This document shows positions 1-64,000 of a stretch of DNA of 64,000 bases, piece after piece. Within the stretch, counting starts at the first letter, position 1. Each line of letters starts with the position of its first letter. Made by a program: the position numbers and the translations under genes. Below the pieces are notes generated by a model. It saw only the letters and a program-made list of their open reading frames with translations. It had not been told where the DNA came from and searched no databases. The stretch lies in NCBI GenBank assembly GCA_951406725.2, contig OX597819.1:114948001-115012000 (forward strand), given 5' to 3'. The DNA comes from Octopus vulgaris. Taxonomy: Eukaryota.

Positions 1-264
1 CTTTGTGTTTTCAGAACAGAAATATAATTTCACTCGCCAAGAAAAGCCGTTTTACAGCGGTATCTCGATGATATATAGCTACATGCCACAGCTTAAGTTT
101 AGTTGTCCTGCTGAGAAATCCAGTTACGTTTTCTCAGATATATCTATTTTATATATATTAACCTGATTGATCAGCATGCTTCTTTTCCTTCAGATAGTTT
201 GTTGTTACATTTAACTGTTAGATGATGATCGTATTAGATTTCTCTTTCATCTGGATTATATGTA

Positions 265-1556
265 CGAGGGACGTTCAATAAGTAATGCTTCTGACCCACT
301 TGCAATTATTTGATCTAGCTGGAATTTTGCATGTGCAATTATTTATATCTCTATAGATTAAGTGGCAAATTACAGCTCTGGACTAATTGCGGTTTCTGAT
401 TTACAGGTGTTTGAACTGAGTCAAGTATGAAATGGAGCCTGTTGAGTGTCGAGCAGTGATCCGGTTTTTGTATTTGAAAGGACGCACACCACGGAAGACT
501 TTTGATGAAATGAAAGTAACTTATGGTGATGATGCCCCATCATATGACCTTGTAAAACCCTGGCATCGTGAATTTAAACATGGTCGGAACTCTGTGAAAA
601 CAGCTCCCGGATCTGGTCGCTCCCTTCTGCCATTGATGAGGCATCTGTCCGTCAAGTTGAGGCTGCCATTTTGGAGGATCGACGCATAACTATTCGCCAA
701 ATAGCCCATGAGGTCAAGATTGGTACCGGGTCTGTGGAAACTATCATTCATGACCATTTGGATATGCAAAAGGTGTCTGCAAGATGGATTCCCAGGCTGC
801 TCACACCTTTCCAGAAGCAAGTACGCGTCGAGTGCACGAGGATGAATTTGGAGATGTGCCAAGAAGATGAGTCAAAATTTTTCAAAAGACTGATTACACA
901 GGATGAAACCTGGGTCCATCATTATGATCCAGAGACCAAAGACCAGTCAATGCAGTGGAAGCACCGTGACTCACCTCCTCCAAAGAAGGCAAGGGTGCAG
1001 CCCTCCGCAGGCAAGGCCATGCTCACAGTCTTCTGGGACCAGGACGGAGTAGTGATGACAGATTTCCTGGCAAAAGGTACCACAATTACAGGAGCCTATT
1101 ATGCTTCACTTTTGAGGAAATTAAGAGAAGCTATCAAAATCAAGAGGCGGGGCAAGGTCAGCAAAGGCATCCTCCTCCTGCAGGACAACGCTCCGGTCCA
1201 CAACTCGCTTGTCGCCAGATCAGAAGCACGGGCGTGCGGCTATGAACTCCACCCCCATCCCCCCTACTCTCCTGACCTTGCACCCTCTGATTTTCACCTC
1301 TTCCTAGCCATGAAGTTGTTTTTGAAAGGAAAGCATTTCCCAGATGATGCAGACTTGATTTCTGAAGTCATGTCGTGGTTGGAGGACCAAACTGGGGTCT
1401 TCTACAAAAACGGTCTCCAGAGCTGCATCAAACTAAGGGAGAAATGCGTAACTCTGGGTGTTTCCTATGTAGACAAAGTCTAATAACTGTGCCAGGTTTC
1501 GTTGCTCTACTGCTATAGGAAGTGGGTCAGAGGCATTACTTATTGAACGCCCCTCG
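265..1556 (+). mobile_element. Full-length mariner DNA transposon (DD34D, probably irritans-type), 1292 bp
   Basis: TIRs CGAGGGACGTTCAATAAGTAATGCTTCTGACCCACTT / AAGTGGGTCAGAGGCATTACTTATTGAACGCCCCTCG. TA target duplication at 263-264 and 1557-1558. Contains a transposase. Confidence 0.95.
432..1483 (+). pseudogene. mariner transposase with one frameshift near 620-670
   Basis: ORF 432 carries the N-terminal HTH (CRAVIRFLYLKG). ORF 671-1483 carries WIPRLL, TQDETW, LQDNAP and YSPDLAPSDF. 34 residues separate the 2nd and 3rd catalytic Asp. Confidence 0.92.
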
Positions 1557-1571
1557 TATATATAAAAATTT

Positions 1572-1621
1572 AATTGGTCATCTTCACTTACAACCGCTTC
1601 TGTAAGTGAAGATGACTGATT
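1572..1621. repeat. Short hairpin, ~21-bp stem and 8-nt loop
   Basis: AATTGGTCATCTTCACTTACA-accgcttc-TGTAAGTGAAGATGACTGATT. The inner 16 bp are perfect and the outer part has G-U pairs. Confidence 0.85.
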
Positions 1622-1839
1622 TGGCGTTAATAATAAACAAATATTAACTTCCCAATATCCGTTTTCTTCTTTTGAATGAATATAAACTATACGTTTTTAT
1701 ATATAGCTATTATTTTAATAAAATTCATTCCTCCAAAATACTTGGTATTGAACCAGTATTTCCTTGGACGAAACCATCCCTTCATGAAGTTAACAACCTC
1801 TAATTAAATATATATGTATATATATATATATAGAGAGAG

Positions 1840-2190
1840 AGAAAATAGTAAAAAGTGAAAAAACTACAGAAGGCTTAAATGTTAAAAAATATATATTTGC
1901 GTCAATATGTCTGAAGAATATTAAAAAAATTTTTTCTCTTATAATGACATAATTTAGAAGAAAGATCGGTTTCGCGTTTAGCTTTTCAAATTTCTTGCGA
2001 AATTTCTCGCAAGAAATTTGAAAAGCTAAACGCGAAACCGATCTTTCTTCTAAATTATGTCATTATAAGAGAAAAAAATTTTTTTAATATTCTTCAAAAA
2101 TTTTTTTAATATTCTTCAGACATATTGACGCAAATATATATTTTTTAACATTTAAGCCTTCTGTAGTTTTTTCACTTTTTACTATTTTCT
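1840..2190. repeat. Large palindrome with ~160-bp arms, flanked by (TA)n; probably a Penelope-derived inverted terminus
   Basis: 1840-2000 is the reverse complement of 2007-2190. The right arm has a ~22-bp internal tandem duplication. Contains GAAACCGATC. Confidence 0.85.
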
Positions 2191-2249
2191 ATATATTCAA
2201 CCACGTGCTTTCACAAACCAACTTTCTTATCTATCTATCTATATCTATA

Positions 2250-2287
<38 letters not shown>

Positions 2288-2289
2288 CC

Positions 2290-5200
2290 AGATGAAAGAG
2301 AAATCTAATACGATCATACGATGTATATAATAGAAATATATTACAAAAAGAAAATAGAAAGTACACGTGGAAATGTAAGGGGAAAGTTAGAAGAAAAATA
2401 GGCGAAAATGCACTTTGGAAATCAAAAAAAGTAAAGGCCTTTTTATGAAAAGTAACGATAGATATATACAATTAGATGAACTGAGGTAGGAATAAAACTA
2501 ATAAAAGTCATTATTGTGAATTGTTAAAGATATTCAAAAGCATACCGGTTTCGTGAATTTACTAATCATTACTTTGAATGCACACCGATTAATGAACTGT
2601 GTCAGGTCTGCTAGTCCCTGAGTGAAACGATTATATGTAAGGGAGGTAAGTAGTTCTGGATTTGGTGCAATTAGGGTAGATATAAATCTGTAATGTGAAT
2701 GGTGTATGGAATGTATGGGGGTTAGTGGTATTAATTGAAAGGTTAGCAGCGTTCTGTATTATGTTATGTGTTCATATTGAGTTGTGGAAAATATTTATTG
2801 ATGAAAGTTGCCTCTTTATTCATTCTTTCTTGTACTGAGGTGTTCTGTGAACATTGATAGAAGGGGAAAATTAGGAAATTATGGTTAAGATTCCTAGAAC
2901 ACCTTTCTATGTGTTCACTAACCTGTATCTGTCTGTATTGTGGGTGGCGGATTTGTTCTTTGTAGAGAGTGGTTCTTTGACGGAGTGATATTCCTGTTTG
3001 GCCAATGTAGTTATTACCACACCCTAAGCATGTAATGGCATAGATTGAATTTTCCAAGGCACAGGCGAAATTTGATTTGTTCTTAAATATTTCAGCTTGT
3101 TTAAAGTGGAATTCTGAACCCTCAAAAAGTGAGGGCATGTACCACAGTTAGGTCGACCACATTTTTTCACTTTTGGTTCTGTTGTTAATGGATATAGTCT
3201 TGTGCTGGTTAATATTTTTTTCAATGATTTAGGTTGCATTTTGCTCTTGATAATTTTGTGTGAGCCTAAAATTTTGTTCATTGTTTTATCTCCTGTGAGG
3301 ATGGGAAGATTTTGGATGATAATGTTGAAGGCTACATTGTTTCTAGGGTTATGTGTGGAGATGTATGGGAGTATTTTTAAGTCTGGTTTGGTATTTCGGT
3401 TGATTTCCCTTAATGTTCGTATATCTATTTCCATAGCTCGTTTAATGCCATCATTTATTAATGATATTGGGTAATGTCTTTTGATTAGTATTGATCTGAG
3501 TTCAAGGAGTCTTCATTCCTGAGTATAGGTGTCCGAAGCTATAGTACATATTCTTTTTGCTAGATTATAAGGTATATTAATTTTTATGTGTTTGGGGAGG
3601 CATGAGTTGAATAATAGGTATTGTTTAGAATCTGTGAGTTTATAGAAGATGTCTGTTTCGATGTGGTTATTGACTATTTTAATTAGGATGTCAAGAAAAG
3701 GGAGTTGTTTACTGCTGTGCTCCATGGTGAATTGTATGTTGCTATTAATATTGTTAAGCATTGTTTTGAAATCGAGGAGTTTGTTCATGCTATCTTTCCA
3801 AAGTATAAAGCAATCGTCCAAATACCTCTTCTAGTTCTCCTTTAAATAGCAATGAAATGAAGTGCTATTTTTGTAGTGATGATTGATATATTTTAAGCTC
3901 TAGGTAACCCATTGCAAGGTTCGCAATCACTGAAGCAGCTCGGGTTCCCATTGCAATTCTACATTTTTGTCGATAGTAAACTGTATCGAACATGAAATAG
4001 TTGTTCAGTAGGCTGAATTTGAGTGCTTCGATTATGAATCTGTGGTTAATGCGTCCTGGGATCTCTTCTGGGTATTTTTCTAGCTAGGAGCTGATCGCTT
4101 CTATACCATAATTTTGTGGGATATTGGTGTACAAATTTACCACATCGAATGATACTGACAGGGTTCCTTCATTTATTGTCTTCGGGAGGTGGTTTAGCAT
4201 GTCTAAGTCATCCCTGATGAAGCTTTTCACATATTTTAGAAACGGTTTGAGTAAGATGTCGAGGAAGTTGCTCAAACGGTGGGTTTCACAAGCAGGGTAC
4301 TGTGTTCACAAAAAGCATCAGGTACTTTATTTCTGCCTTTTGTAGGACAGTATTCACTTTTGTTTTTTTACTACTGAGTCATCTTCGCAGGTGTAGTGTT
4401 TCTGTGAGGCGTAATTTCGGCAGAAATCCATAGTGTTATCCTTAATTTCATTCGGGTTCGATCTGCGAGGGGTTGGAGTAAACTTTAAACCTCTTGCTAG
4501 AATTTTAGTTTGTGTAATACTTTTTCTTTGATAAGTTGATTATTTTCGGTTGTTCTTGAACATTTTGTTCCATTTCACATCTCTGTTTCTCTGATTTTGG
4601 TTGTAGTAGGTGGATTGTTGTGGAAAATCTGTATTGTGTTTGGTTTGCTGGGGAGAAAATGGGTGTAAAGTGTGTCTGTGGTAGTATGCTTGTGGTGGCG
4701 TGACTGTATAGCGGACTAGATTATGGTTGTACTGAGGGTTGTTATATTGACTATGGTTGATGTGGTTTGGGTTAAATTTATTTTTGATATTGAAATGTGG
4801 GTGGAAGGAGAAGTTATGTTGTCTAGTTAGGTTGTGTCTAGTTGAATGATTGAAGTAACCATGTTGAGGGCTAAGTCCCGGACGTAAATTCTTCCATTGA
4901 CTCTGAGATGATGGGGGTAGATTGGTAGGTATTGCTTCCCAAAAGTTTAGGTTAGTCTGGAGGTTTCGATGGAACCTTTGATTTGTATGTAGGATGCCTT
5001 GAGGATTACGTCTAGATTTTCTATTGTGGACTGAATTCCTGATTGTTGTTTGAAAGTTATTTTGGGGTGTAAGAGAGGTCAGGTCGATGGAGTTGTGTCC
5101 CCTAGATCGTCTGTGGTTTGTGTTAGATAAGTGTGGGGTCATTTCTGTGTATGTTTTTGGTCTATTTTTCTTCTAGAAGGAGTTATCAGATGCGTTTTCT

Positions 5201-6169
5201 ATGTTAAACTGTGTTTCGTAGTTAATAAATAAATTGGCTTGTCTTTCCCAGCGTTGTAGGGAATTGGTTTCTTCAGCTTCGCAAGTTTAAAAACACTTTC
5301 CAAGCGATGACCATCTAAATGTTCCTTTAATTTGTTGTAGATTTCCTCATCTAGGTTTTTAAATTTCTGTTCATTGCTTAGCGCTCTAAGCTTAAGGAGT
5401 TCTATTTCTGTCTTAATTTTTTCCAGTGTTAGTTTCTCCCTTAATTGTCTTTGTTGGTCCTGTTCGTTTGAAATGCGTTTAATTTGGAATTTATGAGGCA
5501 AAATTATTGGTGTAGAATTTAACCACCGTTCATAAATTTCTGCCTTGTGGTTGTTTTTAATCATATTCCAGAAAGAAAATTTCTGGCTTTAAGCTTTTCA
5601 TTCCATATGCGTATAATGCGGTTTGTAATAGACAGTGTAAGCGTGAATGGGGTTCTATCTTGTGTATCATCTGTAGGAGGATATTCATTTAAATAATTAT
5701 TTGGAGGTAAAGAATGAAGAGTGGTGCAGAATTCGGACAAATGTTGATTGAGCTGTTGCAGAGATTGTTCTTTCTCTTCTTTTTCTTTTGCTTCTTGTGT
5801 AAAGCGAGTGAGTTCATCGATCTTGCTAATTAAAAGTCTCAAATTCGTGTTGATCTCTTTCAGTTCCTTAAGAGTCTCTTCGTTGAGAGTTTTAACTGTA
5901 GAGTTTGGTGTTTGTGGCATTTTCAATCCCACGTGTAGTGAAATACAATAGAAATATGTTACAAAAAGAAAACAGAAACTACACGTGGAAATGTTCACGA
6001 AACCGGTATGCTTTTGAATCTCTTTAACAATTCATAATAATGACTTTTATTACTTTTATTCCTACCTCAGTTCATTAATTGCATATATCTATCGTTGCTT
6101 TTCATAAAAAAGCCTTTACTTTTTTTGATTTCCTATGTGTATTTTCGCTTATTTTTCTTCATACTTTCC

Positions 6170-6170
<1 letters not shown>
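2290..6170 (-). mobile_element. Penelope-like retroelement (Neptune-type architecture), decayed
   Basis: RT motifs SFDVVNLYTNIP (4084-4275) and YLDDCFILW...LPFLDILI (3513-3830). Cys linker CGRPNCGTC. C-terminal GIY-YIG IYAITCLGCGNNYIGQTG (2764-3138). Upstream ORF remnants 4540-5998. 5995-6170 is an inverted copy of 2380-2556 and 5947-5994 a direct copy of 2329-2376 (pLTR pattern). Both ends abut (TA)n. Confidence 0.9.
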
Positions 6171-6171
<1 letters not shown>

Positions 6172-6244
<73 letters not shown>

Positions 6245-6338
6245 TGTATGTATGTATGTATGTATGTATGTATGTATGTATGTATGTATGTATGTATGTA
6301 TGTATGTATGTATGTATGTATGTATGTATATATGTATG

Positions 6339-6372
<34 letters not shown>

Positions 6373-6457
6373 TGTATATATGTATGTATGTATATATATA
6401 TGTATATATATATGTATATATATATATATATATACACACATATATGTGTGTATGTGT
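6172..6457. repeat. (TA)n/(TATG)n microsatellite
   Basis: Direct reading of the sequence. Confidence 0.95.
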
Positions 6458-6459
6458 AC

Positions 6460-6655
6460 TGGTCTCAAATTTTGGCACATGGCCAGCAAGTTCGGAGGAG
6501 GGGAGGAAGTAAGTCGATTACATCGACCCCAGGTCTCAACTGATACTTATTTTATCGATCCCGAAAGGATTAAAGGTTAAGTCGTCCCAGACGGAATTTG
6601 AACTCAGAACATAAAGACGGACGAAATGCCACTAAGCATTTGCCCAGCGTGCTAT
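6460..6655 (-). mobile_element. tRNA-derived SINE (family II, core CCTTTCATCCTTTCGGGGTCGATAAA), diverged copy
   Basis: Reverse complement aligns with the copies at 41895, 63360 and 25880. Confidence 0.8.
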
Positions 6656-6846
6656 CATACCTAATGCTTATGACATCCAAAGATTATCTTCTATTTGAAA
6701 TTCTAGCAAAGAGAAAAGAAAAAATCAAAATATAATTATAAGAAATAATGTCAAAACGAGTCTTTTTAGGTCTATAATTATCTTAAATTACTATATAGTA
6801 ATGTAAATTTAAATAATGTGATATAGCACACTACAGTTTTACTTAC

Positions 6847-6868
6847 CTTATGATCTTGAAGATGACTT
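6847..6868 (-). other. Non-coding 5' exon end of putative paralog C of the 12-Cys secreted protein family; the coding exons are presumably left of the window
   Basis: Minus strand reads ctgaacttagAAGTCATCTTCAAGATCATAAG|gtaagt, nearly identical to 23367-23388 and 37860-37880. Confidence 0.7.
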
Positions 6869-6897
6869 CTAAGTTCAGATCTAGAAAATGAAATAAG

Positions 6898-7007
6898 TAA
6901 TTTTCAGATACCACTGTAATGGTGAAGATCGCAGGCACCAGCTGGAACCGTTAATCGTTTTATTGAAATTCGCAATTGCATTTTAACATTTGTTCTTGAT
7001 TTATCAT
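6898..7007 (-). promoter_or_regulatory. Conserved upstream block of paralog C
   Basis: ATGATAAATC, GCAATTGCGAATTTCA, CAGCTGGTG and AGTGGTATCTGAAAATTA occur in the same order as at 37708-37829. Confidence 0.6.
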
Positions 7008-7099
7008 GTGTCTTGACATATAATTGGGAAATATTACAAAATGCTTCGAATTACGTTTCTTTTCTGATCTTGTATTTCATTGGTTTGATCTGGAAGAGG

Positions 7100-9060
7100 A
7101 TCTCACGAGACGAGTAAGATCGAGATGTTTTTATTTTATAGTTGAATGTTGATTACTGCAGGAAAAGTATGGCGCAGTGGGAAATTCCAAATGGTTGGCG
7201 TTCTGGGAGTAAGAACTGTGCATAGTGGAAAATGCAGAGCCTTTGAAGACAAAATATGGAGGACGAGGCAAGTATTGTCGGGTGAGTCAGTAATGCTTGA
7301 GGGAAGGTGGCACGATGCGCCTTCCGACTCCGAGGAATAAGAGCCATTGTAATAGCGATAGTAAAAATTCAAAGGGAAGAGATATATGTCTGTGGACCGG
7401 AGGTTGGATATGTTAGCAAGAGATTTCATGTTCAGCAGTTGAGTGGCCAGCTTCATTAATGTAGTCTAGGGTGTAGGTACATGTAGCAGTAGCACCGCAT
7501 GAGCTGCAAGAACAGGTCTTTATTCTGTGTCTCACTTGAGTTTTGCAGAGGATTAACTTTTGTTGGCGTTTGAAGTACTTCATGTCCTTATAGGAGAATG
7601 TTTTTAAGATCATTTTTCATGCAATACAGGGTTCGCTTAAAGTAATTAAATGAGATCGAGAAATGATAGGGTTAAAATTAGGGACATTGTAGAATGTCCC
7701 ATTTTGTAGAGAGAAAACATTAATATGGCGAGGATGGGGGATAACGTTGGAGTGTTTTATATGAGAGTAACAAGGAAAAATATCAGGGTTAGACGTGGTG
7801 GTGGTTCGAAGTAACCAGTGGTCCTTTTCACTTGGCGCGTATGTGTACATGGTAATGACCGTGGTGGACTGGAAAGATATATTTCTAGGGTATTTATCAA
7901 ATGAGTGCAATTGTGGGGGCTTCCTTCGCAGTATTATTACTTACAGAAACATCATGGCTGTGAAGTGAAGGGTAAGATGATTGAGCAATGCTGCATGTGA
8001 TCCTTTTGGCAATGGATCACAGGTATCGGTTACAGTTTGGTACGCGACGATGTTTGCAGGTTGTGTTATGTACGGAGATATCTTTCGTGTTTTGAACGAT
8101 AGTTTTGCAGGTATTATGGCGCTAGGTATAAACATTTTCGACTCCAGGCTCAAGCCCCGAAATTTTTGGGGGAAGGGGCCAGTCGATTAGATCTACCCTA
8201 GTACGCAACTGGTACTTGATTTATCGACTTCGAAAGGATGAAATGCAAAGTCGACCTCGGTGGAATTTGAACTCAAAACGTAAAGAAAGACGACATACCT
8301 ATTTCTTTACTACCCACAAGGGGCTACACACAGAGGGGACAAACAAGGACAGACAAACGGATCGAGTCGATTATATCGACCCCAGTGCTTAACTGGTACT
8401 TATTCAATCGACCCCGAAAGGATGAAAGGCAAAGCCGACCTCGGCGGAATTAGAACTCAGAGCGTAACGGCAGACGAAATACGGCTACGCATTTCGCCCG
8501 GCGTGCTAACGTCTCTGCTAGCTCGCCACCTTGTTGCGAGGTGTAAACCGTCTGATTTTAAGAGTAGATGTATTTTTCAAGTGTTGCAGGCTGTATTCTT
8601 TGACTGAGCTCTGGTGGAGAAATGAGTGTTGATTGTGTGGGGTGGGGGTTTTGAAGAATGTGTGCTAAGCTGTCTCTGACAGGTCAGATGGAAACACATG
8701 TGCTGCCAGTGATATCTCGCTTGGATTAGGAATAGATTCAGTCATTCAAATGACTTGAAGTGTCCTACGGTCTTGGAAGAATGGGCGTTGCATTGTATGT
8801 CGTTGTGTGGTGAATAATCGTAGTAAAGCAGTGGTCTGAGGTGATGGTTTGGTCAGCAATAGGTTTGGCGGTGAGAACGAATTTAAGAATGTTTAGAGTA
8901 TCTGTGTTCCGGCCAGAGATACATATAAGAGATGAAGCTAAGTGATGCAGAGATTTGAAGAGCATTGCATTGATGACATTAATTTCGGATGAATACGATG
9001 ACCAAGAAGGGATGCAAACATTGAAGTTATCACGACAGTTGTATAAAATCATTGATTTTG
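7100..9060 (-). mobile_element. Decayed LINE (CR1/L2/Jockey-like), interrupted by a SINE dimer
   Basis: 3' RT-end-like PRTPTIWNFP..FP and endonuclease-like DNFNV...W remnants. Many stops. Confidence 0.55.
8150..8530 (-). mobile_element. SINE family II, two tandem units
   Basis: Repeated CGAAAGGATGAAA..AAAGTCGACCTCGG.GGAATTTGAACTC blocks. Confidence 0.85.
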
Positions 9061-9389
9061 CAACACCATATGATCCTAGAGTGCATACAAGGGAAATTCA
9101 GAAAAACTGAGAAATATCAGAAGCCAGCCAGAGGGATGACGTGATCGTGGAATGCAAAAGTGACATTTAGCACACCATGGACAACACCCAAACTGCTATC
9201 TAAGATGCTGGAAGATATTGATATTGAGGCAGATATTGTCGATCCTCAGAAAAGTGCAAGAATCCTAAGAAATATTATTGAGATTCAAGAAGGCCTGTTA
9301 TCACCAAACTTCAAAACAATTTCTTTGCCAATTAAATTAGTATGGTATAGCTTTATAATAATAATAGTGATAATAATAATGATAATAAT

Positions 9390-9725
9390 AGGCTTCTGAT
9401 CTCGACTGTCTGGAAGTGTTATCATACACATTGTTGTGTCCTAGTATAAAAGATGAGCTACGGCAAATATTCTGTTCAATACTACAGATTTGTTTGTCAA
9501 TTGTTTGACCTTAACCAGTTGAGCATGTCCCTTAGTGGCTGATGATATGTACATCCCTGATCACAAGCAGAAGTAGTAGGGGAGCATCATATCCATGTGT
9601 TGAGAGGAATTCTGTGGGGTTTGGATAAATCACCTCTGGAAACACGGGTGTTTCGTTCACCATCCTTAAACAAGCCTTATTCAGAGACCTTTTGAGCAGG
9701 AAGGGCTACTCAACCCGAAGAAAAG
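9390..9725 (-). mobile_element. (AAT)n-associated interspersed repeat (family IV); other copies at 15350-15865 and 16630-17190
   Basis: Three copies share CAGATTTG.TTGTCAGTTGTTTGACC.TAACCAGTTGAGCATG and AGCAGAAGTAGT.GGGGAGCATCAT, each next to (AAT)n. Strand is tentative. Confidence 0.8.
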
Positions 9726-10324
9726 AAATTTGAAAAATCTCCGTCAAAACGGAGAAATTCCAACTTGGTGCTTCCTAACTCCGAAGTCGGCCCATATATA
9801 TATATGTCTGTAGCTATGTGTGTGTCTTTGTATTTGACACCCCGTCATCGCTTATAACCGCTGTTGCTGTACATTATTTACACTGGAGAGATAGGTATCC
9901 ACAACGTGTTTGTTGTTATCACAACGTTTTGGCTGATGTACTCTCCAGCCTTCATCATGTGTACTGGTTGAATTTCGAACCCAGCCCATTAATTGACTAA
10001 TGTTGCAGTTCGGCAAAAAGAAAAAAAGAATAAGTACTAGGCTCAAAAATAAGGAGTCGTTTCGTTCGACTAAAGCCCTTCAAATGCGGTGCTCCAGCAT
10101 GGCTGCAGTCAAATACTGAAACAAGTAAAGGCGTAACTCCACAATGTCACCTTTCTTCTTCTTGATGAATATCCATCGCCCTTCTATAGTCTGAGTATGG
10201 ATGTTGTTATTTGGATTAAAAAAATAAAATTAAGTGAATCGTTGACCCACATAAAAAAAAAAACCCATCGATTATTACTGGGCATAACTACAAATTTCCG
10301 CCCCCACTCCGATTTTTGGATGGT

Positions 10325-10529
10325 CATAACTTTCAAGAAAATGGATATTTTTTAATGAAATTCTCTACAAATAAACCTCGGACTATGTAGATTCCGAGGA
10401 CATAGGAATTTTGAGGAAAACAATCAGGAGTTATTTCTAAGAACCGTTCCCCACTCGCGGGTGTTTCTGAACAAGTCCATATTTGTAGAGAATTTCATTA
10501 AAAAATATCCATTTTCTTGAAAGTTATGA
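10325..10529. mobile_element. MITE-like element with ~49-bp inverted repeats
   Basis: CATAACTTTCAAGAAAATGGATATTTTTTAATGAAATTCTCTACAAATA at 10325 and its reverse complement ending at 10529. Confidence 0.65.
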
Positions 10530-11147
10530 GGAATTGAAACGGACTCCCACTCCACCCCCAAAATTAGGCCGTATCCTAATATCTCAAATTTTTTATGCAC
10601 TTTAGCAATAATTCTTGATGGACAAGGAGCTTTCACAGTCTTCATGGTTGGAAGAATGGTTGGACCCTCACTTATGTTCACATTAGGAGAGCTCTCTCAC
10701 GTTTAGTAGCCTTTCATATTTGCAAGCCGTTCATTTTCCCTTTTAGATAGCAGGATGGGGTGGTGAGGGGTATATGAATCAATTCAGGGGTAGGAAGGGG
10801 AATTGAAAATTTTGAAAACATGGTTTTTGGCATATACAGAATCTCCGTCATCGAAAACATAGGAATCCACTGAAAAAATTTTCAAAAAAAAAAAAAAAAG
10901 GAAAGAAAGAAAAAGGTCGATTTTTTCGTGCCGGTGTACTTGTAAATATTAAACAACAACAACAACAACAACAATAATAATAATAATACTTGAGACAGAT
11001 GGAATTAAACCCAGCGATGTGAAAGAAAAGACAAAAAAGGAAACCTGCGGCGAGTGAGGAAAATATTGGTTTCAAAGCTGAATGCCGAAACATAATTTCG
11101 GCAATGAACTCGCGCTTAATTTCAGTAGTTCGGTATGGTGACAGGTT

Positions 11148-11525
11148 GTGGAGGCGCAATAGCCCAGTGGTTAGGGCAGCAGACTCGCGGTCGTAGGATC
11201 GCGGTTTCGATTCCCAGACCGGGCGTTGTGAGTGTTTATTGAGCGAAAACACCTAAAGCTCCACGAGGCTCCGGCAGGGATGGTGGGGATCCCTGCCGTA
11301 CTCTTTCACCACAACTTTCTCTCACTCTTACTTCCTGTTTCTGTTGTACCGGTATTTCAAAGGGCCGGCCTTGTCACTCTCTGTGTCATGCTGAATATCC
11401 CCGAGAACTACGTTAAGGGTACACGTGTCTGTGGAGTGCTCAGCCACTTACACGTTAATTTCACGAGCAGGCTGTTCCGTTGATCGGATCAACCGGAACC
11501 CTCGTCGTCGTAACCGACGGAGTGC
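11148..11525 (+). mobile_element. tRNA-derived SINE (family I), full length
   Basis: A-box-like TAGCCCAGTGG and B-box-like GGTTTCGATTCCC. Near-identical inverse copy at 14190-14546 and a 5' fragment at 44988-45112. Confidence 0.9.
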
Positions 11526-11529
11526 TTGC

Positions 11530-12775
11530 CCCATGGTGACAGGAAGACAGGAAAGTTCTTGATGATGCATGGAGCCCATCATTCACGTGCAGACACTGAT
11601 CTCCTATACATGGAGAGAGCAAATGGAGGGAGAGGACTGATAAGTATGGTTTCAAATTTCGGCACAGGGCCATCAGTTTTTGAAAGGAGGGGTGGTTTAG
11701 TCGATTACATTGATCTCAGTACTTGAGTAGTATTATTTTATCGTGATTGAATTTTTCCAATATGAGTAAAGATGCTCATCAAAAAGAAGGCCTAAAATTT
11801 GGAGTGGATTGTCGATTACATCGACCCCAATACTAAAAAATATGAATTAATGTCTGAACACTAATTCTCTGAATCAACGGAAAAGATAAAAGAAGCAGTG
11901 CAGGCCATAGCTGCATGCACACATCTCCTCAAACAATGGATAACACCATGTGCAAAAATAATCTGAAGAAATTCAATATATTTGAAAGAGCACAATAAAA
12001 ATAGAGCAATAAATACTTGAGTTTAAGAGTAAAGTCAGAGTAGATTAGTCTGGATAGATGAGAAGGAGGATATAGCGATGTTCCATATATTAACAGAAAA
12101 ATCAAGACACTGAATTTATAGATGACGTATGAGAAAAACAGTGTAGATGTCAGATTTACATTGAAAAAGCCCAGTAAATAGATATCATCTGATAAAGATG
12201 AGATCCCTCTAAATCGGTTTAATGTCTTTAAAAATTCGCACAAAACGTTAGCTTAGTCTTAAAACTTAATTACGAAAGAACCTCGAAGTTGGTCAATGGT
12301 GTTACATTTCTTATCCCAAAAAGTGACGAAAGAAAATCCCTAAGAATTATACATCCATAACGTGCCTTACAACAATATACAAGATTTTACATCTGTCATT
12401 ATGGAACTAGAAAAAATACCTTTTTACTCAGCAGGATAGAAGAATAACTTGAAACTTTCAGAATTTTCACAAATAATTAAGAAACTTTTATCTCATGTCA
12501 TGAAACTCTGGAAAATGAAATTAATTTTTAACACAGACATTACCACTATAAACTCTGGAGTAGTCAATATTATTTTTTTTTTTACTTGTTTCAGTCATTT
12601 GACTGTGGCCATGCTGGAGCACCGCCTTTAGTCGAGCAAATCGACCCCAGGATTTATTCTTTGTAAGCCTAGTACTTATTCCATCGGTCTCTTTTGCCGA
12701 ACTGCTAAGTTACGGAGACGTAAACACACCAGCATCGGTTGTCAAGCGATGTTGGGGGGAAAATACAGATATACA

Positions 12776-12871
<96 letters not shown>

Positions 12872-14100
12872 TTTATTTTAAGCAGCAGAAAATTCAACAA
12901 ATTCAACAAATTCTGTTGCTTAAAATAAAGCATATTGCTCTACCACTGGTATTTGAGTACTCTTTTTTCCACCTTGTTTCACATTTATGTGTTTACTCCG
13001 GTATATATATATATATATATATATACGACAGGCTTCTTTCAGTTTCCGTCCACCAAATTCACTCACAAGGCTATGGTCGGCCCGAGGCTATAGTAGAAGA
13101 CACTTGCCCAAGGTGCCATGCAGTGGGACTGAACCCGGAACCATGTTGCTGGTAAGCAAGTTACTTACCACACAGCCACTCCTGCGCCTATGTGAAATCT
13201 TGTGAAATCTTCCAAGAAGACTCATTATCTTTGTTATTCTGTTTAGCACCGATTCCTCTAAGTAAACTCCTGAACGAAACAAATTATAGATCTAAAGTGT
13301 TTGAAAAAAAATCACGTACCATTATCTCTTCTTTTGGCGAAAAATGATCAAGAACTGCGAGTGCTCCTTCTCCCAGTCAATCAATTTAGAGATGACGCCA
13401 AAATAGAACTTGAGCCTGACAAATGCACCAAAGGAAAACTATCAAACCCATGCAACATCACCCTAGATAAGATAACAAAATATAAGAACTGGGACCTGAG
13501 GTGTTTATAAAGGAATTAAGCTCTCGCTAATGAGAAAAAAGATAATAAAGAAATACTATCGTAGAGCGTAAGAGCTATTCTGAAAACTAAGCTGAATGCC
13601 AGAAAAAAGGTCATAAAAACTTTAGTCATGCCTATAATCACATACAGCTTCAATGTTATTGACTGGTCCATAGGGAGATAACAAAGTTCATGTCAAAATC
13701 CAAAAGGTGATGAAAATGTATCGTGTGCCTGATCCAAAAGCAGACGTAGATCAATTATACCTCCCGAGAAATGAAAGGGGTTAATGCAGTTTGAGCTTTC
13801 AGTGAAAATTGCAGTCATCGCACCTTTACTTACCCGCAACAAACGAACGACTGGATATTAAAGCTGGTTCTGAAACATGAAGCTACAAAAACTACACTAA
13901 GTAAAGGACAATGGAGTTAGTAATATACTGAGAAATGAAGCTAGATGAACCAGTACCTGAAAAAAAAAATGTATCTGATCTCAAGCCTGAAACTTCAACT
14001 AGGAATTATCATTATAATGTTCTGAAATATGAAAACAGTCCATCTTGTCGAGTATGCGGAGAACACTCAGAGACAATCGACTACATAATCTCTGGTGATA
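11530..14100 (+). mobile_element. Fragments of an R4/Dong-like non-LTR retrotransposon (restriction-like endonuclease group)
   Basis: HHSRADTDLLYMERANGGRGLIS, PKADVDQLYLPR, and the Zn-knuckle-like CRVCGEHSETIDYIISG. Fragmented by SINEs. Confidence 0.65.
12580..13190 (-). mobile_element. tRNA-derived SINE (family III) with an internal (TA)n that carries a secondary insert
   Basis: Reverse complement matches 58756-59210. An extra ~135-bp hairpin-containing piece (12870-13003) sits inside its TA run. Confidence 0.88.
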
Positions 14101-14108
14101 AGGACGTC

Positions 14109-14881
14109 TCTATAGAAATTATAGCCAGCTCTGATTTTGTTACGACGTTTCATATCCAAGACATCAGATGTAAACAAATGGAATGGAAGAACTCCGTCGG
14201 TTACGACGACGAGGGTTCCGGTTGATGCGATCAACGGAACAGCCTGCTCGTGAAATTAACGTGTAAGTGGCTGAGCACTCCACAGACACGTGTACCCTTA
14301 ACGTGGTTCTCGGGGGTATTCAGCGTGACACAGAGAGTGAAAAGGTACAACAGAAACAGGAAGTAAGAGTGAGAGAAAGTTGTGGTGAAAGAGTGCAGCA
14401 GGGATCACCACCATCCCTGCCGGAGCCTCGTGGAGCTTTAGGTGTTTTCGCTCAATAAACACTCACAACGCCCGGTCTGGGAATTGAAACCGCGATCCTA
14501 CGACCGCGAGTCCGCTGCCCTAACCACTGGGCCATTGCGCCTCCACTGTAAACAAATAATGAGATCGAAAATAAAAAAAACGCGTACCGAGCGTATATGC
14601 CATACTTCGGGAGTTTTTGCTCCTTCATCAGCACCCATCTAACCCATAGATCATCCTCAAATGCATTACTTAAATTGCCACTACATATAGTGGTGTAATG
14701 TAACTGGATATATCAATTTACATATTACGCACAATCCTAGAAGCTGGTCCGTAAATATTAATGAAAAATCTCCCGAAATATGGCATTACCCGCTTTTTAA
14801 ACTTCGATCTCATTGTTTGTTCACATCTGATGTCTCGGATACGAAACGTAACAAAATCAGTGCTGGTTACAATTTCTATAG
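14109..14881. mobile_element. MITE-like element (~70-bp imperfect inverted ends) with a nested SINE
   Basis: CTATAGAAATTATAGCCAGC...CATCAGATGTAAACAA pairs with TTGTTCACATCTGATG...GTTACAATTTCTATAG. Confidence 0.7.
14190..14546 (-). mobile_element. SINE family I with 11-bp target-site duplication
   Basis: TGTAAACAAAT at 14169-14179 and 14547-14557. Confidence 0.9.
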
Positions 14882-15886
14882 GAAATCTGTAGAGAGGACC
14901 TTATCACATGTTTAAAGTGCGCTCTAACACAGTAGTACATGATATTGAGTTATAAAAAACGTTTAATATACTTTGTAGAATATTATAGCTGCATAACGAA
15001 ATACCATGTGCCTACAAGTCATTAACATAATCTCTGGATGCAGTCAACTGACACCAATAATTTTCATTTCCTTGAGATGCCACATTTTTTCAGTTCAATG
15101 AGCAAATCTTTATATTTTCTAAGCTTGTCAAATTCTTTTCTGAGATATTATGATCACAGGGAATAGTCATGTCGATCAATAAATAAACTTTATTGTTTTG
15201 GTCTTTCACAACAATATCCGATTTATTAGCTTTGATAGTTCAGTTTGTATATACTGGTTAGATTTTCTTCCTCAGTTACAGACTCAGGGTGGTGATTGTA
15301 CCACTTGTCGGCAGTTTTGATTTTATGATGATGATAATTATAATAATAATAATGCCCTGATGTAGTAGCTCTCATGGCTTCTATCTTAATTGATTGGAAG
15401 TGTTATCATGTACATTGTTTTGTCTTGGTATAAAAGATGGTTTACGGCAAATATTCTACTCAATACCACAGATTTGCTTGTCAGTTGTTTGACCGTAACC
15501 AGTTGAGCATGTTCCTTGCTGGCTGACGATATGTGCATCTCTGATCACGAGCAGAAGTAGTGGGGGAACATCATAGCCATGTGTTGAGAAGAAATTTTTG
15601 GGATTTGAATATTTCGCCTCTGGAAACATAGGTGTTTCATTCAACATCGTTAAACAAACCTTATTCAAGGACCATTCGAGTGGGATTGCTACTCGACCTG
15701 AAGAAAATTCTAACTGGGCCCCACCTGCACATATGTCGTGCACATATGGCTGCGATGCATGTGCCTAGTGTACTCTTATCGGATGGGCAGTCATGACGAG
15801 TATACTGGGTTTCGTATATTTTATCCCAATGCCACTTTGATGGCATGCACTGCTCTCTCACTCACTGAATAATAATAATAATAATG

Positions 15887-15920
<34 letters not shown>

Positions 15921-16074
15921 GGGTGGAGCACTTGCAGAAAACAGCACTGCTTGGAACCGCTCGAATACTCCGGAAGGTGCTCGAAAAATAAAAGGTTTAC
16001 TTTAGTTCACCGGTAGTGAACAGCTGACACTGTTGTATATCTCCAGCGTTGGAAGCTGTGCAAAGGCAATAATG

Positions 16075-16106
<32 letters not shown>

Positions 16107-16149
16107 CTTTATTAGCTACTATACAAGAAGTATGGATTCGAGGTAACAC

Positions 16150-16610
16150 GTGCTTGGTATCACCATACACCGGAAAATGTAATGGACAAAAAGGGGAAGG
16201 CAAAAATCCTCTGAGGCACCGAAGTCCAGATATAGTAACCTTGAAGAAGGAGAAACAAGAGCAGTGCCAGATCAATATATCATCATGAAAGAAAGATAAA
16301 AGATTGATAAATATGGTGACCTGAGAATTGAGATCGCCAAGATGTGGCAACTACGAGAGTCAAACATAAAGGTTGTCCCTGTTGTATCGGAGCATTGAGT
16401 TCAATACCAACCAACCTAAAGAAACATCTGGAACCTTTAGAAACACCCTACAATCTAGGTGTATTGCATAAATCGGTTTTACTTGGAACTGCACGCATAT
16501 TGCGTAAAGTACTGTCTGCCTGAGGTCCTTGTTGTGACTTGACAGACAGACCCTGGTAGACAATATCTTCAACCAACAACATCACAATATTGGATACTGT
16601 GTGACGTCTT
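16150..16610 (+). mobile_element. 3' end of an R4/Dong-like LINE ending at (AAT)n
   Basis: RSPDIV...KIDKYGDL...VPVV...SVLLGTARILRKVL endonuclease C-terminus. A shorter copy lies at 15920-16070. Confidence 0.7.
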
Positions 16611-17848
16611 AAATAATAATAATAACGATAAACGCCCTGGTGCAGTGCCAGGCAATGGCTCTCGTGGCTTCTGATATTAACTGATTGGTAGTGTTAACAT
16701 GTTTATGCTTTGTCTTGGTGTAAAAGATGGGCTACAGCGAATGTCCTGCTCAGTACCACAGATTTAATTGTCAGTTGATTGACATTAACTAGTTGAGCAT
16801 GTCACTTAAAGCCAGACGATATATGCATCTCTGATCATGAGCAGAAGTAGTGTGGGAGCATCATAGCCATGTATTGAAAGGAATTCTTTGGGGGTTTGAA
16901 TATTTCATCTCTGGAAACATAGGTGTTTTGTTCACCATCCTTAAATAACCCTTATTCGGGGACCTTTTGAGCAGGATGGGTTACTCGGCCTGAAGAAAAT
17001 TCTAACTGGGTCCCACCTGCAAGATCATGCGCTATTTACCTTGATACGATATCATCATTTCGTGCAAATATGGTTGTGAAGCATGTGCCTAGTCTACCCT
17101 TATCAAACAGGTAGTCATGATGGGTACACTGGTCTTCGTATATTTGTATCTCAGCATCACTTTGATGGTGTGTGCTGCTCTCTCACTCAATAATAATAAC
17201 AATAACAGAAGTAATACAAATACTTGTTGTTTCGACTCGGTAATAGCTGTTGTTGTTTAGAAGAGGTGAGGAAGCCTGCTGCTCTAGCAAAATAGCATTT
17301 AAAAAAGAGAAGAAATAGACAAAAACACATCAACATCACAATTCTTTAAAGTTTATCTCTACAGGTTTTCTATAGAGTTCAGAGCCAGAGCTGAAATTTT
17401 CGACGTTTCGTTTACGAATACGGCTACGTAAACAATGCGATCGAAGATAGAAAAATTAGATTATGGGTGTATAGGCTTATTTCAAGAGCTATTGATGTAA
17501 GGAATGTGCAAAGTAACAACACCATCGTCATCATCGATAGAATTAACCACGTAACAGAGAGAAAAAAAAAAGTTTTGGGGTTGTGGTTGGCAAAAAAAAA
17601 AAAAAGAAAGAAAAAAGGAGTGGAAGAAAGCATAATTGACAGAAAGTCTTAACTTATGTAAAATATGGGTTAGCAAATGTATAGACGACTCCTCCAATAT
17701 TCAACGTCGAGTGCTACTGAAATAAATATAAAAAAATCAGGTAGAAGAAATTGATAGCGAAGAGTGAGTGGGAAGTAGAGAGACGGAGTGAAAAAGAGAA
17801 AGAAAGAAAGAAAGAATGAGAGGAAGGGAGGTGGAGTCAACATGCTTA

Positions 17849-18004
17849 TGTAGTAGTAGTAGTAGTAGTAGTAGTAGAAGTAGCAGCAGCAGCAGCGGTA
17901 GTAGTAGTAGTTGTAGTAGTAGTAGTAGTAGTAGCAGTAGTTGTTGTAGTAGTAGTAGTAGTAGTAGTAGCAGTAGTTGTTGTAGTAGTAGTAGTAGTAG
18001 TAGC

Positions 18005-18037
<33 letters not shown>

Positions 18038-18115
18038 TGTATTATTATTATTATCATTATTATTATTAGTAGTAGTAGTAGGAGGAGGAGGAGCAGAAGT
18101 AGCAGGAGTAAGAAT
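17849..18115. repeat. (AGT)n/(ATT)n compound microsatellite
   Basis: Direct reading of the sequence. Confidence 0.95.
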
Positions 18116-18403
18116 AGTGGTTGAAATCTTGCTCTAGCAAAATAGCACAAAAGTGAGAAGAAATAGATAAAAAATGCAACAAAATAATTACATCACCATT
18201 ATTAGAAATGACCACGTGGTTGAATAAAAATATGAAGAATGATAAAGCAAATAGTTGGAAAGAGCAGGAATTACATGGCCAATTCATGCAACAATTTGAG
18301 CTTGTTGGAAGTAAAGAACAAATAGAAACAAGCCCTTAAAACAAACTTGATATTGACAAAGACTGACAAAACTCAATAAGAGAGAAAATGCAGACTCTAG
18401 ACA

Positions 18404-18560
18404 CGGGCGTAGGTGTGTGGTAAGAAGCTTGCTTTCTAACCACATAGTTCCAGGTTCGGTTCTACTATGTGGCACCTTGGGCAAGTGTTTTTCACTATAG
18501 CCAAACAAAGGCTTATGAGTGCATTTCGTAGACAGAAATTGAAAGACGCCCTTCGTATGT
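18404..18560 (+). mobile_element. SINE family III 5' part followed by (CA)n
   Basis: GTGTGGTAAGAAGCTTGCTT...GGCACCTTGGGCAAGTG. Confidence 0.75.
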
Positions 18561-18577
18561 ATACACACACACACACA

Positions 18578-18626
<49 letters not shown>

Positions 18627-19184
18627 CAGATGGACTTTTCCATCGAAGTCGACGTATTAGCGTTCAGCTTTTGCCGAACGACCTGTACAAATGATTTGTT
18701 TATAGTGATCGAATGTTCGTACCGCACATTAGAGCACTCTCTCCATCAAATCGATGCTGTCTGATCAGGTGCACTATGTACCACAGGTCAGTTGTCGAAG
18801 TGATCACAGAGCAAGAACACAACGCACCACTAGTTTGGATCGAGAGTGCAATACCCTAACCATGCGCCCTCACTACATATGTGTGTGTGTGTATGGAGAG
18901 ATCATGTCCGTTGCTCCAAATTATCGAAAATATTCTAAGGCAGTACAATGGTTTGACACCTTGACAAGGGAAATTTCCAGACGCCATTTCTTTGTTGCAA
19001 CAAGAAATTGCGTCTTAGCAAATAATGTCGAAAGAGTTCATTGAATGTTCCTACCCATTTCACATTACATGTAATGAACGTAATGAAGGGATCAAACCGG
19101 CCAAATTTTCTGACATAAGTCATTGCATCTTGAGTTCGTTCATATATATCTCACTGTCCTCCTGTGAATATTCTTTTCTACTCA

Positions 19185-19750
19185 AGGCACAAGGCCCGAA
19201 ATTTTGGGGGTGGGGGACCAGTCGATTAGATCGACCCCAGTACGCAACTGGTACTTAATTTATCGATCCCGAAGGATGAAAGGCAAAGTCGACCTCGGCG
19301 GAATTTGAACTCAGAACGTAACGGCAAACGAAATACCTATTTCTTTACTGCCTGCAAGGGGTTTAACACAGAGAGGACAAACAAGGACAGACAAACGGAT
19401 TATATCGACCCCAGTGAAAAACTGGTACTTATTTAATCGACCTCAAAAGGATGAAAGGCAAAGTTGACCTAGGTGGAATTTGAACTTAGAACGTAGGGGC
19501 AGACGAATACCTATTTCTATTTCTTTACTACTCACAAGGGGCTAAACACAGAGAGGACAAACAAGGACAGACAAACGGATTAAGTCGATTACATCGACCC
19601 CAGTGCGTAACTGGTACTTATTTAATCGATCCCGAAAGGATGAAAGGCAAAGTCGACCTCGGCGGAATTTGAACTCAGAACGTAACGGCAGACGAAATAC
19701 CGCAAAGCATTTCGCCCGGCGTGCTAACGTTTCTGCCAGCTCATCGCCTT
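19185..19750 (-). mobile_element. SINE family II, three tandem units
   Basis: Three repeats of the ~180-bp core, with the head at 19690-19750. Confidence 0.88.
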
Positions 19751-19819
19751 CCTGCTGTGAATATATATATGGCAGTGTGACTGGCTGGCCAACATATGTC
19801 TTGGTTCATCGTCATAAGT

Positions 19820-20232
19820 GACAGCTTTTCGAAGGTAAACAAAGTCTTCTGTGCTTAACTTGTCTTGATTTCTTTGCAGATAACACAACTTTTTTGGTTG
19901 AACTGACTGGCATCGTGAAATTAAAAGTGTAGGAGTCTTGTAAGCTGTTAGAAGCATGACAACTGTTTTGGCTGCTGTTTTCCCCAGTAGGAAACGGAAT
20001 TTCATGGAAGCATGTTGTTCCTTCGTTTCAGCCATCGCTAAAATCGATGAACCGGAAAGAAGCACAGCAAAGCAAAGACGAACCACGCGGCACTAGGACT
20101 ACACACGACGAAACCGGTCGACTTACTGATGTCTGAGAGTCGCATCAAATGGCTTCTAGCGGCAGAAGCCTGAACAACAACGAGTTCGTTCCACAGAGAA
20201 CGTTTCCGGTTACTTTTGGGTACTCCTTCGTA
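19820..20232 (-). mobile_element. mariner 5' fragment
   Basis: MAETKEQHASMKFRFLLGKTAAKTVVML resembles a mariner transposase N-terminus. TIR-like end near 20230. Confidence 0.7.
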
Positions 20233-21284
20233 TGCTTATATAACGAAATACGTAAGTAATTGATGCAACAATATGCACTTGACAGTGTGTTTGCAAACAC
20301 AGAACACTTTCCAATTTGGCATTCAAATATATCCCTAATATTAACGAGCTCAAGTTCTTTAGTATTAGTCCTTTTGGGGCTGTATAAAGGCCACGTTTTT
20401 TGCTATCATTTACATAAGGTTTATTCATTTCAACTACTAAATGCCCAAGTTTAATTTGCTAAGTTTGTTACATTGCACTTCAATGATTTTGGAGTAAAAG
20501 GTATGGTTGCGAAATTTTGGTGGTCCCTACATGAGTAAGGGGCCTCAGCGGGTGATGCCGGAGTTGGTGCTAATACTATGTGTATGTGTGCGTGTGCATG
20601 CGCGTATATGTATACATGTGTATGCGTAAACATGTATATATGCGTTCACATATACGTGATCATCCATATATCTGTAAAGAATGATTAACAAATGCTAACA
20701 GTAAGTCAAACAATGAACATGTCATTCTTGACTAAAAACTGATGCTTATCTTATGAATAATGCAGAAATACATCTTAAGACCAATTTTACGAGTGCAATG
20801 TGTTACGTGTGTCTGCTGTTTATTGCGAACATTTAACACAGCAATTTTTACAGAATTATGTAAACAAACTGTGGTTGGTCTTGTAATTTTTGCAGATATT
20901 GAGTAATTTTAAGTTAAATGGGTAGTTTAGAGTGCTTTAGATTAGGGAACTAAATCAAATTGACCTAAAGAATCATAAATTTGAATTTCTGAAAATACAA
21001 CAAATAACACTAATCTACTTTCGTTCTGAAAATCTGAACTTTATTGCTGTCAGCAATATTAGGTGTATTAGTTGACATATTTACGGTGCCATATCCTTAT
21101 GTTTAATAAACCTATATTTAATTTCATTGTGAAATTGGGCTCCGTCATTTAACGACCAAATTTTAGGCAGCTTAAAATAAGTCATATCAAAGATCAGTTA
21201 CTTCTGCTTTTCTAGATCTATATAGTTATTAGAATAGGTCAATTTATTATAAAAATCTAAGCAAGTCTCTGGAAGTAACAATTC

Positions 21285-21335
<51 letters not shown>

Positions 21336-22438
21336 CACATGCGCGGCGGTGTTGAAAAGTTCTTGGCTTTGGGTAAAAAAAAATACAGTAGGATCAGTTA
21401 AGATTTTATTTCTCCTCTCAGTTTCACACAATTATTGTAGCGGATCCTTAGTTGTTCTAAACCCTGTAAAAGAACTTGGAAATTTGGGTCTCCAACTAGG
21501 ACTTTCGCAATACTCTTAAAGCGCCCCCTCCTATGTGTGTGTGTGTGTGTGTGTGTGTGTAAACCAGAACCACCTGTGGTATCACAGCATCCGCAAACCG
21601 GTTGTGACACTTGCTTACTTCCTGTAGTAGCGAGCGGTTGTCATATTTTCCATACTAGCCACTCTGACTACTGCCGTCTTGGATTATCACCTAATTACCT
21701 AATTCGCGTGTGAAACCGATTAGTAAAGTCGGTTGAAATGTATCTATACTATTGTATAGTGTAAAGATTAATATACGCACAATTTATTGACAAATATATT
21801 AGTGCCTGTGTTTTGGGACTTATAGATCACCTTGTGAATGAATTTGGCTCACCTACACAAAACCTGTCGTATATATCTTTTACTTGTTTCAGACATTAGA
21901 TAGCGGCTATGCTGGGGTACCGCCTCAAAGAATTTTAGTCGAACTAATCGTCAACAGTAATTATTTTTTTAAGCCTAAGACTTATTTCATCGGTCATTTT
22001 GCCGAACCGCTAAGCCCTTTCCTCTGAAGTAAATCTGGAACGCAGTATAGCTGCGAAGACCGCTTAGAAGATCTACATTTTTTAGCACATAGAATCAAAC
22101 CAAGTACCTCTCAGACTCCAGTTAAGTGCTCTGTACAATTACGCTAAGTGGCCCAATACACTTAATACCGTCTTTTATAACGCTAATTATCTTAGAATGA
22201 CAAAAATATTTTAAATATTAAACTGATCATTTTTTAAATCCTTTATTTGTTTCCGTCATTTGACTGAGACCATGCTAGGACATGGCCTTGAAGGGTTTAG
22301 ACTTTTTAAAGCCTTGTACATATTCTATCGGTCATTTTTGACGAACCGCTAGATTACTGGGATGTAAATATACCAACACCACTTGTCAAGCAGTGATGAG
22401 AGATAACACAGACGCAAAGACACACACACACACACACA

Positions 22439-22527
<89 letters not shown>

Positions 22528-22897
22528 GACAGGATTCTTGCTGTTTCTGTGTACCAAATCCACTCCGAAGACTTTGTTCAGCCGTGAGTGAATAAGTCAA
22601 TTTCATTATTCTTATGGTTTAAAAAGATCATTCTTTATAATTCGGGCGATAATTATTGATTTTTCTTTATTTATTACCCACAAGGGGCTAAACACAGAGG
22701 GGACAAACAAGGACAGACATAGGTATTAAGTCGATTACATCGACCCCAGTGCGTAACTAGTACTTAATTTATCGACCCCGAAAGGATGAAAGGCAAAGTC
22801 AATTATTGATGGTAATAATTCAACATCCCAAAGAGAGAAGGAGAGGGACATAAGTTCCAAACATTTTGTCGTGTTATCCTACAGTATCATGGCTCAC

Positions 22898-22996
22898 ATA
22901 ATAAATCGGAAATAAACATTCAAACGTAATTGTGAATATGAAAAGAAAACCTAGAGCACTGACATATTTATTAGGAAATTTTCTTTACAGCTGGCG
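22898..22996 (+). promoter_or_regulatory. Conserved upstream block of gene A
   Basis: ATAATAAATCGG, GTAATTGTGAATATGA and CAGCTGGCG are degenerate versions of the motifs upstream of genes B and C. A ~350-bp microsatellite separates them from the exon end. Confidence 0.5.
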
Positions 22997-23116
22997 TACT
23001 ACACACACACACACACCATGCACACACTCACACACACACATATATACATACACACACACATGTAAACATTATATATATATGTATAAATGAGTGTATATAT
23101 ATATATACATATATAC

Positions 23117-23167
<51 letters not shown>

Positions 23168-23240
23168 CATACTTACATACGTATATATATATATATATAC
23201 ACATACATACATACATACGTACATATATATATATACATAC

Positions 23241-23292
<52 letters not shown>

Positions 23293-23366
23293 GCACACAT
23301 ATTTATGCATGTGTTTATGCTTGTATGTGTGTGTATGTATATAGATGTATATATTTCTGAACGTAG

Positions 23367-23388
23367 AAGTCATCTTCAAGATCAGAAG
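23367..23388 (+). other. Non-coding 5' exon (3' end) of gene A
   Basis: ctgaacgtagAAGTCATCTTCAAGATCAGAAG|gtaagt has a consensus donor and is paralogous to 37860-37880 and 6847-6868(-). Its 5' boundary is uncertain. Confidence 0.7.
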
Positions 23389-23489
23389 GTAAGTGAAATA
23401 TGTGTAGTGTTCTATTTAACAGTGAAATAGAATTTTGATGCTAAATGTATATAATTACAATGCCAAATACATTTAATTATTAATCGCTA

Positions 23490-25345
23490 TCTATCAGATA
23501 ATTATGGTAGTATTCCTTGTTTATAATGGTGAGAATACACTCTGGTTCTGATACACTATTCATGTATACGTCAGGGTAATCCTTTCATGGCAATCTTTTC
23601 AAGACAACCTTCATGTGGGTAGTATTGTAAATAGTCTTTACATCATGCTTCAGTGGCAGGTAATATCTTGGGTACATTTTGGGGCAGCTGCTGAAATTTT
23701 CTATTACAACGTGGCGGTTTGGTGGTATCATTGTTTCTGTTGCTTACCCGTATTTTGTAGCAATCACATGTTTCTGGATAGCGAAGGTATTATTCTAGGT
23801 GGGAGGTAATGAATTAACCACAAGCCCAGAAGAGGCTATTCTTCCTGTAAATGCTGCTATTATTTTCTAGTTTATGGGATATGTACCCTTTGGAGGTATG
23901 ATGTGTGCTTCTCTTCCAAGCTTCTGTTAAGGTAGGCCAGCCAAGCCTACATTGGAACGGATGGGACAGTTGTACGCTCAGAATACCTGCTCAGTAGTTT
24001 TTCCTCTTCCCTAAAGATGTTGCTCTCATTTGAGTACGCATGTAATGCACTAATTTCTTTCGATACTATTCAGCAGATGTTGTCTGAGTGATACACTGCA
24101 GCATTCAGAGGCTATTTGGACCGACCTTATGCCTCTACTGCCATCTCCACTCTCACATAGATCCTATCCGTGTCACTGTTAATGTGAAAGTTACCGTTGG
24201 TGGTCAGTATCTTTCTAGTTTTTATATCCAGACTGAGGATCTTATCAAGTTCCCATGCCAATATTTCAGATATTGGTACTATCTCTGGCACTGCAATAAC
24301 ATTGTGAGATATGGCCTTGTTAAATGCAAACAGTTCTGAGTTTCATATTTCCCGGAGTCTACAGAAGTACTATTTTGTTATTTTAGCTTTACTCACAGTG
24401 CCCACGTATGCAACATTCTCATCGATTTCGGGTGGAGATAGACGAACTATCAATGTAAATGTTTTTTCTGGTCGACAATCTTTTTTCAGTTGACTATCAT
24501 GTATGAGTGTTTGCTTTGCGCAAACTGTGACACGTTCTAATTGTCTCTCGACGTTGTTCATGTTACCAGAATATATCTTTAGGTTATCAACAAAAAATGT
24601 GTAGGTGACATTACTTTTATGCTTTTCTGCATATCCCTGCATGTATCCTTGGCATTTTGTTAATAGGACAGACAAGGAGTTCATTGCCAGTACAAACAAC
24701 ACTACAGATAAAGTGTCACCCTAGAATATGCCTGCTGATAGCTTAATTCTATTTGTAACAATAGGTGTTGCTTTAGTAGTTGTCAGTAATAACTGTGTGG
24801 ACTATGTTATGGCTTGTTTCAATGACACTCGCCACAGCAGCTGGTATTTTGGAAAAGTATAGTAATTCTACGCAGAAGAACAGAGTTGAACGCCTTCTTG
24901 TAATTTTCCTATATTGTTAAGAGGTGACGGTGATGTTTCTTGGCTTTCTCAGAAGAACTGTTCCGTACAGCTCCAGCTCCCTTTCTTTTCCCCCGCTTGT
25001 TCGTCCATTTTCACACCATTTCTTTGGAAATGTTCTTAGAGAAACATTAAAACAACCTGTGTACAGTTTGTACATAACATTCAAGCATGTTATGGGCCTG
25101 TAGGTTTTGGTTACAAAGGTTTATTTGTCCGTCATACGTCAACAAATCTGGTATACTTAGCTCAGCATCCATTTTGGGGCAGGGTCATGAAAATGTTTTT
25201 GTAGAGCGCGAGTATTTTGTACCAATAGCCTACCATCAGGTGTCTCCCAGGTGATTTTTTCCGTTTAACAGTTTCATAGTAACCGCCAGGATGGTTTCAC
25301 TGGTGATGTTATATATTTCGGGAGAGGCATTGACGCAGTACTCAC
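23490..25345 (-). mobile_element. Decayed R4/Dong-like LINE in intron 1 of gene A
   Basis: RT remnants YRPITCLNVMYKL, GIF*GDTLSVVLFVLAMN and FFVDNLKIY. Confidence 0.75.
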
Positions 25346-25393
25346 TCAGTGTGTATGTATGTATGTATGCATGCATTCCTGTGAGTGTGTATG

Positions 25394-25425
<32 letters not shown>

Positions 25426-25687
25426 TGTATGTATGTATGTATGTATGTATGTATGCATGCATGCATGCATGCATGCATGCATGCATGCATGTATGTATGT
25501 ATGTATGTATGTATGTATGTATGTATGTATGTATGTATGCATGCATGCATGCATGCATGCATGCATGCATGCATGTATGTATGTATGTATGTATGCATGC
25601 ATGCATATATGTATATACGTACTAAAATTATTCTTTTATAGTTACACATGTACATGCACAAACTCACGCCCTGCCTGCCTGTCCCTC

Positions 25688-25733
<46 letters not shown>

Positions 25734-25879
25734 TATAAGAGAATAAAAGTAAAAAATAAGAATATATGTGGGATGTTATAATGGAACTGCAACTATAACA
25801 GACAGGGCGAGAGTTTGTGCATGCATGTACATGTGTAACTATAAAAGAATAATTTTAGTACGTATATACATATATATGA

Positions 25880-26850
25880 AATGCGAAATGCGGAGCCGTA
25901 TTTCGTCTGCCGCTACGTTCTGAGTTCAAATTCCGCCGAGATCGACTTTGCCTTTCATCCCTTCGGGGTCGATTAAATAAGTACCAGTTACGCACTGGGG
26001 TCGATATAATCGACTTAATCCGTTTGTCTGTCCTTGTTTATCCCCTCTCTGTTTAGTCCCTTGTGGGTGGTAAAGAAATAGGTATTTCGTCTGTCTTTAT
26101 GTTCTGAGTTCAAATTCCGCCGAGGTCGACTTTGCCTTTCATCCTTTCGGGGTCAATTAAATAAGTACCAGTTACGCACTGGGGTCGATATAACCGTCTT
26201 AATCCGTTTGTCTGTCCTTGTTTATCCCCTCTCTGTTTAGTCCCTTGTGAGTAGTAAAAAAATAGGTATTTCGTCTGTCTTTATGTTCTGAGTTCAAATT
26301 CCGCCGAGGTCGACTTTGCCTTTCATCCCTTCGGGGTCGATTAAATAAGTACCAGTTACGCACTGGGGTCGATATAATCGACTTAATCCGTTTGTCTGTC
26401 CTTGTTTATCCCCTCTCTGTTTAGTCCCTTGTGGGTAGTAAAGAAATAGGTATTTCGTCTGTCTTTATGTTCTGAGTTCAAATTCCGCCGAGGTCGACTT
26501 TGCCGTTCATGCTTCCGGGGTCGATAAATTAAGTACCAGTTTTTCCACTGGGGGTTCGATGTAATCGACTTAATCCCTTTGTCTGTCCTTATGTGTCCCC
26601 TCTATGTTTATCCCATTGTGGGCAATAAAGAAATAAGAAACGTTAGCACGCCGGGCGAAATGCTTAGCAGTATTTCGTCTGTCTTTATGTTCTGAGTTCC
26701 AATTCCGCCGAGGACTTCGCCTCTCATCTTTTCGGGGTCGATAAATAAAGTACCAGTTACGCACTGGGGTCGATGTAATCGACTTAATCCCTTTGTCTGT
26801 CCTTGTTTGTCTCCTCTATGTTTAGCTCCTTGTGGGCAATAGAGAAATGA
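25880..26850 (+). repeat. Tandem array of SINE family II core, 5 units, 184-bp period
   Basis: TATTTCGTCTG starts at 25899, 26083, 26267, 26451 and 26671. The last unit is preceded by the SINE head. Confidence 0.92.
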
Positions 26851-28042
26851 GTTAAGAACAAAGCTCTTGACAATTTCTATGATTTACAGAATCACGGTCT
26901 AAATAAAAATCTATGTTAACGTATGCAATATTCCCTATTATGCGGGGTAGGTTTGAAGTTGATATACTCCTATACAACTGTTACAATACTAATTATATTA
27001 GTAACATTAACAAAAGGAAGGAACTACACGAAGCAGTATGGTTGCTTTAGCAATACCAGTCTGCACATATCACCCTCCTTTCTCCCTTATCCCATTCTCC
27101 CACACACATCTGAGCAACAGCTTTTACCAACTACTACTTTTTCTAAATATCCTGAAGACGAGGTCTTCACCTCGAAATAAAGAAATACAAAGTAAAACTG
27201 CAACTTTGTTTTGTTTTCTTTTCCTTTTGTAGTCTATTTTGTACTTTCTCGCCTTGTTCCGGTGTTACAAAACAACGTTCTCTAATTATATTATTTTCAT
27301 TTTGACTTGGAACGAAATCTTAGTATTTTAAGGGATGAAAGTTTAATGAATTTTTCTTTCGATTTTGGATTTGGTTTGCAAGATTCTTTATATGAGTTCG
27401 TGTGTTGAAGCATATTCTGTTGTGTCTGGGGAGAGTCATTCTCTTTTAGTGCCTTATTATTTAACACACTCACCGGTAAAATTTCCACTTATTTCTTATT
27501 TTTATTTTCTAAAATTTTCGTTGTGTCTTGCAACCTTTTCAGTAGTTTTGACACAACAGATTTTTTCGTTCTTTTCTTAAAAACATTAAACACGTACTAA
27601 AGTATAGTTTTTCGGCCGGAGAGTGAAAGCATTTTCCGATCTTTGCATCCGTTGAATTTAATATTACTTTCGCATATACTATAATATATTCCTAATCTTC
27701 CAGTACACGTTCCAAAATATAACCTTGACAAACAGAATCAGATAAGGAGAAATGCAATCGAAAATCTTTAAAAATATTCATGCACATCTTACATCTTCGT
27801 TACTGAAGTCTGTATGGACATTTCTGAAAATACATTAAACTCTTGATTTGAGAAGAATGATGTTTAAGTAAACTGAATCAATTCAAGTTAACTGATCTTG
27901 GCGGTATATATCTAAGTATAGAAAACTTAATACAGTTAAGTTTGACTGGTAAAATGATATATTATTTACTTAATAGTTAAAATTCTCGCAGAAATTATGA
28001 ATCATTTCTTGTATCTCGGGAGCAACATAGTGCCAATAATAA

Positions 28043-28416
28043 GCACACGCACTGGTTTGGTTTCACTTCTTAATTTTTCGTTAATTGGTTAGCTATTTAA
28101 CCAACTAACTAATCGATCGTTTGATTAATCATTCAATTAATCAGTCAGTCAGTTGTGTTTACCCAAGTCTTGTCGTCATTCGCGACCTCTTTAGTGACAT
28201 GAAGAAACCGCGAATGACATGAACAGATCGGAACTGAAGCTAACAAAATGTGGAGAAGGCATTTATTTGAAGAGGCCTCAAATGGCGACAAAAGGACTTT
28301 GGTAAACACAACTGAATAACTGATTAACAAAATGATTAATGGAACACTCGATGAGTTAGTTGTTAAATAACTAACTAATTGATGAAAAATAAAGTGAAAT
28401 TAAACACGTGCGTGTG
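28043..28416. mobile_element. Degenerate foldback/MITE (~100-bp imperfect inverted arms) just upstream of gene A exon 2
   Basis: CACACGCAC..TTTCACTT..AATTGGTTAGCTATTTAAC.AACTAACT pairs with AGTTAGTTGTTAAATAACTAACTAATT..AAGTGAAA..GTGCGTGTG. Confidence 0.6.
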
Positions 28417-28571
28417 TTTATAGCTGGTAAAATGACCCACGACAAAATTTGCTCCAACTCACATTTTCACATCAAGAATCTTGCAAACTAAAAACAAAAT
28501 CTAATTATTAATCATTAAAATTTTGAAACTGTCAACATATTTTACGCATGCTAATTCTGTTTCACTTACAG

Positions 28572-28647
28572 ATGTATATTAGTCTGAAAGTTTTGCTTCC
28601 TCTTCTAGTCCTTCCAATTGTAAATGAGGTTCCAGGAATAAATGCAG
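28572..28647 (+). CDS. Gene A coding exon 1: signal peptide MYISLKVLLPLLVLPIVNEVPGINA
   Basis: ttcacttacag|ATG ... GCAG|gtatat. 76 nt, phase 1. Same size as the paralogous exon 44119-44194. Confidence 0.85.
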
Positions 28648-28813
28648 GTATATATCAGGATGTTGCTTTAATTTTGCATCTTTTTCTTTTGGTCTCTTTG
28701 TATCTCTTGTGGTACTTTTACACACACTTACACCCTCACACACATTAACATTGGCCCATTACAGAGCAGTGTCATATCAAGTTTTGTTTGTAAATACTTT
28801 TGAATACTAGTGA

Positions 28814-29130
28814 AGGCGCATGGCTCAGTGGTTAGAGCATCGTGCTCACAGTCATGAGGTTGTGAGTTCGATTCCCGACCGGGCTGTGTGTTGCGTTCTT
28901 GAGCAATTAACTTTATTTCATGTTGCTCCAGTTCACTCAGCTGTAGAAATGAGTTGCTACGTCACTGGTGCCAAGCTGTATCGGCCTTTGCCTAATCCTT
29001 GGATAACATCGGTGGCGTGGAGAGGAGAGACCGGTATGCATGGGCGACTGCTGGTCTTCCGTAAACAACCTTGCCCGGGCTTGTGCCTCGGAGGGTAATT
29101 ATCTTGGTGCATTCATGACCATAGGGGTTC
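28814..29130 (+). mobile_element. tRNA-derived SINE (family V)
   Basis: TGGCTCAGTGGTTAGAGC (A box) and GAGTTCGATTCCC (B box) followed by a non-tRNA body. Confidence 0.75.
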
Positions 29131-29294
29131 TTTATTTCTACTTTTGAAGATTATCTTCCTAAAACAATGTCACTCTAACATAATTTACACCAGATTATTT
29201 CTTCACCTTTTCCCTCTAGTTTAAAATTTCAGAAATCGCACATATTTTTTAATGTCTTTTACGTTTTGTGTCTCTCTTTTTTTTTACTCTCTAT

Positions 29295-29534
29295 TACTTG
29301 TTTCAGTCATTTGACTGCGGCCATGCTGGAGTACCGCCTTTAGTCGAGAAAATCGACCCCAGGACTTATTCTTTGGAAGCCTAGTACTTATTATATCGGT
29401 TTCTTTTGCTGAACCGCTAAGTTACGGCGACGTAAACACACCAGCATCGGTTGTCAAGCGATCTTGGGGGACAAACACAGACACACAAACACACACACAC
29501 AAACACACACACACACACACACACATACATACAT

Positions 29535-29591
<57 letters not shown>

Positions 29592-29750
29592 TACAGCGGG
29601 CTTCTTTCAGTTTCCGTCTACCAAATCCACTCATATGGTTTTGGTCGGTCCGAGGCTATAGTAGAAGACACGTGCCCAAGGTGCCACGCAGTGGGAATGA
29701 ACCCGGAATCATGTGGTTCGTAAGTAAGCTACTTACCACACAGTCACTCC
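29295..29750 (-). mobile_element. SINE family III with internal CA/TA microsatellite
   Basis: Reverse complement of the 58756-59210 type. Confidence 0.88.
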
Positions 29751-29927
29751 AGAATTTTCTCTTTACTATTTATTAATATTTAGAATACTAACTTCTAATT
29801 TGAATTAATTAAATTAATCGAAATTTAAAGCAGGGTAAAACATAAAGTAGACATTGCCATTAATCCATCATCTCGAATAAAGAAATAACGTTTCTTCTTT
29901 TCTTTTCTAAATATATTTCTTTTTCAG

Positions 29928-30047
29928 CCTGTAAAGGATGTGTTTTTGATGGAAAATGCTTTTGTGATGGCAAAGGTAAAAGTAAATCCGCCCATACATG
30001 TACAGAAATAGACTGTAAAAACGAAGTGGCAACAGTTATAAAAACAT
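29928..30047 (+). CDS. Gene A coding exon 2: ACKGCVFDGKCFCDGKGKSKSAHTCTEIDCKNEVATVIKT (6 Cys)
   Basis: Long polypyrimidine tract + ttttcag|CC ... ACAT|gtaagt. 120 nt, phase 1-1, open frame. Homologous to 44754-44876. Confidence 0.88.
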
Positions 30048-31697
30048 GTAAGTCAAATCTAAAATATTTCATTCTGAAAATTTTTCTTTCTTTTTTTGCT
30101 ATAGACAAAGGGCTTCAAATTTTGTTGTGTGTGTATGAGCTTTTCGATAACATCGATTTCAGTGCTAAATTTCTACATATTTTATCGATCTGGAAGGGAT
30201 GATAGGTAAAAATCGACCTCGGCGGAATTTGAGCCCAGAACATAAGACAGGCAAAAATGCCGTTCGGTATTTTGCCCGGCGTGCTAACGATTCTGCTAGC
30301 TCGCTATCTTAACACTTATTCAATTATTATGTTCCATATATCTGACCAAATGATTAGAGTGTTAGGCATACAGCCATAAGATCTTAGGTTCGATTCCAGC
30401 TTCAGTTATCGAAACGTTTCGTTTCATGTTTCTCCAATTTACGTAACAGAAAATGAATAACAAATAAGTACTGGTACCGCCTTCTCTCCCTCCAACTTAC
30501 ACATCCTCGCTATTTTGCTACTCCAAAGGCTGGAGGGCAAAGACGGTGTCTCTGCTCGTGTCTATACAGATGCGCAAAACAGTCACCTATAAAGCATGAT
30601 ACACATTACCAGGTCATACTTATGAGTGATAATCATAGAACATGTTATGAGGATGATGTCTCTATGTAATTTCCTACATTAATTATTTGGTTTCTCCAAC
30701 TCGTGCACATTTCTTGTAGATCGATATTATGATCTATCAAGTTCCGGAAAGAGCTATAATGTTCTTACGAAGTGTAATTTATTTGATACTTCTTTGGTCG
30801 TTAGATAAAATATGTAAGCACTCAATCATTTTGTTCATTATTGATTTCACTTTTATACATAATTTCTTAAATCCAATATAGTGTGAATTTTATTGCCAAT
30901 ATCTGGCTTCTACATTGCGGTGTGTGTTATGTCAGTTGTTGAAATTATTTCATACTATCATTTTTGGCATTTATAAAGTGAAATGTATGTTCAAGAGGAT
31001 GATGTTACTATGAAGGAGAACCATTTAGAGAAAATATTAATGTATGCAATTTCCCCATCGAAAATATTTTGCAAAGAATCATGTAGTGATGATGGTGTAT
31101 TTATAGACATATGTAGATTTTACACTATCAGCATGTTCAATGAAGAAACAGAAGAAATAAATGTTGAATGGAAAAAGCGAGGAATACCCGCAAATAGAAA
31201 CTTGGCTAAATATTTATCAAAGAAAGGAATTAAAAAATAAATATGCAAACACACGAGAAGGTACAGAAAAGTTCATGGTTTGGGTAAAAGAAAACACGGG
31301 AGTATCAGTAAATTACGATTTTATATCCAACATTTTCCCCTCTCAGTTTCACACACTTATTGCAGCGGCTCTTCAGTTTTTCTAAGCCCTGTAAAAGAGG
31401 TCGGAAAGTTGGGCTTCCAATCAGGCCTTTCGCGATACCCTTAAAACCAGGAACTTTTCAGCACCTCCTTGTATATTCAGCTGTAAGACTTCAAATTCAC
31501 CTTAGCTTAATTAAATTATTGTAAATGACTTGAGATACTCGTTCTGCCTTGGTTTTGATTTTTCCTATAATATAACATATACATGCTATAACGGAACCGA
31601 AACATGGATCCCTAGATCCAGACTTAGCTGTGATTTTGGAACCTAATGGTCAACCAACTATAGCACTTACCCAGCGTACCTATTCGTTTGCTACATA

Positions 31698-31770
<73 letters not shown>

Positions 31771-31842
31771 ATCCAAACAAGAAAACACAGAAAAAACACA
31801 GCAACGCGAGGACGTGGAACAATTAAAGTATTATTTGACGCT

Positions 31843-31880
<38 letters not shown>

Positions 31881-32049
31881 GTAAAAGGCCCAACTGAAAA
31901 TTCAATCGTTTTACGAAACCAGAGATATTAACCATTGTTCATGGACCCGTAAAACGAATGATCTCTCTGTAGGGCAAGCACATCTACCCAACACGTGAGT
32001 TGTATCTTTATTTGAAGTCCTTGTTCCATACCGGACATACTCAAACAAG

Positions 32050-32450
32050 CATACACACACCCACACACACACACACACACAAGTATATACACATACACAC
32101 ACGCATACAAACGCACACACAAGTATACACACACCCACACACACACACGCACACAAGTATATACACATACACACACACACATACAAACGCACACAACCCC
32201 CCCCACACACACACACAAGTATACACACACCCACACACACACACGCACACAAGTATATACACATACACACACACACATACAAACGCACACAACCCCCCAC
32301 ACACACACACAAGTATACACACACCCACACACACACACGCACACAAGTATATACACATACACACACACACATACAAACGCACACAACCCCCCCCCATACA
32401 CACACACACAAGTATATACACACATACACACACACACATAAACACATACA
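32050..32450. repeat. Higher-order CA-derived minisatellite (~95-bp unit)
   Basis: Recurrent CACAAGTATATACACATAC...ATACAAACGCACACAACCCCCC...CAAGTATACACACACCC blocks. Confidence 0.85.
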
Positions 32451-32657
32451 ACCGACACATACATCATAGCTATACCTTAAATACATTCTACAAACATTTG
32501 AATACATTAAGTTTAGATTTAACAATCTTAGAAAAATTTCTGAAATAATTGTGGCAGTTTGTATAAATACGCATACGTATACACATATTTACCGTGAGAG
32601 ATATTTTCATTTGTGTATTTGAAGAAGTCATAATTATGAAGTCAATTGTGTTTTCAG

Positions 32658-32789
32658 ATTGCAAAGATAATAAGGGAAATTGTCTGGACGCAGGGGAGAA
32701 ACATCCTGGTGTGTTTAACGAACGTTGTGTAACATTTGAATGCACGAAAGTGGTAAACGATTTTCATTTGAAGGTTATTTATAATGCGA
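32658..32789 (+). CDS. Gene A coding exon 3: YCKDNKGNCLDAGEKHPGVFNERCVTFECTKVVNDFHLKVIYNA (4 Cys)
   Basis: ttttcag|AT ... GCGA|gtaggt. 132 nt, phase 1-1. Same length as the paralogous exon 47303-47434. Confidence 0.88.
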
Positions 32790-32825
32790 GTAGGTACACT
32801 TTGAGTTTAATGTCTTCAACAATTT

Positions 32826-32936
32826 ACACACACACACACACACAGACCACACACACGCACACACACACTACACACACACACACACACACATAGACCACAC
32901 ACAGACCACACACACACACACACACATAGACCACAC

Positions 32937-32983
<47 letters not shown>

Positions 32984-32989
32984 CCACAC

Positions 32990-33032
<43 letters not shown>

Positions 33033-33100
33033 ACACACCACACACACACACAGACCACACACACGCACACACACACACTACACACACACACAGACCACAC

Positions 33101-33158
<58 letters not shown>

Positions 33159-33175
33159 CACACACACACGCACAT
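32826..33175. repeat. (CA)n array punctuated by AGACC
   Basis: Direct reading of the sequence. Confidence 0.9.
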
Positions 33176-34284
33176 CACATATTCTTCCGGATGAATATGG
33201 TTCGGAATTCTCTTCTGATTTACTGTCAGGTTTGACCCCACTTAGATTTTGTTTCTCTGTAGGCTCTCATAGTGTGTGTTTATGGTCGGAGTTGTCCTCT
33301 TAGTCTGGCTGTCTTCCGAGGCAGTCGAACCGATACCACCCAACAAGTTATACTGCCAGAGCAGAGATATGCTTTATCAAAAGCTAGGGAGTGTCCCACT
33401 CCCAGTACTCTTATAGCAAATCAGACACGAATCTAGAATTTTTAATGACTTTCTGTTGCTAGATCGTCGATGACCCTACAGTGGATTCAACCGTACTTTT
33501 CGAAAGTCTTGATTTTGTCCTAATGGGTTTCTAGCAATCCTCTTCACCAAGCAAGCCTGGTAGAGGAGTCTGTTTAGTTGAAGATGATCCGACTATACAG
33601 CTGGTTGTACGAGACATGCTACTAGCAGCACTCATGAATAACTAGATACACACACACATGCCACTTTAGAATAATACTTAGAAACTTGACCATGAAAGAA
33701 AGAATTTGGCACAAAAGATCGAACACTCTCCATTGTCCATAAAACCAGTTGGAATACTGAAAAAAGAAAATTTGTCGAGTAATCACAACGGCTTAAACAA
33801 TATCATTTATGTATTGTTTATACGTGACAGACAATACGACGGCCAGCTGGCAGAATTGTTATCGTACCGGTCAAAATCCCTTGGCTTTATTTCTTCCGGC
33901 TTTACTCTCTGAATTCAAATACCGTCGGGATTGACTTTGCCTTTCATCTTTTCGGAGTTGATAAAATAAGTGCCACTTTCCCGGAATTGATAGCCATGTG
34001 TCAAAATTTGGAACCAGTTATATGTGACAATATATATATATACAAATTGAGATAGGGATTGTAAATACAACCCTCCATGGGATAAAATATATCCAATATT
34101 GTACTTATTGTATCACATTACTCCTTTATGTACACTCCTTTATGTACACTGTTTTGTTCTATATTATTATGTTTGACCTTAAAGTTTCTTATGTGGTGGT
34201 TTAATAAAGTATGTGATTGGGTATTATCTGGTAATTGATATTTGATTTGGATGTATTTCTCCATTTTCTTATTTTGTATATATT

Positions 34285-34335
<51 letters not shown>

Positions 34336-34670
34336 ATGAACAAAATCTGAAACTCATATTCTATAACACGATTAGTAGAGAGTCAAGATTATATGCTTCT
34401 CTATACGACCTTATATCTTATCTGTAACATGAGACAATTATCACCCTCTACATCTCTTCGGGTATATGACTTCCAAACCACCACACCAAACCAATCACCA
34501 CATTTGTTAGAAAACTTATCAAATGTTCTTGTATAGTACTATAACCAATGAATACAATTAAATATTTTAATCCTCATGTATTGAAAAGGTATACGAGAAA
34601 ATATGATCAGTATGCCTTTGCCTGGTGAATAAATTGAATTAAAACTGTATTGTTTTGTTATATTTTGTAG

Positions 34671-34738
34671 AGTGTTCGCTGCAGCATATTTATGCGGGAG
34701 GACAGAAATATCTGGGGGATGACCTGAAACACTGTTGA
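34671..34738 (+). CDS. Gene A last coding exon: KCSLQHIYAGGQKYLGDDLKHC-stop (2 Cys)
   Basis: tattttgtag|AG ... TGT TGA. 68 coding nt, as in the paralogous exon 48782-48849. AATAAA at 34738-34743 and 34781-34786. Confidence 0.85.
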
Positions 34739-35522
34739 ATAAAAATTTAATCATCGATATTCTTTAATCCTTCCGATAACAATAAAATAAATGTTAATAA
34801 TGCATAAAATAGTTGTTTGAAATTAATGATATAACTAATCTACCTGTTTGTTACAATCTTTGAATCCATTTTATTCAGCGTGCGACGTAAAAGTATCGAA
34901 AAGCATAGATACGCTGACTGACGGTCTGCATCAGCGTCTTCACTGGCAAAAGCCTCTGATGAGAAGTCTCTTTGTCCGTTATTAGACCCTAAGTTGTAGC
35001 ATCAGCAGCAATTAACCAGTTGATGATTCCCCAGTCGTTCAATTATATTTGCATGTGTGTATGTGTGTGAGTGTGTGAGGTGGTGTTGTGTGAGTTTGTT
35101 TTTAAATTCGATTCTCTTCGACAATATGTTGGGTATGGACTGTCGTACCGACACAACCAGCATATTGTCATATTCTGCCGTTTTCACGGCTATACTGCAT
35201 TCGGAATATCACTTTCTTGTCTATATGATACGATACATATTCAATGCTTCCAAAAACAAAAAAAGTTTGTTTACATATGTTGTATTTCAAAAGATGGTAT
35301 GTATTTAGCGTCAATTTGACGGGAATTGTTTTCAGCGGGCAGTTTAAATTAATTGGCAGAGTACACTGCCGGTATTTGGGAGGTGCGGGTTCGAGTCCCG
35401 TGGTTGTCTGCTGACAACTTCTTCCGTCATATAGGGGTAAAATGCCCAATTTTTCTGCTGTTTTCACGGCTATATTGCGTTCGGAATATTTCTTTCTTGT
35501 CTGTATGATATCATATAATTAT

Positions 35523-36192
35523 TAGGGTGGAGTGAAAATAAAAAATAGTAGAAATTGAAAATGCTTGAGAGCTAAAATGTTGCTATATTTGATTATTAGA
35601 AAAATGCAAAATTTTCGCTGCAATCAAGAGCGTTTACTCCCTCAAGCCCCATAAACTCCGAAAATGGGTGATTTTTGTAAACTTTTACAATAGCAGAGTT
35701 TGTGGGGTTCGAGGGAGTAAATGCCCTTGAGTGACCTAAGTGAAAATTTAACGTTTTTCTGATAATAATATATAACAAGATCTTTAGGTCTCAGGCATTT
35801 TCAATTTTTTTAAATTTTCACTCCACTCTAACACACATGTATGTGTGTGCGTGTAGGCAGATTATGTAATCTAGGGTGGAGTGTAAATAAAAAATTATGG
35901 AAATTGAAAATGCCTGAGACCTAAAATCTTGCTACATATTATTACTAGAAAAATGCTAAATTTTCGCTTAGATCAGTCAAGGTCATTTACTGCCTCAACC
36001 CTGTAAACTCCGCTATTGTAAAAAGTTTACAAAAATCCCCTATTTTCGGAGTTTAGGGGGCTTGGGAGAGTAAATGCCCCTTGGTTGATCGCAGAGAAAA
36101 TTTAGCATTTTTCTAATAATCAAATATAGCAACATTTTAGCTCTCAAGCATTTTCAGTTTCTACCATTTTTGAAAATTTTCACTCCACCCTA
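35523..36192. mobile_element. Two copies of a ~310-bp foldback MITE in inverted orientation (35523-35830 and 35872-36192)
   Basis: Each copy starts TAGGGTGGAGTG and ends CACTCCAC(T/C)CTA, with ~100-bp imperfect TIRs. Copy 2 is the reverse complement of copy 1. Confidence 0.85.
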
Positions 36193-37707
36193 ATAATTAT
36201 TATGTTATGATATATATAATCACAAATCTTCATTTAAAAACTTCATTTCCACCTTATTAAGTAAATTTATCTGGAGCCTCAAAAGGAAGAATATTAGATA
36301 CTGTATTGAATGATCAGTGCCGTATAATGGAGGAAACTGAAGTACAACATGTATCTCAAGAAGTTGCAAATCCAACATATTAATTTAAAGGAATGATAGG
36401 AATAGGATACGTGTGACCTAACAGAGTTCAAATTCTAGTTCAAAATGCTTTAAACACTATCTTGTTGGAAAGTCGAGAAACGAATGAATTGAATTTCACG
36501 GATTACAACGACCCCAATCCCTGCGTGCGTTAGGTGACATTTAACATTAAAAAAAAGTTAGATGTTCCAAAGATTGTATAATCATCTAAGGATTTCCGGT
36601 CGTCCAGTGATTGTTGGGGAATAAAAAGTCATCCGTCTAAAAGCATTACCATATTTACTGCTACTCTTGTTCAGGATTACCGACTATCATTAGGCTACCG
36701 AAAAAGGGTTACTCCTTTAGTTGACATGAAAGGAGGCAACTGTGCGTGCTTCGAAAATCCTCATCTCGCTAAAAACTACCACATTTAAATTTAATGAACT
36801 GAGCTAATTAAGCAAGTATCACTGCTTCTCCGACAGCCTCAGGACGCGCAGAAATCATTCTTTAGTAAGATGTACTGACTTACAAATCACAATCATCTGG
36901 GATATGCCTGTCCAAACTAACGGAGAGGTCAAAGGAAACTATTCAGATATGGTAATCAAGGATTGGAGGGGGAAATGTATACACAGATAGACATCTCAAT
37001 CCCATGGGAAGAAGTGGAACCTGCCAAAATACTAGTATTTTAAAAGTGAAATATTTAAGATGTGGGGGCATGAAGGCGAACACAGTACAAATAATAACTG
37101 GAATATTCGGTGTGATGCCAAAAAGTAAACGCCTTAAATACAAACTTCGACAATATCGCCTAATTAGGTCATGAGCAACACGGTAGCTTCAATAAATTAT
37201 GTGAGTGTCACATGGAGATGCTGAATGTTCCAGCATCTGGCACAGTGCTACTGCTGCACATGCCAACATCATAAACTACATACCAAAACAAGCTGCTAAT
37301 GTCAGTCATCAATACACTCCAATCTCTAGCCCAGAAACGTTGTTTCCTCGAAGCTTGGTGCCATCACCACTCAGGCACTCCCAACTCAATCATTTTGTCT
37401 GCAAATAGCCACGCCTTAACAACGATATGCGGTCTTTCCTCCTCAGATCGTCAGCTATCGAGAATTCCCTTGCTTAAAATATTATCTGTGCAGTCATCAA
37501 GTCGCAACTATTCAGAAGGGAACATGAATTATCTCGGTCCTACCAGAGTAGGAAAGATCGCGGAGGCCATTGATCCAGCCCCCTCCTAACTAACAAAAAC
37601 TAACAAAAACAATTTTGTTAGATGAAACTAACAAAAAAAAAAAAGATAAAGAAAACAAGTAGATTTTAGCATTTTGTAATATTTCCCTATGACACTCCAC
37701 GACTCGT

Positions 37708-37829
37708 ATGATAAATCGAAATGACAGGTGAAGCAGAATCATTAAGAAGCAATTGCGAATTTCAGTTATAACTGCTTAATAGCAGCTGGTGTTTGCAACT
37801 GCCAGAATTTGAGTGGTATTTGAAAATTA
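37708..37829 (+). promoter_or_regulatory. Conserved upstream block of gene B
   Basis: ATGATAAATC (37708), GCAATTGCGAATTTCA (37749), CAGCTG E-box (37783) and AGTGGTATTTGAAAATTA (37812), shared with 6898-7007(-). Confidence 0.6.
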
Positions 37830-37859
37830 ACTTATATCGTTCTCTATTTCTGAACATAG

Positions 37860-37880
37860 GGCCATCTTCAAGTTCATAAG
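37860..37880 (+). other. Non-coding 5' exon (3' end) of gene B
   Basis: ctgaacatagGGCCATCTTCAAGTTCATAAG|gtaagt. Its 5' boundary is uncertain. Confidence 0.7.
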
Positions 37881-38299
37881 GTAAGTGAATCTATGAAATA
37901 CCATAATGTACTGTTCAAGCTCGCTTTAGTATCGAATGATTTAAGAGAAAAGCAGTATTACGTGTATATAACTATTATTCATGAGACACATGACTCATCT
38001 TAACATTGTTTTGCTGGAATATGATAGTTTCGTTTCTCTTTCTTATGCTTTCATTTTCATTCAGAGTATTATCCATGGATATAACAAAGACTAAATCTAT
38101 CTTGTGTGTGTGTAAAGGTAAGATCCAAAGATCAAGGTGTAGGAAGTTAGTAAGCTTCAAGCAGTCCGTGGAAGGTATAAAAGGCAACTTTCAGGAAAAT
38201 TGTGGTTTATTGACGTAGAAGGTTGTAAATGTTTCCCATATCGAAGTTCGATACGCTGGGAAAAGTTATTTCATAGTTCACGGTTAGCAACTGGGGTTG

Positions 38300-40870
38300 G
38301 GGGAATTACAACCGTGTTTCGTGGTCTGCTACCACAACAGCTCCTTTATATGATCCAGTTAGCTCAAGACATCATCAGGAGGAACCACGTCCGGTTTCGG
38401 CCCCTACTCCTCTACCGTTTTGACGTGGTGGGGCCCCACCTTTTGGAGGTGTCTTCAGCTCTGGTATTGGGTGCATGTCTTCTTTCTTCTGTTCCCTAGC
38501 CTCTTCGATGTATCGTCAGCGAGTGTCAGCCGGTGACTGACTGACTTGTCAAATTTTTCTCTTTAAATACCTGCTGCTAGGCTACAGCAGGCAACCCCAG
38601 CAAGTTGTCACGTGACACTGTCTCACCTTAACTGACTAGTGAAGGCGCGTAGTTTTAGCCCGCGTATTCTCTAAACGACCGTCACCTGTCAGTCAGCGAA
38701 ACTGATTCAGTGTCAGCTTGTCTCACCTAGTGATGTTATTTCCCGCTGGCATGTTATGACTTTCAAGCCATTTTTGGTCTTCCCGCTTCAGCCACATGTA
38801 GAAGCTGGCTTTTTCGACCGCCTCCTGTGCTCTCATTAGTTTTCGCAGTTCGGAGCTAGAAAAAACAAATCTTCTTTTGAAAAGCGTTGTCATTTTCCTT
38901 TCAATGAAGCCTCTAGCCCCCACTGCCAGGTGATAATATTCGACATTCCATCCCTTTTCTCTGCATTCTTCGATTAGCTTTTCGTACCTCTTCTTTCGTT
39001 CCTCTGCATTGCCGATGTTCTCTTCCCAAGGTACTGTCAATTCTAGTAAAATTCCTATTCTCCGGTCTCTGTTTCATAGGACTAAATCTGGTCTTTTTGT
39101 TGTTTTTATTAATGGAAATATTACTTGTCGTTCCAAGTCCGTGGCCAGCTCCCAGTATCCCTTCCATCTTTCGTCTATATCGTATACTTTACTTGTAGGC
39201 CTGGTTTTATGTCCTTTTCCCTCCTTGTGGAAGTATACTTTCTTGCGCTTTTCTACTTTTGGGTACTCTCCCCTATTGTACCTCTCGATCTTCTCCTTGA
39301 GTGCTGCGCTTATGACGCCGAGGACTTGATTATGCCGCCATGTATATCTTTCTAGTGCTAGTCTGCAATTTGACTGAACATATGTAACCGTCACTTTCTC
39401 TCCGCATCTACACTCATCGGTTGTTTTTATGTTCCACCGGACTAAGTTCGCCGGTGAGGGTAGAACGTCGAAGCTAGACTTGATCAGGAAGGATGTTCTT
39501 GCTTGTTCCCAAGCCCAAAGTTCCTTCCATGATATTCTGCGGCTGATCACATATTCCTCCCATCTCAGGCACTGTCTCTGTTGACTGCATTGCACCAAAT
39601 GTACATTTCGCCTTTCTTCTTCCTCCTTTCTCACTTCGTATAACACTGCCTCTTTCATCTCTTTTATACTGCTCTTGCAAAATGGCCTGAAATTTTGCGA
39701 CCCTAAGCCGGTTCTTGCTTCTTGCGTTGCTCCGACTATATCTGTGTGCTTTTTTTTCCGATCGCCCTGTTTACTGCCTCTTCCGCCTTCCATTTCCTCC
39801 CTGTTCGTACATTTGGAGGGTTTTCCCAGATGCTCTGATCTTTTGAATACCTGAGCATCATTACTGTCCTTGCCTTTCCAACCTTATATTCTTAGGCGAT
39901 TGATGTTATTGGTAGTTGCAGCACAGGTTTTCCATATAGTGCAGTTATATTCAGTGGTTTCGGCAGACCAAGCCATTTTCTGATAAACACACTGCATCTT
40001 TGTTCCATCCTTTCTACTCTATTCGAGGCTATTTCGTACATTTGCAATGGCCTCATTATTCTTGGGTACAGCCCAAATTGCTGTATTCAACATTTGAATT
40101 TTCCCGGCAGCGTTGTTCTGTCAATTGCCTTTAATCCTTGTTCTACTAACTCGTGTGTTTCTTTCCCTTGCTTCTTATCATTTAATAAATCTCATTACCA
40201 TCTGCCGAGACTCTTTACTAGTTGTTCTTTCACCGTTGGTATGTCTTCACCTCCTATCCTGAATTTCACTTCTTCTTGCCTTCTTTCACGAAAGCCACGC
40301 TTCGATACTTTTTGTCTTTGAATTTCATCCTATCAGTTCGTCCAACCGCTCTAACGTTCCCTCTGCTGCTTCTCTACTTTCCGATAATATAGTTACGTCG
40401 TCCATTAAAGCCCTTAATGGTGTCTTTGTAACAGCTTTCTCACAGTTTGTAGATCTAAGTAACATTTCCATGACTAGCACGAATAAGATGACTGATATCG
40501 TGCATCCGGCTGCAATACCTATTTCAAGCCGTTGCCACTCCGTTGTGAACTTTCCTGCTGTAAATCTCATCCTCAGGTTGTCGTAGTACATAAGCTTTCG
40601 TTGAACATCTTTTGGAATCCAAAGAAGTCCATCGCTGTTTTTATTATTGCGTGCGGAACAGATCCATAAGCATTGGCAAAATCTAGCCAAACAATATACA
40701 GGTTTTTCTTCAGTTGTTTTGCACAGGTGATGGCGAATAAAAATTCAAATTTAGGGAATGTAGTAGATATAACTCGCAGGAGAATCACTCAAATCTCCTA
40801 CGAGTTAACATGGGATCCCTTGACGAAAATATAACCTTCATTTGACTAAGGTATCTTTGGCCAGACGATT
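38300..40870 (-). mobile_element. 5'-truncated HERO/NeSL-like non-LTR retrotransposon in intron 1 of gene B
   Basis: RT motifs WLDFANAYGSVPH, GIAAGCTISVILF and MDDVTIL. CRCGEK..SNC..RYTWRHNQVL. Restriction-like endonuclease RPDLVL..ELTVPWEEN..AVGARGF. Frameshifted. Confidence 0.88.
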
Positions 40871-41894
40871 AGCTAGCGGGGTACCCCTCGTTAGGGCAAT
40901 TACTACTTCTGAGATTCCGTTAGCTAGGAAACATATGCAGCCTGGATTTTGTCTACCTCCATTCCCTAAAGTTGGAGATATACATATCTATGCATAAGAT
41001 CCAGGTGAATAAAGAGAAACTAACAAAGTCATCATCTAACAGTATTATATGAAAATATTAAGAAATATCCAGAATATCAAATATCTGAATCACTTCAGAT
41101 ACATAAGCACTGAATGTAGCATTCGACTGCAATACGATTCCGTTGCAGTTTGCTTCTACTTGGATAAACTCATATTTTTATAATCAAAACACGAGAGGAT
41201 TAATTGGGCTTTTTAATGTTTCCATTGAACTATTGTAATATTGTTTCCAACCAACCAACATTTGTATTGTCTGTGTTAGAAGGCAGCATATCCTGAAATG
41301 CGCTTTATTGGCAAACGCAACGAGATATTTTTCATTAGTGCCAGTTATTACTGATTTATACCTTAATCTTTCTCTGTGGATCTAACCATTACCCAGTCAG
41401 ATTCCAGTCTATAAACACGACTGATGCTATCATAGCAATAATTACTCTTAAGCTCCCTTTCTTTTAATCTGCAGACACTATACGTTTGTGCGCACTAGCA
41501 GATAGATAATGTGCAATTTGGAGTATCACTAAGTGCTAACAGGAAATTAGAATATATAATACTGCAAACCACTCCTCTATAGTCACCAGAGAATTTTGCA
41601 ACATTATCGCCTCATTAGCGATGTACTAACCATACGAGATCTTAAAGGACTTATTCATAAAACGCACAGAACAGTCACACACATTTCTTAACGACAAAAT
41701 AAAAATGAGAGGTTTAAAGAATTATAACAACGTTGAACACCTTAATCCACCCAGTATTTGTTCTCCAAGCTGCATATATCCTTGCCGAACTTCGCTTGTA
41801 CCATTAGGAATTTAATAACCAAACTAAAGAGTGCAATCATCCATGCACATTTTCGAATAACTTCTCGTTTATATTAATATACGCGAGAGACAAG

Positions 41895-42095
41895 GCGGCA
41901 AACTAGCGGAAACATTAGCACGCCGGGTGAAATGCTTTATGTTCTGAGTTCAGATTCTTACGGGATCGACTTTCCTTTTCATCCTTTCGGAATCGATAAA
42001 ATGAGTACCAGTTGATAAAATAAGTACTGAGGTCGATGTAATCGACTTATCCCCACCTCCGAATTGCCACCCTTGTACCAAAATTTGAAACCAAT
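41895..42095 (+). mobile_element. SINE family II
   Basis: TTAGCACGCCGGGTGAAATG...CCTTTTCATCCTTTCGGAATCGATAAA. Confidence 0.8.
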
Positions 42096-44118
42096 ATACG
42101 AGGGACAGAAAGCAATATTGACGTTTATTTACCACATATCATTACGAACAAAATAAGTGATCACTTTTATCTGAGAGGAACCTACACTAGGATCAGTTTC
42201 ATTCTACGAGCCAACCTCAAATTGACTTACATATGCTGGCTATCATTGGAAGCACAATTTTCGGCAGACACTCCATAACTCTAGATTTAGGACACAGATG
42301 CTCTTCCTGATAGATTTTCGCCGCTGCTGATGTCTCACATTTTATCATCAACAGGATTTTCTAAGATTAAAATCAATTTCTTTTTGATGTTCATCATCGC
42401 CGTTTGCTTAACAAGTCGACTAACCTGAGTATTAATGGCAACCTCATAGCACTCAACTTGCAGCATTCACCTATACATATTCCAAACTTTAGACTGAATG
42501 TGCAAAGTTTCTCACCAAATTTCCCTCAAGCGTCTTGTATGGCAATAGTAACGCGGATGCTACAATACATGATGTCGGAAGCCTAAAGAAAATGAATTGT
42601 TTAAAATGACACTCTTAGTGATAAGAAGAGTCATAATCTAAATGACTAGTTTTATCTAAAACCCCCAAAGTAACAACACAAAGTTTTAATTAATTAAAAT
42701 TTAATTAGATATAGAATACAATGGAGCGAGTCCGATGTTTAGGAGTCGATCATAACTCTGAAAATGTTTCATCAGAGGAGTTGCTGGTTTTTCTCCTTGA
42801 TTCCTTTACAGTTGACATAAAGGACATATTTTCCCACACTTACTGTGAATCTGTATTTATCTACAATAAAGTAAATGACTTAACTATAGTTGATGTCTGC
42901 AGATCTCACGTATGTCTCCCCAGTGCTTCCAACTGTGCCGCATCTGAATCGAATCCTTCAGTCACTTATGCAATTCTGAAAACATAATTATGATGGACAC
43001 TTTCAACCTTTTCTGTGTAGATGAATTTACAAACGCTTTGAAATCATGAATTGCATCTCAACTGCAGACAAAGCAGCTGCAGAGTTGCTGTTTAAATTTA
43101 TCGATGGTTTTTTTTTCACATCTCAGTTTGTACTTTAACCGAAAATAACAGTAAAAATGTATTGTATCTAGTATCGCGGTCACTCTGAAACCAACCATAA
43201 TATCTCAATTAAGCAAACTTCACTTTAACCATAACACAGTACTCTACAATTGTATTTTCCAAAATACCAAAACTAAACCAACCAGACTCAACCCAGCATG
43301 TTCATTTGACAACATTGATCTGCACAAAGCAATTAAACATGATCTATCACTCGTCCATTGGATTTTTGCACATACTTTCTTAATCAAATAACAAAGTGTT
43401 AGAAGTTTGAAGACACAGTCATTAACACATGTTGAACAGATATTTCTGAAAAAACTGAAGAGAAAAAAAATAAGGAATAGGTTTCCAAGAGAGAAAAAAA
43501 AAACTCTCACCAGGAAAATCAAAAGATTAATTATAAAATTAGTTAAAATACTACCAGTAGTAGTACTCACAATAACAGCAGACGAGTACCAGTTCATTTA
43601 CAAGAAGTTAAAGACAAGAGTGGAAATGATGGGTATTATTATACCGTCAGATTACTCGGGAGTCAGAAATGGTTCGTCTGTGATCTGGACGGAGCAAGAG
43701 ATTGACAGGTTTCTCCGTATATGCGCTGATTACAAACGCACATTTAAATGCATATATTGATGCATACCATTTTCCCATGCTATCAATTAAAACAATTTTC
43801 TGTAGCATGACAGTACACTTGATTTAAAATACTTATATTGGCAAATACCTTGATGGTAGTGTCTTGAAGCTTCTTTTTAACGCATTTTTGTTCTGTTGTT
43901 TGAAGTTTTATCAGATAACAGGCACTCTGACATCACCTGAAGTGATCGTGCTAGTATGAACAGGAAGATACACATATATTATCCAAATATTTAAAAGTGT
44001 ACTTTGACAGATAAATTATTAGACTTACTCAAGAGGTACTCCTTTGTAGAAGTTATTTATTATCAATACTATGAAAAAAAAGCGAATACATTTTTCGTTT
44101 GTTTATTCTACTTTACAG

Positions 44119-44194
44119 ATGTGTATGCTTCTGAGAGCTTTGTTTTTTCTTCTACTTCCAATAATTGTTGTTGTGGTTTCATTTGGTCGTACAG
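44119..44194 (+). CDS. Gene B coding exon 1: signal peptide MCMLLRALFFLLLPIIVVVVSFGRT
   Basis: ctttacag|ATG ... ACAG|gtatgt. 76 nt, phase 1, with a hydrophobic core. Confidence 0.88.
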
Positions 44195-44753
44195 GTATGT
44201 TTCAGTATTCATAAATTACTGATTTTCTATTCATACCACTGAGTTGACTTTATAGGACACTGATATGCGCCCAGCTAATATTTAAAACCTTCCAAGAAAT
44301 TTCTCCGAATCTTACAGGAAATAAAGCTTAAACGCTTATTCAGTAAAGAAATAATTCACATTGTAATAGCCACATTTAACAGTCGCTTTCCAAAACATAA
44401 CTTTGCATAAAAGCATAATTACTAACGCATGTGTAGAATGGCTTCTTGGCGTACTTTTCTGGATTCAAGCAGTAGACATCTCTCTTATGTAAATAAGCAT
44501 TCTAGATTTCTTACATACAGTTGTGCTAAAAAAAAAGGGTTATATTGCAAACTTACAACAGATCAGTGACTATTTTTCTTTTATGTCCGTATTTAACAGA
44601 TGTTCCTCCTAAGTCAATATTCATAAGCCGCCCATATAATTTTTCTCAAAATATCTGTCAATTATTCTATACCTCGGGAACTTTCTTTTCAATTATGCCA
44701 TAGAATACTGCTTCACTCCTCACGTAAACAACGTTTTGATTTTTTTCTTACAG

Positions 44754-44876
44754 AATGTAATGGATGTTACGTAGCAGGAATGTGTATTTGTAATGGTACA
44801 ACAGGTGTATATAGAAGACTTTATACCTGTTTGAAAATAGAATGTGTTGGGGGCATAATCAAAGTTCTTCAAACTT
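44754..44876 (+). CDS. Gene B coding exon 2: ECNGCYVAGMCICNGTTGVYRRLYTCLKIECVGGIIKVLQT (6 Cys)
   Basis: ttttcttacag|AA ... ACTT|gtaagt. 123 nt, phase 1-1. Confidence 0.88.
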
Positions 44877-45125
44877 GTAAGTAAGACTGAAATATTCATG
44901 TCACATAATTCATCTCTCAAACTATTAGTTTTGTTTTTATATATAATTTCTTAAATACTTAATGTCTATTGCGATTTTAATTAATTTCGGAGCCTCGTGG
45001 AGCTTTAGGTGTTTTCGCTCAATAAACACACACAACGCCCGGTCTGGGAATCGAAACCGCGATCCTCCGACCGCGTGTCTGCTGCCCTAACCACTGAGTC
45101 ATTGCGCCTCCACATACATATATTC

Positions 45126-46359
45126 TAGATTGAGTCAAAAGTTTTGCAATATTTTTGTAACCTATTAGCTTTATTCGTCAAATTCCAACAAAAGGACCCT
45201 AACATTCAAATAGATGTTATCCTTGTTGCAGGGTCTTTTCTGACAGTTTTTGATCCCATGCTGATATTAGTTTCTGTCCTTCGTTAGGAAGAGCTTCTTC
45301 GCTGAAGCTTCCATCTCCTCTTGATCGATGAAGTATGACGAGCACAGGAAATGAGCTACAGATCGGAACAAGTAATAATCCGAGTGTGGCAGCAGTTCGA
45401 TTTTCTCAAGTTCCAGGAATTTATTTCGGGTCGTCTGAGACGTATGAGGTATTGCATTTTGTTGCTGCAGATGAACTTACTTTCTGGTAATAAATACCGG
45501 ATAGTGGCATAAACCGGCTCCAGCTGGTATGATTTTTTGGCTGGCATCAATAATTCGACCGTCCGGAATGAATTCGTAGCGAATTATACACTCATAATTC
45601 CCCCAGGCGCAGAGCATCACCTTCTGTTCGAAACTCATAATCTTGGTGACAGGTTCCGAAGCTAGCCCTTTTTTAACAACTGCCTATGTACGTTAGGATT
45701 GCGGAACAGCATACACTTTTCATCGCGTATTATTAAACTCTTGAGGAATTCAGATCACGCGGTTTTCCAGAAGTTCCTTGCAAATAACCACTGACGTTTG
45801 TGCTTGAGCTGGGATCAGTTTGTGAGACACAATTCTGCAGTCCCGGATACTTTTCCCCGAGCTCGTGAAGGTGACGGACCACTCTGGACTGTAAGATGTC
45901 GACCTCACCTGATACTCTCTGAGTGCTACTCGCCGGATTTGCCTCTATGATTTGAAGCAAGACTTCGGAATTCACGGTTTTAGGTCTACCCGACCTTGTC
46001 TATTGTCGAGGTTCTTGCAACCGAAGCGAAATTTCTTGAACCATCTTGTTACTGTGCAGTGAGCAACTGCGCCTTTACCTTTCACACGAGAAATGCGTAT
46101 GGCTGCTTTCGCGGCGTTATGGTCAAGTTCGATCTCTCCAAACAAAAGTTACCGAGTTAGTCTACGTTGCACGTTCATATCTGAGCAGCTTTCAAATCAC
46201 ACACGGAATGAAGCAATACACAAACGTGTTGGCGCACCAACTACCACGATACTACCAACCTCAGTAGGTACCTTCCACGGCTTGAACTGCTTAGGTCACA
46301 TGATATACACGCTGCAAACTAGCTCGTATGCAAATGTTGCAAAACTTTTGACTCACCCT
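45126..46359 (-). mobile_element. Decayed full-length mariner-like element (~1.23 kb) in a gene B intron
   Basis: TIRs TGAGTCAAAAGTTTTGCAA.ATTT / AAATGTTGCAAAACTTTTGACTCA. Transposase remnant IEANPASSTQRVSGEV...VVRHLHELG. Confidence 0.8.
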
Positions 46360-46446
46360 TGTGTGTATGTGTGTGTGTGTGTGTGTGTGTGTATGTATGC
46401 GTGTGTGTGCGTGTGTGTGTGTGTGTGTTTTGTGTGTGTATGTGTG

Positions 46447-46489
<43 letters not shown>

Positions 46490-46529
46490 GTGTGTGTGTG
46501 TGTGTGTGTGTGTGTTTATATATACATCA

Positions 46530-47060
46530 AATGCAGACGGTTGGCTGGATGGATCCTTAGAACTTTCAGAACGAGAGAACAGGAAATCATGATGGTCCTC
46601 TGGAGGACATCTGTCCTCGGCGGTTTAGATTACTGCTCCCAACTCTGGTCACCACACAGTGTAAAATTAACGATGGCTCTCGAAGAAATCCAGCGAATCA
46701 ACACAAAGGACTTTTACCAAACTTTGGCATTGACAGTTACACAAACAGCAGAACGGAACGCCACTGCACAGTTCCAAAAATCCTAATACTTCTATCAGGA
46801 TACAGGACCAGGTACTGCAACGGCTTGAGTTTCAAGGCCCACAGCTCTTTAGTATCCTCCCCAAAAAAAACTGAGAGACTTACATAGGGTGGATATAGGC
46901 GTCTTCAAAGCAAAACTGACTCTCCTCCTGTTAAAAGTTCCAGATGAACTTACTACGCAGCAAGAGATGCAGATGGGGGTTGCAACATCAAACTCCGTCA
47001 TTCAGCAAATGTCATATACTGGAGGAGGTTTCAAGTACTGAAAGTGTAGCAAAGCTAACC
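46530..47060 (+). mobile_element. LINE 3' fragment (CR1/L2-like)
   Basis: LDYCSQLWSPH...LEEIQR motif. Confidence 0.65.
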
Positions 47061-47302
47061 GCGGTGTCCCAGCATGACCGCTGCTCTCGAGCTGAAACTA
47101 GTAAAGAAAAACTAAAGACAATGTTACAGTCTGAAGGTTAACAGTCCGAGAGTCACTGTCTCCGCTCTTGTAAAGTATTAACTACAAAAGTACAATCACA
47201 GACACACACACGCACATACACCTGTATATATGTATGCTTGTATGTATGTACTCAGTTCGTATGTATGCGAGTCATAATTAAATTTTTGTTACCTTTTTTC
47301 AG

Positions 47303-47434
47303 ATTGCAGGGATAATGCAGGAAATTGCTTACACATTAATGCCGTACAATTTGGTGTTCTTGGTAATTTTTGTGTAAGATTTTCCTGCACGATACAGAAC
47401 AATATACCTAGATTATTCGTACATTTGGGTCTGG
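47303..47434 (+). CDS. Gene B coding exon 3: YCRDNAGNCLHINAVQFGVLGNFCVRFSCTIQNNIPRLFVHLGL (4 Cys)
   Basis: ccttttttcag|AT ... CTGG|gtaagt. 132 nt, phase 1-1. Confidence 0.9.
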
Positions 47435-47496
47435 GTAAGTAAACCTTATTATTTAGTAGTATATGCACAATACACACACACACATATATATATATG

Positions 47497-47528
<32 letters not shown>

Positions 47529-48236
47529 TGTATGTATGTACGTATGTATGTACGTATGTATGTATGTATGTATGTATGTATGTATGTATGTATGTATGAA
47601 TGTATGTATGTATGTATGTATGTATGTTATGTCAGGTCACTTTCGAGTGCTACTGGTAACATGTAACCCAGTACAACCTGTTGCATGGTCGGGTCGTCGG
47701 CGACTAAACCGGCAACCCCACCAAGCTTGCTTGATAAGGAGGGTGTTTATTGGACACCCTGTGGGATGAAAAACAAAACCCGTCAAATGGCGGAGGAACT
47801 CTTGAGAGTCAACGGCCATTCAATAAATGTCTTAAGGCTGTATCATGCGCGGGGACATAGAAATAATCGGACTGAATACCCGATCGCGCGGTTAAACCAT
47901 TGGGAGTGAAGGACTCCTAGCCTTTGTTAGGACATCCTTCTAGGAGAAGGTAACTCAGGTAACTGGGATAATTCCGACATAAAACCTGCGGCTCAGTGGT
48001 TACCGATGATGTTGACTTGTTCTTCTTTTCGGATTATGGCTGCTGTTGCTTAGTGAGTGGGATTGACTCAGTGCACAACCTTTCCTCACTTTAAAAAGAA
48101 ATCTTCTTGTACAGGCATTGCACGATAACAACATTGATTAAGCTTCGTGCAATGGCCATACTCGATAACGAGGGGGCAGCTACCACTATGTATGTATGTA
48201 TGTATGCAAGTATATATATGTATATATATATATATT

Positions 48237-48342
<106 letters not shown>

Positions 48343-48781
48343 TATCCATGTATATCCATAGATTGTAAGATGTAACGAATCAGTCTCTGCTATTATATTG
48401 ATTCATAATCTGAATTAATTGATACACGTTCCTGTGTACATATATCTTGTACAAACAATTTCTTTCGCTCATATTCATGATTTTCAAATATGTTTGATTT
48501 TATACTTCTTTTCATGAACCTCTCCTTTGATAATTGGATTTCGTGTTTCTATTCATCCTTAGCGAGCGATTACAAGCCAGCATCAACAATATACAATTGT
48601 CGAATTTCCAACCCATTGTACCAGAGATTCGTACACTAAATTTGTCTAAAATATCTTGTCTAGAGCTATGTCATTCGCTCTTGAGCTTATATTTTATCCT
48701 GATAAATTTCAGGAGATTCTTGACTAATGTTGCTTTCTCTGATGAATACGCTTAATATTTATTGGACGTTTTTCTTTCCAG

Positions 48782-48849
48782 GTTGTAAGTTAAAACATAT
48801 GTACGGAAGCTGGCGGAAATTTCCCACTGATGGACTGGAACAATGTTAA
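48782..48849 (+). CDS. Gene B last coding exon: GCKLKHMYGSWRKFPTDGLEQC-stop (2 Cys)
   Basis: tttctttccag|GT ... TGT TAA. 68 nt. AATAAA at 48849-48854 and again near 48896. Confidence 0.88.
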
Positions 48850-49305
48850 ATAAAATTCGGTGTTCTGTATTTTTAAGTGTTTATGTTGTCAATTAAATAA
48901 ATGCTAAAAACATGCAACAACATGGAGACCGTGTTTCATTGTATTACCTAAAACACTGCTTCTACTTATATAGAGATATCTAAAAATCCACAACTTCATT
49001 TATTTATTGGAATCGTTACTCATTCGATACTCCGATGCTTTTTTCATTTTTTTTTTTTTTTTTTGTTATCAAATTCGTACCCGTGGAAAAATGTAATAGC
49101 AACGTGTCGAAATAAATTAATATATTCTCTTCAATATTATTTTTCGTCTACATAAAAACTCATGAACATACTCTTTTATGAGCTCGTACATATACGCGTA
49201 CATACGTATATGTTGACTACTCAGATTATTTCTTTCACTTATCCTACATTGTTGACTGCTTAGATTATTTCTTTCGATTATCCCACAATAATCTGCTCCA
49301 AACTA

Positions 49306-49855
49306 TTGGGTTGACCGGAAAGTTCGTGCCGATTTATAGTAGCTTACCTTTCAACTTATTTTAGAACATGGTTGAGTCCATAAAATAGCATTTGACTACA
49401 CCTCCATTTAGAGCACAGTTTAAGCTATCTTTCGTGGAAGAAGGTTTATGTTCCTATAACCTGTGTTAATTCTGTAACCCTTTAAAATGGAAGATAAGCA
49501 AGTTCATTTTCGGCACTCGATGCTTTGGGAACAAGACAAAAATTGCTGCAGCTCGGCTGGGATGTGTTACCCCCCCCCCCCCATATTCACCAGATATTGC
49601 TCCTTCGGTCTCTGCAGAATAGTCTTAATGGTAAAAATTTCAATTCCTTGGATGACGTAAAAAGATACCTTGATGAATTCTTTCCCATGAAACCAGCTCA
49701 ATTCTGGGAAGAGGGTATTTTCAAGTTAAAGGAAAGATGGAGACGCACTGTGCAACAAAATGGTTCATATTTGGTAAATTAAAAATGTAATGGCAAGTAT
49801 CTATTGACCTTTTTCTTTCCTTTAAAAATCGGCACGAACTTTCCGGTCAACCCAA
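49306..49855 (+). mobile_element. Internally deleted mariner (550 bp)
   Basis: Perfect TIRs TTGGGTTGACCGGAAAGTTCGTGCCGATTT with TA flanks. MEDKQVHFRH is joined directly to TRQKLLQLGWDVL...FWEEGIFKLKERW. Confidence 0.92.
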
Positions 49856-50499
49856 TAAATAGCCAACTGCAATTTGTACAAGTCCACATTCTTGTGTTCG
49901 GAAATTCCGTGCAAAACTTACCAGACAGAAATACCAGAGCGGGTTAAATCATTTCTACTGTCAGATGCTCTCATACGGTTCCTGCATTCATCGTCTAAGA
50001 CGACATTCTGGTCATCTGGGTACAGGGCTTCTAGAAAAAAAACTATCACGGTTTGGAATGACTGATAAAGACGTAAGCCTCTCAATCGGCAAGCGAGAGC
50101 GTCTCAGAAATTTTGATCCCGCTAATGATCACTACATCTAAAACTAGTAATCTCATACACTTCACTATGTGACTTTTTTGTTTGCCATGCCGAATACAGG
50201 CCACGAGCATATCTACATTCCACTTTTTAATGCAATATGTTGTCTACCAAAAAGAATGGGGAAGTCACATACCTTGTGTAACTGATGGCGATTCAAAGAA
50301 TTTGGACTGTTTATCCTGTGAACCACGGAGATGTTCCTCGAGCATCTTTCTCTTAAGATTCCCTTAAAAATTCTTCACATTCCATGCATATTTTTTCAGT
50401 ACTTATGCGCGTACTTCTGGTGCCATGTGTACTGAAGATATCTATCATTGTTTCTAGGAGGAATTCATATATTACTTTACGGTCATGTTTTTTGCTAAA

Positions 50500-53400
50500 C
50501 TCTACACACATACATACATTGTGATTGCTTCATTTTTGCAGATGATTGCCGTCTTCCCATGTGCTCCCATCAACCATCATCAGCTCCAAACGTCCGCCCA
50601 TGACCCCTTATGTGGCTTTTAAGTCCAGCATTAGATTTGTACGGTCTGGCGCAAACGTGACAGACGAAAATGCTCCCTCTATTGAATTTATTGGGTCAGC
50701 ATGTGGGATGTTATCCTTGTGTACCCACACATGTCTTTTAAGACCAGATGTTGATTTGCCGATCTTTTTGCATACCACGCATGTTGTCTCACCTAACATT
50801 GGAGGGATAGAGCTGCGTACATTTGGCTTTTTATGTGATTTTCAATGAGTGATGCACCCAAATTTAGAGAGCAGTAAATGACCACACACCTCACAAATCC
50901 AGCTCACCATGTTCTTTTTGATGTTCATAGTGTGGCCTTTTCGAAGTTGGCGTTTAAGGTTTTCATGATCAAGGCGTCTCTCTTCAAACATTCTGCAACC
51001 TTCCTTCACATAACCTCCACATTTACCCCCCTTTAAAGCAAGCACTTCTCAGATCTGATCTTCAAGCTGAAGATCTTTAAGGCTGTTTTTTATGGAATCC
51101 TTTATATCTTTTTCTTGGTTTGTGATGAGAGTGTTTCCCAGAGTGCAATTGATTGCAAAGTAGTTGTTTTGGGAGTTTTACTCATTTATGAACACAACAT
51201 GGCCTACCCAACGCATTTGAGAGGATATGATGTAGATTCAATGCTGTGGCAGCCAACATCTATAAGGATTTGTGTGTCAGGTAATTTCTGTTGCCATTTG
51301 AGGTTTAGGATTCTTCTTAAACACTTTTGGTTAAAGTGTTCAAGCAAATTAAGCTGCTTACAATGTACTGTCCACGTTTCCGAAGAGTACAACAGAGCAC
51401 TTAACATGCAGGCCTTGTGCACACTAATCTTGGTCTTGATTTTGATGCCATGATCTGCCCACACTATGTTTTCGAGTTTTCCAAAGCTACAGAGGCCTTC
51501 TGAATGCTCATGTGTATTTCTGCATCTAGTGAACCATCCCTTTATAATGTGCTGCCCAGGTAAGCAAAAGTGTCATCTACACCCAACCTAGATCCATGCA
51601 TCATAATATTTGGCTCGATATATGCTTCTCCTGGTGATGGGGTGAACATTACCTTAATCTTTTTTTAAATAATTTTCATGCCAAAGGCATTACAAGATGC
51701 TGCAAACAATCCATGATATGTTGCATGTCATCCTGAGAGTGAGTCAAAAAGTCAACATCCTCTGCATACAAGAGTTCTCTAATATTTGAAACACCTTTTA
51801 TTTGAAATTGAACCTTCTTGGGTCAAAGATCCTTCCTGTAGTTTTAATTTTCAATAGAATACCCTTTACACAGTCCTGGAATGCATGAGGTAGCATCACA
51901 GTAAAAAATATTGAGAACAGTGTGGACACCAGGATATCTCGCTGCTTCACGCCATTATCAACTGGGATTTCATTGAACAATTTTCCATTCAAGACAACCC
52001 AAGCCTTCATATTTCTGTGCAGTCGAACGATCATATCAATAAATTTTGGTGGGCACCCTATTTTCCCAAATATTTTTCACAGTGCACCTCTGTTCACTTT
52101 ATCAAAAGCTTATGATTCAAGGATTACTGTAGGACAAATGTCTTTCATCAACCTCTTCAACAATAACCTAACAAGAACTTTGCCTACAGACTCCATCAGG
52201 GTGATATCGCGGTAGTGATCGCAGACGCCTTTATTCCCCTTGCCATTAAACAAAATCACCAAGATACCATCTATCCAGTCTTGTGGTGTAGGAACTCCAT
52301 CCCACCACTGTGATGAGATGAAGTATTGTTTGTGTTATGTTCTTATTACCAACCTTTAACAGTTCTACAAGAATTCCACCTGATCCAGGTGCCTTACCTG
52401 TGTTTAACTGGTTGATGGCCATTTTAACCTCATTATAGTTTGGTAATCGATCCATTTTGAAATTTACAAGGCATTGAGTGACGCCATCTAGCTCATCATG
52501 ATCAACTGATGATGGTTTATCAAATAAATTAGTGAAATGTTCTTGCCAACGTTTAAGGATTTTCTCTGACTCTTTGATGACGGCAGTAATCTCCTTGGAC
52601 CTAATGGGAACAATAGACAAAGTTGTTGGACCATATACTACACGCAAAAGACTATAGAACAGTTTTAAATCCTTTGCGTTATAAGCTCTTTGAATGCTCA
52701 CGTAGTAAGGTGGTTTTATATTCTTTATATGTCTTTTTAAAAGCAGATAAACTCTTAGAGCACTTTGCTGGAAGCTTTTCATGAAGAGCATGCTTTTTCA
52801 TTAAAAGTTGACTGATAACCAGATAATTATCATCAAATCAATCTTTATGTTGTTTTTATTATGAATCCAAGTTCTGCTCCTGCTGTGTACAAATGATCCC
52901 TGAAGTTTATCTATGTTCCATCGAAATCAATATCATTCAAAAATTTTTTCAAAGCCTCAGATATCTCTTGCTGTTTTAACTTTGCGACATCAATACGCTT
53001 CAGAGTTTTGATCCCACACATACGAGATTTTTTCCGAATACGTAACTTAAATTTCCCTGAAACATCTTATGGTCTGTGATACATTTTGCACCGCGTATGA
53101 CACGCACATTGCAGACATCATTCAGATCGCATCTCCAGGTTACAATGGAATCTATCATGTGGCCATCTTCTGACCTTGGATGTATCCAGGTAACTTTATT
53201 CTTCTTCTTTTGGGGGAAGAATCTGTTATGAATTGCTAGGTTGAGCTCTGAACAAGACTCAAGCAGCTTCAGACCATTGACATTCATCTAACCGATGCCG
53301 TAATGGCCTAATGCATCCCATGTCTCATGGTGTTTGCCAACTCGGGCATTTAAATCACAAAGAATGATAACTTTTTCTTCGACTGAAGTAGATACAATTG

Positions 53401-53950
53401 TGACACGAAAGGATTCATAGAATGTCATATTACTTTGGGAGTTAGAGCATAAACTGACAGAATTGTTGTATATCGCCTGCATGCAAGTGGTATCCGCAAC
53501 TTCATTATACGGTCACTGATTCTAGAGGGGCACTCTAATTGTTGTGCTACAGTTTCAAGCACTGCAAAACCTACACTACCATTTCGCCGTTCTCTTTTTG
53601 GTTTCCCTGTCCAGAAAAGTGTGAAACTTGATGACGCCTCAGTCAGCCGATCACACCCTGATAGGCGTGTTTCTCACAAGGCTGCAATATCTGTATCTAA
53701 TCTTTGAAATTCTTTTGTTACCAGTCCGGTTCTCTCTGGTCGATTTGAAGAGCTTTCATCCAGAAGAGTTCTGACATTCCAACAGCAAATATTTATTCTA
53801 ATTCATTTTTTCATAAATGTTTTGCTGTGTGATTCATTTTTTTCTTTCCTGCTTGAATGAACCGCCGATAGCCGCAGTAAACTACCCAACGTTTAGTGCA
53901 CCTTTTCACGCACTTTACCAAAATTTTGGGTGAGTTGTGCTCTCCTTAAA
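50500..53950 (-). mobile_element. Near full-length decayed RTE-clade LINE
   Basis: APE endonuclease ICCWNVRTLLD, CDLNARVG and TDH. RT GKAPGSGGI, GVKQRDIL and FAYLGS. ACMLSALLYSSETW. C-terminal C2H2-like CEVCG/CVVCKK. Confidence 0.9.
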
Positions 53951-54109
53951 AAGGCTCCTCAGATACAGGCGTCTCCACCGCATTTAAGTTCCTATCACAA
54001 GAAGAAATAACAACGATGTTATATTAAGGCCCCTGCCGCCTATGTCTAGATTTGCAGCTATATTCTTCCAACACGAATATTTTGTGTATCTACCCTGCAA
54101 TCTAAGCAA

Positions 54110-54385
54110 GGAGACAAGCTTCTTAAAGTCACCACAGAATCCTACTTTTATTCCTCATAGTTTATTTTCTGAAGAAGCTTTTTGACATTTCATATAGTTC
54201 CTTCACCTGTATAGAGTAAGTAATAGGCAGAAATGGATCTTGATTTCCATTTTGCATTAAAACTGTTTTGAGACTTCTTGCTGAGCTATCTATGAAAAGT
54301 CGCTTTTCTTTTGGGTCATGATCAATGCCAATAGCTGCAAGCAAACTATTTTATATCTTTGCAGAAACAGAGATTTTCACAAACA
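54110..54385 (-). mobile_element. DNA transposase fragment (probably Chapaev3/CMC-like)
   Basis: RLFIDSSARSLKTVLMQNGN motif. Family assignment is from recall only. Confidence 0.55.
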
Positions 54386-56058
54386 CCAAAGTATACTTCG
54401 AATTCCTCTTGTCGTTTCCGGTATACTGTTGATTTGCAGTCCTCCCCCACTAAAATCCATTCCTTCAGCCTGGAGGGGGAGGAAGAGGAGGGGGGTGAAA
54501 GAGGAAAAGGGGAGGAGAGGAAGAGGGGGAGGAAGAGGAGGGTAGGAAAAGGAGGATAGGAGGAAGAGGAGAAGGCGAATGGTATACAGTAATTATAATC
54601 TCCAAACTAAACCTCGGTGAAACAGGCACTGTTCCTCCATTTAAGGAACCATCAAACCACTGCCTTTTCACAAACCACATTACATCTTCATACGACACTT
54701 CCTCACCACCCCTGAAACACTATGGCACTTCAAATCAGCTCATTTGCTAGAGATCCACTTGTATTATGTTAATTCTTGCAATGCATGTGCTTCCCTTGTG
54801 ACACATCAGAGACAACTCCCAGTATGAATGAAATCATCCTCTTAAGTATATCTCTCTACATCCATCACACAACCAAATTCGTGACTCCTAGATCTTAAAG
54901 TTCTTCATTCAAGGTTGCATTGCAGCTATGGATGATCCACTTGATTCAAGGAATAGGATAGAGCGTTAAACGCTTGGACAAAATTACCCCATCTCTACAA
55001 ACTTGACGGCTTTAACGCAACACTGCAATCCCTGCATGACTACATCCAAATTGCAAAGCAAGTTTCTGTTCATCATACAGTCGGCAAATCCTCCAGTCTC
55101 ACCGACTGCAATTATTGCTTGTAGTTTGTCGAAAGTTCCTTTACCAAATTTATCTTCCTTCTTTCTATTTCTCAGCTATGGTGGCTCTCTAAACAGCACT
55201 CCCACGATAAAATCTTCGCAGCTGCTTCTCCCATTTCTTCTACTTTCACTCACACACTTTTGGTAATTCTCTTTCAAAACTATCTTTTTCCGTTTGTCTT
55301 GGCTCTCAGCGACATACATCAAATACAGAGCCAGTCTCAGTTGCTTCAAAGCAACAAGCCCACTGCTCCTTACAATGACTCCCGAACAATGCTCTCCAGA
55401 ATTACATTTTTTCTACAGAGTTCTTTATTCAGCTTTGGAAGCAAAATACAGTATCTCCCATTACCAAGAAGACAAAATCTCTCTGAAGTTGCCAGCGAAC
55501 AAAAAGAAAAAAATTATTGCGTTGTTTACAACATATTTAACTTAGCTTATAATTCTAAATGACTGCTGAAGCACCTAAAACAACAGCTGTTTATATAATA
55601 TTGTATAAACTGTCCAAAATTATAGTCCGCAATAAACAGCTGAAACTGACACAAGTAACACGTTGAAAACATAAACCTAGTTTTAACAAGACGTATTTCT
55701 GATATATTACTTTATGTCAAGAATGACACAGTCATTGTTCTTGGTGCTATTCGTATTTGGTAATCATTTCTTAAGAAAATATTGAAAAATTAAAACATAT
55801 AAATATATAAAAGATACCTATCTTACGTATGTGTGTCTGTTTTATGCCAAAACGAATGTTCTTCATTCTCACATCATTGAGCATGTCAAAAGACTCCATA
55901 CTGTGGCAAAGTTCTTTCTGCCAGCAAGTACACCTGTGCATTATGCAATAGAATGAGCAAATCTTTGGCCGGGCTTAATAGTCATACTAGGGCCTCACAT
56001 TGCATCATCAATGATTCTTTCTAGCAATGGCTTTGCACGTATACGAGAAAGCAGCTAC

Positions 56059-56310
56059 TATGTATGTATGTATGTATGTATGTATGTATGTATGTATGTA
56101 TGTATGTATGTATGTATGTATGTATGTATGTATGTATGTATGTATGTATGTATGTATGCATGCATGTATGTATGTATGTATGTATGTATGTATATATGTA
56201 TGTATGTATATATGTATGTATGTATGTATGATTGTATGTATGTATGATTGTATGTATGTATGTATATATGAATGTATGTATAATTGTATGGTTGTATGTA
56301 TGTGTATGTG
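56059..56310. repeat. (TATG)n microsatellite
   Basis: Direct reading. Similar tracts at 25350-25610, 47490-47630, 56540-56700 and 62230-62400. Confidence 0.95.
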
Positions 56311-56696
56311 CAGATTTGTATGTTTTGTTTTATGTTTGTATTCTCATGCATATAGTTGCATGACTAGACAAATATAATTAAATGATAAACTGGAGAGTTT
56401 TACAGATTTTTACAGTTCCAGTGATGGTCTAGATCTGTAGTCTTTGAATTAGCATTCTCCTTCCTGGTTTTGAGAATCCTAATCTCTCTAGATTGGTATT
56501 TAGGTAGTGTGTTACAAATCCAAGTACCCCAATAATTACAGGTATGTATGCATGTATGTTTGTATGTATGTATGTATGTATGTATATGTATGTATATATA
56601 TGCATGTATATACATACATATATAAATACATACATACATACATACATACATACATACATACATACATACATACATACATACATACATACATACATA

Positions 56697-57080
56697 CGAG
56701 AGACAGTGAACTGGCAGTAGGCAAGGGCATGCAAGGTGGACAAAGTGCTTCAAGGATACATTTAAAGTCACATTGAAGAGCTTTGAGATGAACTCCGACA
56801 CTTGGGAAACACAAGTGTAAGACCGTCCTGCCTGGCAAAGCTGCATCAACAGAAGGGCCACCTCCAACGAGAGCAGGTTCGCATGGGTACAAAGAAAATG
56901 CGAAAAACCCAAGCCCAGAACCCACTCCTCACTGTCAGTCCCTGTTGAGCACCAGTACCCGACTTGCAGCAGAGGCGTCCGAGCACACATCGGACTGATC
57001 GGCCACAGCTGGACACACCGTATCCTGTATCTTTCTCCCAGCTGATATCCCTGATCATCGTCGATAACGACGAACGAACG
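56697..57080 (+). mobile_element. RTE-type LINE 3' fragment
   Basis: GGQ..FKDTFKVTLKSFEMNSDTWE...DRPAWQ and CPTCSRGVRAHIGL-like C-terminus. Confidence 0.7.
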
Positions 57081-57313
57081 ATATAGTTATGTATATATGT
57101 ATGCATCTGCATGTGTCGTTGTTTTTGTGTTGTATTTGTCCTCCACCAACACTTGATAACCTGTGTAAGTGTGTTTTCATCCCCGTAACTTAGCGGTCGG
57201 GCAAAGGGATCGGAGTGAATAGCATTAAAAAAGTATTGGGGTTGATTTGTTCGGTTACACTCTTGAAGGTAGTGCCCCAGCATGGCAGCAGTCCAATGAC
57301 TGAAACAAGTATG

Positions 57314-57348
<35 letters not shown>

Positions 57349-57418
57349 GAGCGAAAGAGGGGAAGAGAGAGAGAGAATGATTCAAATAAACAGATAAAAA
57401 CCTTGGTTGTAATGTACA

Positions 57419-57456
<38 letters not shown>

Positions 57457-57942
57457 ATATATAAAATAAAATACAAAAAGGGACAAGAACGCAAAGCATC
57501 CGGACAACTAGGTGATACAAAAAGGGACAACAAAACATCCAGATAGACGATACAAAAAAACAAGGACGGGTCATTCGAAGCCTTTTATCTTCAGTCAAGA
57601 ACCGGATCATCCTTGCAATTTCGGCTGATTAATCTTGAGATTGCTCCAATCTGACCAGCCCCAACGAAAACTAAGCTAAGCGCATTAGATTCCTTGGAAA
57701 AAAGCATCGAATGTATACGAAAACAAGGACGGAAAAACAGACGATGTTACACGAATATAAATACAAAAATACAATAAAAATAACAATAATAATAATAATA
57801 ACAGGACATAACAACAGGTGTCTTTCGACTGGGGGCGAATTGAATTCAGCTTGCGTGTGTGGAAATGAAGCCTTACGGCTTGTATCTCCTAGTTGTCCGG
57901 ATGTTTTGCGTTCTTGTCCCATTTTGGATTTTATTTTATATA
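57457..57942. mobile_element. (TA)n-flanked element with ~62-bp inverted termini (Penelope-like non-autonomous piece)
   Basis: GGGACAAGAACGCAAAGCATCCGGACAACTAGGTGATACAA pairs with TTGTATCTCCTAGTTGTCCGGATGTTTTGCGTTCTTGTCCC. Confidence 0.7.
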
Positions 57943-58084
<142 letters not shown>

Positions 58085-58755
58085 ACATATAAAATGAGAA
58101 GGCACCGTTGATCATATATATATATATATAAATATATATAATTGATGTAATTGATAATTGGAATCACTCGTGTCGTGTATGTATAGTTTTATAACTTTTA
58201 CTATATTTTACAAGAATATTAATTTTCAATCACCTTTTCGTTCCAGCAAGCTTTAAACAGTAAAGTACAGAGGCAGGTTGATACAAATTTCTTTATAACG
58301 GTTATTACGTTTCTCTTCTCTTTTCCTCACTCACTCTTTCTCTCTCTTTCTCTCTTTCTCTCTAATAATTATTGCTACATTTTTCGCTGCTTCTTCCTCT
58401 CTCTCTTTCTTTCTCTCCTTCTTAGATACACGCACATATATGTGTATGTATGTATATCTGTCAGATCACTTTTAGTGCTACTTGTAGCACATAACAAAAT
58501 ACGACCTGTCAGCGTCGGCGATTTAGCTTGCATCCCTATAGAGCCTACTTAATAAAGACGGTAGCTTTTATTAGAAGTTTTTATTAGACATCCTGCAGGA
58601 CAAAAAACAAAACCTGTCAAAAAGCGGAAGCTCTCAGTAGAATTAACGGCCGACCAACAGCTATGAGCGAGAGCGCTCGAGCATTGCGTAGACATTTCTC
58701 TGAAGGAAAGAAAACTCTGAATGCAAAACCTGCGATTTCGTTTCCAGTCAATGGT

Positions 58756-58955
58756 GTAGGCGTAGGAGTGGCTGTGTGGTAAGTAGCTTGCTTACCAGCC
58801 ACATGGTTCCGGGTTCAGTCCCACTGCGTGGCACCTTAGGCAAGTGTCTTCTACTATAGCCTCGGGCCGACCAAAGCCTTGTGAGTGAATTTGGTAGACG
58901 GAAACTGAAAGAAGCCCGTCGTATATATGTATATATATATATGTATGTATATATG

Positions 58956-58988
<33 letters not shown>

Positions 58989-59210
58989 TATGTGTGTGTA
59001 TACGTTTGTGTGTCTGTGTTTGTCCCCCCACCCCAACATCACTTGACAACCGATGCTGGTGTGTTTACGTCGCCGTAACCTAGCGGTTCGGCAAAGAGAC
59101 CGATATAATAAGTACTAGGCTTACAAAGAATAGGTCTTGGGGTCGATTTGCTCGACTAAAGGCGGTACTCCAGCATGGCCACAGTCAATGACTGAAACGA
59201 GTAAAAGAGT
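58756..59210 (+). mobile_element. SINE family III, full length with internal microsatellite
   Basis: Head TGGCTGTGTGGTAAG...GGTTCAGTCCC, a TA/TG tract, and tail GGTACTCCAGCATGGCCACAGTCAATGACTGAAAC. Confidence 0.9.
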
Positions 59211-59609
59211 AGACTAATCCTCCCTTTGTGAAGAAATGTATACATCGTTTAGAGAGTGGGACTGGCCCCAATCCAGGGTATCTCTTCACTTGAAAAATCT
59301 TCAGGCCCAGGCTATCGCTTGATTTTTAACATATCTTTCATGTGTTGCATATCATGACTGGGAGTAGCTGAGAAAGGCAAAACACTCAAAGAATATAATT
59401 CATGGTTGAATGAAGGTATGTGTCACAGGGAACGGTAAGCTCTCTGAACACTTGTTACAAGAGGCGGCCATCATTGTCACATCTGTGCAAAAAAAACGCA
59501 GATCCCTAGCAGGACAGAAAATCCACATCCATACTGTACATGCTGAAAAGAACAATCAAACGACGACATTGATTGAAATTAAGTGGCGGCCATTACACAC
59601 AGTCACGCG

Positions 59610-59663
<54 letters not shown>

Positions 59664-59768
59664 TAATAAAAAGCATATATCAGAAAGAAGCACACTCTAA
59701 AAATGTAAAGCTGTCCACAATGCTTGGTGGGTGCAAAACCTTGGGTAACTATATTAAATTTTGTTGTA

Positions 59769-59822
<54 letters not shown>

Positions 59823-59824
<2 letters not shown>

Positions 59825-60180
59825 ACAGGGTGGGTGAAAATTAAGTAGGCATTAAAAATGAGTAATAAAATCCATATTCCTTTTACAAATTTATTGAAAC
59901 AAATGATACACGTTCTTTATTACATGGAAAAATAAGAGTAAATCTTTATATTTCAACATAAGCACCGGTGGCGTCAACCAGTTTCCTCAAATGGCTCGGA
60001 GGGGGGGGGTGAACAATCTTCTAAAAGACGTTGTCTGGGATATCATTGAGGGCCTCTTGAATCCGTGTCTCTAAGTCCCCCAGTGTGCAAGGTTTTGTCT
60101 TGTACACCTCTTTTGTGTAACTCCACAGGTAAAAAATCTCATGGAGATCTGGACTTCTTGGAGTTCTCTTTCATTCTTTT
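59823..60180 (-). mobile_element. Tc1/mariner-superfamily 3' fragment
   Basis: PRSPDL..LWSY..VYKTKPCTLGDLETRIQEA, with a TIR-like CAGGGTGGGTGAAAATTAAG end. Confidence 0.7.
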
Positions 60181-60379
60181 GTTGTCTTACCATTTCTATC
60201 AATATATATGCCTAAGGTCCTAGAAGGGTGTAAAGTTAGGTTATTTCCAGAGAAGCACTCGTTCTGAATACTGGCCGATCAACACAGTTGATTTTCAGGC
60301 CAAAGCTGGAATTCCTCAGGTGTAGAAAATCCAAGTCTCAAGACGATTGATCACACCGTAGATGTCCAAAACCGCAAAC

Positions 60380-61015
60380 ATTACGTAAATTTTCACTTCG
60401 AATTTTTGCATAAACTGGTGTTGCAAACAGAGTTGGTGCAGAAAAAATTGTAACGTATCATTAAAGATGAGTTAAAGATACAAAACATATGCGGCCCATA
60501 TGACATCAGGACAGTATTCAAAAGTAATGCAACACTTCGCAAATATCCCCTTCGAGTAAAACCACCAATAGAAGAGAATATGACCAACAACTGCGTGTAC
60601 TCCATCCCATACAGCTGTGGTAGGTTATACAAAGGCAAAACATGCCGCCCACTCAAAATAAGGGTAGAAGAACATTGTAAAGCTGTGACATGAAGAGATA
60701 TTGATAGATCGGGTATAGCTGATCATGTATGAAAAAATTGAGACCACCTCCTCCTGTGGGATGAAGTTAAAATAATAGACAGTGAACACCACTGGAAAAT
60801 ACAAAAAACTAAAAGGAGCACCACATATGCTAGGACACAATATCCTCCTAAGCAGACCGAGTGCAGATATGAACATATGGGAACCGGTATTATGAAAGGA
60901 TTGGAGAATATTAGATTTATAAGCCCCAAAACTCACTCCATAAGGCACATGGCGTAGTGGTTAAGAGCACGGGCTACTAACCCCATGATTCCTACTTCGA
61001 ATCCAGGCAGTGACA

Positions 61016-61064
<49 letters not shown>

Positions 61065-61250
61065 CAACAACAACATCGAAAAATACCTTAGGAATGAGAG
61101 CCCAAGTTCGAAATTTCCCCAAGACACCTGATGAAGGCTGGAGGGTATATCAGTCGAAACGTGTTAACAACAAACACGATGAAGACAAATATCCGTCAAA
61201 TGTAAATAATGTACATAATTCCTTATCTCTTTAACATAAAACTGAATTTT
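60380..61250 (+). mobile_element. Penelope-like 3' remnant (GIY-YIG) with a tRNA-like insert (60944-61013) and a hammerhead-like motif
   Basis: NCVYSIPYSCGRLYKGKTCRPLKIRVEEH. CTGATGA...GAAAC at 61128-61160. Confidence 0.75.
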
Positions 61251-62232
61251 TTCTTTGTCTCCTTCTTATCATTTAGCTATATACAGTATATGTGTGTGTG
61301 TTTGTATGTATGTGGGGGGGAGGGCTTACTCTACATTTACCAGCAACTGACACTTTTTCTTTACACAAGATTTAAACTGCCTTCAAACGACAGTACGAAT
61401 AGCAAGCAAATCTACCAAAACCGAAGTAATTGCAGAAAAACGTCATCATCCAACCCATACTTTCCAAAGTGTTCCCTCCTAAATACTGATTTATTGTTTG
61501 CAGAGAACTCTGATGATCATTGCTTTTATCTTTTTTTTTTTTACTCAGACTGTTGTCTCTCTTTACAAGAGCTTATCAGAGAACATGTTTTCTAAGTACC
61601 TGTATCATTCTTTGTCAGATATCGGAGAATAAAATCGGTCGTTGATAACGACGCTGCAGGAGAGGCTTGTAGGTTTGAGCCAATCACACTTCAGATTTCT
61701 TCAACAAAAATAACCATGTTTAATACAAATTCAAACTGTATAGATTTTATTATTTATATTTTGGCATGTAAATTACTGACGGGAGCATACATATATCATT
61801 TGAGCTTGACGGTAAAATAATATATCTTCGAGTGAAGTTAAGCTTCCCATGTATCAGTAGCCACAATGAAATCTCTTCCTGGTCCCTTCTTGCATCCACC
61901 TTAAAGTTTTTCTGTTTTTTTTTGTTTTTTTTTTCAAATCAAAACATCAAGGATATTTCTATTAGTTTTGTATGGTTTCGGTGTAATTCAGAAATGATAC
62001 ATTTTTCAAACTTCTTGTCACACTGCAGTCTAATAAAACTAATTTTCATTCTAGATTTTTCTCCAGGATAAATCTGTATGTTTCCTAGAAGGAGCATCTG
62101 TAATCCTTATTGATTACCCCCTCATCTCTCTGGAGATGGCTGCTCAATTACTACTGAATAGGTAATTATTTCTCTTTGGCGATCGCTATCGGGACATATG
62201 TATGCATTAGGTGTGTATGAAAGTAGTTACAC

Positions 62233-62263
<31 letters not shown>

Positions 62264-62313
62264 TGTATGTATGTATGTATGTATGTATGTATGCATGTAT
62301 GTGTGTATGTATG

Positions 62314-62344
<31 letters not shown>

Positions 62345-63359
62345 CTATGTATGTATGCATGCATGCATGAATGTATGCAAGTATGTAAGTATGTATATTT
62401 TTCTCTTCATTGGAGTTTTAAGATTATTTGTTGGCGGCGAATTGGCAGACTCGTTAGAGCGTCGCAAAGAATGTTTTGCGGTATTTGATCCGATTTTCTG
62501 CTCTCGGAGTTCAAATCTCACAAGGTTCAACTTTGCTCTTCATTCTTATGGATTAATAAAAAAAAATGTAGCTGTCCAAAGCGGTGGATTAGCGAAACTG
62601 TGAGAAGTCCGAACTGGAATATCTTGCGGTATTTGTTCCTATTCTTTGTGTTCCGAGTTCAAATCCCGCAATTTTCTACTCGGGTACTAGACTTAACCCG
62701 CTTTCCGAGCGGTTTTCTGCAAGTATATGTATTGTTTGCTTGTACGAAACTGCTGTAATGTAGAACTAAATCTGGGGCTCTCATTTCTCTGTGTCACAGA
62801 GAAGCGAATGTCAGTGTTTTGTTATATTAACATGTATTTTCTATGAAACTGTTTCCAGAATGAACAACAAAGTACCAAAACATATTTGGTGGAGGAGAAT
62901 AAAGGTTGTCAAGTTTTACCTTCCCCTCAAAGCTGCAAAGAGATTTTGATTCAGTAGGCCATCTGTAAGCCATGAAGTGTGAGCAAACATCGTCGGCGTG
63001 ACTCTCTGCATTATGTAGATGTATAACAGACATGACATCCTGTTCTCGAAAGACATCGGAATTAGTATTCATTGTTATTCCTTTAATAGACTTGTTCCTA
63101 GTTGAAAAGTTTTTACATCTATGCTTGTATATTCAGTTTGGTTTTTCTGCATCCTGTTTGTTTCCACTGCTGTTGCTATTTGTATCTTACTACTAGTTGC
63201 ATAAAATATTTATCTGCATGTCCTGTCCGTTTAATATTGATTATCAATTGGCATTTAAATACGTACAGATTGTGAAAGCTGGCAAAGCGTATCGTTTTGA
63301 AGTAGATAATTTTTCCTCTTGAGACATCCTAGCCAGTCTGTCATGTGTAGCAGAAACAG

Positions 63360-63590
63360 AGCTGGCAGAATCGTTAGCACGCCGGGCGAAATGCTTAGCG
63401 GTATTTCGTCTGCCTCTACGTTCTGAGTTCAAATTCCACCGAGGTCGACTTTGCCTTTCATCCTTTCGGGGTCGATAAATTATGCACCAGTTACACACTG
63501 GGGTCGATGTAATTTACTTAATTCCTTTGTCTGTGCTTGTTTGTCCCCCTCTATGTTTAGCCCCTTGTGGGCAATAAAGAATTAAGAAAT
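63360..63590 (+). mobile_element. SINE family II, full unit with head
   Basis: GCTGGCAGAATCGTTAGCACGCCGGGCGAAATGC...GAGTTCAAATTCC...CCTTTCATCCTTTCGGGGTCGATAAA. Confidence 0.9.
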
Positions 63591-64000
63591 GGAATCATAT
63601 ATTCTATTCCTACACATGCATCCAGTCATTTGTTTCTGTCATACTCCTACACGTGTATTCAATCATTTGTTCGGTTTTTGTCGCATATTTTTGGACGACC
63701 CATACTGAATTAAAAATTCTAGAGTGGAAACAAATAGCACAGTATGTATATTGCATCATTGTTAAATGAAATCAATATATTACCTAACAATAAACGCAAA
63801 GTCGTTGTAGGCACAGAAAAGAACACAAGGGTGTCATTTCTCAGGGGATCATGGATTGCTCATTTGTGTATAACGGAATGAAACTTGAAATGAAAAAATA
63901 ACTATGTAATTTTGATATGGTTTATAGATATAGTATAAAATTGTTCACGAATATGCTGAAAGTTTCTCAAAAAAATTTTGTAATCGCTTACTTTTAATGA

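What the first reader, a model, noticed from the sequence alone, without database searches (positions are those of the whole stretch)
6841..7007. Third paralog on the opposite strand, running off the left edge
Seen: the minus strand has AAGTCATCTTCAAGATCATAAG|gtaagt, 21/22 identical to the gene A 5' exon. It has the same upstream motif series as gene B and similar intron-start sequence (gtaagt...tgtagtgt.ctat) to gene A. I found no signal-peptide exon in 1-6840. Inference: gene C is transcribed divergently from A about 16 kb away, its first intron holds the mariner and Penelope elements, and the cluster extends beyond this window.
Basis: partly seen in the sequence, partly recalled or inferred. 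Interest (0 to 1): 0.72.

Follow-up and report, generated by a model that had tools for sequence, protein, structure and literature searches.

The report
Octopus secreted fibronectin-finger gene family
The flagged stretch is the promoter and non-coding first exon of an intact octopus gene whose coding exons lie just left of the window; it is one of about 19 similar, uncharacterised genes that are predicted to make small disulfide-tied secreted proteins with two fibronectin-finger-like modules, likely released by a gland.

Summary
Confirmed. The minus-strand block is the promoter and untranslated exon 1 of gene C (donor 6847|6846). Four coding exons of 76, 123, 132 and 68 nt lie 7-25 kb left of the window, with AG/GT sites, and give an intact 132-aa, 12-cysteine protein: 131/132 identical to an Octopus sinensis model, 112/131 to an O. 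bimaculoides model. Contigs of an RNA-like run stop at the donor and run on into an ATG exon. The 14.1-kb intron 1 holds a mariner and a Penelope-like element. The block is no interspersed repeat (5 matches in the genome).

The cluster has four genes here (C, A, B, D). The family has about 19 genes in three clusters on one chromosome, plus some 11 loci of a 10-cysteine sister group. AlphaFold gives two fibronectin-type-I-like modules (best Z 6.3, modest); no Pfam family matches. Exon 1 and a CAGCTG box 95-98 nt above the donor are kept although synonymous sites are near saturation and the proteins diverge fast.

Best reading: gland-secreted binding proteins under one shared secretory-cell promoter; tissue and target are untested. 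The duplication is ordinary; the family was not found in the papers searched.

The parts
6847..6890 (-). Gene C exon 1, non-coding (no ATG). 3' end 6847 is exact; the 5' end (about 6882-6890) is inferred
   Evidence: X1 contigs lie on 6847-6882 and have loose ends at 6847; contigs cannot show a start
6828..6846 (-). Splice donor GTAAGT (6846-6841) and conserved intron-start TGTAGTGT (6835-6828)
   Evidence: GTAAG...TGTG/TGCG also follows the donor in six cluster-2 promoters
6891..7091 (-). Gene C promoter: GCATTTTGTAATATTTCCC (7044-7026), ATGATAAATC (7007-6998), GCAATTGCGAATTTCA (6979-6964), E-box CAGCTG (6944-6939), TGAAAATT (6906-6899)
   Evidence: promoter role inferred from position and conservation
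1..6846 (-). In-window half of gene C intron 1 (14,132 nt). The coding exons lie left of the window at G000:C6:114940714-639 (76 nt), 114938722-600 (123), 114933579-448 (132), 114923561-494 (68), i.e. window positions -7286, -9278, -14421, -24439
256..1565 (+). Mariner element inside intron 1 (terminal inverted repeats 256-301 / 1520-1565; transposase split over two frames)
   Evidence: Transposase_1 E 3.5e-25, HTH_48 E 4.3e-8
2373..6177 (-). Decayed Penelope-like retroelement inside intron 1 (RT-like pieces, C-terminal GIY-YIG, repeated ends)
   Evidence: GIY-YIG E 1.1e-4, above cut-off; three RT pieces gave no Pfam hit, RT motifs read by eye
22845..23388 (+). Gene A promoter and exon 1: same motif series at 22853-22995, then a ~370-nt (CA/TA)n tract, then exon 1 (23353-23388)
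   Evidence: (E 9.7e-10)
28572..34738 (+). Gene A coding exons 28572-28647, 29928-30047, 32658-32789, 34671-34738 (131 aa, 12 Cys)
37620..37880 (+). Gene B promoter and exon 1 (donor after 37880)
44119..48849 (+). Gene B coding exons 44119-44194, 44754-44876, 47303-47434, 48782-48849 (132 aa)

Best explanation
The block is the conserved promoter and untranslated first exon of an intact gene, C, whose predicted product is a small secreted protein of two fibronectin-type-I-like modules that a gland likely releases to bind other proteins. Shown: exon 1 donor, four coding exons with intact frame and splice sites, orthologues in two other Octopus species, about 19 paralogues, the conserved motifs. 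Predicted: signal peptide (hydrophobic residues ~5-20), two-module beta fold, six disulfides, among them a C38-C132 clasp. Inferred: C arose by inverted tandem duplication of a whole gene with its promoter; selection keeps exon 1 and the CAGCTG box, so one bHLH factor (MIST1/Dimmed type is a candidate) would switch the paralogues on together in one secretory cell type; the fixed cysteine frame carries fast-changing surfaces that bind partner proteins along the free beta-strand edges, as fibronectin fingers do (recalled). Odds by step: real gene 0.97, secreted FnI-like fold 0.85, gland-secreted binder under a shared bHLH promoter about 0.55.
For: Intact ORF and phase-1 splice sites. 131/132 to O. 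sinensis XP_036359386, 112/131 to O. bimaculoides LOC106869804; C groups with these at 100/98. X1 contigs end at the donor with ATG-exon loose ends; 22 of 23 consensus letters match exon 2 of A or C, three of them only C; X1 contigs also cover C exon 2. Exon 1 is 29-32/36 identical among A, B, C while synonymous sites differ at 45-59% (dS 0.69-1.17). CAGCTG lies 95-98 nt above the donor in 7 of 8 aligned promoters, 117 in the eighth, 401 in A behind a microsatellite; background 0.30 per kb. MIST1 and DIMMED prefer CATATG/CAGCTG (PMC5322730, passages). 12 Cys in 14 of 14 full-length family proteins; C38 is absent in 4 of 4 sister proteins, which all have 10 Cys. AF2 pLDDT 84.6; 8 of the top 10 Foldseek rows are fibronectin FnI chains; VIA best Z 6.3, rmsd 5.2, 83 aligned to the 8-9FnI pair, and rmsd 1.5 over 40 for one module. 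A limpet relative (E 2.4e-4) scores Fn1_2 at 26 bits, cut-off 27. Pairwise dN/dS 0.50-0.95.
Against: No tissue is known for any run. X1 is only guessed to be RNA, is from a relative, and gave contigs, not reads; the exon-1-to-C-exon-2 joint is read from a two-contig consensus, not seen as one bridging record. Fold scores are modest (no Foldseek E <= 0.001, no Z >= 8) and hhalign found no sequence repeat between exons 3 and 4 (probability 0.1). The cluster-2 promoters were found with a model that contained the E-box, so its constancy is partly circular; no promoter was found for gene D, for cluster 3 or for several cluster-2 genes. CAGCTG is bound by many bHLH factors (recalled), and MIST1 sites are usually in first introns (PMC5322730), not upstream. 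dN/dS rests on 131-132 codons and stays below 1.
Confidence: 0.6

Rival explanations
1. The proteins are venom or saliva components of the posterior salivary gland that act on prey proteins (a special case of gland secretion).
For: Small, secreted, disulfide-rich, tandemly expanded and fast-diverging, the usual profile of venom families (recalled). Tick complement inhibitor CirpT appears weakly (Z 2.9; Atlas score 0.80).
Against: No Pfam match to any listed cephalopod venom class (CAP, pacifastin, serine protease and others in PMC7693380, passages). No positive link to salivary tissue was found.
Confidence: 0.15
2. They are immune or defence effectors of blood cells or mucus, like single-domain VWC proteins.
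For: Atlas feature hits include SVWC and VWC2L clusters (0.75-0.76); the limpet relative has a weak SVWC score (E 0.005); rapid divergence fits host-microbe conflict.
Against: Atlas scores under 0.9 are leads only; no family member matches SVWC or VWC in Pfam.
Confidence: 0.12
3. They are structural parts of an egg coat, spermatophore or other extracellular matrix rather than diffusible binders.
For: Closest solved folds are matrix proteins (fibronectin, FCGBP, mucin); the MSMB-like USM is an egg-coat component (PMC3268785, passages); mature chains are basic (pI 8.3-8.9).
Against: Only two modules, an even cysteine count with no spare Cys for cross-links, and fast surface change.
Confidence: 0.1
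4. The high exon-1 identity of C and A comes from gene conversion between the inverted pair, not from selection.
For: C/A is the best pair in exon 1 (32/36) but the most distant in protein (34%) and dS (1.17); the two are inverted repeats 16.5 kb apart.
Against: B is nearly as close (29/36 to C, 30/35 to A); cluster-2 genes 8.7 Mb away keep the same exon end and intron start; identity is well below 100% and does not extend into A's upstream part or the introns.
Confidence: 0.12
5. The block is an orphan promoter fragment or a dispersed repeat.
For: None beyond the repeat-rich surroundings.
Against: 5 matches in 2.8 Gb, all at family genes; intact coding exons downstream.
Confidence: 0.01

Closest known systems
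O. sinensis LOC118763715 (XP_036359386) and O. bimaculoides LOC106869804, both 'uncharacterized protein'
   Same: Orthologues of gene C: 131/132 and 112/131 identical
   Different: Computational models with no family, fold or function given; the ids were not found in the paper library
Fibronectin type I modules (PDB 3ejh, 1e8b, 2cg6) and invertebrate Fn1_2 / mig-18-like proteins (PF23003)
   Same: Predicted tandem pair of small beta-sheet fingers; one module per phase-1 exon; a limpet Fn1_2-like protein is the nearest named non-octopus hit
   Different: No Pfam match; C-x4-C in place of the FnI CxC (recalled pattern); stand-alone 132-aa protein with an extra N-terminal CxxC, a CxC and a helical tail ending in Cys
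beta-microseminoprotein family (MSMB/MSMP/USM; squid Loligo beta-MSP), PMC3268785 passages
   Same: Small secreted disulfide-rich two-domain beta proteins, tandem paralogue arrays, fast evolution; MSMB3 aligns to module 1 (Z 4.1, rmsd 2.4, 38 residues)
   Different: 12 Cys, not 10; five exons with the ATG opening exon 2, not four with the ATG closing exon 1; no PSP94 Pfam hit
Single-domain VWC proteins (PF15430) and tick CirpT complement inhibitors
   Same: Small secreted cysteine-rich beta proteins of the same broad fold group (weak hits)
   Different: No Pfam match; scores at chance-like level

Membership tests
Fibronectin type I (fn1 / Fn1_2) | Pfam profile match above the curated cut-off | tested here: not met
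   0 of 10 members of A10, 0 of 8 single exons, 0 of 12 further octopus-type proteins
Fibronectin type I (fn1 / Fn1_2) | FnI finger fold (two-stranded plus three-stranded sheet) | tested here: inconclusive
   FnI chains lead both searches (Foldseek probability 0.99, E 0.02-0.06; VIA Z 6.3, rmsd 5.2, 83 aligned; rmsd 1.5 over 40 for module 2) but no E <= 0.001 and no Z >= 8
Fibronectin type I (fn1 / Fn1_2) | Four Cys with a CxC in the third strand (vertebrate fn1 pattern, recalled) | tested here: not met
   C-x4-C in both modules in all rows of alignments A6 and A7
Fibronectin type I (fn1 / Fn1_2) | One module per exon with phase-1 introns on both sides (recalled) | tested here: met
   Genes A-D and the 21 cluster-2/3 exons examined (20 with the acceptor at the expected place; the other resolved)
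MSMB/MSMP/USM microproteins | Ten conserved cysteines (PMC3268785) | tested here: not met
   12 in 14 of 14 family proteins; the sister group has 10, not aligned to MSMB here
MSMB/MSMP/USM microproteins | Four exons, start codon at the 3' end of exon 1 (PMC3268785, for MSMB and USM) | tested here: not met
   Five exons; ATG is the first codon of exon 2 in A, B, C, D
MSMB/MSMP/USM microproteins | MSMB fold | tested here: inconclusive
   6rwc MSMB3: Z 4.1, rmsd 2.4, 38 residues, one module only
MSMB/MSMP/USM microproteins | Expression in reproductive-tract or mucosal glands | not testable with these tools
   Runs carry no tissue label
Single-domain VWC (PF15430) | Pfam profile match | tested here: not met
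Interspersed repeat | Many dispersed copies unlinked to one gene family | tested here: not met
   5 of 5 scored candidates are family promoters; the search skips very common words
MIST1/Dimmed target genes | Bound CAGCTG/CATATG E-box | tested here: inconclusive
   Motif conserved in place; binding not testable; position upstream, not intronic as usual for MIST1 (PMC5322730)

The most novel reading that the evidence does not exclude
An octopus-expanded superfamily of about 30 secreted FnI-like proteins is the octopus counterpart of squid beta-MSP: a battery of species-specific protein signals (pheromones or gamete-recognition factors) made together in one reproductive gland through a shared E-box promoter that each duplicate carried along, with paralogues gained and lost between close species (gene E).
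Probability: 0.2. Interest if true: 0.75.

Novelty: new variant of a known kind. Interest (0 to 1): 0.42.

Why it matters
The flagged block itself is an ordinary duplicated promoter and first exon. Its value is as a way into a sizeable octopus gene family that has no Pfam profile and that current models partly fuse (A+B in XP_052824914; B+E in XP_014771142). It now has exon models, a predicted fold, a disulfide hypothesis and a shared promoter motif. If the family is the main product of one gland, it gives direct candidates for octopus chemical signals or venom components, and a compact gland promoter to test in a group with few mapped regulatory elements.

Tried and rejected
One search used exon ends off by one base; corrected. 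The look-up of sequencing runs listed no holder on record as RNA; this is no evidence on expression. No contig of runs X5 and X14 was laid on exon 1, and X8, X9 and X19 did not cover exon 2; a blank in contigs proves nothing and is not used. In one search an intronic repeat filled the loose-end table (110 rows not shown), so the exon-2 ends of X1 could not be read. Contig depth in X1 was far higher on the exons than beside them (about 12,600 on 6847-6882 against 21 in the intron; 13,000-83,000 summed on exon 2 against 7-71), but the tool says depth cannot rank parts of a gene, so it is only a hint. Pfam and PDB sequence search (0 at E <= 10) gave no family. hhalign of exon 4 against exon 3 was negative; one search was not a valid repeat test because A6 holds full-length rows. 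Alignment A8 stacked exon 4 on exon 3 and was not used. P0027 (897 aa, repetitive, PKD-like) was dropped as spurious. Hits on C13, C4 and C6:37 Mb were not confirmed by the exon HMMs. Papers: 12 gene or protein ids gave 0 papers; topic searches listed no description of this family, judged from titles and abstract starts. Supplement searches found none of the ids or short motifs: PMC10138644, PMC7693380 (file cut when stored), PMC11525497, PMC12607849 (only 393 characters held). These blanks do not exclude a salivary or mucus origin. The squid beta-MSP paper was not held. No TATA box at the usual distance was seen; Inr/DPE readings were ambiguous and dropped. No complex was folded, as no partner is known. 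Earlier scan notes held nothing on this family.

Full report
1. Observation. The 28-mer lies at 6868-6841 on the minus strand and at 23367-23394 on the plus strand with one mismatch; 0 of 100 shuffles reach two matches. Self-BLAST links 6817-6879 to gene A (85% over 66 columns) and 6835-7091 to gene B (70.6% over 279, E 4e-24). The part upstream of exon 1 alone scores 69 against B, versus at most 32 in 1000 shuffles, while intron pieces score 20-25. In the 2.8-Gb genome the block has 5 matches among 5 scored candidates: itself, B, A and two places at C6:123.72-123.74 Mb, which are promoters of further family genes. It is not a dispersed repeat.

2. Gene C. The window is G000:C6:114948001-115012000. 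I fetched 200 kb on each side. Proteins A (131 aa) and B (132 aa), built from four coding exons each, find four minus-strand exons at window positions -7286 (76 nt), -9278 (123), -14421 (132) and -24439 (68), each after an AG, the first three before a GT, all phase 1, giving an open 132-aa frame; AATAAA follows the stop. The ATG is the first codon of exon 2; exon 1 has none. Intron 1 is 14,132 nt and holds a mariner (Transposase_1 E 3.5e-25) and a decayed GIY-YIG retroelement. The protein is 131/132 identical to O. sinensis XP_036359386 and 112/131 to O. bimaculoides LOC106869804, so the genome is an Octopus close to O. sinensis and C is conserved across species.

3. Transcript evidence. No holder on record as RNA was listed. 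Run X1 (guessed RNA, a relative about 93-95% alike here) has three short contigs on 6847-6882 that stop at the donor; two continue with a consensus that, reversed, opens with ATG. 22 of its 23 letters match exon 2 of A or C, five only A and three only C. One of the two contigs carries a microsatellite upstream, as gene A does, so I read them as one A-type and one C-type spliced form (inference). X1 contigs also cover C exon 2. A longer X1 contig covers 6856-7259, so some molecules or DNA extend upstream. The start site (about 6882-6890) is inferred; contigs show neither start, strand nor level.

4. Family. A fourth gene, D (139 aa), lies right of the window at positions 71327-92005; no more were found within 200 kb either side. 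Exon HMMs over 1.03 Mb in three regions gave 18 exon-3 rows at E < 1e-5 (of 22 listed) and 18 exon-4 rows (of 18 listed): 4 genes at 114.9-115.0 Mb, about 10 at 123.48-123.83 Mb, about 5 at 22.60-22.73 Mb (tail exons). About 19 is a lower bound, and signal exons of clusters 2 and 3 were not mapped, so intactness there is not shown. A 10-Cys sister group has 21 exon matches at about 11 loci interleaved with clusters 2 and 3. The search of 1.84 billion representatives gave 20 hits at E <= 0.001: 15 named Octopus, one Patella (E 2.4e-4), three not looked up that resemble family members, one dropped as spurious. No squid or cuttlefish name appeared, which may reflect coverage. In a 37-row tree each of A-D pairs with an O. 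bimaculoides sequence at 100/98-100; the cluster as a whole has weak support (87/69). Paralogues A-D are 34-47% identical, dS 0.69-1.17, dN/dS 0.50-0.95: old duplicates with loosely constrained or adaptively changing surfaces.

5. Promoter and exon 1. Exon 1 keeps 29-32 of 36 bases among A, B and C although 45-59% of synonymous sites differ. Six cluster-2 promoters share the layout: TGATAAATC-like box (in four of them), CAGCTG, AAATT, an exon ending in AAG or ACG, GTAAG, then TGTG/TGCG. CAGCTG starts 95-98 nt above the donor in 7 of 8 aligned promoters. In A the same series is present but pushed 401 nt away by a ~370-nt microsatellite. The search model contained the box, so this is partly circular. 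MIST1 and its fly orthologue DIMMED, which build secretory cells, prefer CATATG/CAGCTG, usually in first introns (PMC5322730, passages); other bHLH factors bind it too (recalled). I take shared bHLH control as likely, the factor as open. Selection explains the exon-1 identity better than A-C conversion, since B and distant genes share it.

6. Protein. Hydrophobic N-terminus (best 11-residue hydropathy 2.3-3.5), no second hydrophobic stretch, 12 Cys in the mature chain, pI 8.3-8.9; no signal-peptide predictor was at hand. AF2 with 10 and 21 sequences gave pLDDT 71 and 85, two beta modules matching exons 3 and 4 and a short helix in exon 5. Fibronectin FnI chains lead Foldseek (8 of the top 10 rows, best E 0.018) and VIA-align (Z 6.3, rmsd 5.2, 83 aligned; rmsd 1.5 over 40 for module 2), followed by factor XII, FCGBP, MSMB3 (Z 4.1) and VWC domains. 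The Atlas's own model of a paralogue is nearest to mig-18-like Fn1_2 clusters (TM 0.57, under its naming bar). All scores are modest; their agreement is the evidence. All 4 sister proteins lack C38 and have 10 Cys, their last Cys aligning with C112, which suggests a C38-C132 bond; the other five pairings follow by analogy to the MSMB pattern (C37-C73 link in PMC3268785; rest recalled) and were not read from the model.

7. How it likely works. Whole genes were duplicated with their promoter, C in inverted orientation; large introns took up transposons without harm. A shared E-box promoter would drive the paralogues in one secretory cell type; the spliced message starts translating at the first base of exon 2; the protein is exported as a disulfide-locked pair of fingers whose exposed strands bind partner proteins, as FnI pairs bind collagen and bacterial peptides in the matched structures (titles; strand-pairing mode recalled). 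Gene structure is shown, fold predicted, gland and binding inferred. Squid beta-MSP on egg capsules triggers male aggression (as reported in PMC3268785; the original paper was not held), which makes a signalling role the boldest open case; venom, immune and coat roles remain.

8. Known versus new. It works like small FnI/VWC/MSMB-type secreted proteins but fails the tested membership features of each Pfam family. Orthologues exist as uncharacterised models. Ten library searches found no description; subscription papers are not searched and some supplements were cut or missing. Papers seen: passages of PMC5322730, PMC3268785, PMC7656900, PMC7693380, PMC10138644, PMC12607849; supplement searches only for PMC11525497; the rest as listings.

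9. Verdict. Observation confirmed, interpretation supported. The feature is an ordinary duplicated first exon; the family behind it is an undescribed variant of a known fold with a testable shared promoter. Interest 0.42.

Noticed in passing
window 48850 to position 71327 (G000:C6:114996850-115019327): A fifth cluster gene, E (O. sinensis LOC118763828; also the C-terminal part of O. bimaculoides XP_014771142, after B's exon), has no close match in G000 (best 51%) and no remnant between B and D; no exon 1 or promoter for D was found there either. A deletion or an assembly collapse may have removed E and D's promoter.
   Followed up: partly
window 22990-23356: A ~370-nt (CA/TA)n tract splits gene A's promoter from its exon 1, moving the E-box from 98 to 401 nt above the donor; contigs of runs X1 and X4 show a microsatellite-like flank on an A-type exon 1 too.
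   Followed up: partly
G000:C6:123716542-123716834 and 123738972-123739264: Two cluster-2 promoters 22 kb apart are identical over the aligned ~290 nt while their exons 3 and 4 differ clearly: recent conversion of the promoter or a partial duplication.
   Followed up: no
G000:C6:123.31-123.95 Mb and 22.16-22.77 Mb: Clusters 2 and 3, 100 Mb apart, both mix 12-Cys and 10-Cys genes and share a subfamily (100/99), as if one array was split by a rearrangement.
   Followed up: partly
public models XP_052824914, XP_014771142: O. bimaculoides models fuse gene A with B, and B with E: annotation artefact or read-through splicing between phase-1 exons.
   Followed up: no
P0020 (O. bimaculoides LOC106872966): No close orthologue in G000 (best 49%); UniRef labels it 'UPAR/Ly6 domain-containing', which the predicted fold does not support.
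   Followed up: partly
G000:C6:123549072 and 123549153: Two tail-exon copies 81 nt apart, and exon-3 copies at 123554840 and 123578215 without a nearby exon 4: likely partial or decayed genes.
   Followed up: no
window 38600-40650 (minus), 49305-49857, 50900-53800 (minus), 25883-26851: Further mobile DNA seen by eye or self-BLAST: two decayed LINE-like elements, a small element with 35-nt inverted ends, and tandem SINE copies.
   Followed up: no
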